Shown in pieces: positions 1 through 64,000 of a DNA stretch of 64,000 nt (its first letter is position 1; each line of letters opens with the position of its first letter). Under the pieces are notes generated by a model. It had not been told where the DNA came from and ran no database searches. It saw only the letters and a program-made list of their open reading frames with translations. Origin of the DNA: Burkholderiales bacterium. Its GTDB lineage: Bacteria > Pseudomonadota > Gammaproteobacteria > Burkholderiales > SG8-39. The stretch is from contig DATIZK010000012.1 of the NCBI GenBank assembly GCA_035517095.1, positions 8,843 to 72,842 of the forward strand, in the 5' to 3' direction. The translations under genes were made by a program, and so were the position numbers.

Positions 1-528
1 ACTGGCCGATGCCGAGCTCGGTGAGCTGGCCGACCGCCTCGTAGGTGAGCGTGCCCGAGCGCGACACCACGCCGACGCGCCCCTTCCTGTGGATGTGGCC
101 CGGCATGATGCCGATCTTGAGCTCGCCCGGGGTGATCACGCCGGGGCAGTTCGGGCCCACCAGCACGCTCCTGCGCTTTTGCTTTCGCATGCGGTCGCGC
201 ACCTCGATCATGTCGCGCACCGGGATGCCCTCGGTGATGCAGATCACCAGCTCGACGTCGGCCTCGACCGCCTCCCAGATCGCCGCGGCGGCGAACGGCG
301 GCGGGACGTAGATCACCGACACGTTGGCGCCGGTGGCGCGCTTCGCCTCGGCCACCGTGCCGAAAATCGGGATGCCCTCGAAATCCTCGCCCGCCTTCTT
401 CGGGTTGACCCCGGCCACGTAGCAGGCGCGCCCGTTGGCGTACTCGCGGCTGGTGCGGGTGTGGAACTGCCCGGTCTTGCCGGTAATTCCCTGGGTGATG
501 ACGCGCGAGTCCTTGTTGATCAGGATGC

Positions 529-532
<4 letters not shown>
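1..532 (-). CDS. sucD: Succinyl-CoA synthetase alpha subunit, 5' part (gene runs off the left window edge)
   Basis: Own minus-strand translation from ATG 532..530: [34 protein letters not shown]...[37 protein letters not shown]...[22 protein letters not shown]. This is a typical SucD N-terminus. ATGA overlap with the sucC stop. Not in the ORF track because it is open at the window edge. Confidence 0.93.
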
Positions 533-1766
<1,234 letters not shown>

Positions 1767-1770
<4 letters not shown>

Positions 1771-2330
1771 GCCGCCTTGCCTCCTCCCATGGGTCCGCGG
1801 TACCACGCCGGGTACCACTTGCGCACGGTCTCCGAGCCGGTCTCGAGCGCGATGCACTGGTCGAGCTGGAACGGCTTGACGCCGTCGCCGCGGTCCTCCT
1901 TCGCCTCGCCGGCGAAGGTCTGGATCGCCGCGGTCGGCAGCCCGGCCAGCATCTCGGTGATGTGGGTGCAGCCCTGCACGCCGCCCAGCAGCTCGTGCAC
2001 CTTCTTGCGGAAGCCGCGGCGCAGGTTGAGCCCGACCAGCTTGCCGTAGCCGGGCGCCGCGGTCTCGCAGCCGCCCGGGTAGGGCACCGCGTCCGACACG
2101 GCGACCGCGTCGATCACGTTCAGCCCGCGGTCGATGGTGATGCGCAGCCACATCTCGTGGATCGGCTGCCCGGCGCGGCGAACGCCGGTCTGCAGCGGGT
2201 AGTCGTGGTTCTTGATGTCGGTCAGGTGGGCTTCGATGTCCCACAGGCCGTCGGCGCGCTTGTAGCCCTCGAAGCGCACGCGCCGGGTGTGGGTGAGCTC
2301 GCGCTCGACGTCCTGGAGGGGCAGCGGCAT
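1767..2330 (-). CDS. DUF2889-family conserved protein (187 aa)
   Basis: Track ORF: [44 protein letters not shown]...[14 protein letters not shown] recognise it as the DUF2889 family (conserved GCTH motif) from memory. Its stop overlaps the sucC ATG by 4 nt. Confidence 0.78.
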
Positions 2331-2338
2331 GGCGCCGC

Positions 2339-2370
2339 GAATTCTAGCACCCGGCCCGCTGCTAGAATTC
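2339..2370. promoter_or_regulatory. Perfect 11-bp inverted repeat GAATTCTAGCA-N10-TGCTAGAATTC in the 65-bp divergent DUF2889/glpK intergenic region (candidate operator or 5'-UTR hairpin)
   Basis: Read directly. AT-rich arms in otherwise GC-rich DNA. It occupies half of the intergenic gap between ATG 2330 (-) and ATG 2396 (+). Confidence 0.35.
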
Positions 2371-2395
2371 CCCCAGGCCCGCGCATCAAGACACC

Positions 2396-3901
2396 ATGAG
2401 ATACATCCTCGCGCTCGACCAGGGCACCACCAGCTCGCGTGCGATCGTGTTCGACGAGCACGGCAAGCCGCGCGCGAGCGCGCAGCGCGAGATCCGCCAG
2501 ATCTACCCGCAGCCGGGCTGGGTCGAGCACGACCCGCACGAGATCTACGTCTCGCAGCGCGACACCGCGCGCGAGGCGATCGCCATGGCCGGCCTCGACC
2601 CGACCGAGATCCGCGCCATCGGCATCGCCAACCAGCGCGAGACCACGCTGCTGTGGGACCGCCAGTCGGGCGAGCCGCTGCACAACGCGATCGTGTGGCA
2701 GGACCGCCGCACCACCGCGCAGTGCGCCGAGCTGCGCGCGGCGGGCGCCGAGGAGACGATCAAGGCCAAGACCGGGCTGATCGTCGATCCGTACTTCAGC
2801 GGCACCAAGCTGGCCTGGCTGCTGGACAACGTTCCCGGCGCGCGCGCGCGCGCCGAGCGCGGCGAGCTCGCCTTCGGCACGGTCGACACCTGGCTGGTGT
2901 GGCGCCTGTCGCACAGCCGCACCCACGTCAGCGACGAGACCAACGCCTCGCGCACCCTGCTGTACGACATCCACCGCGGCGACTGGGACCAGGAGCTGTT
3001 GTCGTTGCTGCGCGTGCCGCGCGCGCTGCTGCCCGACGTGCAGCCCTCGGCGAGCGTGTTCGGCATGGCCGCGCCCGAGGAGCTCGGCGCCGCGATCCCG
3101 ATCGCCGGCATCGCCGGCGACCAGCAGGCGGCCCTGTTCGGCCAGGGCTGCCACCGCCGCGGCATGGCCAAGGCGACCTACGGCACCGGCAGCTTCATGC
3201 TGCTGCACACCGGCGAGACCGCGGTGCGCTCGGCGAGCGGCCTGCTGACCACCCCGGCGGCGCAGCCCAGCGCCGCGAAGGCGACGCCGCGCGGCTACGC
3301 GCTCGAGGGCAGCGTGTTCGTCGCCGGCTCGGTGGTGCAGTGGCTGCGCGACGAGCTGCAGTTCTTCCGCAGCGCGGACGAGATCGAGGCCATGGCCGCC
3401 TCCGTGCCCGACAACGGCGGCGTGTTCCTGGTGCCCGCGTTCACCGGCCTGGGCGCGCCGCACTGGGACCCTTTCGCGCGCGGCGCGATCGTCGGCCTCA
3501 CGCGCGGCTCCTCGCGCGCGCACCTGGCGCGCGCCGCGCTCGAGTCGATCGCGTACCAGGTCGCCGACCTGCTCCAGGCGATGCAGCAGGACGCGGGCGA
3601 GAGCCTCACCGAGCTGCGCGTCGACGGCGGCGCCAGCGCGAACAACCTGCTGATGCAGTTCCAGGCCGACATGCTGGGCGTGCCGGTGGTGCGACCGCGC
3701 GTGCTCGAGACCACCGCGCTCGGCGCCGCCTACCTCGCCGGGCTGACGATCGGCCTGTGGGCTTCGCCCGCGCAGATCGCCTCGCACTGGGCCGAGGAGC
3801 GCCGCTTCGAGCCGCAGATGGACCCGGCGGCGGCCGAGGACCTGCGCGCGCGCTGGCGCGCGGCGGTGCACCGCTCGCTGCGCTGGGCCGAGCAGGACTG
3901 A
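2396..3901 (+). CDS. glpK: Glycerol kinase
   Basis: Track ORF, 501 aa: [25 protein letters not shown]...WVEHDPHEI...[14 protein letters not shown]...[14 protein letters not shown]...[11 protein letters not shown]. Canonical GlpK motifs. Confidence 0.97.
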
Positions 3902-3914
3902 AAGGGAGAACGCC

Positions 3915-5183
3915 GTGAGCCTGCCCCAGTGGCTGAACCCGGAGGTGTTCAAGCTCCTGCTGGTGCTGTTCCTGTCGTTCCTGATCGGCCTGCAGCGCGA
4001 GGAGCGCAAGGTGGCCGAGGAAGGGCGCTACGCCTTCGGCGGGGTGCGCACCTTTCCGCTCATCGGCCTGATCGGCTACCTGATCGCGTTCTTTTCCGGC
4101 GAGGAGCTGCTGCCGCTCGTGATCGGCTTCGCCACCGTGGCGGGCTTCCTGATGCTGTCCTACTGGCACAAGCTCACCACTTCGGCCAATGCCGGCATCA
4201 CCTCCGAGATGACCGGGCTGGCGACCTACCTGGTCGGCGCGCTGGTCTACCGCGAGCAGTTCTGGATCGCGACCGCGGTGAGCGTGGCGAGCCTGCTGCT
4301 GCTCGAGCTGAAAGTCGGGCTCGAGGGCCTCGCGCGGCGCATCGCCTCGGACGACATCCTCACTTTCGCCAAGTTCCTGCTGGTGACCGCGGTGATCCTG
4401 CCGGTGCTGCCGGACGAAGCCTTCACGCGCTTCGAGATCAACCCGCACAAGACCTGGCTGGTGGTGGCGGCGGTGAGCGCGGTGTCCTACGGCAGCTACG
4501 TGCTGCAGCGGCTGATGCGGGGCCGCGGCGGACTGGTGCTCTCGGGGGTGCTGGGCGGGATGTACTCCTCGACCGCGACCACGGTCGCGCTCGCGCGGCG
4601 CTCGCGCGGCGAGCAGGATGCGGACCCGCACCTGTTCGCCGGCAGCATCGTGATCGCCTCCGGGGTCATGTACCTGCGCCTGATCGTGCTGCTCGGGATC
4701 TTCAACCGCGCGCTGATGCTCGCGCTGGCGCCCTCGTTCGCCGCGCTCGCCGCGCTCGCGATCGGCGCCGGCTGGGTCTGGAGCGGACGCGCCGCCGCGC
4801 GCGCGGCCGAGGTCGAGCAGCACCAGGCGCCGAAGAACCCGCTCGAGCTGGGCACCGCGTTCCTGTTCGCGCTGCTGTTCGTCGCGATGCTGGTCGCCAC
4901 CCGCCTCGCGCTCGAGAGCTTCGGCCGCGGCGGGGTCTACCTGCTCGCCGCCGCGATGGGGGTAAGCGACGTCGACCCGTTCGTCATGGGCATGACCCAG
5001 GCCGCGCCGGCGACGACTCCGCTCGCGCTCGCCGCGGCCGCGATCCTGATCGCCGCCGCGGCCAACAACGCGGTCAAGGGCGTGTACGCCTATGCGCTCG
5101 GCTCGCGCGCGGCCGGGCTGGCGAGCCTCGTGCTGCTGCTCGCGCTCGCCGCGCTCGGCCTCGCGCCGCTGGCCTGGCTGTGA
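3915..5183 (+). CDS. MgtC/DUF4010-type integral membrane protein (422 aa)
   Basis: Track ORF with GTG start preceded by AAAGGGAGA. Polytopic hydrophobic sequence: LLLVLFLSFLIGLQREERK...GVRTFPLIGLIGYL. The N-terminus is typical of MgtC-like/DUF4010 proteins (recognised from memory). Confidence 0.78.
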   Translation: MSLPQWLNPEVFKLLLVLFLSFLIGLQREERKVAEEGRYAFGGVRTFPLIGLIGYLIAFFSGEELLPLVIGFATVAGFLMLSYWHKLTTSANAGITSEMTGLATYLVGALVYREQFWIATAVSVASLLLLELKVGLEGLARRIASDDILTFAKFLLVTAVILPVLPDEAFTRFEINPHKTWLVVAAVSAVSYGSYVLQRLMRGRGGLVLSGVLGGMYSSTATTVALARRSRGEQDADPHLFAGSIVIASGVMYLRLIVLLGIFNRALMLALAPSFAALAALAIGAGWVWSGRAAARAAEVEQHQAPKNPLELGTAFLFALLFVAMLVATRLALESFGRGGVYLLAAAMGVSDVDPFVMGMTQAAPATTPLALAAAAILIAAAANNAVKGVYAYALGSRAAGLASLVLLLALAALGLAPLAWL

Positions 5184-6607
5184 GCCCGGGCTCGCTCGTC
5201 CTCGCGATCGACCAGGGCACCCACGCCAGCCGCGCGCTGGTGCTCGACCGGCGCGGGAGCATTCTCGCCAGCGGCGAACAGGAGATCGGTCTGGCTCGCC
5301 CGCAGCCCGACTGGGCCGAGCAGGACGGCGAGGAGATCGTGGCTTCCGTGTTCGCCGCGGTCGAGCGGGCCGTCGGCGCCCGCCGCGCCGAGCTGGCGCT
5401 CGCCGGCCTGTCGAGCCAGCGCGCGAGCTGCGTGTGCTGGGACCGGCGCGACGGGCGGCCGCTTTCGCCCGTGTTCAGCTGGCAGGACCGGCGCGCGCAC
5501 GCCTGGATCTCGTCGCTCGAGCCCGCGCACGGCGACGCGGTGCACCGCAAGACCGGGCTCTACCTTTCGCCGCATTACGGCGCGAGCAAGCTGCGCTGGG
5601 CGCTCGACCATCTGCCGCGCGTCGCCGCGGCGGCAAAGGCCGGCACTCTGGCCTGGGGGCCGCTGGCGAGCTTCCTCGTGTTCCGCCTGCTGAAGGAGCG
5701 GCCGCTTGCGGCCGATCCGCAGTGCGCCGCGCGCACGCAGTTGTGGAGCCTCGCCGCGCGCGACTGGGACCCGGAGCTGCTCGCGCTGTTCGGCCTGCCG
5801 CAGGGCTTTTTGCCGCGCAGCGTGCCGACCTGCGGCGCCTGGGGAACGCTCGAGCTGCCCGGCCCGGCGCTGCCGCTCGCGGCGGTAAACGGCGACCAGT
5901 CGGCGGCGGTGTTCGCCTTCGGCTGGCCCGAGCCGGACTCGGCCTACGTCAACATCGGCACCAGCGCCTTCGTGCAGCGCGCGCTCGAGCGCGCGCCCGG
6001 CCACGTGCCGCGCCAGCTCAGCGGCATCATCCTGGACGACGGGCGCAGCACGGTCTGGACGGTCGAAGGCAACGTCAACGGCGCCGGCACCGCGCTGGAG
6101 TGGCTGCGCACCGGGCTCGGGATCGAAGACGCGCTCGCGCGCCTGCCCGCCTGGCTGGACGCACCCGGCGAGCCGCCGCTGTTCCTGAACGGCATCGCGG
6201 GCCTGGGCGGGCCCTTCTGGCAGGCCGAGTTCGCTTCGCGCTTCGTCGGCACGGGCACGCCGGCGCAGCAGGCGGTCGCGGTGGTCGAGAGCATCGCCTT
6301 CCTGCTGCAGGCGAATATCGACTACATGGCGGCCTGGGTGCCGCCCGCGCGGCGGGTGCGGGTGAGCGGCGGCGTGTCGCGCCTGGACGGCCTGTGCCGG
6401 CGGCTCGCCTCGGTCAGCGGCCTGCCGGTGCTAAGGCGCGACGACCCGGAAGCGAGCGCGCGCGGCATCGGCTACCTGGCGGCCGGGCGTCCCGCGCACT
6501 GGAGCAGCGCCGCGCACGAAGACCGCTTCGAGCCGGTGCGCGACGCGGCGCTCGCGGCGCGCTACGGCCGCTGGCGCGAGCTCATGAGGCAAGCGACCGG
6601 AATCTGA
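5180..6607 (+). CDS. FGGY-family carbohydrate kinase (glycerol-kinase paralogue, about 475 aa)
   Basis: In frame within track ORF 3929..6607. GTG at 5180 overlaps the upstream stop (GTGA). VSPGSLVLAIDQGTHASRALVLDRRGSILASGEQEI...PDWAEQDGEEI... The upstream part of the track ORF is off-frame junk over the DUF4010 gene. Confidence 0.85.
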   Translation: MSPGSLVLAIDQGTHASRALVLDRRGSILASGEQEIGLARPQPDWAEQDGEEIVASVFAAVERAVGARRAELALAGLSSQRASCVCWDRRDGRPLSPVFSWQDRRAHAWISSLEPAHGDAVHRKTGLYLSPHYGASKLRWALDHLPRVAAAAKAGTLAWGPLASFLVFRLLKERPLAADPQCAARTQLWSLAARDWDPELLALFGLPQGFLPRSVPTCGAWGTLELPGPALPLAAVNGDQSAAVFAFGWPEPDSAYVNIGTSAFVQRALERAPGHVPRQLSGIILDDGRSTVWTVEGNVNGAGTALEWLRTGLGIEDALARLPAWLDAPGEPPLFLNGIAGLGGPFWQAEFASRFVGTGTPAQQAVAVVESIAFLLQANIDYMAAWVPPARRVRVSGGVSRLDGLCRRLASVSGLPVLRRDDPEASARGIGYLAAGRPAHWSSAAHEDRFEPVRDAALAARYGRWRELMRQATGI

Positions 6608-6614
6608 TGCGGCC

Positions 6615-7346
6615 CTACGATCTCGAGTGGGCCGGGACGGCGCCCCAGACCCGGCGCCCGAAGGCAGGGTAGTTCGCGACGATCTCGGCGGCCACCGGGC
6701 CGCGCAGGCGCTCGAGCTCCTCGGCCGAGGGCGGCGCCGTGCAGGGGACCTGCGCCGCGCAGTCGAACGCGAACCCGGTCGCGTCGCGCACCTCTTGCAG
6801 GCTCGCGCCCGGGTGCACGCTCTCGAGCCGGAAGCGCCTCGCCTGCGGCTGCCAGGCGAACAGCGCCTTGGCGGTGAGCAGCGCCTGCGGCCCGCCGCGG
6901 CGCTCGACCCCCGGCGGGCTCCACCCCGGCGCCGACACGTAAGCCACCTTGCGCACCAGCACGCGCGGCGAATGCTCCTCGCGGAACAGGATCGTCCTGC
7001 GCGCCGCGAAATACATGAACGCGGAACCGAAGGAGCCCGGGAAGCGCTTGCCTTCGGCCTCGACCAGGTTGATGTTCGCCTCGCCGTCGATCTGCGCCCC
7101 GCCGAGGAAGAAGACGTCGATCCGGCCCTGGCCCGCCAGGTCGAACAGCTCGCGCGAGCCCTCGGTGAACGGGTTGCCGCTTCGCTTCTGCAGCAGGGAG
7201 ATGCGCAACGACGGATTGCTCTGCTTGAGCAGGAAGGCGCCCGTGGCCGGAATCGGCGACGCCGCCCCCACCGCGACGTGGCGCGCGTCCCCGATCAGGC
7301 GTGCGACGGCGCAGGCGAGGAGCTCTTCGCGGGCGTAGGCTTGCAA
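6615..7346 (-). CDS. CoA-transferase subunit B (glutaconate/3-oxoacid CoA-transferase family)
   Basis: C-terminal 243 codons of track ORF 6615..7976: (L)QAYAREELLACAVARLIGDARHVAVGAASPIPATGAFLLK...IDVFFLGGAQIDGEANINL. The start is assigned to TTG 7346, the only start codon near the homology onset, so the start is uncertain. Confidence 0.75.
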   Translation of the reverse strand: MQAYAREELLACAVARLIGDARHVAVGAASPIPATGAFLLKQSNPSLRISLLQKRSGNPFTEGSRELFDLAGQGRIDVFFLGGAQIDGEANINLVEAEGKRFPGSFGSAFMYFAARRTILFREEHSPRVLVRKVAYVSAPGWSPPGVERRGGPQALLTAKALFAWQPQARRFRLESVHPGASLQEVRDATGFAFDCAAQVPCTAPPSAEELERLRGPVAAEIVANYPAFGRRVWGAVPAHSRS

Positions 7347-8131
7347 ACGAACTCCTCGAGGTACTGGCGGAACCCGCGCGCCGTCTTCGCCAGCCGCGCG
7401 TAGTGCTGCAGGTGCGCGTCGTCGATGCCGTACATCCCCGGCACGCCGAGCGGCCAGGCCCCGCGCGGCGCCGGCGCCGCGGCGCTTACGTACACCGAGC
7501 CGATGCAGCCGGGCGCGAGCAGCTCGTCCTCGAGCATGTCGCCGGATCTGAGCTCTTCGTAAGTGACGTAGCAGGCCTTCGAGGCATGCGCGATGGTTGC
7601 GAGCTCCCTGCGCCGCCCGACCCAGACGTTGCCCGCCTCGTCCGCCCAGCGCGCGTGAAACAGCGCGACCTCGGGCGCGATCGCCTTCGCCAGCAGGATC
7701 GGGTCGCCTTTGGCGTAGGGATTGTCGATGCTCAGCCAGTCCGGGTGGTCGCGCACCAGGTCCGACCCCAGCACTCCCCGCAGCGGCATGAACGGCACGC
7801 CCTTCTCGCTGGCCTGCAACCCGGTATGGATCATGGGGCAGGTGGCGTCGATCACCTTCAGCGCCTTGTTCTGCGCCGCCTCGGTAAAGCGCGGCGCCAG
7901 GCCCGCCTCGCCCAGGGTCACGGCGCTGGTCTCGACCTCGCGCACGCAGCCCGCGCCGATGAGCATGTCGGCGCACAGGCCCAGCGTGGGCACGCCGATG
8001 AGCTTCAGGTCCTTCGCCCCGCGCCGCACCAGCGCGCGCACCACCGCCATCGCAACCAGCGAATAGTCGGGCGGCAGCCCGATCGAAGACCCGTCGGCGA
8101 TCGCCGCAGCGATCGCGTCCGCGTCCTTCAT
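7295..8131 (-). CDS. CoA-transferase subunit A
   Basis: Part of track ORF 7295..9664 from the internal ATG 8131: MKDADAIAAAIADGSSIGLPPDYSLVAMAVVRALVRRGAKDLKLIGVPTLGLCADMLIGAG... ATGA overlap with the tldD stop. Confidence 0.85.
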   Translation of the reverse strand: MKDADAIAAAIADGSSIGLPPDYSLVAMAVVRALVRRGAKDLKLIGVPTLGLCADMLIGAGCVREVETSAVTLGEAGLAPRFTEAAQNKALKVIDATCPMIHTGLQASEKGVPFMPLRGVLGSDLVRDHPDWLSIDNPYAKGDPILLAKAIAPEVALFHARWADEAGNVWVGRRRELATIAHASKACYVTYEELRSGDMLEDELLAPGCIGSVYVSAAAPAPRGAWPLGVPGMYGIDDAHLQHYARLAKTARGFRQYLEEFVCKPTPAKSSSPAPSHA

Positions 8132-9609
8132 CCCGTGCCTCCCACCGTCAGGCCGTCGATGCGCAGCGTCGGCTGGCCGACGCCGACCGGTACGCTCTGG
8201 CCTTCCTTGCCGCAGGTGCCGATGCCGCTGTCGAGCTGCAGGTCGTTGCCGATCATCTTGACCCGGGTAAGCGCGTCGGGGCCGTTGCCGATCAGGGTCG
8301 CGCCCTTGATCGGGTGCGTCACCTTGCCGTGCTCGATCATGTAGGCCTCGGCGGCCGAGAACACGAACTTGCCGTTGGTGATGTCGACCTGCCCGCCGCC
8401 GAAGTTGACCGCGTACACGCCGCGCTCGACCCCGGCGACGATCTCGCGCGGGTCGTGCGGCCCGGCGAGCATGTAGGTGTTGGTCATGCGCGGCAGCACC
8501 AGGTGCGCGAAGGACTCGCGCCGGCCGTTGCCGGTGAGCGGCATCTTCATCAGGCGCGCGTTGAGGCTGTCCTGGATGTAGCCGCGCAGCACGCCGTCCT
8601 CGATCAGCACCGTGCGCGTGCTCGGGTTGCCCTCGTCGTCGACCGTGAGCGAGCCGCGCCGCCCGGGCAGCGTGCCGTCGTCCACCACCGTGACGCCGCG
8701 CGCGCCGACGCGCTCGCCGATGCGGCCGGAGAAGGCCGAGCTGCCCTTGCGGTTGAAGTCGCCCTCCAGGCCGTGCCCGATCGCCTCGTGCAGCAGGATG
8801 CCGGGCCAGCCCGGCCCCAGCACCACGGTCATGCTGCCCGCCGGCGCCGGGCGCGCCTCGAGGTTGGTGAGCGCCTGCGCGACCGCCTTGGCCGCGTAGT
8901 CCTTGAGCACCTCGTCGCTGAAGTGGGAGTAGCCGGTGCGCCCGCCGCCGCCCGCCTGGCCGCTCTCGCGCCGGCCGTCCTGCTCCGCGATCACCTGCAC
9001 CGACATGCGCACCAGCGGGCGCACGTCGGCCGAGAGCACGCCGTCGGCGCGCGCCACCAGGATCACCTCGTACTCGCCGCCCAGGCTCGCCATCACCTGC
9101 GTCACGCGCGGGTCGAGCGCGCGGCACATGCGCTCGAGCTTCTCGAGCAGCGCCACCTTGGCCTCCGAGGCGAGCGTGGCGAGCGGGTCGACCGGCTCGT
9201 AGCGCCGCACCGGCTGGCCCCGGCGCGCGACCTTGGTGCGCCGGTTCTGGCCCGCGGCGGCGATCGCCCGCGTCGCGCGCGCGGCGTCCTCGAGGGCGTC
9301 GAAGCTTATCTCGTCCGAGTAGGCGAAGGCGGTCTTCTCGCCCGCGATCGCGCGCACGCCGACGCCCTGCTCGATGTTGAAGCTGCCCGACTTGACGATG
9401 CCCTCCTCCAGGCTCCAGCTCTCGGAGCGCGCATACTGGAAGTACAGGTCGGCGTAGTCGATGCGGTGCGCGCCGAGCGCGCCGAACACGCGCTCGAGCT
9501 TGCCCGCCTCGAGCGCGTAGGGCTCGAGCAGGCGGCGCTCGGCGGTTCCGAGCAGCAGGTCTTGCGTGGCGGTGTGCAAGAGTGGCGAAGTCTCCGTGCG
9601 GACGATCAT
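8128..9609 (-). CDS. tldD: Metalloprotease TldD
   Basis: Track ORF, 493 aa: ...IDYADLYFQYARSESWSLEEGIVKSGSFNIEQGVGVRA...HEAIGHGLEGDFNRKGSSAF...TCGKEGQSVPV. Strong TldD signature (HExxxH-like HEAIGH). Confidence 0.95.
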   Translation of the reverse strand: MIVRTETSPLLHTATQDLLLGTAERRLLEPYALEAGKLERVFGALGAHRIDYADLYFQYARSESWSLEEGIVKSGSFNIEQGVGVRAIAGEKTAFAYSDEISFDALEDAARATRAIAAAGQNRRTKVARRGQPVRRYEPVDPLATLASEAKVALLEKLERMCRALDPRVTQVMASLGGEYEVILVARADGVLSADVRPLVRMSVQVIAEQDGRRESGQAGGGGRTGYSHFSDEVLKDYAAKAVAQALTNLEARPAPAGSMTVVLGPGWPGILLHEAIGHGLEGDFNRKGSSAFSGRIGERVGARGVTVVDDGTLPGRRGSLTVDDEGNPSTRTVLIEDGVLRGYIQDSLNARLMKMPLTGNGRRESFAHLVLPRMTNTYMLAGPHDPREIVAGVERGVYAVNFGGGQVDITNGKFVFSAAEAYMIEHGKVTHPIKGATLIGNGPDALTRVKMIGNDLQLDSGIGTCGKEGQSVPVGVGQPTLRIDGLTVGGTG

Positions 9610-9614
9610 AACAG

Positions 9615-12600
9615 TCAGTAGCCGCCGACCGTCGGATTTGCCGGCGGCTTGAGCTTTTCGACATTCGGATCGCTCCAGGTTCCCGTGATCTTGTAATCGT
9701 AGGAAAAAATCTGGCCCAGCGGGTTCTTGAGTATGCGCTGGGCGATCGCCGAGGCGACGCCGATGAGCGGATGGAGCAGACCGATGACGGTCGAGGCGCT
9801 GTCGCCCAGGCCCGGCACCACGCGCACCGTGAGGTCCTGCGTTTCCTGCGCGAGGTCGGTCTGGCCGTTCATCGACACGTCCGCCGCGGCGCCGTGCATC
9901 TTGAAGTCCTTGGTCGTCATCACCCCCTGCCGGATCTGCAGCGTGCCGCCGATGCTGTCGAACTGGAAGCCCTTGGAGAACACGTCGCGGAAGTCGAGCG
10001 TGATGCGCCGCGGCAGCATCTGCAGGCTCATAAGCGACACCAGCTTGCCGATTCCGGGCTCGATCTCGAGGAACTGGCCGTCCTTCGCGCTAAGCGTCAG
10101 CTCGCCCGCGAGCGAAGGGTAGTCGATGCTCAAGGGGCCGTCGTTCCAATTCAGCGTGCCGCCCAGGGTCGCCTTGCCGCCCTTGACCAGATCCTTGTAG
10201 CCGATGCGGTCGAGGAACTTGCCGGCGTCGTTGGCCTTGAGCTCGAACTTGAGCTCGGTGGAGGACGCAGGGCCGCCGTGCCAGGTGCCGCTGCCGGTCA
10301 TCGACGCGTCGGGATTCACCATCGCCAGCCGCTCTATGCGCCAGTCCTCGCCCACGTGCTGCGCGGCGACCTCGACCCGGCCGAGCTGCTTGCCGCGAAA
10401 GGCGAAGCGGTCGGCGACCAGGTCGAGCGCGGGCAGGTCCTTGATGTCGTGTTCGCCCTTGCCCGCCGCCTCCTGCCCGGGCGTATCGCCGGGAATCGTG
10501 AAGCGCGCCAGGCGCGCGATCAGCTTGCCGTTGCCGGCGCCGCGATAGGCCAGGTCGCCGGCGAGCTGATCGGCCTGCACGTTGGCCGACCAGCCCTCCG
10601 CGTCCGCGCCGCCTTTGAGCGTGACCCCGGTCACGCGCTTGCCGAAGGCGTCCAGCGTGTCGAGCCTGAGGTCGACGCTTACCGGCCCGCCTGCCGAGCC
10701 GCCCCCCGGGAACAGCGCCAGCCAGCGGTCGAGGTCGAGGCTGGGAGTCGAGCCGTACAGCAGCACGCCCGGGCGCTCGGGAATGCGCAGCGCGGCCCCG
10801 TGCCTCGGCCCGAGCGCGATCGAAGCGCGCTGCACCGCCATCTGCGCGCCGGAGCGCTGGCGCAGGATCTCGGCCGCGAGCCGGTCGCCGAGCGTGAGCG
10901 AGATGCGGTCGCGCGCGTCGGCCGTTCCCGGCAGCAGCTCGAGCTTGAGCGGCAAGGCCTTGCCCGCGGCCTTGTCCAGCGGCGGCGGCAGGGCGCTCGC
11001 GACGTCTCGCAACGAGGACTCGAGGCGAAGCTGCACGTTGCCGTTGCGCACCGATGCGGTCGCCACGTAAGCCGCTGCGCCGGACAGCAAGCCCCCCCAG
11101 CGGGGGGCCGCGAGCGCGCGCAGGCCGCCGAGCTCGACCTGCCCGCGCGCGACGACCCGGACCCCGGCGCCGGGTGCGCTGCCGCCGTTGATCCTTACCG
11201 GCCCGCCGAGAAACCGGCCTTGCACGTCGTGCACCGTCACGCCCGACTCGCTGAAGCTGACCGTGCCGCCGGCCTGCTCGATCGGCGGCAACTGCGGCAT
11301 CAGGGTCAGGCTGTTGCCGGCGAAGCGGAACTCGCCCGCCACCTTGGTCGCCTCCGGCTTGCCCAGCGGCAGCTCGAGCTTGAGCGTCAAGCTGCCGCGT
11401 CCGGAGGCGCGCATCGCATCGGTCAGGCCGCCCACCATGCCGCGCACCGGGCTGCCGGCGATGAAAGCCAGGAACGCGCCGCTCGGCCCCTCCGCGGTGC
11501 CCGCGATCAAGAGCAGGTGCTGCGGCGCGGTCAGGCTCGAGATGCCCACGCGCACGTCCGAGAGCCGCGCGCCGTACACGCTGGCGGAGTGGCCCACGAT
11601 GGTCATCTTGTCGCGCTCGAACAGCAGCTCGCCGTCGATGTCCTCGATGCGAGGCCACTTGGGCCCGACCTGCAGCGTGCCCTTGCTGACGTGCGCACCG
11701 ACCTGGAACTGTCCGCTGGCCGGATCGACGAAGGGAAAGTCGCGCAGGTCGCCCTTGAGCCGCAGCGTCACGTCGCTCGCCTGCCCGGACACGATCGCCG
11801 CGGCGAGCCAGGTGCGCGGTGCCTCGCCCATGATGCTTGCGAGCGGCAGGTAGCGCACGACCTGGCTGCCGTCGGCGCGCGAAAGCCGGGCCGACAGGTC
11901 GATCGTGCCGGGACCCGAGTCGTCGCGCCAGGTGTAGGTTCCGGATGCGCTTCCGGCGAGGTGGGGGTTGGAGAAATTGAGCGCGGACAGGCGCACGTCG
12001 ATCGCGCCGGTCTTCGCGCGCTGCCAGTCTATCTGCCCGCTCAGCTCGTCGAACCGGATGCGCGGCTCGGGAAACACCTTCGGCAGGCTGAGCTCGGTGG
12101 CGCGCGAGGCGAGGTAGATCCGGCCTTGCTCGCCGCTTGCGTCCAGGCTGCCCGAGAGGCCGGCAAACCCGGGCACCTTGTTCCAGGCGTTCACCGCCAC
12201 GCGGGCGAAGCGCGACCTGACGCGGAACTGGTCCGCCTCGGGCAGCGGGCCGTTCCAGCTGAACGCCAGGTCGAGCAGGTTGCCGCGCGGCGCGAGCTGC
12301 TCGAGCAGCTCGCGCAGCTTGGCCGGAAAGGGCAGGAAGGCCGCGAGCTGCGCCAGCGGCTCGAGCTCGACCAGGTTGGCGCTCGCCGAGCCGTGCTCGG
12401 GGACCTGCGCCGAGCGCGGCGACCAGGCGACGCTGAAGCTGGTCGGGTGCAGCGTCAGGCCCGCGGCGCCGCTCAGGGCGAGGTTGTTGGCCGAGATTTC
12501 GTAGCCCTGCTCCTTGACGCGGGTTTGCAGCCGCCCGCGCAGGCTCTGCAGTTCGAGCAGCGGCAGATCGGCGGCGAGCCGCACGGCGACCCCGGTAAGG

Positions 12601-13433
12601 GCCACGTCCACGGTGCCCTGCAGCAGCTTTCCTGCGCCGAGCGTGGCCCACAGCCTGAGCGCGCCCTGCCCGCGCTGCAGGTCGACCGGGTAGTCGATCC
12701 AGGCGCGCCAGCCGGCGAGGTCCGTATTGCCGATCTCGGCATAGACGCGGCCGTTCCATGCCGCCAGGTCGGCGACGCTGCGGCCGATCAACTCGGCGCG
12801 CAGCTCGAGGTCGGCGCCGAGCGCCTCCGGCGGGCGGGCCGAAAGACCCATGGCGTGCCTGTCGCCCGCGCTGCGCAGCCGGAAGTCGAGCGCGTGCAGC
12901 TCGAGCGAAGGTGCGCCGCGCATCTCGTCGCGCCACTCGATCTCGGCGTTGTGCACCACGATTTCGCGCTGGCCGAGCACCCAGTCGCCGAAGCCGCCGG
13001 CGGGCCCGGCGCCCGCGAGCTGCATCCCGGCGATGTATATCGCGCCCGCGGCGTCGCGCCGCACGGTCAGCTTGGGCGCCTCGACGGTAAGCGAGCGCAG
13101 GCGCAGGTCGAGGTACAGCAGCGAGCGCCACGAGACGACGTTCTCGACCGCGGGCAGCACCAGCGCAACGCGCCCGGCGCGGTCGTAGATGCGCAAGTCG
13201 GTGAAACTCAGCTGCGGGCGCAGCCCTTGCCAGTTTGCCTCGATGGTGCCGATCTTCACCTGCAGCCCGATCGAGCGCGAAATGGCGGCGACGATTTGCT
13301 CGCGATAGTCCTCGATGTGCGGCAGCACCCAGTAGCGCAGCGCGAGGAACGCGCACGCGACGGCCATCAACGCGGACCAAGCGAGCCACTCGAGCACCCG
13401 CAGCCAGAGCGGGAGTCGGGTTTCGGTTTGCAT
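9615..13433 (-). CDS. yhdP: YhdP/AsmA-like large envelope protein (TIGR02099-type, about 1272 aa)
   Basis: Track ORF 9615..13508, trimmed to ATG 13433: MQTETRLPLWLRVLEWLAWSALMAVACAFLALRYWVLPHIEDYREQI... It has an N-terminal TM anchor and a long beta-rich body. It lies immediately upstream of tldD, as in E. coli. Confidence 0.85.
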   Translation of the reverse strand: MQTETRLPLWLRVLEWLAWSALMAVACAFLALRYWVLPHIEDYREQIVAAISRSIGLQVKIGTIEANWQGLRPQLSFTDLRIYDRAGRVALVLPAVENVVSWRSLLYLDLRLRSLTVEAPKLTVRRDAAGAIYIAGMQLAGAGPAGGFGDWVLGQREIVVHNAEIEWRDEMRGAPSLELHALDFRLRSAGDRHAMGLSARPPEALGADLELRAELIGRSVADLAAWNGRVYAEIGNTDLAGWRAWIDYPVDLQRGQGALRLWATLGAGKLLQGTVDVALTGVAVRLAADLPLLELQSLRGRLQTRVKEQGYEISANNLALSGAAGLTLHPTSFSVAWSPRSAQVPEHGSASANLVELEPLAQLAAFLPFPAKLRELLEQLAPRGNLLDLAFSWNGPLPEADQFRVRSRFARVAVNAWNKVPGFAGLSGSLDASGEQGRIYLASRATELSLPKVFPEPRIRFDELSGQIDWQRAKTGAIDVRLSALNFSNPHLAGSASGTYTWRDDSGPGTIDLSARLSRADGSQVVRYLPLASIMGEAPRTWLAAAIVSGQASDVTLRLKGDLRDFPFVDPASGQFQVGAHVSKGTLQVGPKWPRIEDIDGELLFERDKMTIVGHSASVYGARLSDVRVGISSLTAPQHLLLIAGTAEGPSGAFLAFIAGSPVRGMVGGLTDAMRASGRGSLTLKLELPLGKPEATKVAGEFRFAGNSLTLMPQLPPIEQAGGTVSFSESGVTVHDVQGRFLGGPVRINGGSAPGAGVRVVARGQVELGGLRALAAPRWGGLLSGAAAYVATASVRNGNVQLRLESSLRDVASALPPPLDKAAGKALPLKLELLPGTADARDRISLTLGDRLAAEILRQRSGAQMAVQRASIALGPRHGAALRIPERPGVLLYGSTPSLDLDRWLALFPGGGSAGGPVSVDLRLDTLDAFGKRVTGVTLKGGADAEGWSANVQADQLAGDLAYRGAGNGKLIARLARFTIPGDTPGQEAAGKGEHDIKDLPALDLVADRFAFRGKQLGRVEVAAQHVGEDWRIERLAMVNPDASMTGSGTWHGGPASSTELKFELKANDAGKFLDRIGYKDLVKGGKATLGGTLNWNDGPLSIDYPSLAGELTLSAKDGQFLEIEPGIGKLVSLMSLQMLPRRITLDFRDVFSKGFQFDSIGGTLQIRQGVMTTKDFKMHGAAADVSMNGQTDLAQETQDLTVRVVPGLGDSASTVIGLLHPLIGVASAIAQRILKNPLGQIFSYDYKITGTWSDPNVEKLKPPANPTVGGY

Positions 13434-13540
13434 CGTGCTTCGCGTTGCCCCTATAGTCCGTGAGCGGGCGACTGTGCGCACCGAGCCCGCTCGTATTTTA
13501 GACCGCAAATATCGACCCCGATCCGGAATTCGCCGAAATC

Positions 13541-16204
13541 TTGAGCCTGAGCCAGATTCCCTCGATGCTCGAGCCCTCGCGCTACGCGCGCCATGCGCTC
13601 GAGGCGCAGCCCGCGCTCGCGGCCGAGCTCGTCGCGCCGCAGCCGTTCACGCGCGCGCAGATGGACGCGGCGCTGGACGGGGCGCAAGGCGACGACGAGC
13701 CGGCGCTCAAGCGCCGCCTGCGCCGCCTGCGCCGGCGCGTGCTGCTGCGGGTGATGGCGCGCGACCTCTCCGGCGCGGCCGACCTGGCCGAGGTCTGCGG
13801 CACGATGAGCGACCTGGCCGAGGCGTCGATCGCCGCGGCGCTCGCCTGGGCCGAGGCGGGCCAGGCCGCCCAGTCCGGCCGCCCGCGCGGCGCCGGCGGC
13901 GCGCCGCAGCCGCTGGTGGTGGTCGGCATGGGCAAGCTCGGCGGGCGCGAGCTCAACGTCTCCTCGGACGTCGACCTGGTGTTCGTCTACCCCGAGGAAG
14001 GCGAGACCGACGGCGCGCAGCGGCTGTCCAACCACGAGCACTTCGCGCGCGTGGGGCGCAAGCTGATCGCGCTGCTGGGCGACATCACCGAGGACGGCTT
14101 CGCGTTCCGGGTCGACATGCGCCTGCGCCCCTACGGCGAGTCGGGCCCGCTGGTGGCGAGCTTCGAGGCGCTGGAGAACTACCTGGTGAGCCAGGGGCGC
14201 GAATGGGAGCGCTACGCCTGGATCAAGGCGCGCGCCCTTACCGGAGGCGCTGCGCGCGAAAGAGAGCTCGAGGCGATCGTGCGCCCGTTCGTCTACCGCA
14301 GGTACCTCGACTACGGCACGCTCGCCGCGATGCGCCGCCTGCACGCCGAGGTCAGGCGCGAGGTCGAGCGGCGCGAGCTGGCCGAGCACGTCAAGCTCGG
14401 GCCGGGCGGGATCCGCGAGATCGAGTTCGTGGTCCAGGCGCTGCAGCTGGTGCGCGGCGGGCGCGACCCCGAGCTCGCGCTGCGCCCGACGCTCGCGGCG
14501 CTCGAGCGGCTCGGCGCGCGCCGGCTGCTGCCGCAGGACGCCGCGCGCGAGCTGGCCGAGGCCTACCGGTTCCTGCGCCGGGTCGAGCACAGGCTGCAAT
14601 ACCTCGACGACCGGCAGACCCACACCCTGCCCTCGGGCGAGGACGATCGCGCGCGCGTCGCGGCGATGTGCGGCTTCGGCTCCTGGGGCGCGTTCGCGGC
14701 CGCGCTCGGGGCGCAGCGCGAGCGCGTGACGCGCCACTTCCAGGCGGTGTTCGCCGAAACGCAGGACAACGCCGCCGGCGAGCTGTGGCAGGACGACCGC
14801 GCGGCGCTCGCGCAGGCGCTCGCCGCGCGCGGCTATCGCGACCCGGCGGGCAGCGCGGCGCGGCTGGCCGCGGTGCGCGCCAGCCAGCGCTACCAGAGCC
14901 TGCCCAAGGACTCGCGCCGGCGCTTCGACGCGCTCGCGCCGGCGCTCGCCGGCGCGGCCGCGGCGAGCGCCGACCCGGACGCCACGCTCGCGCGCGGCCT
15001 GGCGCTGATCGAGGCGATCGCGCGCCGCGCGGCGTATCTCGCGCTGCTCGCGGAGCATCCCGAGGCGCTCGAGCGCGTGGCGCGCATCGTCGCGGCCTCG
15101 AGCTGGGCGGCCGAGTTCGTCACCCGCCACCCGCTGCTGCTCGATGAGCTGCTCGACGACCGCGTGCTGTACGCGCCGCCCGACTGGGGCGCGTTCGGGC
15201 GCGCCCTGCGCGCGCTGCTCGCGGCGCACGAGGGCGACCCCGAGCGGCAGATGGACGTGCTGCGCGAGCAGCACCAGGCGCAGGTGTTCCGCCTGCTGGC
15301 GCAGGACCTGGCCGGCCTGCTGACGGTCGAGCGGCTCGCCGACCACCTCTCGGCGCTCGCCGACCTGACGCTCGAGGCGGCGCTCGAGCTCGCCTGGCAC
15401 CAGCTGCGGCGCCATCGCGAGGGCGCGCCGCGCTTCGCCGTGGTCGCCTACGGCAAGCTCGGCGGCAAGGAGCTCGGCTACGCCTCCGACCTCGACCTGA
15501 TCTTTCTCCACGACGACCCCGACGAGCGCGCGCCCGAGGTCTACGCGCGGCTGGCGCAGAAGCTCAACCTGCTGCTCACCACGCGCACCGCCGCGGGCGT
15601 GCTGTTCGCGACCGACCTGCGCCTGCGCCCGAGCGGCGCGAGCGGGCTGATGGTGTCGACCCTGGCGGCGTTCGAGCAGTACCAGGAGCAGCAGGCCTGG
15701 GTGTGGGAGCACCAGGCGCTCACCCGGGCGCGCTTCTGCGCCGGCGACGCCGCGATCGGCGCCGCGTTCGAGGCCATCCGCGAGCGCATCCTGCGCCGCA
15801 GGCGCGACCCCGCCGCGCTCGCGCGCGAGGTGCTCGCGATGCGCGCCAAGATGCACGCCGCGCACCCGAACCCGAGCGGCCTGTTCGACGTCAAGCACGA
15901 CGCGGGAGGGATGATCGACATCGAGTTCATCGTCCAGTTCGTGGTGCTGGCGCACGCGCACGATCAGCCGCAGCTGGTGCGCAACCTGGGCAACATCGCG
16001 CTGCTCGGCATCGCGGGCGAGCTCGGGCTGATCCCGGCCGAGCTCGCCACCGCCTGCCGCGCCGCCTACCGCGAGTTCCGCCGCGTGCAGCACGCGCTGC
16101 GCCTGAACGGAGCGGACTACGCGCGCGTGCCGCCGGCGCAGCTCGCCGCGCAGGCGGACGCCGTGCGAGCGCTCTGGCATGCGGCCTTCGCGCCGTATCG
16201 CTAG
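13541..16204 (+). CDS. glnE: Bifunctional glutamine synthetase adenylyltransferase/adenylyl-removing enzyme
   Basis: Track ORF, 887 aa: two nucleotidyltransferase halves (GMGKLGGRELNVSSDVDLVFVY and AYGKLGGKELGYASDLDLIFLH). The track start at 13541 is TTG; ATG at 13565 is an alternative. Confidence 0.95.
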   Translation: MSLSQIPSMLEPSRYARHALEAQPALAAELVAPQPFTRAQMDAALDGAQGDDEPALKRRLRRLRRRVLLRVMARDLSGAADLAEVCGTMSDLAEASIAAALAWAEAGQAAQSGRPRGAGGAPQPLVVVGMGKLGGRELNVSSDVDLVFVYPEEGETDGAQRLSNHEHFARVGRKLIALLGDITEDGFAFRVDMRLRPYGESGPLVASFEALENYLVSQGREWERYAWIKARALTGGAARERELEAIVRPFVYRRYLDYGTLAAMRRLHAEVRREVERRELAEHVKLGPGGIREIEFVVQALQLVRGGRDPELALRPTLAALERLGARRLLPQDAARELAEAYRFLRRVEHRLQYLDDRQTHTLPSGEDDRARVAAMCGFGSWGAFAAALGAQRERVTRHFQAVFAETQDNAAGELWQDDRAALAQALAARGYRDPAGSAARLAAVRASQRYQSLPKDSRRRFDALAPALAGAAAASADPDATLARGLALIEAIARRAAYLALLAEHPEALERVARIVAASSWAAEFVTRHPLLLDELLDDRVLYAPPDWGAFGRALRALLAAHEGDPERQMDVLREQHQAQVFRLLAQDLAGLLTVERLADHLSALADLTLEAALELAWHQLRRHREGAPRFAVVAYGKLGGKELGYASDLDLIFLHDDPDERAPEVYARLAQKLNLLLTTRTAAGVLFATDLRLRPSGASGLMVSTLAAFEQYQEQQAWVWEHQALTRARFCAGDAAIGAAFEAIRERILRRRRDPAALAREVLAMRAKMHAAHPNPSGLFDVKHDAGGMIDIEFIVQFVVLAHAHDQPQLVRNLGNIALLGIAGELGLIPAELATACRAAYREFRRVQHALRLNGADYARVPPAQLAAQADAVRALWHAAFAPYR

Positions 16205-17592
16205 CGCCCGGCCGGAGCCTGCCAGCCGCCGCCCAGCGCCTTGATCAGCGCGACCGCGGCCACCAGGCGCTGGCCGTAGATCACCACCGCGGCGCGCTCG
16301 TTGCTGAGCTGGGTCGCCTGCACCGTGACCACGCTCAGGTAATCCACGGTGCCCGCCTTGTACTGGTTGAGGGTGAGCGCCACCGACTCGCGCGCGGAGC
16401 GCGCCGCCTCGTCCTGCACCGCGGCTTCCTGCTCGAGGATGCGCAGCGCGGCGAGGTTGTCCTCGACCTCCTGGAACGCGCCCAGCACGGTCTGGCGATA
16501 GCTGGCGACGCTCGCGTCGTAGGCCGCGATCGCCTGCTCGGTCTGCGCCCGGCGCAGGCCGGCGTCGAAGATCGACTGCACCAGGCTCGGCCCGATCGAC
16601 CAGAAGCGGTTCGGCGCGCTTATCCAGTCGGCCACGCTCGGACTCTGGAAGCCGCCGCTGGCCGACAGCGTCAGGTCCGGAAAGTAGGCCGACTTGGCCA
16701 CTCCGATCTGGGCGTTCGCCGCCGCCACGCGGCGCTCGGCGCCCGCGATGTCGGGCCGGCGCTCGAGCAGCTCGGAGGGCAGGCCCGGCGGAATGGCCGG
16801 CATGCCGATCGCGATCGAGGCCCGCGGCAGCGAGAACTGCGCCGGCGGCTTGCCCAGCAGGACCGCGATCGCGTGCTCGAGCTGCGCGCGCGCAACGCCT
16901 ACGTCGATCGCCTGCGCCTGGGTGCTCATGAGCTGCGTCTGCGCCTCGACCAGGTCGATCCTGCCGGCCACGCCGACCGCGTACTTGTTGCGCGTCAGCG
17001 CAAGCGACTTCTGGTACGCGCTCACCGTGTCGTCCAGCAGCTGGCGCTCGACGTCGAGCACGCGCAGCTGGAAGTAGTCGCTCGCGAGCTCCGACTGGGC
17101 CGACAGCCGCGCGTTGGCGAGATCGGCGGCGCTCGCCTCGGCGCCGGCGACGTTCGCTTCCACCTCGCGCCGCACCCGCCCCCAAAGGTCGGCTTCCCAC
17201 GACGCGTCGAGCGACAGCACGTGGCTGGTCGAGGCGGGGCCGCTCGCCGGGCTGCGGCCGCGGACGACCGAGACGCTGCCGCTTAGCGACGGGAACAGCG
17301 CCGCGCGCGCCTGCCCGACCAGCGCGCGCGCCTGGCGGTACTGGGCCTCGGCCAGGCGCAGGTTCTGGTTGCCGATCTCGATCTGCGCCACCAGCGCGTC
17401 GAGCTCCGGGTCGCCGAATACCTTCCACCACTGGCCGCGGCGCGCGGCGTCGTTGGGCTGCGCCGGCTTCCAGGCGCCGGCCTCCTTGTAGGCGGCCGGC
17501 ACTTCGACCTCGGGACGCCGGTAATCCGGGCCCGCCATGCAGCCGCCGAGGGCGGCGCCGAGAATGACGGCAAGTGCGACGCGCGGTTTCAT
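16201..17592 (-). CDS. RND efflux outer-membrane lipoprotein, NodT/OprM family (463 aa)
   Basis: Frame of track ORF 16201..20022 from ATG 17592: [37 protein letters not shown]...[14 protein letters not shown]. Lipobox LGGC. ATGA overlap with the upstream RND gene stop. Confidence 0.9.
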
Positions 17593-20500
17593 TGGGTCTC
17601 GCTGGCGACGGCGCCCGCGCGGCCGAGCCGCGTGCCGCGCCACAGGCGCAGGCACCACAGGCGCAGCCGGTCGAGGTACAGGTACACGACCGGCGTGGTG
17701 TAAAGGGTGAGCAGCTGGCTCACCATCAGGCCGCCGATGATCGACAGCCCGAGCGGGCGGCGCAGCTCGGCGCCGTAGCCGCCGGCGAGCGCGAGCGGCA
17801 GCGCGCCGAGCATCGCCGCCATGGTGGTCATCATGATCGGGCGGAAGCGCAGCAGGCAGGCTTCGAAGATCGCCTCGCGCGGCGGCTTGCCGTGCACGCG
17901 CTCGGTCTCGAGCGCGAAGTCGATCATCAGGATGGCGTTCTTCTTCACGATGCCGATCAGCAGGATCACCCCGATCAGCCCGATGATGCTGAACTCGGTG
18001 CGAAACGCGAGCAGCGCGAGAACCGCGCCCACGCCGGCCGAAGGCAGGGTCGAGAGGATCGTGATCGGATGCACGTAGCTCTCGTACAGGATGCCGAGCA
18101 CGATGTAGACCGTCACCAGGGCGGCCAGGATCAGCCATGGCTGGCTCTCGAGCGAGGCCTGGAAGGCGCGCGCGGTGCCCTGGAAGCTGCCGTGGATGTC
18201 GGAGGGCACGCCGATGCGCGCCATCGTGTCGCCGATCGCCTGCGTCGCCTGCGACAGCGACACCCCGGGAGCAAGGTTGAAGGAGATCGTCGCGGCCGCG
18301 AACTGGCCCTGGTGGTTGACCTGCAACGCGGTGTTGCTCGGCGCCCAGCGCGCGATGGCGGCGAGCGGGACGCGCCCGCCGCCCGAAGGGATGAGGTACA
18401 CGCCCTCGAGCGCCTCCGGGCTTTGCCAGTATTTCGGCGCCACTTCCATCACCACGTGGTACTGGTTGAGCGGAGCGTAGATGGTCGACACCAGGGCCTG
18501 GCCGAAGGCGAGGTTCAGCGCCGTGTCGATGTCCTTCGGCGTCAGGCCAAGACGAGCCGCCGCGTCGCGGTCGATGGTAAGCGAAGTCTGCAGCGCCTTG
18601 ACCTCCTGGTCGCTGTTGACGTCGACCACCTCGGGCACGTCGGCCAGCGCGTTCTGCAGGCGCGGGGTCCAGGTGCGAAGCGCCGCGAGGTCGTCGGCCT
18701 GCAGCGTGAACTGGTAGGCCGCGTTGCTCTGGCGGCCGCCGACGCGGATGTCCTGTACCGGCACCAGGAACAGGCGCGCGCCGGGCTCGTGCGCGAGCTT
18801 GCCGCGCAGGCGCACGATCACCTGCGCCGCGGACTGCTTGCGCGGGCCGAGCGGCTTGAGCGAGATGAACATGAAGCCCGAATTGGTGCGGCTGCCGCCG
18901 GTGAAGCCGACCACGTTCTCGACCGCCGGGTCGGTGCGGATGATGGTCATGAAGTCGGACAGCTTTTTCTGCATGGCCTGGAACGAGATCGCCTGGTCGG
19001 CCTGGATCGAGCCGATCAGGCGCCCGGTGTCCTGCTCGGGAAAGAACCCTTTCGGCACGATCACGTACAGGTAGACGTTCAGCGCGATGGTCGCCGCCAG
19101 GGTCAGCATCACGCTCTTGGGGTGGCGCAGCGCCCAGCCGAGGCTGGCGCGGTAGTGTCCCAGCAACCAGTCGAACACGCGCTCGCTCGCCAGGTACAGG
19201 CGCCCGGGGCGCGCTTCGTGCCGCGCCTTGAGCACGCGCGCGCACATCATCGGCGTGAGCGTGAGCGAAACCAGGAGCGAGATGCCGATCGCGACCGAGA
19301 GCGTGACCGCGAATTCGCGGAACAGCCGGCCGACGATGCCGCCCATGAGCAGGATCGGGGTGAACACCGCCACCAGCGACAGGCTCATCGACAGCACGGT
19401 GAAGCCGACCTCGCGCGCGCCGAGCAGCGCGGCCTCGAACGGCGCCATCCCCCGCTCGATGTGGCGCGTGGCGTTCTCCAGCACCACGATCGCGTCGTCC
19501 ACCACGAACCCGGTCGCGATCGCGAGCGCCATGAGCGAGAGGTTGTCCAGGCTGTAGCCGCACAGGTACATCACGCCGAAGGTTCCCACCAGCGACACCG
19601 GCACCGCGATGGCCGGGATAAGCGTGGTGCGCAGGTTGCGCAGGAACGCGAACACCACCAGGATCACCAGGCCGATCGCGATCAGCAGCGTGACCTCGAC
19701 TTCGCGCAGCGAGGCGCTGATGGTCGAGGTGCGCTCCATCGCGACCTTGACGTTTATCGACTGCGGAATCGAGGCCTCGAGCTGGGGCAGCTCCTCGCGC
19801 ACGCGGGCGGTGGTCTCGAGGATGTTGGCCCCGGGCTGCTTGTACAGGATCACCAGCACCGAGGGCTTGCCGTTCGACAGGCCGGCGTTGCGCACATCCT
19901 GCACCGAATCGATCACGTCGGCGAGGTCGGACACGCGCACCGGCGCGCCGTTGCGCCAGGTGACCACCAGCGGGCGGTACTGGCTCGCCTGGGTGGACTG
20001 GTCGTTGGCGTAGATCTGCCACTGGCGATCGCCTTGCTCCACCACGCCCTTGGGCCGGTTGGCGTTCGCGCTCGCGAGCGTGGCGGCGACCTGCGACAGG
20101 CTGATGCCGTAGTCGCTTAGCGCCTTCGGGTTGAGCTCCACGCGCACCGCCGGCAGCGAGCTGCCGCCCACCGTGACCTGGCCGATGCCGTCGAGCTGCG
20201 ACAGCTTCTGCGCCAGGATGGTGGAGGCGGCGTCGTACATCTGGCCGCGGTCGAGCGCGTCGGAGGTGAGCGCCAGGATCATGATCGGCGCGTCGGCCGG
20301 GTTGACCTTGCGGTAGGTCGGATTGCTCGGCAGGCCGGTGGGCAGCAGGCTGCGCGCGGCGTTGATCGCCGCCTGCACGTCGCGCGCGGCGCCGTTGATG
20401 TCGCGGTCGAGGTCGAACTGCAGCGTCACGCGGGTCGAGCCGATCGAGCTGGTCGAGGTGATCTCGGTCACCCCGGCGATGCGCCCGAGCGCGCGCTCCA

Positions 20501-20699
20501 GGGGCGTGGCCACGGTCGCCGCCATGGTCTCGGGGCTCGCCCCGGGCAGGCTGGCCGACACCGAGATGGTCGGGAAATCGACCTGCGGCAACGGCGCCAC
20601 CGGCAGCAGGGTGAACGCGACGACGCCCGACAGCGCCAGCCCCGCGGTAAGCAGCGTGGTGGCCACCGGGCGGCGGATGAACGGCTCGGAGAAGTTCAT
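17589..20699 (-). CDS. mdtC: RND multidrug efflux permease, MdtC-like (1036 aa)
   Basis: Frame of track ORF 17589..22334 from ATG 20699: [60 protein letters not shown]... It overlaps the mdtB stop by 4 nt. Confidence 0.92.
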
Positions 20700-23600
20700 G
20701 CCGCCCCGGCCCCTTCGGCCGCGGAGTCGACCCGCCGCGCCAGGCGGTCGAAGGCGAGGTAGATCACCGGCGTGGTGAACAGCGTGATCACCTGGCTGAA
20801 GATCAGGCCGCCGACGATGGTGATGCCGAGCGGATGGCGCAGCTCCGAGCCCACCCCGGTGCCCAGCATCAGCGGCAGCGCGCTGAACAGCGCCGCCATG
20901 GTGGTCATCATGATCGGGCGGAAGCGCAGCAGACAGGCCTGGTAGATCGCCTCGCGCGGGCTCTTGCCCTCGTGCCGCTCGGCGTCGAGCGCGAAGTCGA
21001 CCATCATGATCGCGTTCTTCTTCACGATGCCGATCAGCAGGATGATGCCGATGATGCCGATCACGCCCAGGTCGGTGCGCGCGAGCATCAGCGCGAGCAG
21101 CGCGCCCACCCCGGCCGAGGGCAGCGTCGAGAGGATGGTGATGGGGTGGATGTAGCTCTCGTACAGCACCCCGAGCACGATGTACACGGTGACGATCGCG
21201 GCCAGGATCAGCAGCAGCTCGTTGCCGAGCGAGGCGCGGAAAGCGAGCGCGGCGCCCTGGAAGCTGGTGTTCACCGAGGCCGGCATGCCGAGCTCCTGCT
21301 CGGCGCGCTGGATCGCGTCGACCGCCGCCCCGAGCGAAGCGCCGGGGGCGACGTCGAACGACACCGTCGCGGCGGGAAACTGGCCCAGGTGGTTGACCAC
21401 CAGCGAGGCGGGCTTCTCCTCGGTGCGCGTGAGCGAGCTGAGCGGAACCTGGGCGCCGGCGGAGGACGGCAGGTACAGGCCGCCCAGGGCCTGCGGCCCG
21501 GCGCGGAAATCCGGCTGCACCTCGAGCACCACGCGGTACTGGTTGGACTGGGTGAAGATGGTCGAGACCAGGCGCTGGCCGAAGGCGTCGTAGAGCGCGT
21601 TGTCGACCGCCGCCGGGGTGATTCCCAGGCGCCCCGCGCTGTCGCGGTCGATGGCGAGGAACGCCTGCAGGCCCTGGTCCTGCAGGTCCGAGGTGACGTC
21701 GGCCAGCTCGGGCAGCTGCTTTAGCCGCTCGACCAGCTTGCCGGTCCAGAGCGACAGCAGCGCGGGGTCCGCGGTCTCGAGGGTGAACTGGTACTGGGTG
21801 CGGCTGATGCGGTCCTCGATGGTGAGGTCCTGCACCGGCTGCATGTAGAGCCGGATCCCCGGCAGGCCGGCCAGGCGCGCCTGCAGGCGGCGGATCACTT
21901 GCGTTGCGCTCGCGCGGCGCTCGGCCAGGGGCTTGAGGTTGATCAGCACGCGGCCGCTGTTGAGCGTGGTGTTGGTGCCGTCGACGCCGATGAACGAGGA
22001 CAGGCTCTCGACCGCGGGATCCTCGAGCACGGCCTTGGCGAGCGCCTGCTGGCGCTCGGCCATGGCGGCGAAGGAAACCGTTTGCGGCGCCTCCGAGATG
22101 CCCTGGATCACGCCGGTGTCCTGCACCGGGAAGAAGCCCTTGGGCACGTAGACGTAGAGCAGCACCGTGAGCACCAGGGTGGCGAGCGCGACCAGCAGCG
22201 TCGCGCCCTGGCGGTCCAGCACCCAGTCGAGCGCCCTGCCGTAGCGCGCGATCAGGGCGTCGAACCACCTGCCGCTGGCGCGGTAGAAGGCGCTCTGCTC
22301 GGCCTCGGGCACGTGGCGCAGCAGGCGCGCGCACATCATCGGCGTGAGCGTGAGCGAGACCACGGCCGAGATCAGGATCGCCACCGCCAGGGTGATCGCG
22401 AACTCGCGGAACAGCCGCCCCACCACGTCGCCCATGAACAGCAGCGGGATCAGCACCGCGATGAGCGAGAAGGTGAGCGAGATGATGGTGAAGCCTATCT
22501 GCTCGGAGCCCCTGAGCGCCGCGTCGAGCGGTTTCATGCCCTGCTCGATGTAGCGCGCGATGTTCTCGATCATCACGATCGCGTCGTCGACCACGAAGCC
22601 GGTGGCGATGGTGAGCGCCATCAGGGTCAGGTTGTTGATGCTGAAGCCGGCCAGGTACATGACGCCGAAGGTGCCCACCAGCGACAGCGGCACCGCGATG
22701 CTCGGGATCACGGTGCCCGCCGCGCTGCGCAGAAACAGGAAAATGACCATCACCACCAGCGCCACCGCGAGCAGCAGCTCGAACTGCACGTCGTGCACCG
22801 AGGCGCGGATGGTGGTGGTGCGGTCGGTAAGCAGCGCGACGTCGATCGACGCCGGCAGCGTCGCGCGCAGCTGCGGCAGCAGCCGCTTGATGCGGTCGAC
22901 CACCTCGATCACGTTGGCGCCGGGCTGGCGCTGGATGTTGACGATCACCGCCGGAACGTCGTTCATCCAGGCCGCCAGGCGCGCGTTCTCGGCGCCCTGG
23001 GTCACCGTTCCCAGGTCGGACAGGCGGATCGGGGCGCCGTTGCGGTAGGCCACCACCACGTCGCGGTACTGCGCCGCGGACTGGATCTGGTCGTTGGCGT
23101 CGATGGTGTAGGCGCGCTCCGGGCCGTCGAAGCTGCCCTTGGCCTGGTTGACGTTGGCAGTGACGATCGCGCTGCGCACGTCCTCCAGGCCCAGGCCGTT
23201 GGCCGCCAGCGCCTTGGGGTTGAGCGCGACGCGCACCGCCGGCCGCTGGCCGCCGGAGATCGTCACCAGTCCCACCCCGGTAAGCTGCGAGATCTTCTGC
23301 GCCAGGCGCGTGTCGGCGAGGTCCTCGATGTCCGGCAGCGGCAGCGAGGCCGAGGTCAGGCCCAGGGTCAGGATCGGCGCGTCGGCCGGGTTGACCTTGC
23401 TGTACACCGGCGGCGCCGGCAGGTCGGAGGGCAGGAAGTTCGATCCGGCATTGATCGCCGCCTGCACCTCCTGCTCGGCCACGTCGAGGCTCAGATCGAG
23501 GCTGAACTGGAGCGTGATCACCGACGCGCCGCCCGAGCTGGTCGAGGACATCTGCTTCAGCCCGGGCATCTGGCCGAACTGGCGCTCCAGCGGCGCGGTG

Positions 23601-23788
23601 ACCGAGGAAGTCATGACGTCGGGACTGGCGCCGGGGTAGAAGGTGACCACCTGGATGGTCGGGTAATCGACCTCGGGCAGCGCCGACAGCGCCAGCTGGC
23701 GGTAAGCGATGATGCCCGAGAGCAGAATGGCGACCATCAGCAACGAAGTCGCCACCGGCCGGAGGATGAACGACCGCGAGGGGTTCAT
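20696..23788 (-). CDS. mdtB: RND multidrug efflux permease, MdtB-like (1030 aa)
   Basis: Track ORF: [72 protein letters not shown]... Confidence 0.92.
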
Positions 23789-23797
23789 CTCACCGCC

Positions 23798-25012
23798 TCA
23801 CGAGCCGCTGGCGTCGTCGGGCCGCGTGCGGCGCTTTTTCTTCTGGGCCGGCGGGCGCGAGATGGCCGCCTGCGCCGCCTCGCGCGTGGTCGGCGCGACC
23901 TTGGCGCCCTCGCGCAGGCGGTCGGTGCCGTCGATCACCACCTTGTCGCCCGCGGCCACGCCCGAGAGCACCGCGGTAAGCTCGCCTTCGCTCGGGCCGA
24001 GCTTGACCGGGCGCAGGGCCACGGTGTCGTCGGGCTTGACCACGAACACGTACATGCCCTGGCTGCCGCGCTGCGCCGCGCTCGCCGGCATGGTGACCAC
24101 GCCTTGCAGCGTGTCGATCAGCATGCGCACGTTGACGAACTGCTGCGCGAACAGGCGCCCGTCCTTGTTGCCGAACTCGGCCTTGATCTTCACCGTGCCG
24201 GTGGTCGGGTCGATCTGGTTGTCGAGCGCCAGCAGCCAGCCGGAGGCGAGCTTGGTGGTGTCCTCGCGCCCGAAGGCGTCCACCGGAATGCGCTTGCCCT
24301 CGCTCATGCGCTTCAGCACCGCCGGCAGGCTGTCCTGCGGGATCGAGAACACCACCGTGATCGGGTCCTGGCGGGTGATCACCACCAGCCCGTTGGCGTC
24401 GGCCGCGTGCACCACGTTGCCGGGATCGACCAGGCGCAGGCCGACGCGCCCGGAGATCGGGGCGGTGACGCGCGCGTAGACCAGCTGCAGCCTGGCGTTG
24501 TCGATCTGCGCCTGGTCGAGCTTGAGCGTGCCTTCGTATTGCTTGACCAGCGACTGCTGGGTCGCGACCTGCTGCTCGGCGATCGAGTCCTGCTTGAGCA
24601 GGGTGCGGTAGCGCTCCAGGTCGATGCGCGCGTTGGCGAGCAGCGCCTGGTCGTGCGCCATCTGCCCCTGGGCCTGCTCCAGCTGCACCTGGTAGGGGCG
24701 CGGGTCGATCTGGGCCAGCAGGTCGCCCGCCTTCACCAGCTGGCCCTCCTTGAAGTGCACCGACATCAGCTGGCCGTCGACCCGGGTGTGCACGGTCACC
24801 GTCTCGAGCGGCGTGACCGTGCCCAGCCCCGAGAGGTAGACGTTCACGTTTCCGGTCTGGGCCGTGGCGACGATCACCGGCGCCGGGCCGGCGTCCCCGC
24901 CGGCGGGCCCGCCGCGGCGCGCCTGCTGCGCCCCGCTCAGGTGTACGCCCAGCGCGAGCGCCGCCGTGACGGCGGCGAGCGCAAGCGCGGCTTTTTTGGG
25001 CAGGGCGTTCAT
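23798..25012 (-). CDS. mdtA: RND efflux periplasmic adaptor (membrane fusion protein), MdtA-like
   Basis: Track ORF 23798..25084, trimmed to ATG 25012: [23 protein letters not shown]... (signal/anchor), followed by coiled-coil and barrel-sandwich sequence: [20 protein letters not shown]. Confidence 0.9.
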
Positions 25013-25129
25013 GGCTGCGGACGTGATTGTGCGGCAAACCGCGCCTGCGCGAGCGCCCGGCGGCAAAACATTTACGCCAGACAACGTTTCGCTACCCAGC
25101 TTTACGTGGCGGAAACAATCCGCGCCCGG

Positions 25130-25450
25130 CTAGATCGCCTCCCGCGGCGCGCGCGGCAGCTGCGGCGCGCGCCGCAGCGGCCCGTCGACCGCCGAGGCGA
25201 GGGCGGCGAGCGCGTCGAGCAGCGCGTCGCGCTCGAGGCGGTAGAGCACGCGCTGGCCCTGGCGCTCGGCCGACACCAGCCCCGCGCGCTGCAGCACCGC
25301 CAGGTGGCGCGACACCGCCGGCGCGCTGATGCCGAAGCGCAGCGCGAGCTCGCTGGTCGACAGCGCGGTCTGGGCCAGGAACGCGATCACCTCGCGCCGC
25401 GGCGCCGAGGCCAGCGCGGCGAACACGGACTGGTGAGGATTAACATCCAT
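25130..25450 (-). CDS. ArsR/SmtB-family transcriptional regulator (106 aa)
   Basis: Track ORF 25130..25531, trimmed to ATG 25450: MDVNPHQSVFAALASAPRREVIAFLAQTALSTSELALRFGISAPAVSRHLAVLQRAGLVSAERQGQRVLY. Winged-HTH ArsR signature. Confidence 0.85.
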   Translation of the reverse strand: MDVNPHQSVFAALASAPRREVIAFLAQTALSTSELALRFGISAPAVSRHLAVLQRAGLVSAERQGQRVLYRLERDALLDALAALASAVDGPLRRAPQLPRAPREAI

Positions 25451-25456
25451 GTTAAT
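25439..25456. promoter_or_regulatory. 18-bp palindrome ATTAACAT-CC-ATGTTAAT overlapping the ArsR start codon (candidate autoregulatory operator)
   Basis: Read directly: perfect 8-bp arms with a 2-bp spacer, AT-rich in GC-rich DNA. It lies in the divergent arsR/ilvE region. Confidence 0.4.
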
Positions 25457-25518
25457 AGTATGGCGGATTTTGCGCCGCTGTGGGTAGAATGCCGCGACAC
25501 TCAAGGAGAACCCTGTCC

Positions 25519-26496
25519 ATGGCGAAGGCAAACGCGCCGCTCTCGATGGCCGACCGCGACGGCTGGATCTGGTACGACGGCAAGCTGGTGCCGTGGCGCT
25601 CGGCCACGACCCACGTGCTTACCCACTCGCTGCACTACGGGCTGGCGGTGTTCGAAGGGCTGCGCGCCTACAAGACCGCCGACGGGACCGCGATCTTCCG
25701 CCTCAGGGAGCACACCCAGCGCCTGATCAATTCGGGACACATCTACCTGATGAAGATCCCGTACACGCGCGAGAAGCTGATGCAGGCGCAGATCGAGGTG
25801 GTGCAGGCCAACGCGCACGAGTCCTGCTACGTGCGGCCGATCGCGTTCTACGGCTCGGAGAAGATGGGCGTCTCGCCGATCGGCGCGACGGTGCACGTGG
25901 CGATCGCGGCCTGGCCCTGGGGCGCCTACCTCGGCCCCGAGGCGCTCGCCAAGGGCATCCGGGTCAAGACCTCCTCCTACGCGCGCCACCACGTCAACGT
26001 CACCATGGCGCGCGCGAAGATGTCTGGCACCTACCCCAACTCGGTGCTGGCGACGCTCGAGGCGACGCAGCACGGCTACGACGAAGGGCTGCTGCTGGAC
26101 GTCGACGGCTTCGTCGCCGAGGGCGCGGGCGAGAACATATTCCTGGTCAAGGACGGCACGATCTACGAGCCGGAGCTGACCTCGGCGCTCACCGGCATCA
26201 CGCGCAGCACCGTGATCGAGCTGGCCGAAGGGCTCGGCTACAAGGTGATCGCCAAGCGCCTCACGCGCGACGACATCTACATCGCCGACGAGTGCTTCTT
26301 CACCGGCACCGCGGCCGAGGTGACCCCGATCCGCGAGCTCGACGGGCGCACCATCGGCGCGGGCAAGGCCGGCCCGGTGACCAAGCGGCTGCAGAAGGCC
26401 TTCTTCGACGTCGTCACCGGCAAGGATCGCAGGCACAAGCACTGGATGACGCCGGTGCCGATGAAGCAGGCGCCAAGGAAAGGAACCAAGCGATGA
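25519..26496 (+). CDS. ilvE: Branched-chain amino acid aminotransferase
   Basis: Track ORF 25480..26496. I prefer ATG 25519, which is preceded by AAGGAGA. ...HSLHYGLAVFEGLRAY...YVRPIAFYG...SGTYPNSVLATLEA...EGAGENIFLV...ECFFTGTAAEVTPI. Class IV aminotransferase motifs. Confidence 0.93.
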   Translation: MAKANAPLSMADRDGWIWYDGKLVPWRSATTHVLTHSLHYGLAVFEGLRAYKTADGTAIFRLREHTQRLINSGHIYLMKIPYTREKLMQAQIEVVQANAHESCYVRPIAFYGSEKMGVSPIGATVHVAIAAWPWGAYLGPEALAKGIRVKTSSYARHHVNVTMARAKMSGTYPNSVLATLEATQHGYDEGLLLDVDGFVAEGAGENIFLVKDGTIYEPELTSALTGITRSTVIELAEGLGYKVIAKRLTRDDIYIADECFFTGTAAEVTPIRELDGRTIGAGKAGPVTKRLQKAFFDVVTGKDRRHKHWMTPVPMKQAPRKGTKR

Positions 26497-26693
26497 GCAT
26501 CCAGGCGAGCGACAAGGCGCGCCGGGTCGAAGTGACCGAGAAGGACCTGCCGCTGCACTGCCCGCTGCCCACCGCCCCGCTGTGGGCGCGGCACCCGCGC
26601 GTGTTCCTCGACGTCGCCGACCCGGGCGAGATGCTTTGCCCGTACTGCGGCACCCTTTATGTCTACAAGGGCGCCCCGCCGCGGGGCCACTGA
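26493..26693 (+). CDS. Small zinc-finger (zf-CHCC type) protein, 66 aa
   Basis: In frame within track ORF 25593..26693 from ATG 26493 (ATGA overlap with the ilvE stop): MSIQASDKARRVEVTEKDLPLHCPLP...MLCPYCGTLYVYKG. H-C...C-x2-C ligand pattern. Confidence 0.7.
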   Translation: MSIQASDKARRVEVTEKDLPLHCPLPTAPLWARHPRVFLDVADPGEMLCPYCGTLYVYKGAPPRGH

Positions 26694-27681
26694 GCCCGCG
26701 CGACTCCTCGTCGTCGCGCCGAACTGGATCGGCGACGCGCTGATGGCGCAGCCGCTGCTCGCGCGCCTGCGCGCGAAGCGGCCCGCGGTGCGCATCGACG
26801 TGCTGGCACCCGACTGGGTCGCGCCGGTGCTGCGCCGCATGCCGGGCGTGGACGAAGTGATCGCCGCGCCGCTGCGCCACGGCGCGCTGCAGCTGCGCGA
26901 GCGCTGGCGCCTCGGGCGCATGCTGCGCGCGCGCGGCTACGACCAGGCGATCGTGCTGCCCAACAGCTGGAAATCCGGCCTGGTGCCGTTCTTCGCCGAC
27001 ATCCCGCTGCGCAGCGGCTACGTCGGCGAGGCGCGCTACGGGCTGCTGAATCTGCTCTACCGGGCTCAAGCGCCGCGCGAGCCGATGGCGCTGCACTACG
27101 CGCGGCTATCCGAGCCGCCGGGCAGCGCGCCGGCGCTGCCGCTGCCCGAGCCGCGCCTGGCGCAGGACGCGCAAAGCGCGCGCGCCACCGCGGCGCGCTT
27201 CGCAATCGAAGGGCGCTACGCGGTGCTCTGCCCCGGGGCGGAATACGGGCCGGCCAAGCGCTGGCCCTATTTCGCCGCGCTCGCCGCGCGCATGCCGCTG
27301 CCGGTGGTGCTGCTCGGATCGGCGCGCGACCGGGAGGCCTGCGCCGGGGTGCCAGGCCTCGACCTCGCGGGCAGGACCTCGCTCGCCGAGGCGCTCGATC
27401 TGATCGCCGGCGCCGAGCTGGTGGTAAGCAACGACTCGGGCCTGATGCACGTCGCCGCCGCGCTCGAGCGCCCGCAAGTCGCCCTGTTCGGCTCTTCCAG
27501 CCCGGAGCACACGCCGCCGCTGTCGGCGCGCGCGCGCGTCCTGTGGCTGCGCCTCGAGTGCAGCCCCTGTTACGCGCGCGCCTGCCCGCTGGGGCATTTC
27601 CGCTGCATGAAAGAGCTCGGCGTCGAGCGCGTGCTCGATGAGGTCGCGCGCCTCGGCGTGCTAACATCGCCCGCCGCGTGA
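26659..27681 (+). CDS. waaF: ADP-heptose:LPS heptosyltransferase II
   Basis: Track ORF, 340 aa: ...LLVVAPNWIGDALMAQPLLARL...IVLPNSWKSGLVPFFADIPLRSGYVGEARYGLLN...PGAEYGPAKRWP...VSNDSGLMHVAAAL. The only start codon in this frame is ATG 26659, which overlaps the zf gene by 35 nt. Confidence 0.88.
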   Translation: MSTRAPRRGATEPARLLVVAPNWIGDALMAQPLLARLRAKRPAVRIDVLAPDWVAPVLRRMPGVDEVIAAPLRHGALQLRERWRLGRMLRARGYDQAIVLPNSWKSGLVPFFADIPLRSGYVGEARYGLLNLLYRAQAPREPMALHYARLSEPPGSAPALPLPEPRLAQDAQSARATAARFAIEGRYAVLCPGAEYGPAKRWPYFAALAARMPLPVVLLGSARDREACAGVPGLDLAGRTSLAEALDLIAGAELVVSNDSGLMHVAAALERPQVALFGSSSPEHTPPLSARARVLWLRLECSPCYARACPLGHFRCMKELGVERVLDEVARLGVLTSPAA

Positions 27682-28118
27682 CGATACGGATCCTCCCCAC
27701 CGCGCAGGACGCCGAGAACGCCTTCTACGAGGCGCTCGAGCGCGCCGACCTGGAAGCCATGATGAGCGTCTGGGCCGAGGACGAGGAGATCGTGTGCGTG
27801 CACCCGGGCGGGCCGCGCCTGACCGGGCAGGACGAAGTGCGCGAGAGCTGGCGCCGGATCTTCGCCGGCGGCGCCGGCGCGCGGGTCCAGGTCAACCTGC
27901 AGGCGCAGACTTCGGGCGTCATGTTCGCGGTGCACAGCGTGCTCGAGAGCTTCGTCGTCGAAGGCCAGGCGCAGCCGGCCGCGGTGGTCGCGACCAACGT
28001 CTACCTGCGCACGCCGGCGGGCTGGCGCATGCTCGTGCACCATGCTTCGCCCGCCGTGCAGCGCGCGCGCGGCCAGGCGCAGCCGGCGGCGCGCGAAACG
28101 CCGAAGATCCTGCATTGA
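27678..28118 (+). CDS. SnoaL/NTF2-like (DUF4440-type) small protein, 146 aa
   Basis: Track ORF with GTG start overlapping the waaF stop: ...AENAFYEALERADLEAMMSVWAEDEEIVCVHPGGPRLTGQDEVRESWRRIF. The pattern is typical of NTF2-like fold proteins. The family call is from memory only. Confidence 0.6.
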   Translation: MTIRILPTAQDAENAFYEALERADLEAMMSVWAEDEEIVCVHPGGPRLTGQDEVRESWRRIFAGGAGARVQVNLQAQTSGVMFAVHSVLESFVVEGQAQPAAVVATNVYLRTPAGWRMLVHHASPAVQRARGQAQPAARETPKILH

Positions 28119-29053
28119 CCGGCTACGTCGCGCCCGCGTGGCTGCCGGGCGGGCACCTGCAGACGCTGTACGCCGCGCTGCGCCCGCCGCCTCGCCCGCT
28201 GCTGGCGCGCGAGCGCTGGGAGACCCCGGATGGCGACTTCATCGACGTCGATTTCGCCGGTCCGCCCGGCGCCGCGCGCCTGCTGGTGCTGTTCCACGGC
28301 CTGGAAGGCAGCTCCGCGAGCCACTACGCGCGCGCGATCGCCGCGCATGCCCACGAGCGCGGCTGGCGCTGCGCGCTGCCGCACTTCCGCGGCTGCTCGG
28401 GCGAGCCGAACCGGCTGCCGCGCGCCTACCACTCGGGCGACAGCGAAGAGATCGACTGGATCCTGCGCCGCCTGCGCGCCGGCCGCGCGCAGGCGCTGTT
28501 CGCGGCCGGGGTATCGCTCGGCGGCAACGTCCTGCTCAAGTGGCTCGGCGAGCGCGGCGTCGCGGCCGGCGCGATCGTGCGGCGCGCGGTCGCGGTCTCG
28601 GCGCCGATTGACCTGGTCGCCGCGGGCTTCACGCTCGACCGCGGCTTCAATCGCGAGCTCTACACGCGCGTCTTTCTTGCCACGATGAAGCGCAAGGCGC
28701 TGGCCAAGCTCGAGCGCTTTCCCGGGCTGTACGACGCGCGGCGGGTAGCGCGCGCGCGCACGCTGTACGAGTTCGACGACCTGGTGACCGCGCCGCTGCA
28801 CGGCTTTCGCGGCGTGCGCGACTACTGGACGCGCGCCTCCGCGGCGCCGTGGCTGGAGCGGGTGCGCGTGCCGACGCTGCTGCTGAACGCGCTAAACGAC
28901 CCGTTCCTGCCGGCCGAGGCGCTGCTCGCGGCGAGCCGCCCGGCGGCGCGCGAGGTGGTGCTAGAATTTCCGGCGACGGGCGGACACGCCGGATTTCCGG
29001 CGCGCCGTCCGTGGTTAGCGCAGCGCATCGCCGAATTCCTCTCCGCCGCGTGA
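28115..29053 (+). CDS. Alpha/beta-fold hydrolase, YheT-like (312 aa)
   Basis: In frame within track ORF 27794..29053 from TTG 28115 (TTGA overlap): LTGYVAPAWLPGGHLQTLYAAL...LLVLFHGLEGSSASHYA...AAGVSLGGNVLLKWLGE (nucleophile elbow GxSxG). Confidence 0.85.
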   Translation: MTGYVAPAWLPGGHLQTLYAALRPPPRPLLARERWETPDGDFIDVDFAGPPGAARLLVLFHGLEGSSASHYARAIAAHAHERGWRCALPHFRGCSGEPNRLPRAYHSGDSEEIDWILRRLRAGRAQALFAAGVSLGGNVLLKWLGERGVAAGAIVRRAVAVSAPIDLVAAGFTLDRGFNRELYTRVFLATMKRKALAKLERFPGLYDARRVARARTLYEFDDLVTAPLHGFRGVRDYWTRASAAPWLERVRVPTLLLNALNDPFLPAEALLAASRPAAREVVLEFPATGGHAGFPARRPWLAQRIAEFLSAA

Positions 29054-30423
29054 GCGTCCCCGCCGAAATCTTCCGTGCCTACGACATCCGCGGCGTCGTC
29101 GGGCGCACGCTCACGCCCGCGATCGTGCGCGAGGTCGGCCGCGCCCTGGGCAGCCTCGGCCGCGAGCGGGGCGCGAGCGGCTTCGCGCTCGGGCGCGACG
29201 GGCGCCACTCGGGGCCGCAGCTCGCGCACGCGCTCGCCGAAGGACTGTGCGCCGCCGGCGCGGACGTGATCGACCTCGGCATGGTGCCGACGCCCGTGAC
29301 CTACTTCGCCGCGCACCACCTCGGCTGCGGCAGCTGCGTGGCGGTGACCGGCAGCCACAACCCGCCCGAGTACAACGGCCTGAAGATGGTGGTCGCGGGC
29401 GAGACCCTCGCGGGCGAGGCGATCCAGGACCTGCGCCGGCGCATCGAGGCCGGGCGCGTCGCCTCGGGCGCGGGCAAGCGCAGCCGCGCCGACGTGCTCG
29501 AGGCCTACGTCGAGCGCATCGCGCGCGACGTGAAGCTCGCGCGCGCGATGCGCATCGCGCTCGATTGCGGCAACGGCGTCGCGGGGATGCTCGCGCCGCG
29601 CCTCTACCGGCGCCTCGGCTGCGAGGTCGAGGAGCTGTACTGCGAGGTCGACGGCGACTTCCCGCATCACCACCCCGATCCCTCCCGCCCGGAAAACCTG
29701 GCCGAGCTCATCGCGCGCCTGAAGGCGGGCCCGAGCGAGCTCGGCCTCGGTTTCGACGGCGACGGCGACCGCCTGGGCGTGGTCACCAAGGACGGCGAGA
29801 TCGTCTTCCCCGACCGCCAGCTGATGCTGTTCGCGGCCGACGTGCTGTCGCGCAACCCCGGCGCCGAGATCATCTACGACGTCAAGTCGACCCGCCTGCT
29901 CGCGCCCTGGATCGAGCGCCACGGCGGCCGGCCGCTGATCTGGAAGACCGGGCACTCGTTCATCAAGGCCAAGCTGCGGCAGACCGGCGCGCCGCTGGCG
30001 GGCGAGATGTCGGGCCACACCTTCTTCAAGGAGCGCTGGTACGGCTTCGACGACGCGCTCTACGCGGGCGCGCGCCTGCTCGAGATCCTGTCGCGCGATC
30101 CCGACGCGAACCGGGCGCTCAAGGCGCTGCCGAACGCGCCTTCCACTCCCGAGCTGCAGTGGACGCTCGCCGAGGGCGAGCCGCACGCGCTGGTCGCCAG
30201 GCTGCAGCAGGCCAGGCCCTTCCCGGGCGCCGAGCGCGTGCTCACCATCGACGGCGTGCGCGCCGAGTACGCGGACGGCTTCGGCCTCGCGCGCGCCTCC
30301 AACACCACGCCGGTGATCGTGCTGCGCTTCGAGGCCGATTCGAAGGCGGCGCTGCGCCGCATCCAGGAGGAATTCCGCGCCGCGCTGCAGCCCCTGAAGC
30401 CCGGCGCGCCGCTGCCGTTCTAG
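29050..30423 (+). CDS. algC: Phosphomannomutase/phosphoglucomutase
   Basis: In frame within track ORF 28849..30423 from GTG 29050 (GTGA overlap): VSVPAEIFRAYDIRGVVG...VAVTGSHNPPEYNGLKMV...GFDGDGDRLGVV...GEMSGHTFF. All four PMM/PGM motifs are present. Confidence 0.93.
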   Translation: MSVPAEIFRAYDIRGVVGRTLTPAIVREVGRALGSLGRERGASGFALGRDGRHSGPQLAHALAEGLCAAGADVIDLGMVPTPVTYFAAHHLGCGSCVAVTGSHNPPEYNGLKMVVAGETLAGEAIQDLRRRIEAGRVASGAGKRSRADVLEAYVERIARDVKLARAMRIALDCGNGVAGMLAPRLYRRLGCEVEELYCEVDGDFPHHHPDPSRPENLAELIARLKAGPSELGLGFDGDGDRLGVVTKDGEIVFPDRQLMLFAADVLSRNPGAEIIYDVKSTRLLAPWIERHGGRPLIWKTGHSFIKAKLRQTGAPLAGEMSGHTFFKERWYGFDDALYAGARLLEILSRDPDANRALKALPNAPSTPELQWTLAEGEPHALVARLQQARPFPGAERVLTIDGVRAEYADGFGLARASNTTPVIVLRFEADSKAALRRIQEEFRAALQPLKPGAPLPF

Positions 30424-30448
30424 CCGAGCTCGGCCGCCCCGATGAGCC

Positions 30449-30462
30449 TTGATCTTGGTCAA
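30449..30462 (+). promoter_or_regulatory. FNR/Anr-type box TTGAT-CTTG-GTCAA upstream of glpA
   Basis: 9/10 match to the consensus TTGAT-N4-ATCAA. Its centre is about 65 nt upstream of the glpA start. TAACAT (30484-30489) lies where a -10 box would sit for a class II (-41.5) site. Confidence 0.5.
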
Positions 30463-30520
30463 TAATGGCGCTCAGACCGCGCCTAACATTGCTTGCAGGC
30501 CCGCGTAGAAAGAGGCGGCA

Positions 30521-32074
30521 TTGAATTCCCCAAGCGACACCCAGACCCAGGTCCTGATCATCGGGGGCGGCGCCACGGGCACGGCCATCGCGCGTGACCT
30601 CGCCTTGCGCGGCGTCGACTGCATCGTGGTCGAGAAGGACGACATCAACTCCGGCGCCTCGGGGCACAACCATGGGCTGCTCCACAGCGGCGCTCGCTAT
30701 GTCGCGAGCGACCGCCAGACGGCGAGCGAATGTCGCGCCGAGGGCGCCATCCTCAAGTCCGTGGCGGCGCAGACGATAGAGGATACCGGCGGCTATTTCG
30801 TCGCGGTGCAAGGCGACGACGAGCGCTACGTCGCCGACTTCCCCTCGCTTTGCGCGCGCGCGGGAATCGCCGCGCGCGCCGTGGACCTCGCCGCGGCGCG
30901 CGCGCTGGAACCGGCGCTGTCGCAACGCACGATCGCGGTGTTCGAGGTGCCGGACGCCTCGATCGACCCGTTCCGGCTCTCCCTCGAAAGCATGGCTCAT
31001 GCGCGCAGCCTGGGCGCGCGCCTGATGCGGCGCAGCCGCGTCCTGGGCTTCGAGCGCGACGGGCGTCGCATCCGCGCGGCGCGGATTCAGCGCGGCGGCG
31101 AGGAACTGCGCGTCGAGGCCGAGCAGATCGTCAACGCGGCGGGAGCCTGGGCGCGCGAGCTGGCGCTGCTCGCCGCAGCGCCGATCGAGATGACGTACTT
31201 CAAGGGAACGCTGCTGGTCACGCACACGCGCCTGGCCAGCCGCGTGGTGAACCGCCTGCGGCCGCCGGCCGACGCCGATATCCTGATGCCGGGCGGAACG
31301 GTCTCGCTCGTCGGCACGACTTCGACGCCGGTGGACGCCCTGGACGACATCTATCCGACCACGGCCGAGGCCGACCTGATCGTGGCCGAGGCCGCGCGCA
31401 TGCTGCCGGCGCTGGAGAGCATGCGCTATATCCGCGCTTTCGCCGGGGTGCGGCCGCTCGTCGGCGCGGCAGGCGGCGGCGGGCGCGCCATTTCGCGCGG
31501 CCACGCGCTGTTCGACCACGAGGATCAGGGTCTGGACAACCTGGCGACGATCACCGGGGGCAAGCTCACCACCTGCAGGCTGATGGCCGAACGCGCCGCG
31601 GACCTCGTGTGCCGGCGCCTCGGCGTGACGCGCCCCTGTCTGAGCGCCACGACGCCCCTGCCCGCGGCGCCGGAATGCGGGTGGACCGAGCCGGGACGCT
31701 CCGCGCGCGCCTCGATGCGTTCCCACGCGCGGGACGACACGCTGCTGTGCGAGTGCGAGCTGGTTCCGGGGCGCGCCGTCGACGCGATCTACGACGCGCT
31801 GCGCGCGCAGGGCGATGCACCGACGCTTACCGACATCGGCTTGCGCAGCCGCGTCGGCAAGGGTGCCTGCCAGGGGGCGTTCTGCGCCCCGCGCACCGTG
31901 GCCCACCTCTACAACCGCGGCGACTTTCAGGTGCGGCGCGGCCTGGCCGAGATTGTCGACTTCTTCGGCGAGCGCTGGCGCGGCGAGCGTGCGGTCCTGT
32001 GGGGCGAGCAGCTGGCCCAGGCCGAGCTGATGGAGGCGCTGCATTGCGGGCTTTTCGGAGAAGAACTGCATTGA
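30521..32074 (+). CDS. glpA: Anaerobic glycerol-3-phosphate dehydrogenase subunit A
   Basis: Track ORF, 517 aa (TTG start): VLIIGGGATGTAIARDLALRGVDCIVVEKDDINSGASGHNHGLLHSGARY (FAD fold). C-terminal BFD-like 2Fe-2S motif: LLCECELV...GKGACQGAFC. Confidence 0.93.
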   Translation: MNSPSDTQTQVLIIGGGATGTAIARDLALRGVDCIVVEKDDINSGASGHNHGLLHSGARYVASDRQTASECRAEGAILKSVAAQTIEDTGGYFVAVQGDDERYVADFPSLCARAGIAARAVDLAAARALEPALSQRTIAVFEVPDASIDPFRLSLESMAHARSLGARLMRRSRVLGFERDGRRIRAARIQRGGEELRVEAEQIVNAAGAWARELALLAAAPIEMTYFKGTLLVTHTRLASRVVNRLRPPADADILMPGGTVSLVGTTSTPVDALDDIYPTTAEADLIVAEAARMLPALESMRYIRAFAGVRPLVGAAGGGGRAISRGHALFDHEDQGLDNLATITGGKLTTCRLMAERAADLVCRRLGVTRPCLSATTPLPAAPECGWTEPGRSARASMRSHARDDTLLCECELVPGRAVDAIYDALRAQGDAPTLTDIGLRSRVGKGACQGAFCAPRTVAHLYNRGDFQVRRGLAEIVDFFGERWRGERAVLWGEQLAQAELMEALHCGLFGEELH

Positions 32075-33384
32075 GCCGCGCGCGGCACGACAGCTGCGAC
32101 GTCGCCGTGATCGGCGCCGGGATGGCGGGCATGGCGGCGGCGCTGTTCGCGGCGGAGCGGGGGCTGAGCTGCATCCAGGTCGGCAACAGCGGCGGCCTGC
32201 TGTTCGCGAGCGGCTTGCTGGACCTGCTCGGCGTGCAGCCGGTGGCCGAGGGACGGCTGTGGCAAAGCCCGTTCGAAGCCCTCGCGGCGCTGGCGCGCGA
32301 AGAGCCGCTGCATCCCCTGGCACGGGTCGACGCCGGGTCGATCCGCAGCGCGTTCGATCGCTTCGTCGCGGCCCTGGGCGGCGCGGGGCTGCACTATGCG
32401 CCGCTGGGCGAGCGCAACCGCAAGCTGCTCACCTCGATCGGGACGCTCAAGACCACCTATGGCGTGCCCAGGTCGATGATCGCGGGCGCCGACCTGCTGC
32501 ACGCGCGGCCGCCGTGCCTGCTGGTCGACTTCCGCGGGCTGCGCGAATTCAGCGCGGCTCAGATCGTCGCGACGCTGGGCGAACGCTGGCCGGGCCTGCG
32601 CCACCGGCAGATCGAGTTCCCGGACGGCGAATCCCTGCCCGAGCTCTACGGCGCCCACCTTGCACGCGCCCTGGAAAGCCCGCAGACGCGCGCGCGCGCG
32701 ATCGCCCTGGTGAAGCCCTTGCTGGGCGATGCGCACGCGGTCGGATTCCCGGCGGTGCTCGGCCTCGCGCGATGCGGCGACGTTCACGCGGCGTTCGAGG
32801 CGGGGCTGGGCGTGCCCGTGTTCGAGATCCCGACCATGCCGACCTCGGTGCCCGGGCTGCGGCTGTCGCAGGCGCTCGAGGCGCTGGTGGCGGCGCGCGG
32901 AGTCCGCCGCCATCATCAGGCCGGCGCGCGCGCGCTGGCGTTCGACCCGGACGGGGCCACGGCAACGCTGGAGCTCGAAGGCATTTCGGCCGGCGGGGGC
33001 GGTGAGCGCGTGCGCGCGCGCGCGGTCGTGCTCGCGACGGGGCGGTTCAGCGGCCGCGGGCTAAGCGCGGATCGCGCCGGCGTGCGCGAGAGCCTGCTCG
33101 GCTTGCCGGTGCAGCAGCCGGCTTCGCGCGCCGCGTGGCACCAGCGCGACTTCCTCGATCCCTCGGGCCATGCGATCAACCGCGCAGGCTTGCGCGTGGA
33201 CGACGCGTGGCGCCCGCTGGATGCGGGCGGAACGCCGGCCTGGCCGCGGCTGCATGCCGTCGGCTCGATCCTCGCGCATCAGGACTGGATGCGCTCGAAG
33301 TGCGGCGCGGGGCTCGCCATCGCCACCGCCTGGGCGGCCATCGACCAGGTCGCGCGCGAGCTCGGCGGGACTGCGGCGGGCTAG
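32071..33384 (+). CDS. glpB: Anaerobic glycerol-3-phosphate dehydrogenase subunit B
   Basis: In frame within track ORF 30730..33384 from TTG 32071 (TTGA overlap with the glpA stop): LSRARHDSCDVAVIGAGMAGMAAALFAAERGLSCIQVGNSGG...FEIPTMPTSVPGLRL...AVGSILA. The exact start is uncertain. Confidence 0.85.
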   Translation: MSRARHDSCDVAVIGAGMAGMAAALFAAERGLSCIQVGNSGGLLFASGLLDLLGVQPVAEGRLWQSPFEALAALAREEPLHPLARVDAGSIRSAFDRFVAALGGAGLHYAPLGERNRKLLTSIGTLKTTYGVPRSMIAGADLLHARPPCLLVDFRGLREFSAAQIVATLGERWPGLRHRQIEFPDGESLPELYGAHLARALESPQTRARAIALVKPLLGDAHAVGFPAVLGLARCGDVHAAFEAGLGVPVFEIPTMPTSVPGLRLSQALEALVAARGVRRHHQAGARALAFDPDGATATLELEGISAGGGGERVRARAVVLATGRFSGRGLSADRAGVRESLLGLPVQQPASRAAWHQRDFLDPSGHAINRAGLRVDDAWRPLDAGGTPAWPRLHAVGSILAHQDWMRSKCGAGLAIATAWAAIDQVARELGGTAAG

Positions 33385-33391
33385 GCCAGAC

Positions 33392-35080
33392 ATGTCGCCG
33401 GCGATCCTGCTCAGTGCCCTCTATGCGTCCCTGGTCCTGTGCGCGCTGGGCCTCGCCTGGCGCGCCTCGGCCTGGTTTCGCCTCCGGATCGGTCCCGATG
33501 CGCGCGACGTCGCCTGGTGGCAGCGCGTCGCCGCAGCGTTCCGCGGCGCAGCCTCGGCGCTCTTCGGCAGCAGGATGCCCCATCTCCTCGCCGCCTTGCT
33601 GCTCGACGTGCTGCTCCTGCGCCGGCTGTTCGCGCGCGAGAAGCTGCGCTGGACGGGGCACCTGCTCGTCGTGGTCGGCTTCACGCTGCTGCTGTTGATG
33701 CACGCGCTCGCGCCGCTGGTGAGCGCAAAGCTGTTGCCGGGCTACCAGGCGACGCTGGACCCCTATCTCTTCCTGCGCGATCTCTTCGGGGTGATGATTC
33801 TGGCCGGCGTGGCGCTGCTCTTGTCCGGACGGCGGGCGGAATTTCCGCCGCGGCGCCGTCTCATCGACTGGGCCTTCGTGGCGCTCCTGGCGGCGGTCGT
33901 CGTCACCGGATTCCTGTTCGCCGGCTACAAGATCGCGTCGCCCCGGGCCTTCTACCGCATGACGCAGCAGTTCACCGGCTCGACCGATCCGGTGAAGCTC
34001 GAGCCGCTGCGCGCGCTCTGGGCGAGCGAGTTCGGCGTGGCGTTCGGCGACCTGAAGCGGCCGATCGACCCGGACTTGATGGAGCGGGGGCGCAAAATGC
34101 AGCGCGATGCCTGCGCCTCCTGCCATTCGAAGCCTGCGTCCGCCTTCGTCTCCTACCCGGTCGCGCGCGCGCTGGCACCGGTGGAGCGCAACCTGGATGC
34201 GGGACGCGCGGATCTCTGGCTGCTGACTCTGCATGTGTTCGCCTGTTTGCTCGGCTTGGCGAGCCTGCCGTTGACGCGCTTTTTCCACGTCGTGGCGGCC
34301 CCCGCCAGCTTGCTGGTCGCCGCCGCGGCGCGGGATCGGGCGCCCTCGAGCGCCGGTCGCGCTGCGCAGCGCGCGCTGGCGCTGGACGCCTGCGTGCACT
34401 GCGGCATCTGCGATGCGCATTGCTCGGTGGCGCCGGTGGCGCGCCACCTGAACAACGCCTATCTCCTGCCCTCGCACAAACTCGACGCCACCGGCGCGCT
34501 CGCCCGCGGCCGGCTGCCGCGCGACGAGTCCGACCCGGTCGCCGAGGGCGCTTTCCTGTGCACCGACTGCGGGCGCTGCACCAGCAGCTGCCCGGTCGGG
34601 CTGGACCTGGCGGATCTGTGGCAGGCGGGGCGTGGCGACCTGGCCGCTGCCGGCTTTCCGGGGCCGGCGCAGTGGGTGCAGGCGCGCAGCGCGCTCGCGT
34701 GGGCCGAGTCCCTCGAAGCGGGCTCCGCGCCGCACCTGCCCGCCGATGCCGACGCCGCTTTCGCGCCGCTGTCGGCCGAGCGCGGCTCGTTCTCACGCTG
34801 CGTGCAGTGCCAGACCTGCACCAACGTCTGCCCGGTGGTGGCGCACAGCATCGACGCCGAGCACGGCGTCGACCTGACGCCGCAGAAGGTGATGAACCTG
34901 CTGCGCCTGGGCCTGCGCGATCTCACGCTGGGTTCGCGCATGGTGTGGGACTGCGCCGGCTGCTACCAGTGCCAGGAGAATTGCCCGCAAGGGATACGCG
35001 TGGCCGACATCATGCTGGAGCTGCGCGCGCTTTCGGTGCATCGGCTGGGCGCCGTGCGCGAGCACGGGAGGTCTTCATGA
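33392..35080 (+). CDS. Membrane Fe-S protein: NarI/DsrM-like polytopic N-domain fused to two 2x[4Fe-4S] ferredoxin-type domains (562 aa); occupies the glpC position
   Basis: Track ORF 33170..35080, trimmed to ATG 33392. It has 5-6 hydrophobic helices with His pairs (GH-x13-H and LH-x17-H). These are followed by CVHCGICDAHC, CTDCGRCTSSCP, CVQCQTCTNVCP and CAGCYQCQENCP. Confidence 0.8.
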   Translation: MSPAILLSALYASLVLCALGLAWRASAWFRLRIGPDARDVAWWQRVAAAFRGAASALFGSRMPHLLAALLLDVLLLRRLFAREKLRWTGHLLVVVGFTLLLLMHALAPLVSAKLLPGYQATLDPYLFLRDLFGVMILAGVALLLSGRRAEFPPRRRLIDWAFVALLAAVVVTGFLFAGYKIASPRAFYRMTQQFTGSTDPVKLEPLRALWASEFGVAFGDLKRPIDPDLMERGRKMQRDACASCHSKPASAFVSYPVARALAPVERNLDAGRADLWLLTLHVFACLLGLASLPLTRFFHVVAAPASLLVAAAARDRAPSSAGRAAQRALALDACVHCGICDAHCSVAPVARHLNNAYLLPSHKLDATGALARGRLPRDESDPVAEGAFLCTDCGRCTSSCPVGLDLADLWQAGRGDLAAAGFPGPAQWVQARSALAWAESLEAGSAPHLPADADAAFAPLSAERGSFSRCVQCQTCTNVCPVVAHSIDAEHGVDLTPQKVMNLLRLGLRDLTLGSRMVWDCAGCYQCQENCPQGIRVADIMLELRALSVHRLGAVREHGRSS

Positions 35081-35883
35081 AGTACGCGCTGTTCGCCGGC
35101 TGCAGGGCTTCGGGACAGCTGACGGCGTACGAACTGTCGGCGCGCGCCGTGCTCGGCCATCTCGGCGTGACCCTGGTCGATCTCGAGTTCGACTGCTGCG
35201 GCTATCCCGCCCGCGATGTCAGCCGCGACGCCTTCGTCGTCGCCGCGGCCCGCAATCTGGCCCTGGCCGAGCGCGCCGGACTCGACTTGCTGGCGCTCTC
35301 CAGCTGCTGCTTCGGCACGCTGCGCCACGCGATCCGGTTTCTCGGCGAGGACGCGGCGCTGCGCGCGCGCGTCGCGCAGGAGCTCGCCGCGCAGGGCCTC
35401 GCCTGGTCGGGGAAGAGCGCGGTCGAGCACCTGCTGCAGGTGCTGGCGCGAGACGTCGGCTTCGACGCGATCGCCGCGGCGGTACGCGCGCCGAGCGCGG
35501 GCCTGCGGGTCGCCGCCCAGTACGGCTGCCACGCACTGCGCCCGGGCGACGTGACCGGATTGGACAACCCGATGGCGCCGACGGTGTTCGAGACCTTGCT
35601 CGGCTTGACCGGAGCGACTCCGGTCGACTGGCCGCGTCGCCTCGATTGCTGCGGCGACCCGCTGCACCAGGCGGACGCGGCGCTGTCGCAGCGCATGGCG
35701 CGGGCCAAGATCGCCGATGCGCTCGACTCGGGCGCCGAGGCGATCTGCTCGGCCTGCGCTCACTGCCACTTGCGCTTCGACGCGGTCCAGAAGGACAGCG
35801 GCGATCCGCCGATTCGCACGCTGCTCTACACCCAGCTTCTCGGCCTGGCGATGGGGCTGCCCGCGAAATCTCTCGGCCTGTAG
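35077..35883 (+). CDS. HdrB/GlpC-C-terminal-like CCG-domain (Cys-rich) protein, 268 aa
   Basis: In frame within track ORF 33439..35883 from ATG 35077 (ATGA overlap): MKYALFAGCRASG...DCCGYPARD...YGCHALRP...DCCGDPLH...CSACAHCHLRF. This gives two CCG motifs. Confidence 0.8.
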   Translation: MKYALFAGCRASGQLTAYELSARAVLGHLGVTLVDLEFDCCGYPARDVSRDAFVVAAARNLALAERAGLDLLALSSCCFGTLRHAIRFLGEDAALRARVAQELAAQGLAWSGKSAVEHLLQVLARDVGFDAIAAAVRAPSAGLRVAAQYGCHALRPGDVTGLDNPMAPTVFETLLGLTGATPVDWPRRLDCCGDPLHQADAALSQRMARAKIADALDSGAEAICSACAHCHLRFDAVQKDSGDPPIRTLLYTQLLGLAMGLPAKSLGL

Positions 35884-35886
35884 GCC

Positions 35887-36630
35887 TCAGGCCGCGAAAT
35901 CCGGCCCGATGCGCTTGAGCGCGTCGGTCACCAGGCAGTCGACGCCCCAGCGCAGCAGCTTGCGCGCCGAGCGCCGGTCGTTCACCGTCCAGCACAGCAG
36001 CGCGTAGCCCGCGACGTGCACCGCCTCGGCCAGGCGCAGGTTGAGCGTGCGGTAGCTGCAGTGCAGCGACACGCACTCGAGATCGTGCAGCGTCTCGCGC
36101 CACTGCGGCGGCACGCGCGCCACCAGCAGCCCGCGCGGCATCTCGGGCGCGACGCTGCGCGCCGCCGCGAGCGCCACCGGCGAGAACGAAGACAGCAGCG
36201 GCGCCTGCGCCGCCCCGCGCCAGAGCTCGCGCGCGAGCAGCGCCACCGCCTCGCCGGTGCGGCGCTCGTAGCCGGTCGCGGGCTTGATCTCGACGTTCGC
36301 CCAAAGGCCGAGCTCGCGGCAAAGCCGTGCCGCCTGCTCGAAGGTCGGGATGCGCTCGCCGCGCCACTTCGGTCCGTGCCAGTGGCCGACATCCAGCTCG
36401 GCGATCTCGCGGTAGGGCGTGCTCGCGACCTGCCCGACGCTGCCGGCGGTGCGGGTCAGCGTCTGGTCGTGCATCAGCACCGGCGTGCCGTCGCCGGCCA
36501 GCATGACGTCGAACTCGACGCCTTTGAAGCCGAGCGAGGCGCCGAAGCGGATCGCGCCGAGCGTGTTCTCGGGCGCCAGCTTGCCTGCGCCGCGGTGCGC
36601 CAGGATGCGCGGATAGGGCCAGTGATTCAT
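35887..36630 (-). CDS. ugpQ: Glycerophosphodiester phosphodiesterase
   Basis: Track ORF, 247 aa: MNHWPYPRILAHRGAGKLAPENTLGAIRFGASLGFKGVEFDVMLAGDGTPVLMHD. Near-identical motif order to the E. coli UgpQ N-terminus. Confidence 0.92.
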   Translation of the reverse strand: MNHWPYPRILAHRGAGKLAPENTLGAIRFGASLGFKGVEFDVMLAGDGTPVLMHDQTLTRTAGSVGQVASTPYREIAELDVGHWHGPKWRGERIPTFEQAARLCRELGLWANVEIKPATGYERRTGEAVALLARELWRGAAQAPLLSSFSPVALAAARSVAPEMPRGLLVARVPPQWRETLHDLECVSLHCSYRTLNLRLAEAVHVAGYALLCWTVNDRRSARKLLRWGVDCLVTDALKRIGPDFAA

Positions 36631-36634
36631 GCCC

Positions 36635-37261
36635 TCAGGCGAGCTTCATGACTACCATGCCGAACACGTTGGCCGCCGAGTCGGCACGGTCGGACATGTT
36701 GGAGATGTGGCGGTAGACTTCACGCCGGTAGAATAGCGCGGGAAGCTTGGCCGGGTCCGTCGCCCCGGCAAAGAGCTCCTTGATCGCGGCGCGGTACTCG
36801 CGCTCCACCTTGTGCTCCTTCGCTCGGACTTCGCTCGCGTGATCGCCCGCTACGCGCGGATTTTGCGCCAGGCGCATGATCGCCGCCTGCAGCTCCTCGG
36901 CCTCCTCGCGCACCAGGCGCACCATGTAGCGGATGTGGCCGTCGGCGTCGACTTTGAGGATGGCCATTTCCTCGAGCGTCGTCAGCGCGTAGGTGACCAT
37001 GTCCTCGTAGCAGTGCGACAGGTTGAATATGTCCTCGCGGTCGAGCGGCGTGATGAACGTCTTGTGCAGCTCGTCGATCAGCACGCGGCGCAGCTCGCTC
37101 GCCTCCTCCGCGAGCCGGCGCAGCGCCGCCACCGCGCGCTCGTCGACCGCCTCGATGCTCGCCTCGAGGAAGCGCACGCCCTCGATCGTCTTGTCGGCCT
37201 GCGCGATCAGCATCGAGACGAACTTGTCCTTCTCGCTCAGGCCGCCGCGCAGCCAGCTCAT
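36635..37261 (-). CDS. DUF47-family (PhoU-like) Pit accessory protein, 208 aa
   Basis: Frame of track ORF 36635..38005 from ATG 37261 (ATGA overlap with the PiT stop): MSWLRGGLSEKDKFVSMLIAQADKTIEGVRFLE...TPLDREDIFNLSHCYEDMV. Confidence 0.85.
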   Translation of the reverse strand: MSWLRGGLSEKDKFVSMLIAQADKTIEGVRFLEASIEAVDERAVAALRRLAEEASELRRVLIDELHKTFITPLDREDIFNLSHCYEDMVTYALTTLEEMAILKVDADGHIRYMVRLVREEAEELQAAIMRLAQNPRVAGDHASEVRAKEHKVEREYRAAIKELFAGATDPAKLPALFYRREVYRHISNMSDRADSAANVFGMVVMKLA

Positions 37262-38289
37262 CGGTGCACCCCCAGGGCGCCGCCGCGCACGAGCAGCGCG
37301 TCGAGCACCCAGTAAAACGGCGCGGCGAGCAGCGCCGCGACCGGCAGCGTGACGAGCCAGGCGAGCGCGATCTCGCCGAGCACCCCCCAGCGCACCTTCG
37401 ACTTGCGCTCCGCGGCGCCCGCGCCGACGATCGAGGCGCTCACCACCTGGCTGGTGCTCACCGGCCCGCCGGCGATCGAGGCGCCAAGGATGACCGACGC
37501 CGAGGCGACCTGCGCGGTGAAGCCGTGGATCGGTCGCACGCGGTAGAACCCCACCCCGAGCGTGCGGATGATGCGCCAGCCGCCGAACGCGGTGCCGAGC
37601 CCGATCGCCGACGCGCACAGCGCGACTACCCACCAGGGCACGTAGAAATGGCTGGTAAAGCCCAGCATCAGGAGCCCGAGCGAGATCACCCCCATGGTCT
37701 TCTGGGCGTCGTTGCCGCCGTGGCTGAGCGCGAGCACCGCGCCGGTAAGAATCTGAAGGCGCGAAAGCGCGATCGAGGCGCGCGGCGTGGCGTTGCGCAG
37801 GACATAGCGCGTCGCCTGCATCACGGCGAGCGCGGCGGCGAAGCCGAGCAGCGGCGAGACGAGCAGCGCGAACACCACTTTCTCCAGGCCGTGCAGCTGA
37901 ATCGCCGAGAGACCGGCCGCGGCGGCGGCGGCGCCGACGATCCCGCCGAGCAGGGCGTGCGTGGAGCTCACCGGGACGCCGAGGTACCAGGCGCTCAGGT
38001 CCCACAGGCTCGCCGCGGCCAGCGCGGCGAGTACGGCCGCAAAGTTGATCGCCTCGGGCCGCGCCACCTCGGCGCCGACCGTCTCGGCCACCGCGATGCC
38101 GAGCAGGAACGGGCCGGCGAAATTCGCCACCGCGGCGAGCGTAAGCGCGCCGCGCACGCTCATAGCCTGCGACGCGATCAGCGTGGCGACGACGGTCGCG
38201 CTGTCATTGAAGCCGTTCAGGAAATCGAACGACAGCGCGAGCGCCAGCAGCGTGGCGAGCAGCAGGAACGATTCGGGCCCGTGCGCCAT
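37258..38289 (-). CDS. pit: Inorganic phosphate transporter, PiT family
   Basis: Track ORF, 343 aa: ...LALALSFDFLNGFNDSATVVATLIAS...LSHGGNDAQKTMGVI. Both PiT GANDxxN-type signature repeats are present. Confidence 0.92.
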   Translation of the reverse strand: MAHGPESFLLLATLLALALSFDFLNGFNDSATVVATLIASQAMSVRGALTLAAVANFAGPFLLGIAVAETVGAEVARPEAINFAAVLAALAAASLWDLSAWYLGVPVSSTHALLGGIVGAAAAAAGLSAIQLHGLEKVVFALLVSPLLGFAAALAVMQATRYVLRNATPRASIALSRLQILTGAVLALSHGGNDAQKTMGVISLGLLMLGFTSHFYVPWWVVALCASAIGLGTAFGGWRIIRTLGVGFYRVRPIHGFTAQVASASVILGASIAGGPVSTSQVVSASIVGAGAAERKSKVRWGVLGEIALAWLVTLPVAALLAAPFYWVLDALLVRGGALGVHR

Positions 38290-38302
38290 GTGTAGCGGCC
38301 GC

Positions 38303-39130
38303 TTATTTCGCGGTTTGCATCGCGATTCCCTCCGCGAAGCTCTTGCGGAACGCGATCAGCACCACGAGCGGCGGGAGCATCGACATGATGGTGCCGGCCA
38401 TGATCACGTTCCACGCGGGCGAGATCTGGTCGGTGGCGATCAGCATCTTGAGGCCGATCTGCACCACCCGCATGTCCTCGGTATTGGTCACGATGAGGGG
38501 CCACAGGTACTGGCTCCACATGAAGATGAACTCGATCACGAACAGCGCGGCGATGTTGGTGCGCGAGACGGGAACCAGAACGTCCCAGAAGTAGCGCAGG
38601 GGGCCCGCCCCGTCCATGCGCGCCGCGTCCGGCAGGTCGCGCGGCACGGTGAGGAAGAACTGCCGGAACAGCAGGATCCCGGTCGTGCTGGCGAAGAACG
38701 GGAACATCAGCGCCGAGTAGGTGTTTATCCAGTGGAAGTCGGCCATCATCTCGTAGGTCGGCAGGATCCGCACCGGCAGCGGCAGCATCTGCGTCACCAT
38801 GGTCATCGGGAACAGCAGCGCGCGGCCGCGGAACCTGAAGTGCGTGTAGGCGAACGCGGCCAGAAGCGAGAGCACGATCTTCACCACCGCCGCGCCGACC
38901 GAGATGACGGAAGTGACGAAGAACAGGCGTCCCATGTCGACGCGGTTCCAGGCCTCGAGCACGTTGTGCCACAGCTCGCCGCCGGGATAGAGGCGCGGCG
39001 GATAGACGTAGGCCTGCTGGAACGTCAGGGTGCTCACGATCAGCGCGTAGAACACCGGAAAGGCGATGATCACTACCAGCGCGATCAGCGCGGCGTGGCT
39101 CGCGCCCGCCTTCCATTGCCTGGGCGTCAT
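38303..39130 (-). CDS. ABC sugar-phosphate permease, UgpE paralogue (set 2)
   Basis: Track ORF, 275 aa: ...LFRQFFLTVPRDLPDAARMDGAGPLRYFWDVLVPVSRTNIAALFVIEFIFMWSQYLWPL. MalG/UgpE EAA loop. Clearly paralogous to the gene at 42615-43463. Confidence 0.88.
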   Translation of the reverse strand: MTPRQWKAGASHAALIALVVIIAFPVFYALIVSTLTFQQAYVYPPRLYPGGELWHNVLEAWNRVDMGRLFFVTSVISVGAAVVKIVLSLLAAFAYTHFRFRGRALLFPMTMVTQMLPLPVRILPTYEMMADFHWINTYSALMFPFFASTTGILLFRQFFLTVPRDLPDAARMDGAGPLRYFWDVLVPVSRTNIAALFVIEFIFMWSQYLWPLIVTNTEDMRVVQIGLKMLIATDQISPAWNVIMAGTIMSMLPPLVVLIAFRKSFAEGIAMQTAK

Positions 39131-39142
39131 GCGCTGCGCTCC

Positions 39143-40048
39143 CTAGCGGGCATAGATCGCCTTGCGCGTGGCGAAGCGCAGCTGGATCATCGCCGCCACG
39201 GAGATGACGACGAACACGATGCAGGACTCGGCCGAGGCCGCGCCCGTGTTCAGGTAGAGAAAGGCGTCGCGGTACAGCTTGTAGATGAGGATGTTGGTCG
39301 CGTCCCCGGGCCCGCCGTGGGTCATGATGTCGATCAGGCCGAAGACCTGGAAAAAGGCGTAGATCATGTTGACGAACAGCAGGAAGGTCGTCGTCGGCGA
39401 GAGCATCGGGAAGGTGATATCCCAGAACGTGCGCCACGGACCCGCGCCGTCAACCCGCGCGGCGTCGACGAACTCCTCGGGGATGTTCTGCAGCCCGGCG
39501 AGGAAGAACACGATGTTGTAGCCGAGCATCTTCCAGGTGGCGGCGGCGGACACCACAAGCAGCGCGAGCTGGCCGTTGGTCATCCAGTTCATGAGGTAGC
39601 CGCCCGAGAGCTTGGCGACGACGTACGGCACGATGCCGGTCGCGGGCGCGAACATGAGCGCCCAGATCGCACCTGCCACCGCGGGCGAGAGCGCGTAGGT
39701 CCAGATCAGCGCGATCTGGTAGAAACCCTGCGCCCTGAGCTTCTGGTTCAGCAGATGCGCGACCGCGAGCGAGACGCTCAGCCCCACCAGCATCACGAAG
39801 GCGGCGAACAGCAGCGTGGCGAGCGCGCTGGCGCGAAAGTCGGCCGACTCGAACAGCCGGGTGTAGTTTCGCAACCCGACGTAGACGGTCTTGGTGCCGA
39901 AAGCGGTGGAGGCGAAGAAGGATTCCCGCACGCTCTGCAGGAACGGGAAAACCAGGAATACGACGATCACCGCCACCGAGGGCAGTATCAGCAGGTAGGG
40001 CAGCAGAGGATGGCCCGGGAACCTCTCCTCCTCGACGACGTTCTCCAT
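39143..40048 (-). CDS. ABC sugar-phosphate permease, UgpA paralogue (set 2)
   Basis: Track ORF, 301 aa: ...NIVFFLAGLQNIPEEFVDAARVDGAGPWRTFWDITFPMLSPTT. Paralogous to the gene at 43463-44353. Confidence 0.88.
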   Translation of the reverse strand: MENVVEEERFPGHPLLPYLLILPSVAVIVVFLVFPFLQSVRESFFASTAFGTKTVYVGLRNYTRLFESADFRASALATLLFAAFVMLVGLSVSLAVAHLLNQKLRAQGFYQIALIWTYALSPAVAGAIWALMFAPATGIVPYVVAKLSGGYLMNWMTNGQLALLVVSAAATWKMLGYNIVFFLAGLQNIPEEFVDAARVDGAGPWRTFWDITFPMLSPTTTFLLFVNMIYAFFQVFGLIDIMTHGGPGDATNILIYKLYRDAFLYLNTGAASAESCIVFVVISVAAMIQLRFATRKAIYAR

Positions 40049-40115
40049 GGGCGCGATGATAGCCGCACGCCCGCCGCAGCGGGCGCGTGCGCCCGCTCCG
40101 GCGCGGCGCGGATTT

Positions 40116-41435
40116 CTACCGGTTCATCTGCGCGAAATCGGCCAGCAGCTGGTTGGCCTTGCGCGCCGCTTCGTCCACCGCGGCCTTGGGCGAAAGCTGG
40201 CCCGCGACGGCCTTCTCGATCGCGGTGCGCTCGAACTCGCGCACCTGCACGAACGGCCCCATCCGGACGCCGGTGGCGGCGGCCGTGTCGCGCCGCCCCG
40301 AGAGGATCTGCAGGAAGGCGGTGAGGTAGTTCTGATCCTTGCTGAACCAGCCTTCCCCGAGCAGCTCCTGCACCGCGGCATTGACACTCGGGAAGTAACC
40401 GGTTCCCTTGTGCCACTCGACCGCGACCTGGGTCTGACCGAGATACTTGAAGAACTCCCATACCGCGCGCAGCTGCTCCTTGCTCTGCCCCTTGGTGACC
40501 CACAGGCTGGCGCCGCCGATCACCGAGTTGCCGCGCGGATAGCCTTCGAACCGCGGCAGGAAGGCCGTCCCGACGCGGAAGGGCGATCCCTGCTCGATGC
40601 CCGCGAGCGAAGAGGTCGACTGGATCAGCATCGCGATCTGCCCGCTCTGGAACGCCGCATTGGCCGAGTATTCCGGCCCGCCGTAGATGAAGACGTTTTC
40701 CTTCGCGAGCCGCGCCCAGGTGTCGATGACCTTGACGCCGAATGGGCTATCGAACAGGACCTTGGTCGCCAGGCCGCTGCGGCCGTTGTCGTGGTCGGTG
40801 AAGAGCTGGTTGTGGACCGCGAACATCTGCTCGAACGTCCAGTCCGGCCAGCCGAACGAGAGCACGTGCTTGACCGCGCCACTCGCCAGCAGCTTCTTGC
40901 CGTCCGCCTCGAGCTCGTCCCAGGTCGTGGGCGGCCGGTTCGGATCCAGCCCCGCCTTCTCGAACAGGTCCTTGTTGTAGTACATGATCTCGCTCGAGGA
41001 GTTGAACGGCAATGACCACAGATTGCCGGCCGTCGAGTAGTAGTTGGTGATCGGAATCACGTACTGCGCCCAGTCCCAGGTTTCGCCCACCATCCCCGGG
41101 ATCTGGTACACGGGAGTGACCGCGCCGCTCGAAAGCATCGTCTGGGTCCCCACCTCGTAGGACTGGACGATGGTAGGCGCCGTGTGCGAGCGGTACGCCG
41201 TGATGTACTTCGTCAGGGTCTCTTCGTAGCTGCCGGTGTAGAGCGCCTTGAGCTCGATGTCGGGGTGGGCGGCGTTGAAGTCCTTCACGATCGCGTCCAC
41301 CACCTTTCCGTTCGAGCCGCTCATCGCGTGCCACCAGGTGATCTCGACCTTGCCGGCCGCGACGGCAGCTTGGGGCACGACACAGACGCCCAGCGTCCAC
41401 GCGAGCCCGATTAATAGCCGCTTTCCGAATTTCAT
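40116..41435 (-). CDS. Extracellular solute-binding protein, UgpB paralogue (set 2), about 439 aa
   Basis: Track ORF 40116..41492, trimmed to ATG 41435: MKFGKRLLIGLAWTLGVCVVPQAAVAAGKVEITWWHAMSGSNGKVV...PFNSSSEIMYYNKDLFEKAGLDP. It aligns by eye with UgpB at 44411-45727 but is diverged. Confidence 0.85.
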   Translation of the reverse strand: MKFGKRLLIGLAWTLGVCVVPQAAVAAGKVEITWWHAMSGSNGKVVDAIVKDFNAAHPDIELKALYTGSYEETLTKYITAYRSHTAPTIVQSYEVGTQTMLSSGAVTPVYQIPGMVGETWDWAQYVIPITNYYSTAGNLWSLPFNSSSEIMYYNKDLFEKAGLDPNRPPTTWDELEADGKKLLASGAVKHVLSFGWPDWTFEQMFAVHNQLFTDHDNGRSGLATKVLFDSPFGVKVIDTWARLAKENVFIYGGPEYSANAAFQSGQIAMLIQSTSSLAGIEQGSPFRVGTAFLPRFEGYPRGNSVIGGASLWVTKGQSKEQLRAVWEFFKYLGQTQVAVEWHKGTGYFPSVNAAVQELLGEGWFSKDQNYLTAFLQILSGRRDTAAATGVRMGPFVQVREFERTAIEKAVAGQLSPKAAVDEAARKANQLLADFAQMNR

Positions 41436-41528
41436 TGCAGACCTCCCATGTCGTCCGTTGCCCGCACGTGATTGCACGGGCAGGTTTGCCACTTATAGCT
41501 GCCCGGAACGCGCACCGTTTGACGCAGG

Positions 41529-42614
<1,086 letters not shown>

Positions 42615-43463
42615 CTATTTCTCCTGTTCGATGAGGCCCTTGACGAACCATTTCTGCATCAGGATCACCACCAGCGCCGGCGGCAGCATCGCGAGCATCG
42701 CGGTGGTCATCACCAGGTTCCAGTCGACCGACGCGTCGCCCCCAGGGATCATGCGCTTGATGCCGATCACCACCGTGTACATGCTCTCCTGGGTCGTGAT
42801 GAGCAGCGGCCACAGGTACTGGTTCCAGCCGTAAATGAACAGAATCACGAACAAGGCCGCGATGTTGGTGCGCGACAGCGGCAGCACCACGTCCCAGAAG
42901 AAACGCATCGGCCCCGCGCCGTCCATCCACGCCGCCTCCATCAGGGAATCCGGGATCGTGAGGAAGAACTGGCGGAACAGGAAAGTGGCGGTCGCCGACG
43001 CAATGAGCGGCAGCACCAGCCCCTGGTAGCTGTCGACCATGTGCAGCTCCGAGACCACCTTGTAGGTCGGAAAGATGCGCACTTCGACCGGCAGCATAAG
43101 CGTGATGAAGATCATCCAGAAGAACAGCATGCGCAGCCGGAAGCGGAAATACACGATCGCGTACGCGGAGATGATCGAGATGATGATCTTGCCGATCGCG
43201 ATCGACAGCGCCATGATGAGGCTGTTCACCATCATGCGGCCGACAGGCGCCGTGCTCGCGCCGGCCACACCGTGCCTGAGCACGGCGACGACGTTCTGCC
43301 ACAGCTCGCCGCCGGGCCACAGCGGCAAGGGCACCTCGCGCATGCGCTCCGCGGTGTGCGTTGAGGCGACAAAGGTGAACCACACCGGGAACAGGATGAC
43401 CACGATCGCCGTGATCAGCAGCGCATGGCAGAAGAAGTTCAGCCCGGGGCGATGCTCGATCAT
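42615..43463 (-). CDS. ugpE: sn-Glycerol-3-phosphate ABC transporter permease
   Basis: Frame of track ORF 42615..44261 from ATG 43463: [34 protein letters not shown]...FRQFFLTIPDSLMEAAWMDGAGPMRFFWDVVLPLSRTN. The ATG shares 1 nt with the ugpA stop. Confidence 0.9.
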   Translation of the reverse strand: MIEHRPGLNFFCHALLITAIVVILFPVWFTFVASTHTAERMREVPLPLWPGGELWQNVVAVLRHGVAGASTAPVGRMMVNSLIMALSIAIGKIIISIISAYAIVYFRFRLRMLFFWMIFITLMLPVEVRIFPTYKVVSELHMVDSYQGLVLPLIASATATFLFRQFFLTIPDSLMEAAWMDGAGPMRFFWDVVLPLSRTNIAALFVILFIYGWNQYLWPLLITTQESMYTVVIGIKRMIPGGDASVDWNLVMTTAMLAMLPPALVVILMQKWFVKGLIEQEK

Positions 43464-44353
43464 CAGTACTCGACCCTGCGCTCGATGTAGCGGAACTGGA
43501 TGACCGTGAGCGCGATCACGATAACCATCAGGATCACCGACTGCGCAGCCGAGCCGCTGATGTCGAGGCCCTTGAAGCCGTCGCGGTAGACCTTGTAGAC
43601 CAGGATCTGGGTCGACTGCATCGGGCCGCCCTCGGTCGCGGCGTCGATGACGCCGAAGGTCTCGAAGAAGGCGTAGACGACGTTGACCACCAGCAGGAAG
43701 AACGAGGTCGGTGACAGCAGCGGAAAGGCGATGGTGGCGAAGCGCTTGACCGGGCCGGCGCCGTCGATCGCGGCGGCTTCGGTCAACGAGCGCGGAATCG
43801 ACTGCAGCCCGGCGAGGAAGAACAGGAAGTTGTAGCTGATCTGGCGCCAGGTCGAGGCTATCACCACCAGGATCATCGCCTGGCCGCTGTAGAGCAGGTA
43901 GTTCCAATCGTAGCCGAACCACGCTCTTAGCACGTAGGTCACCAGGCCGAGCGAAGGGTTGAAGATGAAGCTCCACAGCACCGCTGCGACCGCCGGCGCC
44001 ACGGCGTAGGGCCAGATCACAAGGGTCTGGTACACCGTGGCTGCGCGCAGCAGGTAATCGCAACAGGCGGCAAGCACCAGGCCGATGCCCATCCCGGACA
44101 CGGCGACCAGCAGGCTGAACTCGGCGGTGGTCTTGAACGAGGCGAGGTAGCGCGGGTCGGCGAACAGGTCCCTGAAGTTGTCGAACCAGACGAACTGCGT
44201 ATTGGTGCCGAAGGCGTTCTGCAGCAGCACCGACTGCCACATCGCCTGCCCGGCCGGCCACATGAAGAATACGAGCGTGATCGCGAGCTGCGGCGCCACC
44301 AGCACGTACGGCAGCCAGGCGCTCGGGAAATGGGTCCGCTTCTCGGTGGCCAT
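43463..44353 (-). CDS. ugpA: sn-Glycerol-3-phosphate ABC transporter permease
   Basis: Track ORF, 296 aa: [35 protein letters not shown]...[31 protein letters not shown]. Confidence 0.9.
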
Positions 44354-44410
44354 AAAAAGGACGGCCCCTGGCGGGGCCGTCCCGTGCTCACTCCGGGCCG
44401 GCGGCCCCTG

Positions 44411-45727
44411 TTACCTGTTCTCGCGCTGGAACTTGCGCAGCAGCACGTCGCCGCGCTTGACCGCCTCGTCCAACGCCGCCTTGGCCGACTTCTTGCCCGT
44501 CCAGACCGCTTCGAGCTCCTCGTCGGTCACGTCGCGGATCTGCGGCAGGTAGCCGAGACGCACGCCCTTGGACACCTTGGTCGGGTTCCTGTCGAGCAGC
44601 TGCTTGACCGCGATGTCGGTCCCCGGGTTCTTGTCGTAATAGCCATCCTGCTTGGTCAGCTCGTAGGCCCCTTTGGTGATCGGCACGTAGCCGGTGTTCT
44701 GGTGCCAGCGCGCCTGGATCTTGGGCGAGGACATGAACTCGAAGAACGCCGCCGTCGCTTTCTCGCGGTCCTTCGACCTGCCGGTGAAGGTCCACAGGCT
44801 CGCGCCGCCGATGATCGTGTTCTGCGGCGCGCCCTTGGCGAACGCGTCGTACGGCAGGTAGGACATGCCGACGTCGAACTTGGCATTCTTCACGATGTTG
44901 GCGCGGGCCGCCGAGGACGAAGTGAGCATCGCGCAGTCGCCGGCGTAGAACTTGGCCTCGGGCTGCGTCGTGCGCCCGGCATAGGTGAAGCGGCCGTCCT
45001 TCGCCCACTTGCCGAGCTCCGCGATGTGTCTCACGATGGTCGGATTGTTGAACGTTAGCTTGGCCCCGAGCCCGCCGAAGCCGTTCTCCAGCGTCGCGAA
45101 TTGCACGTTGTCCCAGGCGCTCATGGTCTCCATCTGCACCCAGACCTCCCAGCCTGTGGTGAACGCGCAAGGCGCCGCGCCGCTGCTCTTGATCTTGGCT
45201 GCGTCTTCGCCCACCTCGTCCCAGGTCTTGGGCGGGTTGGCCGGGTCGAGTCCCGCCTTCTTGAACGCGTCCTTGTTGTAGAAGAACACCGGCGTCGAGC
45301 TGTTGAACGGCATCGAGATGAGTCGCCCGTGCGTATCGCTGTAGTAGCTCGCGACCGCCGGCATGTAGGCGCTCATGTCGAGCTTGTTGCCGGTCTGCTC
45401 CATCAGCTTGTAAACAGGCAGTACCGCCCCTTTGGCCGCCATCATGGTTGCCGTGCCGACCTCGAACACCTGCAGGATGTCCGGCGCGTTGCCGGCGCGG
45501 TAGGCGGCGATGCCCGCCGCCATGGTGTCGGCATAACCGCCCTTGTAGACCGGCACGACCTTGTAATCGGACTGCGAGGCGTTGAAATCGTCGGCGATCA
45601 GATTGACTTGGTCGCCCAGGGCCCCGGTCATCGCGTGCCACCACTGGATTTCGGTTACGGCGTACGACGGGACCGCCGTAAACAGGGCAGCACCGGCGAG
45701 CGCCGCGGTCAATAGCTTCATGCGCAT
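44411..45727 (-). CDS. ugpB: sn-Glycerol-3-phosphate-binding periplasmic protein
   Basis: Track ORF 44411..45823, trimmed to ATG 45727 (preceded by GAGGAGAG): MRMKLLTAALAGAALFTAVPSYAVTEIQWWHAMTGALGDQVN...PFNSSTPVFFYNKDAFKKAGLDP. Confidence 0.9.
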   Translation of the reverse strand: MRMKLLTAALAGAALFTAVPSYAVTEIQWWHAMTGALGDQVNLIADDFNASQSDYKVVPVYKGGYADTMAAGIAAYRAGNAPDILQVFEVGTATMMAAKGAVLPVYKLMEQTGNKLDMSAYMPAVASYYSDTHGRLISMPFNSSTPVFFYNKDAFKKAGLDPANPPKTWDEVGEDAAKIKSSGAAPCAFTTGWEVWVQMETMSAWDNVQFATLENGFGGLGAKLTFNNPTIVRHIAELGKWAKDGRFTYAGRTTQPEAKFYAGDCAMLTSSSAARANIVKNAKFDVGMSYLPYDAFAKGAPQNTIIGGASLWTFTGRSKDREKATAAFFEFMSSPKIQARWHQNTGYVPITKGAYELTKQDGYYDKNPGTDIAVKQLLDRNPTKVSKGVRLGYLPQIRDVTDEELEAVWTGKKSAKAALDEAVKRGDVLLRKFQRENR

Positions 45728-45808
45728 GGTTCTCTCCTCTTGTTGATTGAGTCCGCGTGATGGAGCCGCGGGCAAGTGTTCATTCAACTCCAGCTTATAA
45801 GCTCCGCG

Positions 45809-45824
45809 TTTGACCAGGGTCAAA
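45809..45824. promoter_or_regulatory. 16-bp palindrome TTTGACC-AG-GGTCAAA, 82-97 nt upstream of the ugpB start codon (candidate operator)
   Basis: Read directly: perfect 7-bp arms. It lies in the 207-bp divergent ugpB/amidase intergenic region. Confidence 0.3.
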
Positions 45825-45934
45825 CCGCAGCGCCGCCGACAGGATAGCGGATTATTATTGCAAAACAGTCACGCCGCTCCTCCCGAGGGCGTGCAGCGGC
45901 CAGTATATATACACCTCTGACCGAGGGGGCGCCG

Positions 45935-47335
45935 ATGTCCGCGATCCACGACCTTTCCGCCGCCAAGCTCGCTGACGAGTTCCGGCGCGGCAGCCTTTCG
46001 CCGCTCGAGGTCGCCACGGCGCAGCTGGCCTGGATCGAGGCATGGGAGCCGAAGCTGAACGCGATGTACCGCCTGGACCGCGACGGCGCCCTTGCGCAGG
46101 CCCGGGTGGCCGAGGCGCGCTGGCGCACGGGCAGGCCGCTCTCGGCGCTCGACGGGGTGCCGGTCACGATCAAGGAGAACATCGCCACGCGCGGCGACCC
46201 GGCGCCGATCGGCACGCGCGCCAACGAGGACGCCCTGCCCGCCGCGGCCGACGCCCCGCCCGCGGCGCGCCTGCGCGAGGCCGGCGCGGTGATCCTGGGC
46301 AAGACCACGATGCCCGACTACGGCATGCTGTCCTCGGGGCTGTCGAGCCTGCACGGGGTGACCCGCAACCCCTGGCGCCTGGACCGCAACACCTCCGGCT
46401 CGAGCTCCGGCGCCGCGGCAGCCGCCGCGGCAGGCTACGCCCCGCTGCACCTGGGCACCGACATCGGCGGCTCGGTGCGACTGCCGGCCACCCATTGCGG
46501 CATCTTCGCGCTCAAGCCCTCGCTCGGGCGGGTGCCGATCCACCCGCCGTACATGGGCCGGGTCGCGGGGCCGATGACGCGCCGCGTGGCCGACGCCGCG
46601 CTGATGATGAACATCCTGTCGCGGCCGGACGCGCGCGACTTCATGAGCCTGCCGCCGCAGCAGATCGATTTCGCGGCCGGGCTCGAAGGCCTGGCGCTCG
46701 GCAAGCTGAAGATCGGCTTCCTGCCCGACATGCGGGCCGGGCTGCCGGTGAACGCCGAAGTGCGCGCCGCCGCGGCGGCGGGGGCAAAGGCGCTCGAGCG
46801 CGCCGGCTGCGCGGTGGAGGAAATGCAAAGCTTTCTCACCCCCGAAATGCTCGACGGAATGTGCCGCTTCTTCGAGGCGCGCTCGTACAACGACTACGTC
46901 CAGCTGCCGCCCGCGAAGCAGGCGAAGGTGCTGCCGTTCATCGCCGAATGGTGCAGCTGGCGCGCCAAGAGCTTCAGCGGGCGCGAGGTGATCGATGCCT
47001 ACGGCCAGGTGATGGCGATGCGCGAAGCCGCAGTCGCGGCCTGCCGGCCCTTCGACTTCGTCCTTTCCCCGGTCTCGCCCATCCTGCCTTACGAGGCCGA
47101 AAGCCCGGCTCCCGGCAACGACCCGCACGACGCGCTGCCGCATATCGCGTTCACCGTGCCGTACAACATGTCCGAGCAGCCCGCCGCGTCGCTCAACTGG
47201 AGCTTCAGCGCCGACGGCCTGCCGATCGGCGTGCAGCTGATCGGGCGCCGCTTCGACGACCTCGGCGTGCTGCGCCTCGCGCACGCGCTCGAGGCCCTGC
47301 GCCCGGCGCAGAAGGCCTGGCCCGAACTTCTCTAG
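45935..47335 (+). CDS. Amidase-signature family amidase (466 aa)
   Basis: Track ORF: ...LDGVPVTIKENIATRG...GKTTMPDYGMLSSG...GGSSSGAAAAAAAGYAPLHLGTDIGGSVRLPA. The GGSSxG and Ser-cisSer-Lys signature region are present. Confidence 0.9.
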   Translation: MSAIHDLSAAKLADEFRRGSLSPLEVATAQLAWIEAWEPKLNAMYRLDRDGALAQARVAEARWRTGRPLSALDGVPVTIKENIATRGDPAPIGTRANEDALPAAADAPPAARLREAGAVILGKTTMPDYGMLSSGLSSLHGVTRNPWRLDRNTSGSSSGAAAAAAAGYAPLHLGTDIGGSVRLPATHCGIFALKPSLGRVPIHPPYMGRVAGPMTRRVADAALMMNILSRPDARDFMSLPPQQIDFAAGLEGLALGKLKIGFLPDMRAGLPVNAEVRAAAAAGAKALERAGCAVEEMQSFLTPEMLDGMCRFFEARSYNDYVQLPPAKQAKVLPFIAEWCSWRAKSFSGREVIDAYGQVMAMREAAVAACRPFDFVLSPVSPILPYEAESPAPGNDPHDALPHIAFTVPYNMSEQPAASLNWSFSADGLPIGVQLIGRRFDDLGVLRLAHALEALRPAQKAWPELL

Positions 47336-48837
47336 CCGGCGTAGGCGGGCCCGAGCGGGCGCAGGCGCAGGCCTTTGCGCAGCCTGGTCCAGCCGAACTC
47401 GGACGGGTCGGCAAGCGCCGGGCCGGGCGCCTTGACCACCAGGATCTCGCGCGCGATCGGCTCGAAGTCGGCGCGGAAGTGGACCGAGCTCTTGAGGCCC
47501 AGGATGCGCTCGCGGCGCGGCTCGAGGCCGAGGTGGCGGAACATCTCCTGGTCGGCGGCCTGCACCTTCCTCGAGGCGAGCGCGACGCGCACCCCCGGCG
47601 CGGCGCGGCTCCTGAGCAGCGCCATCGGCCCCAGCGTCATGCGAAAGCCCTTGAACATCGGCCCGGTGCAGGTGAAGTTGCCGTCGGCCAGCCGCTCGAC
47701 CGTGAACTCGCCGGCGAACGGGGCGTCCCCGGCAACGCGCGACTTGCCGCCGAGCGAGAAGGCGAGCGTCGCGCCCTGCCCCGCCTCGTGCGCGCGCTTG
47801 GCCGCGGCGGCGTCGATCAGCAGGCCGAGCGCCGCCTCGGGCGCGTTCTGCCGCACCAGCGCCGCGAGCAGCCCGGTGGTGTCGCCGTTGCCGCCCGCGC
47901 CGGGGTTGTCCTGGGTGTCGGCCAGCACCACCGGCGCGCCCGGCTCGCCGATGCTGCGCGCGCGCCGCACCGCGTCGTCCGGCGCGTGCAGCTCGAGCGC
48001 GAACTCGCGCTCCGCGCCGGCCACCGCCTCGCGCAGGCGCTCGACCGCGGCGCCGACCGCGCGCGCATCGCCGCCGTAGCCGAACACCGCCATGCCGCAC
48101 TCCTCGAAATCCGCCATCGGAAAGCCGGGCGTGAACGACAGCACCACGTCGTAGACGTTCTCCAGCTCGCCCAGCGCGCGGTAAAGGCCGCGGCAGGGCT
48201 CGATGAACGAGGACTGCGAGGGCAGCCCGGTGAGGAAGTCGAGCGTGTGGGAGGCCGAGGCGAGCCGCGCGCCGGTCCTGAGCATGCGATCGAGCAGGCG
48301 CGCGGCGCGCGCGCCGGTGTCGGCCATGTCGACGTGAGGATAGGTGCGGTAGGCGACCAGCGCGTCGGCGCGCTCGAGCATGGCGCGCGTCAGGTTGCAG
48401 TGCAGGTCGAGGCTGGCGGCGATCGGCACACGCGGGCCGACCAGCTCGCGCACGCGGCGCAGGATCTCTCCTTCGCCGTCGTCGTGGTCTTCGGTCACCA
48501 TCGCGCCGTGCAGGTCGAGGTAGACGCCGTCCACCGGCAGCGCCGCCTTGAGGTTCTCGGCCAGGCCGCCGAGGATGCGCTCGAAGGCGTCGCGGGTGAC
48601 GTGCGCCGACGGGCTGGCGGCCGCCCAGGCCGTTCCGAGCAGCCGGTGGCCCAGCCCGCGCAGGGCCTGGATCGCCCCCGCGGCCGGGATGTTGGCGCCT
48701 TCGACCGCCTCGAACAGCGCCTCGCCGTACTTGACCCCGGGCCAGCCGCCGCCAGCCTCGAACGCGGCGTAGTCGGCGCGCGAGGGCGCGAAGGTGTTGG
48801 TCTCGTGCTGAAAGCCGCCGACCGCGATGCGTGCCAT
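47332..48837 (-). CDS. M81-family metallopeptidase (MlrC/microcystinase C-like), about 501 aa
   Basis: Track ORF 47332..48888, trimmed to ATG 48837: MARIAVGGFQHETNTFAPSRADYAAFE...VDGVYLDLHGAMVTEDHDDGEGEILRRVR...LVAYRTYPHVDM. Confidence 0.85.
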   Translation of the reverse strand: MARIAVGGFQHETNTFAPSRADYAAFEAGGGWPGVKYGEALFEAVEGANIPAAGAIQALRGLGHRLLGTAWAAASPSAHVTRDAFERILGGLAENLKAALPVDGVYLDLHGAMVTEDHDDGEGEILRRVRELVGPRVPIAASLDLHCNLTRAMLERADALVAYRTYPHVDMADTGARAARLLDRMLRTGARLASASHTLDFLTGLPSQSSFIEPCRGLYRALGELENVYDVVLSFTPGFPMADFEECGMAVFGYGGDARAVGAAVERLREAVAGAEREFALELHAPDDAVRRARSIGEPGAPVVLADTQDNPGAGGNGDTTGLLAALVRQNAPEAALGLLIDAAAAKRAHEAGQGATLAFSLGGKSRVAGDAPFAGEFTVERLADGNFTCTGPMFKGFRMTLGPMALLRSRAAPGVRVALASRKVQAADQEMFRHLGLEPRRERILGLKSSVHFRADFEPIAREILVVKAPGPALADPSEFGWTRLRKGLRLRPLGPAYAG

Positions 48838-48924
48838 GGGGATCCTTACAGGTTGCCGCTGGATGCTTGCTGGGGCGTAAGCGTTCAATTATCGTGTCAG
48901 GCGCTGCCATTCAGGGAGACCCAA

Positions 48925-50508
48925 ATGATCTCATTTCGCAGAATCGCCGTGCTCGCCGCCGCGTTCGCCGCCGTCGGCGCCTCGGCGGGCGCCTTGGCGC
49001 AGGACAAGGTGCTGCGCGTGGTGACGCACTCCAACCTGTCGATTCTGGATCCGATCTGGACCACCGCCTACATGAGCCGCAATCACGGCTACATGATCTA
49101 CGACACCCTGTTCGGCACCGATGCCAAGGCGCGCGTGCGGCCGCAGATGGTCGACACCTGGAAGATGTCCAAGGACGGCAAGACCTGGACCTTCAAGCTG
49201 CGCAAAGGCCTGGCGTTTCACGACGGCGCGCCGGTGACCAGCGAGGACGTGACGGCGTCGCTCAAGCGCTGGGGGGCGCGCGACGCCATGGGCCAGCAGC
49301 TGATGAGCTTCGTCGAGGCGATGGAAACGCCGGCGCCGGACACCTTCGTGCTCAAGCTGAAGGAGCCCTGCGGCTTCGTGCTCGAGGCCCTGGGCAAGCC
49401 GTCCTCGAACGTGCCGTTCATCATGCCCAAGCGGGTCGCCGAAACCGACCCGTTCAAGCAGATCGACGACTACACCGGGTCCGGGCCCTACATCTTCAAG
49501 AAGGACGAGTTCAAGCCGGGCGACAAGGCGGTGTACGTCAAGAACACCAAGTACGTGCCGCGCAAGGAGCCCGCCTCGGGAACGGCCGGCGGCAAGCGCG
49601 TGTACGTCGACCGGGTCGAGTTCAACCTCGCATTGCGCGACGCGCAGGCGCAGGTAAACGCGCTGGCCAAGGGCGAGGTCGACATCCTCGAGCGCCCGGC
49701 GTTCGAGAGCTACGCGCAGCTCAAGGACGCCAAAGGGGTCGAGCTGGTGAACCGCGACCCGACCGGCTTTCAGTACATGTGCCGCTTCAACGCGCTGTAC
49801 CCGCCGTTCGACAACGCCAAGGTGCGGCGCGCGGCGCTGGCGTCGTTCCGCCAGGAAGCCTTCCTCCAGGCGCAGGTCGGGATCAAGGAGTACTACCACA
49901 GCTGCCCGTCGATGTTCACCTGCGGCACGCCCTACGCCAGCACCGCCGGCAGCGAGATCATGGCCAAGTCCAACATGAAGAAGGCGCGTGAGCTGCTCAA
50001 GGCATCGGGCTACGACGGCACGCCGGTGGTGCTGATGAAGCCGACCGACCTGGCGGCGATCCAGAAGCTGCCCGACGTCGCGGCGCAGCTCATGCGCCAG
50101 GCGGGCTTCAAGGTCGACCTGCAGGCGATGGACTGGCAGACGCTGGTGTCGCGTCGCGCCAAGAAGGACCCGCCGTCGCAGGGCGGCTGGAACATGTTCT
50201 GCACCGCCTGGGTGGCGCCCGACATCTGGAGCCCGCTCAACAACGCCGCGCTCGACACCAAGGGCCGCAAGGCGTCGTGGTTCGGCTGGCCCGACGATCC
50301 CAAGATCGAGCAGCTCAAGGCGCAGTTCGCGCGCGAGCTCGATCTCGGCAAGCGCAAGAAGCTCGCGGCCGAGATCCAGGCCGAGGCCTTCGCCTACGGC
50401 ACCCACGCGCCGCTGGGCGAATACATCAACCCGGTCGCGGTGCGCAAGGGCATCACCGGTCTGGTGATCGGGCCGGGGGACTTCTACTGGAACGTGAAGA
50501 AGAACTGA
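48925..50508 (+). CDS. ABC transporter substrate-binding protein, family 5 (peptide/nickel type), 527 aa
   Basis: In frame within track ORF 46042..50508 from ATG 48925: MISFRRIAVLAAAFAAVGASAGALAQDKVLRVVTHSNLSILDPIWTTAYMSRNHGYMIYDTLFG... Confidence 0.9.
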   Translation: MISFRRIAVLAAAFAAVGASAGALAQDKVLRVVTHSNLSILDPIWTTAYMSRNHGYMIYDTLFGTDAKARVRPQMVDTWKMSKDGKTWTFKLRKGLAFHDGAPVTSEDVTASLKRWGARDAMGQQLMSFVEAMETPAPDTFVLKLKEPCGFVLEALGKPSSNVPFIMPKRVAETDPFKQIDDYTGSGPYIFKKDEFKPGDKAVYVKNTKYVPRKEPASGTAGGKRVYVDRVEFNLALRDAQAQVNALAKGEVDILERPAFESYAQLKDAKGVELVNRDPTGFQYMCRFNALYPPFDNAKVRRAALASFRQEAFLQAQVGIKEYYHSCPSMFTCGTPYASTAGSEIMAKSNMKKARELLKASGYDGTPVVLMKPTDLAAIQKLPDVAAQLMRQAGFKVDLQAMDWQTLVSRRAKKDPPSQGGWNMFCTAWVAPDIWSPLNNAALDTKGRKASWFGWPDDPKIEQLKAQFARELDLGKRKKLAAEIQAEAFAYGTHAPLGEYINPVAVRKGITGLVIGPGDFYWNVKKN

Positions 50509-50524
50509 GCCGTTGCGCTAGCAT

Positions 50525-50563
50525 GGCGGCTCCGGGGTGATCCCCGGGGCCGCTTTTTTTTTT
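50525..50563 (+). terminator. Rho-independent terminator/attenuator: 12-bp GC stem (one G-U), 4-nt loop, T11 tract
   Basis: GCGGCTCCGGGG-TGAT-CCCCGGGGCCGC followed by 11 T (50553-50563). It starts 17 nt after the binding-protein stop. The next gene's GTG is only 9 nt beyond the T tract. Confidence 0.75.
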
Positions 50564-50572
50564 CGAGCCACC

Positions 50573-51514
50573 GTGTTCAAGTTCATCGCCCGGCGCCTGC
50601 TCGCGACGATCCCCGTGCTGGTGATCGTCGCGGTGCTGGTGTTCCTGCTGCTGCGGCTCACCCCGGGCGACCCGGCCGCGATCCTCGCCGGCGACGCCGC
50701 GAGCCCCGACCAGATTGCGCAGATCCGCGTCAGCCTGGGGCTGGAGCGGCCGATCATCGTGCAGTTCGGGATCTGGGTCTCGCACCTGCTGCACGGCAAC
50801 CTGGGCGAGTCGTTCTACTTCAAGATCAAGGTTACCGACCTGATCGCGCAGCGGCTCGAGCCGACGCTCGCGCTCGCCAGCTTCACCATCGTCATCGCGG
50901 TTCTGCTCGCCGTGCCGCTCGGGGTCGTCGCGGCCTGGCGCTTCGGCGGCTGGTTCGACCGCGCGCTGATGGGTTTTTCGGTGCTCGGCTTCTCGATCCC
51001 GGTGTTCGTGCTGGCCTACATCCTCATATGGATCGTCTCGCTCAAGCTCGGCTGGCTCCCGGTGCAGGGCTACAGGCGCCTCGCCGACGGCTTGTGGCCC
51101 TTCCTGCGCCATCTGATCCTGCCCTCGATCACCCTTTCGGTGATCTACATCGCGCTGATCGCGCGCGTGACCCGCGCCTCGGTGATCGACGCGCTGGGCG
51201 AGGACTACATCCGCACCGCGCGCGCCAAGGGGCTGCCCGAGTCGCGCGTGCTGATCGCGCACGCGCTCGCCAACGCCGCGGTGCCGATCGTCACCGTGAT
51301 CGGGATCGGGGTGGCGCTGCTGATCGGCGGCGTGGTGGTGACCGAGTCGGTGTACGCGATCCCCGGCCTGGGGCGCCTGACCGTGGACGCGGTGCTGGCG
51401 CGCGACTTCCCGACCGTGCAGGGCGTGATCCTGTTCTTCTCCTTCGTCTACGTGCTGGTCAACCTGTTGGTCGACCTGTCGTACGTGATGTTCGATCCGC
51501 GCATCCGCTACTGA
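50573..51514 (+). CDS. ABC peptide-type permease (DppB/OppB-like)
   Basis: Track ORF 50537..51514, trimmed to GTG 50573 because the earlier start lies inside the terminator hairpin: VFKFIARRLLATIPVLVIVAVLVFLLLRLTPGDPAAILAGD...DYIRTARAKGL. Confidence 0.88.
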   Translation: MFKFIARRLLATIPVLVIVAVLVFLLLRLTPGDPAAILAGDAASPDQIAQIRVSLGLERPIIVQFGIWVSHLLHGNLGESFYFKIKVTDLIAQRLEPTLALASFTIVIAVLLAVPLGVVAAWRFGGWFDRALMGFSVLGFSIPVFVLAYILIWIVSLKLGWLPVQGYRRLADGLWPFLRHLILPSITLSVIYIALIARVTRASVIDALGEDYIRTARAKGLPESRVLIAHALANAAVPIVTVIGIGVALLIGGVVVTESVYAIPGLGRLTVDAVLARDFPTVQGVILFFSFVYVLVNLLVDLSYVMFDPRIRY

Positions 51515-52434
51515 TGGACGCCGACACCCTCCCGGTCGAAGCCGCGGACGTGCGCCGCCACGAGTCGGCCTGGCGCCGGCTACGGCGCAACTGGTCGGTG
51601 CGCATCGGCGCCGCGGTGCTCGCGCTGATGGTCGCCGTGGCGCTTGCCGCGCCCTACCTGGGCACCGTCGACCCGACGCTGTTCGACGCCGACAGCCGCG
51701 ACCTGCGGCCCGGAATGATGGGCAAGATCACGACGCTCGATGGCGACACCATCCCGCACCGCTTCCTCATGGGTTCGGACTCGTTCGGGCGCGACATCTA
51801 CAGCCGGGTGATCTACGGCACGCGGGTATCGCTAAGCGTCGGGCTGCTGGCGGCGCTGCTCGCGCTCGCCTTTGGCATCGTCGCCGGGCTCGGCGCGGGC
51901 TACCTGCGCTGGCTGGACGGCGTGCTGATGCGCTTCATGGACGGGCTGATGGCGATTCCCGGCATCCTGGTGGCGATCGCGCTGGTGGCATTGTGGCGCG
52001 GCAGCCTGACCACGGTCGTGGTCGCGATCGCGATCCCGGAGATCCCGCGCGTCACGCGCCTGGTGCGCTCGCTGGTGCTGTCGATCCGCGAGGAGCCCTA
52101 CGTCGAAGCGGCGGTCTCGCTCGGCACCCGGACCTGGAAGATCATGTTCGGCCACATCCTGCCCAACACCATCGCACCGCTGATCGTGCAGGGCACCTAC
52201 ATCTGCGCCTCGGCCATCCTGCTCGAGTCGATCCTGTCGTTCCTCGGCGTCGGCCTGCCGCCCGACATCCCGACCTGGGGCAACATCATGGCCGAGGGCC
52301 GGGTCCAGTTCAACGAGTACCCGCACAACGTGTTCTTTCCCGGCCTGTTCCTCGCCGTCACGGTGCTCGCGGTCAACATCCTCGGCGACGGCCTGCGCGA
52401 CACGCTCGATCCCAAGATGGCGAGGCGCATGTGA
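51514..52434 (+). CDS. ABC peptide-type permease (DppC/OppC-like)
   Basis: In frame within track ORF 51028..52434 from ATG 51514 (shares 1 nt with the upstream TGA): MDADTLPVEAADV...LGSDSFGRDIYSRVIYG...EPYVEAAVSLGT. Confidence 0.9.
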   Translation: MDADTLPVEAADVRRHESAWRRLRRNWSVRIGAAVLALMVAVALAAPYLGTVDPTLFDADSRDLRPGMMGKITTLDGDTIPHRFLMGSDSFGRDIYSRVIYGTRVSLSVGLLAALLALAFGIVAGLGAGYLRWLDGVLMRFMDGLMAIPGILVAIALVALWRGSLTTVVVAIAIPEIPRVTRLVRSLVLSIREEPYVEAAVSLGTRTWKIMFGHILPNTIAPLIVQGTYICASAILLESILSFLGVGLPPDIPTWGNIMAEGRVQFNEYPHNVFFPGLFLAVTVLAVNILGDGLRDTLDPKMARRM

Positions 52435-54041
52435 GCGCGGTGCTCGAGGTGCGCGAGCTGTCGGTGGCGCTGCCCCCGGGCGGTGACCGCCGGCGCGCCG
52501 TCGAGCACGTCTCGTTTAGCGTCGAGCGCGGCGAGATCGTCTGCCTGGTGGGCGAGTCGGGCTCGGGCAAGTCGGTGATCGCCCAGGCCCTGATGGGCCT
52601 GCTGCCGCCGTCGCTGCCGGTCACCGGCGGCAGCGTCCTGCTCGAGGGCGAGGACGTGGTGACGCTCGGCCCGCAGCGCCTGCGCGAGCTGCGCGCGACG
52701 CGCATGTCGATGGTGTTTCAGGAGCCGATGACCGCGCTCAACCCGGTCATGACCTGCGGCGCGCAGATCGACGAGGTGCTGCGCCAGCACACGCGCCTCG
52801 CGAAGAGCGAGCGGAGGGCGAAGATCCTCGACATCGTGCGCGAGGTCGCGCTGCCCGATCCCGAGCGCATCGTCGCCTCGTATCCGCACCAGCTCTCGGG
52901 CGGCCAGCGTCAGCGCATCGTGATCGCAATGGCGCTGGTGCTCGAGCCCGTGCTGCTGATCGCCGACGAGCCGACCACCGCGCTCGATGTCACCACGCAG
53001 GCACAAATTCTCAAGCTGATCCAGGAGCTCCAGGCGCGCCACGGCATGGGGGTGCTGTTCATCACCCACGACTTCGGCGTCGTGGCCGAAATCGCGCACC
53101 GCGTCGCGGTCCTGCGCCTGGGCGAGATGGTCGAGCTGGGGCCCAAGAACGAGGTGCTGACGCGGCCGCAGCACTTCTACACCCGGATGCTGATCGGCGC
53201 GGTGCCGAAGGTCCACCCTCATGGGCGCAGCGCCGACCCCTTCGCGCCGCTGGTGCTCGAGACGCGCGGCCTGTCCAAGACCTATGTCGACCGCGGCTGG
53301 TTCTCGGGACGCCGCGAGGTGCATGCAGCCGAAGACGTCACGCTCGAGATCCGGCGCGGCCAGACGCTCGGCATCGTGGGCGAGTCGGGGTCGGGCAAGT
53401 CGACCGTGGCGCGCTGCATCGTGCGCCTGATCGACCCGAGCGGCGGCGAGATCCGGCTCGGCGGCGAGGACATCGCCACCCGCTCGCGCGCCGCGCTGCG
53501 CCCGCTGCGGCGCAAGGTCCAGATCGTGTTCCAAGACCCGTACCGCTCGCTCAACCCGCGCCGCACGGTGGGCGAGGCGATCATCGAGGGACCGCGCAAT
53601 TACGGCCTGTCGCGGCGCGCAGCGCTCGAGCGCGCTCGGCACCTCATGGAGCTGGTGCGCATGGACCCCGGCGTGCTCAACCGCTACCCGCACCAGTTCT
53701 CGGGCGGGCAGCGCCAGCGCATCTGCATCGCGCGCGCCCTCGCCATGGAGCCGGAGCTGCTGGTCGCCGACGAGGCGGTCTCCGCGCTTGACGTCTCGGT
53801 CCAGGCGCAGGTGCTGGCGCTGTTCGAGGAGATCCGCACGCGGCTGAACCTGGCGATGCTGTTCATTACCCACGATCTGCGCGTCGCAGCGCAGGTGTGC
53901 GACCATGTCGCGGTCATGTCGCACGGCCGAATCGTCGAACAGGGCCCCGCGCTGCAGCTCTTCGGCAGCCCGCGGCACGAGTACACCCGCGCGCTGTTCG
54001 CGTCCGCGCCGGGGCGCCAATTCGCCTTCGGCGCGGGCTGA
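52431..54041 (+). CDS. Fused double ATP-binding-cassette protein (DppD/DppF-type), 536 aa
   Basis: In frame within track ORF 51993..54041 from GTG 52431 (GTGA overlap). Two Walker A motifs (GESGSGKSV, GESGSGKST) and two signature motifs ([16 protein letters not shown]). Confidence 0.92.
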   Translation: MSAVLEVRELSVALPPGGDRRRAVEHVSFSVERGEIVCLVGESGSGKSVIAQALMGLLPPSLPVTGGSVLLEGEDVVTLGPQRLRELRATRMSMVFQEPMTALNPVMTCGAQIDEVLRQHTRLAKSERRAKILDIVREVALPDPERIVASYPHQLSGGQRQRIVIAMALVLEPVLLIADEPTTALDVTTQAQILKLIQELQARHGMGVLFITHDFGVVAEIAHRVAVLRLGEMVELGPKNEVLTRPQHFYTRMLIGAVPKVHPHGRSADPFAPLVLETRGLSKTYVDRGWFSGRREVHAAEDVTLEIRRGQTLGIVGESGSGKSTVARCIVRLIDPSGGEIRLGGEDIATRSRAALRPLRRKVQIVFQDPYRSLNPRRTVGEAIIEGPRNYGLSRRAALERARHLMELVRMDPGVLNRYPHQFSGGQRQRICIARALAMEPELLVADEAVSALDVSVQAQVLALFEEIRTRLNLAMLFITHDLRVAAQVCDHVAVMSHGRIVEQGPALQLFGSPRHEYTRALFASAPGRQFAFGAG

Positions 54042-54060
54042 TCTCATATACTTCTCGGCT

Positions 54061-55023
54061 ATGCGCTCTCTTGCCATTGATTTGCTGCGCGTTCTTACCG
54101 CCAACGGCCCGCGCTCCGCGCGCGAGCTCGCCGCGGCCTGCGACGCACGCGTGGCCGAGGTGGAGCGCCGTCTCGCGCGGCTCGAGCACACGGGCTTCGT
54201 GACGCGCGAGAACGGCGCCGTGCGTCTCGTCGCGGCGTTCGATTTCCTCGATGCGGCGCGCATCGCGCGCGGCCTCGGCCCCCGCGCTGCGGGCCTTCGC
54301 ATCGACGTGGTTGACGCCTGCCTGTCGACCAGCTCCGACCTGCTGGCCCAGGCGGCGGCGCCCGGTGCGCGCCTGCTGCTCGCGGAGGAGCAGCTCGCCG
54401 GACGAGGTAGGCGCGGCCGGCGCTGGCTGTCGTGCGTCGGCGCGGCGCTGACGATGTCGCTGCGGCGCGGTTTCAGCTGCGCCCCGCGCGAGCTCGCTGC
54501 GCTGCCGCTGGCGGCGGGCGTCGCCGCGGTGCGCGCCCTGCGCGCCCTCGGCGCGGCCGACGCGGCGCTCAAGTGGCCCAACGACCTGCTGGTGCGCGGC
54601 GCCAAGATCGGCGGCATTCTGATCGAGACCCGGCTGCACGGCCGCGAGCTGATCGCGGTCACCGGGGTCGGCATCAATTGCCGCACCACGCCGGGCCTCG
54701 AAGCGCGCCTGCGGCGGCGCATCGCGGCGCTGCAGGAATTCATCAACCCGCCGCCTTCACGCAATGCGATCGCTGCCCGGGTCGCGGGCGAGCTGCTCGC
54801 CGCGTTCCAGGCTTTCGACGCGCACGGCCTGGCGGCGTTCAAGCAGGAATGGGAAGCGATGCACGCCTACGCCGGTCAGCGCCTGCGGGTGCGGCTCGCC
54901 GACGGCCGCGTGCTGGCGGGCGTGGCGGACGGCCTGGCCGAGGACGGCGGTCTGCGCCTGCGCACCCGGGCCGGTACGCGGGCGATCCGCAGCGGGCGGG
55001 TGGTTTCGGCGAGAGCCGCATGA
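54061..55023 (+). CDS. birA: Biotin-[acetyl-CoA-carboxylase] ligase / BirA with N-terminal HTH
   Basis: In frame within track ORF 53905..55023 from ATG 54061: MRSLAIDLLRVLTANGPRSARELAAA...EEQLAGRGRRGRRW...LKWPNDLLVRGAKIGGILIE. GRGRxGRxW and KWPND motifs are present. Confidence 0.9.
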   Translation: MRSLAIDLLRVLTANGPRSARELAAACDARVAEVERRLARLEHTGFVTRENGAVRLVAAFDFLDAARIARGLGPRAAGLRIDVVDACLSTSSDLLAQAAAPGARLLLAEEQLAGRGRRGRRWLSCVGAALTMSLRRGFSCAPRELAALPLAAGVAAVRALRALGAADAALKWPNDLLVRGAKIGGILIETRLHGRELIAVTGVGINCRTTPGLEARLRRRIAALQEFINPPPSRNAIAARVAGELLAAFQAFDAHGLAAFKQEWEAMHAYAGQRLRVRLADGRVLAGVADGLAEDGGLRLRTRAGTRAIRSGRVVSARAA

Positions 55024-55766
55024 TCCTCGCCATCGACGCCGGGAACTCGCGCGTGAAGTGGGGCTGGCACGACGGCCGCCGCTGGGCCAACCTGGCGACC
55101 GTCTCGCTGATCGAGTTCGCCGCCGCGAGCCACGACATCAATCCCTTCGCCGCAACGCACGAGGAGCCGGAACGGATCGTCATCTCCAACGTGGCCGGCG
55201 ACGGCGCGCACGAGCTGCTGGTGAACTGGACCAGCATCTTCGAGGCCGAGCCTCTGTGGCTGCGCGGGGAGGCCGAGCGCTGCGGGGTGCGCAACCGCTA
55301 CGACGAGCCGCAGAGGCTGGGCTCGGACCGCTGGGCGGCGCTGGTCGCCGCGCGCGCGCTGCAGCAAGGCTCCTGCCTGGTGGTGAACGCGGGCACCGCG
55401 ACCACCGCGGACATGCTCTCGGCGCAGGGGGAATTCCTCGGCGGGATCATCTTACCGGGGGTCGAGCTGATGCGCTTCGTGCTGCACGAGCACACCGGGC
55501 GGCTGCCGATCCAGGAGGGCAAATTCAGCGACACGCCGCGCAACACGCTGGACGCGATCGAGACCGGCTGCCGCCATGCGCAGGCGGGCGCCGTCGAGCG
55601 CATGTTCCGCAAGATGGGGCAGGGCACGGTCTGCCTGGTCGGCGGCGGCGCCGGGCGCGCGCTGATCGAGCAGCTGGATGTTCCCGCCCGCTACGTCGAA
55701 AACCTGGTGCTCGAGGGACTGGCGCGCATCGCGCTTAGCGAACGCCCGGCAGCGACCGCGTCGTAG
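55020..55766 (+). CDS. coaX: Type III pantothenate kinase
   Basis: In frame within track ORF 54432..55766 from ATG 55020 (ATGA overlap): MILAIDAGNSRVKWGWHDG...LGSDRWAALVAA...VVNAGTATTADM...GIILPG. Confidence 0.92.
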   Translation: MILAIDAGNSRVKWGWHDGRRWANLATVSLIEFAAASHDINPFAATHEEPERIVISNVAGDGAHELLVNWTSIFEAEPLWLRGEAERCGVRNRYDEPQRLGSDRWAALVAARALQQGSCLVVNAGTATTADMLSAQGEFLGGIILPGVELMRFVLHEHTGRLPIQEGKFSDTPRNTLDAIETGCRHAQAGAVERMFRKMGQGTVCLVGGGAGRALIEQLDVPARYVENLVLEGLARIALSERPAATAS

Positions 55767-55781
55767 GACCCGAACCGCCGG

Positions 55782-56432
55782 ATGCGCACGATATTCCTGC
55801 TGCTATTGCTCGCCAACCTCGCGTTCTTCGCCTGGGCGCATTACCTCGCGCAGCCGGATGCGGGATCCGATGCGCAGCCCCTCGCGCGCCAAATCGATCC
55901 GCAGAAGCTGCCGATCGTGTCGCCGGCGCCCGCGCGCGCCAGCGCCGTCGCCGCCGCGCCCGCCGCCGTCGCCGCCGCGGACTGTGTCGAATGGGGCAGC
56001 TTCACCCTGACCGACTTGCCGGCCGCGCGCAAGCTGCTGGAGCCGCTCGCGCTCGGGGCACGGCTGAGCGAGCAGCAGGTGGAGGAAACCGCCAACTGGT
56101 GGGTGTACATCCCGCCGCAGGGCGATCGCCAGGGCGCGCAGCGCAAAGGTGCCGAACTCAAGGCGCTCGGAATCGACGATTTTTTCGTGCTGCAGGACGA
56201 AGGCAGTTTCCAGTGGGCGATTTCGCTCGGCGTCTTCCGCAGCGAAGCGGCGGCGCAGGCGCGCCTTGCGGCATTGAAGGAAAAAGGCGTGCGAAGCGCG
56301 CAGGTCGGGGCGCGCGTGAGCCAGGTGCCGAAGGTCTGGCTGCGGGTGCGCGACACCGACCCCGTGCTGCGGGCGCGCCTGCGCGCGGTTGCGCAATCGA
56401 TCGATGGAAGCGAGTTACGCGACTGCAAGTAG
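55782..56432 (+). CDS. SPOR-domain membrane-anchored protein (216 aa)
   Basis: Track ORF with N-terminal TM helix (MRTIFLLLLLANLAFFAWAHY) and a C-terminal segment (WWVYIPPQGDRQGAQRKGAELKALGIDDFFVL...WAISLGVFRSEAAAQARLAALKEKG) typical of SPOR repeats. Confidence 0.8.
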   Translation: MRTIFLLLLLANLAFFAWAHYLAQPDAGSDAQPLARQIDPQKLPIVSPAPARASAVAAAPAAVAAADCVEWGSFTLTDLPAARKLLEPLALGARLSEQQVEETANWWVYIPPQGDRQGAQRKGAELKALGIDDFFVLQDEGSFQWAISLGVFRSEAAAQARLAALKEKGVRSAQVGARVSQVPKVWLRVRDTDPVLRARLRAVAQSIDGSELRDCK

Positions 56433-56446
56433 CGGCGCGCCGCGGC

Positions 56447-56827
56447 TCAGCCGATCGGGTGGGCTCCGCCGGCGACGTGCCGGGCGATGATCGACAGCAG
56501 GCGATCGGCGCGCACCGGCTTGGTCAGGTAACCCACCGCGCCGAGCTCGCGGCTGCGGGCTTCGCCGTCCTCGAGCGAGGTCAGGAAGATCACCGGAATG
56601 CGCGGCAATGTGGCGTCGCCGCGCAGCGCCGCCACGAACTCGAAGCCGTCCATGTGCGGCAGGTTCACGTCGCAGACGATCAGGTCGGGCGGCTCGGCGA
56701 CCACCATGTAGCCCGCCGCGATCGCGTCCTCGGCGGTGCGCACCTCGTAACCCGCGTCGGAAAGGTGAATCCGCAGCAGGTCGAGGATGCTCGGATCGTC
56801 GTCGACTATAAGGATGCGGGCCGCCAT
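56447..56827 (-). CDS. Stand-alone CheY-like response-regulator receiver protein (126 aa)
   Basis: Track ORF: MAARILIVDDDPSILDLL...DLIVCDVNLPHMDGFEF...VIFLTSL...GYLTKP. The acidic pocket, phospho-Asp, Thr/Ser and Lys positions are all present. There is no output domain. Confidence 0.88.
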   Translation of the reverse strand: MAARILIVDDDPSILDLLRIHLSDAGYEVRTAEDAIAAGYMVVAEPPDLIVCDVNLPHMDGFEFVAALRGDATLPRIPVIFLTSLEDGEARSRELGAVGYLTKPVRADRLLSIIARHVAGGAHPIG

Positions 56828-56861
56828 CGCTTGAGCCGGAGAGCCTGTGCCGACGGGACCT

Positions 56862-56937
<76 letters not shown>

Positions 56938-57134
56938 CGAGCGCGCCGCCATCGTCCCGAGGCACGAGCGGCGGATTATACGCCGATCGGTCGGAGTGGC
57001 CGCGAATGTGGAATATTCCCCGCAAAGCGGGACCGCTGGCGCCGTTCGCGCCGCGAATCCGGCCGCTGGTCGCCCACTTTTGCGCGCTCGCTCGGCGAGC
57101 ACCTAGCATGCATTCACGGACAAAGGGGATTCCC

Positions 57135-57581
57135 ATGCGCAAGGCATCCGGCTTCACGCTGATCGAGCTCATGATCACCCTGGTGGTGGTCTCAATCCTG
57201 GCGGCCATCGCCGTGCCCTCGTACATCCAGTATATCCAGCGCGGCAAGATCTCCGAGGCGGTCTCGAACCTCTCGAGCACGCGCCTCAAACTCGAAAAAT
57301 ACTACGCCGACAACCACATGTACGGTACCGGCGGCACCTGCGGCGTTCCCCTGCCCACCGGCGCGGACGCTCAATATTTCACCATCACCTGCGTATCGGC
57401 CAACGCCAACGCGGTCGGCGACCAGACCTACACGATCACTGCGACCGGGGTCGGCGGGGTGAACGGATTCCAGTACACGATCAACGAATCCAACGTCAGG
57501 ACCTCGACTTTCACCGCGCCGGCGACGGGCTGGAACAACTCGTCGGATTGCTGGGTGACGAAGAAGGGCGAGTCGTGCTGA
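57135..57581 (+). CDS. pilE: Type IV pilin, PilE-like (148 aa)
   Basis: In frame within track ORF 56847..57581 from ATG 57135: MRKASGFTLIELMITLVVVSILAAIAVPSYIQYIQRGK. Class III signal with G-1, F+1 and E+5. ...EKYYADN...; C-terminal Cys pair DCWVTKKGESC. Confidence 0.85.
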   Translation: MRKASGFTLIELMITLVVVSILAAIAVPSYIQYIQRGKISEAVSNLSSTRLKLEKYYADNHMYGTGGTCGVPLPTGADAQYFTITCVSANANAVGDQTYTITATGVGGVNGFQYTINESNVRTSTFTAPATGWNNSSDCWVTKKGESC

Positions 57582-58210
57582 TGCGCTCCCTCGAGCGAGG
57601 CGTGACCCTGGTCGAGCTGATGATCGGCCTCGCCATCGTCGCGCTCGTGCTGTTCGTCGCGGTGCCTGCGTTCGGCACCTTCCTGCAGAACACGCAGATC
57701 CGCAACGCGGGCGAAACGACGCTGCAGGGCTTGAACCTGGCGCGCGCCCAGGCGGTGCGGCTCAACGCCCCGGTGCGCTTCCAGCTGGTGACCGACCTGA
57801 CAGCGGGCTGCACCCTGTCCGCCACCTCGCTCAACTGGATTGTCAGTCTGGCGGACCCGAGCGGCGCCTGCAACCAAACCGCCTGGGGCGACAACGTCAC
57901 CAATACGTCGTTACCAACCCCCCCGTCGGCGCCCTTCATCATCGAGGCGAAAGCCGCGAGCGAAGGCAGCCCCAACGTGGCGGTCGTCGCGACCGGCGGC
58001 TCGACCGCGGTTTTCAGCGGCCTGGGCCGCCTGACCGGCGCGGGCATCACGCAGATCGATTTCTCCAATCCGGCCGGCGGCACCTGTACCTATGTCGATT
58101 CCGCCAACGGAAAAATGCGCTGCCTGCGCATCCAGCTCTCCAGCGGCGGGCAGGCAAAGCTGTGCGATCCGAAGGTGACCGACACCACGGACCCGCGCGT
58201 CTGCAACTGA
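57581..58210 (+). CDS. fimT: Type IV minor pilin, GspH/FimT/FimU family (209 aa)
   Basis: Track ORF 57548..58210 from ATG 57581: MRSLERGVTLVELMIGLAIVALVLFVAVPAFGTFLQNTQIRNAGETTLQGLNLARAQAVRLN. I cannot distinguish FimT from FimU. Confidence 0.78.
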   Translation: MRSLERGVTLVELMIGLAIVALVLFVAVPAFGTFLQNTQIRNAGETTLQGLNLARAQAVRLNAPVRFQLVTDLTAGCTLSATSLNWIVSLADPSGACNQTAWGDNVTNTSLPTPPSAPFIIEAKAASEGSPNVAVVATGGSTAVFSGLGRLTGAGITQIDFSNPAGGTCTYVDSANGKMRCLRIQLSSGGQAKLCDPKVTDTTDPRVCN

Positions 58211-58219
58211 GAACGGACC

Positions 58220-58654
58220 ATGACGAGCCTACATCCACACTCCAAGCAGGGCGGCATGATGCTGATCGAGGCGCTGATCGGGATTCTCATATTCTCGACC
58301 GGCATCCTGGCGATGCTCGGAATGCAGGCCGTCGGCATCCAGACTACGGTCGACGCCAAGTACCGCTCCGACGCCGCCTTCCTCGCCAATCAGGTCGTGA
58401 GCGAGATGTGGGTCGACCAGACCAACCTCGCCAGCTACGACACCAGCGGGGCCGGCTATGCGCCGCGCGACGCCTGGGTGGCGCAGGTCCAGAGCAGCCT
58501 GCCCAAGGCTACCGGCGCCAACGCGCCCACGATCACGGTGACGGGAGCCCCGCCGAGCCAGGTGAGCGTGACGGTGTACTGGCAAAGGCCGGGCGACACG
58601 ACGGTCAGCCGGCAGACCGTGATCGCGCAGATCAAGTGTTCCAGCTGCACATGA
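58220..58654 (+). CDS. pilV: Type IV pilus minor pilin PilV
   Basis: Track ORF, 144 aa: ...QGGMMLIEALIGILIFSTGILAMLGMQAVGIQTTVDAKYRSDAAFLANQV. Typical PilV N-terminus. Confidence 0.85.
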   Translation: MTSLHPHSKQGGMMLIEALIGILIFSTGILAMLGMQAVGIQTTVDAKYRSDAAFLANQVVSEMWVDQTNLASYDTSGAGYAPRDAWVAQVQSSLPKATGANAPTITVTGAPPSQVSVTVYWQRPGDTTVSRQTVIAQIKCSSCT

Positions 58655-59754
58655 AAACCGCCCCGCGCAGCCGCGAGCAAGGCATGAGCCTGGTCGAGGT
58701 CATGGTCGGGGTGATGATCGGCCTGATCGGCATCCTGATCATCACCCAGGCCTACATCAGCAGCGACAACTTCAACCGCTCGACGCTCGGCGCCGGCAGC
58801 GGGCAGACCAACGGCCTGATCGCGATGTTCAGCATCGAGCGCGACGCGCAAATGGCGGGCTATGGCCTGAACCAGTCGGCCGCGCTCAGCTGCGGCCAGC
58901 TGTACTACTACTACAACGGCAACTACTCGAGCAACGTTCCCGGCCAGGCCGCCGGAACGGCGCTGCCGACCCTGACCCTGGCCCCGGTGTACATCGACTC
59001 ATCGGTCACGCCGAACAGCGTCACGATGATGTTCTCCAACGGCAGCACGCGCATGGTGCCGGGAACGATCGCCACCTTCAACCCGCCCAACTTGACCGTG
59101 GACGGAACGGCGGGCTTCAGCACCGGAGACTTCGTCATGCTGGTCAGCCAGAGCGCGGCGGGCAATTGCACGCTCGAGCAGCTGACGGACGTGCAGGCGG
59201 TGTCCTCCCAGCTGCAATTCGGGTCCGGCGGCGGCGAGCTCTACAACCCGCCGGCGTGGGGCACGTTCCCGACCACCTATGCGACCAACGACCTGATCTT
59301 CGACATCGGCAACCCGACGGTGCGCACCTATTCCGTCGCAAAGCCCGCCGTCGGGCAGTACCGGCTGCAAGTGACCGACAGCCTGCTGGTGACGGGCGGC
59401 GGCGTGGCGCAGGATCTGGTGGACGGCGTGGTCGATTTGCGCGCGCAATACGGCAAGGACGACGGCGCGGGGGGCGGCACCGCCGGCGACGGCGTGGTGG
59501 ACGAGTACAACAACGTCCAGCCGGTGAGCGGCACGGACTGGAGCCAGGTGCTCTCGATCCGGGTCGGCGTCCTGGTGCGCATCGGCGACTACGAAAAGCC
59601 GGCCACCGCCGGCGGACCCTGCTCGGCGACCACCGCGGCACCGACCTGGGCGGGCGGCAGCTTTACGGTGCCCGAGGGGCTGCCGAGCTGCTACCGCTAC
59701 CGCGTCTATCAGACGATCGTCCCGATCCGCAACCTGATCTGGAGGTACTCGTGA
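58651..59754 (+). CDS. pilW: Type IV pilus minor pilin PilW
   Basis: In frame within track ORF 58162..59754 from ATG 58651 (ATGA overlap): MKTAPRSREQGMSLVEVMVGVMIGLIGILIITQAYISSDNFNRS...ERDAQMAGYGL. Confidence 0.85.
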   Translation: MKTAPRSREQGMSLVEVMVGVMIGLIGILIITQAYISSDNFNRSTLGAGSGQTNGLIAMFSIERDAQMAGYGLNQSAALSCGQLYYYYNGNYSSNVPGQAAGTALPTLTLAPVYIDSSVTPNSVTMMFSNGSTRMVPGTIATFNPPNLTVDGTAGFSTGDFVMLVSQSAAGNCTLEQLTDVQAVSSQLQFGSGGGELYNPPAWGTFPTTYATNDLIFDIGNPTVRTYSVAKPAVGQYRLQVTDSLLVTGGGVAQDLVDGVVDLRAQYGKDDGAGGGTAGDGVVDEYNNVQPVSGTDWSQVLSIRVGVLVRIGDYEKPATAGGPCSATTAAPTWAGGSFTVPEGLPSCYRYRVYQTIVPIRNLIWRYS

Positions 59755-60353
59755 GCGCCGCGCCGCGTTTTCGGCAGCAGGGCGTGGTGCTGTTCATCGC
59801 GCTCATCGTCCTGGTCGCCATGTCGCTGGCCGGCATCGCGATGATGCGCAGCGTCGGCACCGGCGCCCTGATCGCGAACAACCTGGCGTTCAAGCAAAGC
59901 GCGACCAACTCGGCCGACTGGGGCATCGAGGCGGCGCGCACCTGGCTGACCAACAACTCGACCGGCAACACGCTGTACAACGACCTGCCCGGGGTGGCCG
60001 GCGGCAACGCCTACTACTCGACCTGGCAGTCGGGCGTCGACCTGCTGGGGCAAGACACGAGCCTGACGCCTTACGACTGGAGCACCGCGGTGAGCGTCGG
60101 AACCGACGCCGCCGGCAACAGCGTGAAATACGTGATCCAGCGCATGTGCGACGGATCGGGCGACCCGGCCGGCCTCAACTGCATCAAGGCGTCGGCGGCG
60201 GCGGGCGGCGCCGTCTCGTCGTCCGGCACCAAGGGCGCGGGCGGTTACGGCGGCGGAGCGCTTTCGGCTCCGGTGAACACGTTCTATCGCATCACAGTGC
60301 AGGTTACGGGACCGCGCAACACGGTCGGCTACGTGCAGGTCGTGGTGTTCTGA
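59751..60353 (+). CDS. pilX: Type IV pilus minor pilin PilX
   Basis: In frame within track ORF 59166..60353 from GTG 59751 (GTGA overlap): VSAAPRFRQQGVVLFIALIVLVAMSLAGIAMMRSVGTGALIANNLAFKQSA. PilX_N-type N-terminus. Confidence 0.8.
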   Translation: MSAAPRFRQQGVVLFIALIVLVAMSLAGIAMMRSVGTGALIANNLAFKQSATNSADWGIEAARTWLTNNSTGNTLYNDLPGVAGGNAYYSTWQSGVDLLGQDTSLTPYDWSTAVSVGTDAAGNSVKYVIQRMCDGSGDPAGLNCIKASAAAGGAVSSSGTKGAGGYGGGALSAPVNTFYRITVQVTGPRNTVGYVQVVVF

Positions 60354-60382
60354 ACCCAACGGTCCCGCTCGGGAGAAACACC

Positions 60383-63300
60383 ATGCATACCCAAACCACC
60401 AGGCTCATGTCGAAACTGCTCGGCTGCGCGCTCTGCGCCGCGGCGCTGCTCCCGGTCGCGGCCGGCGCCGGCGTCACCGACATCGCCACCCAGCCGCTCG
60501 CCCAGCCGGCGGCCAACGTGCCGCCCAACGTGATGGTGCTGTTCGACGATTCGGGCTCGATGATGCAGCAGTACACGCCGGACTACATCGGGCGCTGGGT
60601 AAGCAGCGACAGCAATGCCCTGTGCTTCGACTCCCTCGACTCCGGCGGCAGCATCAACAGCACCCTGCAGAACTGCGAGCCGGGCGACCCGCCGCTCATG
60701 TCGCCGCAGTTCAACTTCCAGTACTACAACCCGACCATCACCTACCTGCCGGCCGTGAACTACGACGGCACGTCGATGCCGTCGATGACAGCCGCGTACA
60801 CCAGCAACTGGACGGCCGTGCCGACCGACGCGGTCAGTACGAGCGGAGTCAACTCCTTCCGCACCGACACGCTGCACATGTTCCCCGCGAGCAGCCAGCC
60901 CCTGGTCACCACCTCGAACCTCGCGAGCAACTTTCCGGACCGCGAATGGTGCAACAGCGCGTCGGCGTCGACCACCTACCCTAACAGCAGCTGCCGGACG
61001 AATTCCAACTACAGCTATCCCGATGGCACCTACGGCTACGGCAAGACGTCTACCGGGGCGCTCCGGTACACCTACGGCGCGCCGTACTACTACCTCATCA
61101 CGACCACCGAATACTGCACCGACTTAACCCTAAGCAATTGTATCGGTTCTCCCAGCAGTCCGGTCACGAGCCCGACCACCGTCGGCGGCGTGAAGTACAG
61201 CGTTCCCGCGCCGGTGCGCTACTGCAACAGCACGTCGCTGAACAACTGCGAGCAGAACTTCACCGGCAGCTACACGCGGCCGAAGTTCACCGGCATCTGG
61301 AACACCACTGCGGTGTCGCAGGCGACCGCCACCGCGACGATCACGGTCGGATCGCAGACCAACAGCAGCGGCGCGATCCAGAACGTCACCGCCAACGGCG
61401 TCAACCTGTTCGGCCCTGGGTACCCGTCGGGCGTGGTGTCCCTGGCCCCCGGCCCGATCAACACGACCACGGTCGCCTCGAACATCAAGCTCGCGATCAA
61501 TAACGGCACCGCGACCAACGGCGGTTATACCGCCACGAGCTCGGGCAGCGCGGTCACGATCTACGCCGGAACCAGCACGACCTGCACGCCGGCCGACTGC
61601 ACGCAGCCGAACGGCTACGTCGTAAACGTTGTCTCGACGCCGGGAACGCCGGTTACGCCCGCGACCGGAACCCTGACCGTCTCGTCCATCAGCAGTAGCA
61701 GTGCCAAGTTTACCTCGATCCAAGTCAACGGCACCGAGATCCTCGGTGCGACGGTCAGCCCCGGCACCACCAACACGACCACTATGGCTACCGCGCTCAA
61801 GAACCAGATCAACAACTACACCGCCACGAGCGGCTACAGCGCCACCTCCAGCGGCAGCACGGTGACCATCAAGGCGCCCTCCGGCACGGGCTCGGAGCAA
61901 AACGGCCATTCGATAAGCGAGAGCGACTCCAGGGTCTCGGTCAGCACCACCAACATGGCCGGCGGGATCACGCCGGGGGTCATCAACACCTCGGCGACGA
62001 ACTTCACCGGCGGACAGAATGCCGCCGCGGCCGGCCGCACGGGCGTCGGCCTGTTCACTCGCACCAGCATCGTCTCGGGGCAGAACTATCCGCTCTACGC
62101 CGGCCGCACCGACTGCGGCAAGGTGACTTCCGGGGTATGCAGCTACAGCGAGGAAATGACCAACTTCGCCAACTGGTACGCGTATTACCGCACGCGCAAC
62201 ACGATGACCAAGACCGCCATCGGGCGCGCCTTCGTCGGCATTACCAGCGCGTTCCGGGTCGGCATGGTGACCCTGAACCCGGGCAGCACGGTGAGCTCGA
62301 GCAAGTACCTGGCGGTAGACGACTTCACTTCCGGGGCGGGCAACCAGAAGGACAACTGGTACACCCACATCTACAGCGTAGACAACGGCGGCGGCACTCC
62401 GACGCGCGAGGCGCTGTCCCGGGTCGGGCAGTACTTCGCCGGCCTCGGCTCGACCGGCTCGCCCCGGCTCGCCAAGGGCATGGACGCGAGCCCGATCCAA
62501 TACGCCTGCCAGGCGAACTACACGGTGCTGGTGACCGACGGCTACTGGAACGGCAACGCCGGCCAGACGGTGACCGGCGGCTCGATCGGCAACCAGGACA
62601 ATACCGACAGCGGCTACCACACGCGCGCGATCGGGGCCTACGACGGCGGCCTGTCCGGCTCGACCAATACCCTGGCCGACACCGCCATGTACTACTACCA
62701 GACCGACCTGCGCAGCGACCTCGCGGACGAAGTGCCGACCACGGCGACCGACCCGAACCCGGCGCAGCACATGGACCTGTTCGCGGTCGGCCTCGGGCTC
62801 GCGGGACAGCTCACCTACGACCCGAACTACCTAAACGAGACCGCCACCACCGGCGGCGACTTCTGGAACATCAAGCAGGGCAGCCAGAACTGGCCGGTGC
62901 CGGTGTCGGACGGCGAGACCGCGCTGGACGACCTGTGGCACGCCGCGGTCAACGGCCATGGACAGTACTTCACCGCGCGCGACCCCAACACGCTGTCCAA
63001 TGCGCTTGCCACCGCCCTCAACAGCGTTGCCGCCCGCGTCGGTGCCGGCGCGGCGGCGGCCACCTCGAACCTGCAGCCGGTCGCGGGCGACAACTTCGCC
63101 TTCACCGCGCAGTACGAGACGGTCGCCTGGGACGGCGACCTGACCGCGCGCACCATCGACTTGAGCACCGGCATCGTCTCCTACGCCACGCTGTGGTCGG
63201 CCTCGGCGCTGCTCGACCAGCGCACACCGTACGATCGCACGATCTACACCTTCGACCCGACCGACACCGGCTCGACCGGCAACCTGCTGAAGAGCTTCTG

Positions 63301-64000
63301 CTGGCCCGGAGCGTACGCGAGCGGCAACTACCCGGCCTGCAACGACGGCGCCGAGCTCTCGGCCGCGGACATGGCCAACTTCAATCCGCTCACGCTGACG
63401 CAGGCCGCGGCCTGGGCGACCGACGGCAGCGGGCGCACCACTTCGGCCACGGCGCAGAACCTGGTCGACTACCTGCGCGGGGATGTCTCGAACGAGACCA
63501 CCGGCGGCACGGCTTCGACCGACCTGTATCGGAATCGCGCGCACTTGCTCGGCGACATCGTCGACGCGCAGCCGGCGTACATGAGAACCGCGCCTTTCGG
63601 CTATAACAGCGGCTCCTACGCCGGGACCGACCCCAACTACGCGGCGTTCCAGGCGAGCACCGCCTCGCGCCCGGGCACGGTGTACGCGGCGGCCAACGAC
63701 GGCATGCTGCACGCCTTCAATACCCAGGGACCGGGTGGCGAGATCTACTACCAGACCGCGGGCATCGCCACCCAGACGACCTCCGACGACAGCTTCACCG
63801 GGTCGCTCGTGACCAGCCCGACCACCGGCCAGGGCTCCGAGCGCTGGGCCTACGTGCCGTCGATGATCATGCAGAACCTGCAGAATCTGGCGAACGTACC
63901 CTACTCGCACATCTACTTCGCCGACGGCTCGCCGCAGATCGGCGACGTGTGCTTCGGCCATACCCTGTCGACGCCCTGCGCCGCGGCCACCAACTGGCGC
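60383..64000 (+). CDS. pilY1: PilY1-like type IV pilus tip adhesin (first 1206 codons; gene runs off the right window edge)
   Basis: Own translation from ATG 60383 (GGGAGA 6 nt upstream) has no stop to 64000; not in the track because it is open-ended. Signal peptide MHTQTTRLMSKLLGCALCAAALLPVAAGAG. vWA/MIDAS elements VMVLFDDSGSM, GGGTPTREAL and YTVLVTDGYWNG. The C-terminal PilY1 propeller begins at ...AHLLGDIVDAQPAY...GTVYAAANDGMLHAFN. Confidence 0.88.
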   Translation, partial: MHTQTTRLMSKLLGCALCAAALLPVAAGAGVTDIATQPLAQPAANVPPNVMVLFDDSGSMMQQYTPDYIGRWVSSDSNALCFDSLDSGGSINSTLQNCEPGDPPLMSPQFNFQYYNPTITYLPAVNYDGTSMPSMTAAYTSNWTAVPTDAVSTSGVNSFRTDTLHMFPASSQPLVTTSNLASNFPDREWCNSASASTTYPNSSCRTNSNYSYPDGTYGYGKTSTGALRYTYGAPYYYLITTTEYCTDLTLSNCIGSPSSPVTSPTTVGGVKYSVPAPVRYCNSTSLNNCEQNFTGSYTRPKFTGIWNTTAVSQATATATITVGSQTNSSGAIQNVTANGVNLFGPGYPSGVVSLAPGPINTTTVASNIKLAINNGTATNGGYTATSSGSAVTIYAGTSTTCTPADCTQPNGYVVNVVSTPGTPVTPATGTLTVSSISSSSAKFTSIQVNGTEILGATVSPGTTNTTTMATALKNQINNYTATSGYSATSSGSTVTIKAPSGTGSEQNGHSISESDSRVSVSTTNMAGGITPGVINTSATNFTGGQNAAAAGRTGVGLFTRTSIVSGQNYPLYAGRTDCGKVTSGVCSYSEEMTNFANWYAYYRTRNTMTKTAIGRAFVGITSAFRVGMVTLNPGSTVSSSKYLAVDDFTSGAGNQKDNWYTHIYSVDNGGGTPTREALSRVGQYFAGLGSTGSPRLAKGMDASPIQYACQANYTVLVTDGYWNGNAGQTVTGGSIGNQDNTDSGYHTRAIGAYDGGLSGSTNTLADTAMYYYQTDLRSDLADEVPTTATDPNPAQHMDLFAVGLGLAGQLTYDPNYLNETATTGGDFWNIKQGSQNWPVPVSDGETALDDLWHAAVNGHGQYFTARDPNTLSNALATALNSVAARVGAGAAAATSNLQPVAGDNFAFTAQYETVAWDGDLTARTIDLSTGIVSYATLWSASALLDQRTPYDRTIYTFDPTDTGSTGNLLKSFCWPGAYASGNYPACNDGAELSAADMANFNPLTLTQAAAWATDGSGRTTSATAQNLVDYLRGDVSNETTGGTASTDLYRNRAHLLGDIVDAQPAYMRTAPFGYNSGSYAGTDPNYAAFQASTASRPGTVYAAANDGMLHAFNTQGPGGEIYYQTAGIATQTTSDDSFTGSLVTSPTTGQGSERWAYVPSMIMQNLQNLANVPYSHIYFADGSPQIGDVCFGHTLSTPCAAATNWR
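61322..61879 (+). repeat. Two tandem protein-level repeats (83 and 73 aa, 30-aa linker) inside the PilY1-like gene
   Basis: R1 (61322-61570): ATATATITVGSQTNSSGAIQNVTANGVNLFG...PINTTTVASNIKLAINNGTATNGGYTATSSGSAVTIYAG. R2 (61661-61879): ATGTLTVSSISSSSAKFTSIQVNGTEILGATVSPGTTNTTTMATALKNQINNYTATSGYSATSSGSTVTIKAP. Aligned by eye; shared core is VNG...NTTT.A...K..INN.TAT.GY.ATSSGS.VTI.A. Confidence 0.7.

Follow-up and report, generated by a model that had tools for sequence, protein, structure and literature searches.

Layout of the locus and distribution of the gene order

In the 64,000-nucleotide stretch of Burkholderiales DNA analysed here (the window), the genes glpA and glpB are followed by two further genes, designated gene 3 and gene 4, and by a convergent set of genes. 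The features are as follows.

30521..32074, + strand: glpA, FAD subunit of an anaerobic-type glycerol-3-phosphate (G3P) dehydrogenase, 517 aa (NF008313, TIGR03377)
32071..33384, + strand: glpB, 437 aa (NF003725)
33392..35080, + strand: gene 3, 562 aa, NarI-type cytochrome domain fused to two HdrC-type 2x[4Fe-4S] domains
35077..35883, + strand: gene 4, 268 aa, HdrB-like protein with two CCG domains (8rvv_B HdrB, E 1e-45)
35887..41492, - strand: convergent context genes 3' of gene 4 (NCBIfam matches), given individually below
35887-36630, - strand: ugpQ-type glycerophosphodiester phosphodiesterase (NF006989, 340 bits)
36635-38289, - strand: PitA-like transporter with a 206-aa partner
38303-39130, - strand: ugpE (NCBIfam E 2e-73)
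39143-40048, - strand: ugpA (NCBIfam E 4e-69)
40116-41492, - strand: ugpB (NCBIfam E 2e-97)

The identification of glpA and glpB upstream of gene 3, made in a first-pass annotation of this DNA, is confirmed by NCBIfam equivalog models: GlpA scored 466.2 bits with NF008313 (cutoff 425) and GlpB 528.9 bits with NF003725 (cutoff 345). GlpA remained just under the cutoff of TIGR03377 (527.9 versus 552.8 bits), and its C-terminus carries a BFD-like motif, CxC...CxxC. Both proteins are orthologous to their E. coli counterparts, with identities of 39% for GlpA (E 6e-118) and 27% for GlpB (E 1e-30). The likely start codon of glpB is a TTG overlapping the glpA stop codon (TTGA). The glpB stop codon, TAG at 33382-33384, is separated by 7 nt (gccagac) from the ATG of gene 3 at 33392, and genes 3 and 4 overlap by ATGA at 35077-35080. 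On re-reading of the sequence the coordinates, gene lengths, 7-nt gap and ATGA junction given in the first-pass annotation were all exact. The adjoining ugpBAE and ugpQ genes are consistent with a G3P-catabolic role of the four-gene unit.

The first-pass annotation had also raised the question of what follows glpAB in other genomes. In a survey of 80 genome loci, all from MAGs, the order glpA-glpB-gene 3-gene 4 was kept in each of the 27 loci linked to GlpAB. These loci span four phyla (Betaproteobacteria, Myxococcota, Oligoflexales and Spirochaetota), and form one clade. A metagenome scan via GlpB, which is biased toward the nearest GlpB relatives, yielded 62 informative loci; a gene 3 homologue, encoding the cytochrome, lies 3' of glpB in 42 of them and an E. 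coli-type glpC in none. Homologue searches by word index, with gene 4 and GlpB as queries, yielded close relatives only, at least 69-73% identical. Within the GlpB subfamily sampled here, the gene 3/gene 4 module is the predominant partner of glpAB. A canonical glpC was present neither in the window nor in 160 related loci, including the 80 genome loci, and a copy hidden nearby is thereby ruled out. The carriers include uncultured denitrifying-type Betaproteobacteria, Myxococcota, Spirochaetota and relatives.

In about 52 Desulfobacterota loci the gene pair stands without glpAB, as would be the case if genes 3 and 4 were chance neighbours of glpAB or a separate respiratory module. Their translational coupling, a four-gene order shared by four phyla within a monophyletic clade, the linkage in the metagenome loci and the lack of an alternative GlpC in the loci surveyed all argue against this, and we find such an explanation hardly credible; chance adjacency is effectively refuted by synteny and monophyly.

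The membrane domain of gene 3

Gene 3 consists of a membrane domain followed by two Fe-S domains, with the features listed below.

33392..34327, + strand: membrane domain, aa 1-312 (hydropathy, charge distribution, AF2, hhalign)
33659..33703, + strand: TM II His pair H90/H104 (H-x13-H), predicted proximal and distal heme b ligands, respectively
33923..34219, + strand: TM IV-V loop, aa 178-276, ~100 aa, helical, predicted periplasmic (hhalign gap, conservation)
34112..34126, + strand: C241-A-S-C244-H245, a classical heme c attachment motif (CxxCH)
34232..34288, + strand: TM V His pair H281/H299 (H-x17-H), aligned with NarI His187 (distal) and His205 (proximal)
34340..34654, + strand: dicluster domain A, aa 317-421 (Fer4_8; SdhB/FrdB PDB profile matches at aa 316-421)
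34766..35065, + strand: dicluster domain B, HdrC-like, aa 459-558 (HdrC profile matches)

The AF2 model of gene 3 has a pLDDT of 90.6 and a pTM of 0.86. Where the first-pass annotation had counted five to six hydrophobic helices, hydropathy and the model give five TM helices (about aa 3-30, 84-105, 125-145, 157-182 and 273-312) and not six, the remainder being amphipathic. Loops rich in K/R are found at aa 23-84 and 147-156, and the predicted topology is N-terminus out, C-terminus in; this orientation would be fixed by the cytoplasmic Fe-S domains at the C-terminus.

The homology of the N-terminal domain to NarI that had been proposed is real. Pfam Nitrate_red_gam (PF02665) matches the TM V region at 23.8-24.3 bits, a marginal pass of the gathering threshold of 22.9. 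Alignment with E. coli NarI by hhalign gave a probability of 95.5% (E 1.3e-8) over TM III-V and paired H281 and H299 with NarI His187 and His205; in addition, a PDB profile search with gene 3 matched NarI at E 1.4e-6. The TM part also matches QmoC (E 7e-7), TmcC and HmcE. The two His pairs of the first-pass annotation, GH-x13-H and LH-x17-H, lie exactly at aa 90/104 and 281/299. Among gene 3 family members at 30-90% identity, H90 is kept in 220/221, H104 in 222/223 and both H281 and H299 in 233/233 sequences, so that the four residues which that annotation had proposed to check for conservation are each present in at least 220 of 223 homologues; judged from these alignments, this is far beyond chance. 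The TM domain is of the NarI type, and its 2+2 His are predicted to serve as bis-His ligands of two hemes b.

Although both His pairs stand, the description of this anchor as di-heme is probably incomplete, since the CxxCH of the TM IV-V loop points to a third heme; this motif and Met190 had been overlooked. Most of the loop is an insertion of about 50-60 aa relative to NarI (hhalign gap). Within it S183 and W210 are invariant, M190 is near-invariant, and the CxxCH at aa 241-245 is kept in 231 of the 232 family members covering that position. A profile of the loop searched against the PDB matched almost only c-type cytochromes (3vrd_A, E 3.5e-5; CcoP, 2e-4), the helix-CxxCH segment resembling the heme sites of flavocytochrome c, CcoP and cytochrome c1. 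The NCBIfam di-heme cytochrome c peroxidase model matched aa 223-264 at E 0.044, and the Pfam cytochrome c models stayed short of significance (Cytochrom_C1, E 0.27). When the isolated loop was modelled with AF2 (pLDDT 83) and compared with the PDB by Foldseek, no cytochrome c fold and no meaningful match were obtained, so that the heme c assignment rests on a ~30-residue sequence match and on conservation. The conserved CxxCH, predicted to be periplasmic, suggests a third, covalent c-type heme, and a b2c tri-heme anchor appears likely because the loop profile matches almost only c-type cytochromes. No relevant paper turned up in a literature search for NarI-type proteins that carry a CxxCH and are fused to HdrC.

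The lack of a fold match and the Cytochrom_C1 result would also fit a motif without covalent heme, in which the His is a ligand of an extra non-covalent heme or the motif forms a structural or metal site, leaving a plain di-heme or a b3 anchor. There is precedent for this in the S. aciditrophicus EMO (SaEMO) and in modelled HdrDE, where the distal site holds a third heme, bound non-covalently (bioRxiv 10.64898/2026.08.18.745454). However, a simple His ligand would not need the two Cys, which are as invariant as the His; the segment matches the heme sites named above; and the loop faces the side on which heme attachment takes place (hydropathy; NarI topology, 1Q16). We regard a motif without covalent heme as rather doubtful and prefer the covalent heme c.

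The Fe-S domains of gene 3 and the HdrB-like gene 4

The four CxxCxxCxxxC(P) motifs attributed to the C-terminal half of gene 3 are all present, and none of their 16 Cys varies among 33 diverse homologues. What had been missed is their grouping into two separate dicluster domains, each matched by Fer4_8 (two matches, E 3e-22). Domain A contains C334xxC337xxC340xxxC344 and C390xxC393xxC396xxxC400P, and resembles the C-terminal domain of SdhB and the cubane domain of EMO. Domain B contains C470xxC473xxC476xxxC480P and C521xxC524xxC527xxxC531P, and matches HdrC chains at E 1e-19 in a profile search and 6e-10 with the single sequence. Both domains align to the N-terminus of E. coli GlpC, domain A with 26% identity.

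The classification of gene 4 as an HdrB-like CCG protein was likewise upheld: Pfam CCG matches it twice (E 2e-20), and it aligns over its full length with HdrB chain 8rvv_B (E 1e-45). It carries the motifs DCCGYP, DCCGDP and CSACAHC, and in 69 homologues the conserved Cys are C9, C40, C41, C77 and C78 together with C151, C191, C192, C227 and C230. These 2 x 5 Cys are predicted to bind two non-cubane [4Fe-4S] clusters. We call the protein HdrB-like and not a bona fide heterodisulfide reductase subunit because its TIGR03288 score, 173.8 bits, is under the HdrB equivalog threshold of 345.15.

Gene 4 matches the CCG half of GlpC at E 0.066 only, and because it is much closer to catalytic HdrB, thiol/disulfide chemistry is possible. 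Gene 4 might accordingly be a catalytic subunit that reduces a disulfide, a persulfide or a protein-bound sulfur carrier in the manner of HdrB and DsrK and couples this to G3P oxidation or to the quinone pool. The full-length homology to HdrB and the ten conserved Cys agree with this, as do the sulfur-related neighbourhoods of fused relatives and the pairing of the Desulfobacterota paralogues with an HdrA/L-like flavoprotein, both described below. Against it, the glpAB operons of the surveyed loci contain no thiol-carrier gene, the TIGR03288 score is well under its cutoff, and in the first CCG unit a CC takes the place of the HdrB CxxC; moreover, the same non-cubane clusters serve electron transfer in GlpC, SdhE and EMO/EtfD (bioRxiv 10.64898/2026.08.18.745454). 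A catalytic role is in our judgement very unlikely, and we treat gene 4 as an electron-transfer protein.

Relatives of this anchor are found beside other partners. In the Desulfobacterota paralogues of the gene pair the partner is the HdrA/L-like flavoprotein. Fused relatives that share the TM domain with its CxxCH adjoin dsrE-dsrE-dsrH-tusA and a GCV_H/lipoate-type protein, and fused relatives with one Fer4 domain occur elsewhere (P0193, P0196 and P0232).

Comparison with known systems and the proposed electron path

The likeness to HdrED/DsrMK-type modules noted in the first-pass annotation is borne out by the top Foldseek match of the gene 3 model, M. smegmatis EtfD/EMO (9ojn, E 3e-6, 513 columns); the gene 3 profile matches EMO/EtfD at E 1e-7. 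EMO stands for ETF:(methyl)menaquinone oxidoreductase, and among characterised systems EtfD/EMO and HdrDE come nearest to the one described here. EMO/EtfD shares a NarI-type 5-TM heme domain, an HdrC-type cubane domain and an HdrB-type non-cubane (CCG) domain in the same order, and the i/i+18 His spacing on TM V, and it takes electrons from a cytoplasmic flavoprotein, as is predicted here. For EMO/EtfD the wiring from flavin through non-cubane and cubane clusters and heme b to menaquinone is experimental (bioRxiv 10.64898/2026.08.18.745454; PMC13083937). The sequence identity to the proteins described here is only about 15%, however, and there are clear differences. EMO is one chain with one cubane domain, whereas here two chains carry two cubane domains with four clusters; it has three His, plus the non-covalent twin heme in SaEMO, as against four His and the CxxCH here; its TM IV-V loop is shorter by ~60 aa; and the characterised partner of EMO/EtfD is ETF instead of GlpAB.

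In the Desulfobacterium autotrophicum genome, HdrF1 and HdrF2 were reported in 2009 to cluster with glpAB (PMC2702500), so the concept of a membrane Hdr-like protein with glpAB is not new. HdrF has the EMO architecture in a fused single chain, whereas here it is split over two genes.

E. coli GlpC similarly combines an HdrC-type 2x[4Fe-4S] domain with two CCG domains, but its 396 aa form one polypeptide that has neither TM helices nor hemes. With the GlpC model (TIGR03379/NF008369, cutoff 278) gene 3 scored 73.6 bits, domain B matching the N-terminal part, and gene 4 scored 14.8. The two genes are not simply a GlpC cut in two: gene 4 resembles HdrB far more than it does the CCG half of GlpC, and gene 3 has two dicluster domains and a 310-aa membrane cytochrome domain. 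The first-pass annotation had allowed that a split, membrane-anchored form might already be the standard GlpC of this lineage; we found no such description in the literature, and the sources name the gene 3 form only "4Fe-4S dicluster domain-containing protein" or "HdrC/NarI".

HdrDE, the membrane heterodisulfide reductase of methanogens, shares a NarI-type cytochrome with HdrC-like and HdrB-like modules, but it keeps the cytochrome as a subunit of its own, HdrE, and joins HdrC and HdrB in one chain, HdrD, whereas here the cytochrome is fused to the HdrC-type domains and the HdrB-like protein is separate, with scores below equivalog cutoffs. Compared with HdrABC, gene 4 aligns end to end with HdrB, and domain B with HdrC. 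NarI, the gamma subunit of nitrate reductase, likewise has five TM helices and carries a His pair on each of TM II and TM V; the TM II spacing is 14 here and 10 in NarI. DsrM, TmcC and HmcE stand as subunits of their own and lack Fe-S domains. QmoC has an HdrC-like N-terminus and a TM C-terminus, the reverse of gene 3; with model NF038018 (threshold 300) full-length gene 3 scored 68 bits and its TM part 29 bits, and membership in QmoC is ruled out by the reversed domain order.

As far as the sequences tell, GlpC is replaced here by two proteins, a membrane cytochrome with four Fe-S clusters and an HdrB-like protein, and the four genes probably encode one membrane-bound G3P dehydrogenase complex that delivers electrons to quinone. 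From the architecture, ligands, homology and synteny presented above we infer complex formation, cofactor order, heme occupancy, acceptor and energetics as follows. The cytoplasmic flavoproteins GlpA and GlpB would oxidise G3P to DHAP and pass the electrons to the two non-cubane clusters of gene 4. Gene 3 would take them up with the four cubane [4Fe-4S] clusters of its HdrC-type domains and hand them on to the quinone pool through two hemes b, first the proximal one, held by H90/H299, and then the distal one, held by H104/H281. A heme c at the CxxCH of the TM IV-V loop would probably sit beside the distal heme as part of the exit site.

Judged by midpoint potentials, the oxidation of G3P by quinone is exergonic whether the quinone is ubiquinone or menaquinone, and a transmembrane di-heme wire with a periplasmic end is thus thermodynamically unneeded; with a distal quinone site it would consume proton-motive force. 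Since such a site would bring G3P oxidation no thermodynamic gain, the complex could instead act as a transmembrane exporter that sends G3P electrons through the two hemes b and the periplasmic heme c to soluble c-type cytochromes, which would feed denitrification enzymes, oxidases or extracellular acceptors; for the Desulfobacterota paralogues the reverse flow is conceivable, with periplasmic cytochromes supplying electrons to the inside. The near-invariance of the CxxCH and Met190 in a predicted periplasmic loop is in line with such a route, as is the likeness of the TM domain to TmcC and HmcE, which serve as anchors in complexes that trade electrons with c-type cytochromes of the periplasm. 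However, no conserved cytochrome c gene is present in the glpAB operons of the surveyed loci; NarI, EMO and HdrE all use quinones or methanophenazine (bioRxiv 10.64898/2026.08.18.745454); a lone heme c buried against the membrane domain may be out of reach of its partners; and the route would waste energy. We consider export unlikely and retain quinone as the probable acceptor.

The anaerobic G3P dehydrogenase of the textbooks is GlpABC. Its route for electrons from GlpC to quinone is poorly defined (bioRxiv 10.64898/2026.08.18.745454). The variant described here is most likely, on the sequence evidence, a real and uncharacterised respiratory wire from G3P to quinone, and gives a complete, readable chain of predicted cofactors: two non-cubane and four cubane clusters with two or three hemes. 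It would extend the EMO/HdrDE principle, for which structures date only from 2025-2026, from ETF to a second flavoprotein dehydrogenase. Across the relatives, one type of heme/Fe-S anchor is seen with three or more cytoplasmic modules. The variant also raises the energetic question of why an exergonic G3P-to-quinone reaction should use a transmembrane heme wire. We put forward tentatively, as a possible and not the expected outcome, that gene 3 is a previously undescribed NarI-type b2c cytochrome whose loop heme c (ligands His245 and probably Met190) lies beside or stacked on the distal heme b and either makes a low-potential quinone site or bypasses the quinone pool. In the first case this special low-potential site would be a covalent analogue of the EMO twin heme; in the second, GlpAB, HdrA-like flavoproteins and sulfur-relay HdrD-like modules would pass electrons straight to periplasmic cytochromes or receive them from there. 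Should the heme c prove real, the NarI family would gain a new cofactor arrangement.

Gene order and surroundings of the G3P locus

Four co-directional genes, from glpA to gene 4, occupy positions 30521-35883 of the window, which has a G+C content of ~72%. The genes are:

30521-32074, plus strand, glpA: 517 aa; above the NCBIfam equivalog cutoff (466 versus 425); 39% identity to E. coli GlpA
32071-33384, plus strand, glpB: 437 aa; above the NCBIfam equivalog cutoff (529 versus 345); 27% identity to E. coli GlpB
33392-35080, plus strand, gene 3: 562 aa, NarI-type cytochrome and dicluster protein; ATG 7 nt past the glpB stop
35077-35883, plus strand, gene 4: 268 aa, HdrB-like protein; ATGA overlap with gene 3
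downstream and convergent, minus strand: ugpQ-type glycerophosphodiesterase, Pit-like transporter, ugpE, ugpA, ugpB

The start of glpB is probably a TTG codon that overlaps the TGA stop of glpA (TTGA, 32071-32074), and hence all three junctions of the cluster are tightly coupled. The gene 3 protein is 100% identical to database entry P0001, from a Burkholderiales bacterium MAG. Together, the glpAB operon and the convergent ugpQ, Pit-like and ugpEAB genes indicate that the locus is devoted to glycerol-3-phosphate (G3P) acquisition and oxidation. In agreement with the first-pass annotation, according to which no single glpC follows glpAB, canonical glpC was found neither in the window nor in the genome loci searched.

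Three further features of the window were observed. Located between ugpQ and ugpE (36635-38289, minus strand) are genes for a 343-aa PitA-like phosphate or sulfate permease and for a 206-aa protein, which tie phosphate handling to the G3P locus. The 206-aa protein, for which an NCBIfam search gave no match, is possibly a PhoU-like/DUF47 partner of the permease. The G+C content of the ugpE/A/B region and beyond (38001-46000) is 0.63-0.67, against ~0.70-0.75 elsewhere in the window, a difference for which foreign origin or the composition of membrane proteins may be responsible. Finally, the 3' end of the window (60001-64000) differs from the rest in its GC skew (-0.10 to -0.12) and AT skew (+0.17 to +0.19).

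Predicted cofactors of gene 3 and gene 4

Five or six hydrophobic helices had been proposed for gene 3. Hydropathy analysis revealed five TM segments; a sixth was not found, and TM I is followed by an amphipathic stretch. The helices agree with those of an AlphaFold2 model built with 65 homologues as input (pLDDT 90.6, pTM 0.86), and Lys and Arg are abundant in two of the loops (aa 23-84 and 147-156). Since the Fe-S domains at the C-terminus are cytoplasmic, a NarI-like topology is predicted, with the N-terminus outside and the C-terminus inside. The suggested homology of the membrane domain to NarI was borne out: the gathering score of Pfam Nitrate_red_gam was narrowly passed, the family profile retrieved NarI from the PDB at E 1.4e-6, and hhalign against E. 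coli NarI gave a probability of 95.5%, with H281/H299 of TM V falling on His187/His205, the helix V pair with which its spacing had been compared. For the TM II-IV part, matches were also obtained to QmoC, in its membrane half (E 7e-7), and weaker ones to TmcC and HmcE. Both His pairs listed in the first-pass annotation are present, and the four residues are essentially universal both in an alignment of 33 homologues (31-65% identity) and among 269 family members aligned with an HMM. Beyond the membrane domain, aa 317-421 and aa 459-558 form distinct dicluster domains of the HdrC/SdhB type; with two Cys motifs apiece, they account for all four CxxCxxCxxxC motifs reported earlier. Gene 3 should thus bind four cubane [4Fe-4S] clusters, a predicted number twice that of GlpC, HdrC or EMO, an ETF:(methyl)menaquinone oxidoreductase.

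A feature absent from the first-pass annotation is a loop of ~100 aa between TM IV and TM V that bears a CxxCH motif. C241-x-x-C244-H245 is kept in 231 of 232 family members and Met190 in 237 of 238; Ser183 and Trp210, in the same loop, are also essentially universal. Given this topology, the loop would be periplasmic, and the hhalign alignment shows that it is mostly an insertion relative to NarI. When a loop-only profile was compared with all PDB sequences, the matches were almost exclusively c-type cytochromes and covered the helix-CxxCH heme site (flavocytochrome c heme subunit, E 3.5e-5; CcoP, 2e-4 to 3e-3; cytochromes c1 and QcrC). Modelled in isolation, the loop gave no match in a structural search. 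As judged from these sequence data, gene 3 likely carries a covalently bound third heme, so that the di-heme anchor proposed initially stands as regards its four conserved His, with a third heme probable besides. In SaEMO, the EMO of S. aciditrophicus, and in modelled HdrDE, the distal site holds a non-covalent 'twin' heme as the third heme (bioRxiv 10.64898/2026.08.18.745454). For the CxxCH of gene 3, with its matches to c-type cytochromes, we consider a non-covalent role unlikely.

Over its full length gene 4 can be aligned with methanogen HdrB (E 1e-45), and Pfam assigns the previously noted pair of CCG motifs to two CCG domains. With the GlpC of E. coli it shares only marginal similarity, in the CCG half (E 0.066), and the idea that a simple split of GlpC gave rise to genes 3 and 4 was therefore rejected. 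Nine cluster-ligand Cys are kept across 69 homologues (C9, C40, C41, C77, C78; C151, C191, C192, C227), and the conserved Cys would ligate two non-cubane clusters. Cluster ligation may differ from that of HdrB, however, because the first CCG unit (aa 75-78) reads SxCC, with adjacent Cys77 (100% conserved) and Cys78 (97%), where methanogen HdrB has CxxC, and because C230 and Cys224 of the second unit are present in only 78% and 87% of homologues, respectively. At 174 bits, gene 4 also falls short of the HdrB equivalog cutoff of 345 bits. That this HdrB-like protein is itself catalytic in thiol/disulfide chemistry appears highly improbable.

Distribution and gene neighbourhoods

Among 1.84 billion cluster representatives, searched exhaustively, only 135 clusters reached E <=1e-30, showing that the gene 3 family is small. 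In a scan of species-representative genomes the family was found at 80 loci (L001-L080), all 80 of them in MAGs and none in a cultured isolate, which probably accounts for the module being uncharacterised. The order glpA-glpB-gene 3-gene 4 is kept in all 27 GlpAB-linked loci with upstream sequence, from Betaproteobacteria (including Rhodocyclaceae, Sulfuritalea and Casimicrobiaceae), Myxococcota, Oligoflexales and Spirochaetota; these loci form a single clade in a neighbour-joining tree. Chance adjacency of genes 3 and 4 to glpAB is effectively excluded.

At ~52 Desulfobacterota loci (within L026-L079), genes 3 and 4 are paired but glpAB is absent. At ~35 of these the pair is adjoined, usually on its downstream side, by a gene for a ~1000-aa HdrA/HdrL-like flavoprotein with two Pyr_redox_2 regions and Fer4 (for example L037, 8001-13737, and L078, 7983-13642). 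In sulfate-reducer lineages, the Eth-SRB1 and Eth-SRB2 MAGs among them, such loci would encode an HdrA-HdrB-(HdrC2-cytochrome b/c) module bound to the membrane. The same CxxCH-bearing NarI-type TM domain is joined to a single dicluster domain and a pair of CCG domains in fused single-chain relatives of 711-716 aa (L084, 345-3888, P0232; L083, 45-2676, P0196). One of them is encoded immediately downstream of dsrE-dsrE-dsrH-tusA and another is followed by a GCV_H/lipoate-binding-type gene; either context suggests a sulfur-relay or sHdr-like system.

A GlpB-seeded metagenome scan gave 62 informative loci, a sample biased to the nearest GlpB relatives. Here glpB is followed by the gene 3 type in 42 cases, by a soluble HdrC-like plus HdrB-like pair in three and by neither in 17; E. 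coli-type glpC was found in none. In the soluble variant (L143, 4133-12210; also L146 and L162), glpA-glpB precede genes for an HdrC-like protein (192 aa), an HdrB-like protein (289 aa) and an HdrA/L-like flavoprotein (1017 aa), the last accompanying the pair in one of the three loci. This variant, having no membrane domain, may form a soluble GlpAB-Hdr-like complex.

Related systems and the proposed electron route

The nearest characterised systems are ETF:(methyl)menaquinone oxidoreductases. The top structural match to the gene 3 model is M. smegmatis EtfD (9OJN; E 3e-6, 513 aligned columns), which, together with the HdrB-like gene 4, upholds the proposed resemblance to Hdr-type quinone-interacting modules. 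In EMO/EtfD structures, NarI-type heme, HdrC-like cubane and HdrB-like non-cubane domains link a cytoplasmic flavin to menaquinone (bioRxiv 10.64898/2026.08.18.745454; PMC13083937). In addition, the D. autotrophicum genome, published in 2009, has fused 'HdrF' proteins (TM, HdrC and HdrB) clustering with glpAB and with etfAB (PMC2702500), so that GlpAB on a membrane Hdr-like anchor has prior art at the genomic level. The statement that no characterised example is known thus holds insofar as our literature search found no biochemical work on such a GlpAB, but HdrF and EMO/EtfD precede it. The present module differs from these systems in several respects: it is split over two genes, its cubane domain is doubled, its four-His set is complete, it has the conserved CxxCH loop, and it occurs beyond sulfate reducers. 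With the probable third heme and this prior art added, the original observation is confirmed and its interpretation supported.

We consider it likely that glpA, glpB, gene 3 and gene 4 encode a four-subunit G3P dehydrogenase that passes electrons to quinone. With EMO/EtfD and NarI as models, electrons would leave the GlpAB flavins for the non-cubane clusters of gene 4, pass along the four cubane clusters that gene 3 should bind, and reach quinone via a proximal (H90/H299) and then a distal heme (H104/H281), with the candidate heme c positioned at the exit site. With either ubiquinone or menaquinone as acceptor, the established potentials make G3P oxidation exergonic. There is therefore no need for a wire that ends on the periplasmic side, and such a wire would use up proton-motive force, an energetic puzzle that keeps three rival readings in play: the non-covalent CxxCH, the catalytic gene 4 and, thirdly, export of electrons to periplasmic cytochromes, which seems rather improbable. 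Most of the upside of the finding hangs on the b2c tri-heme anchor, with two hemes b and one covalent heme c, being real.
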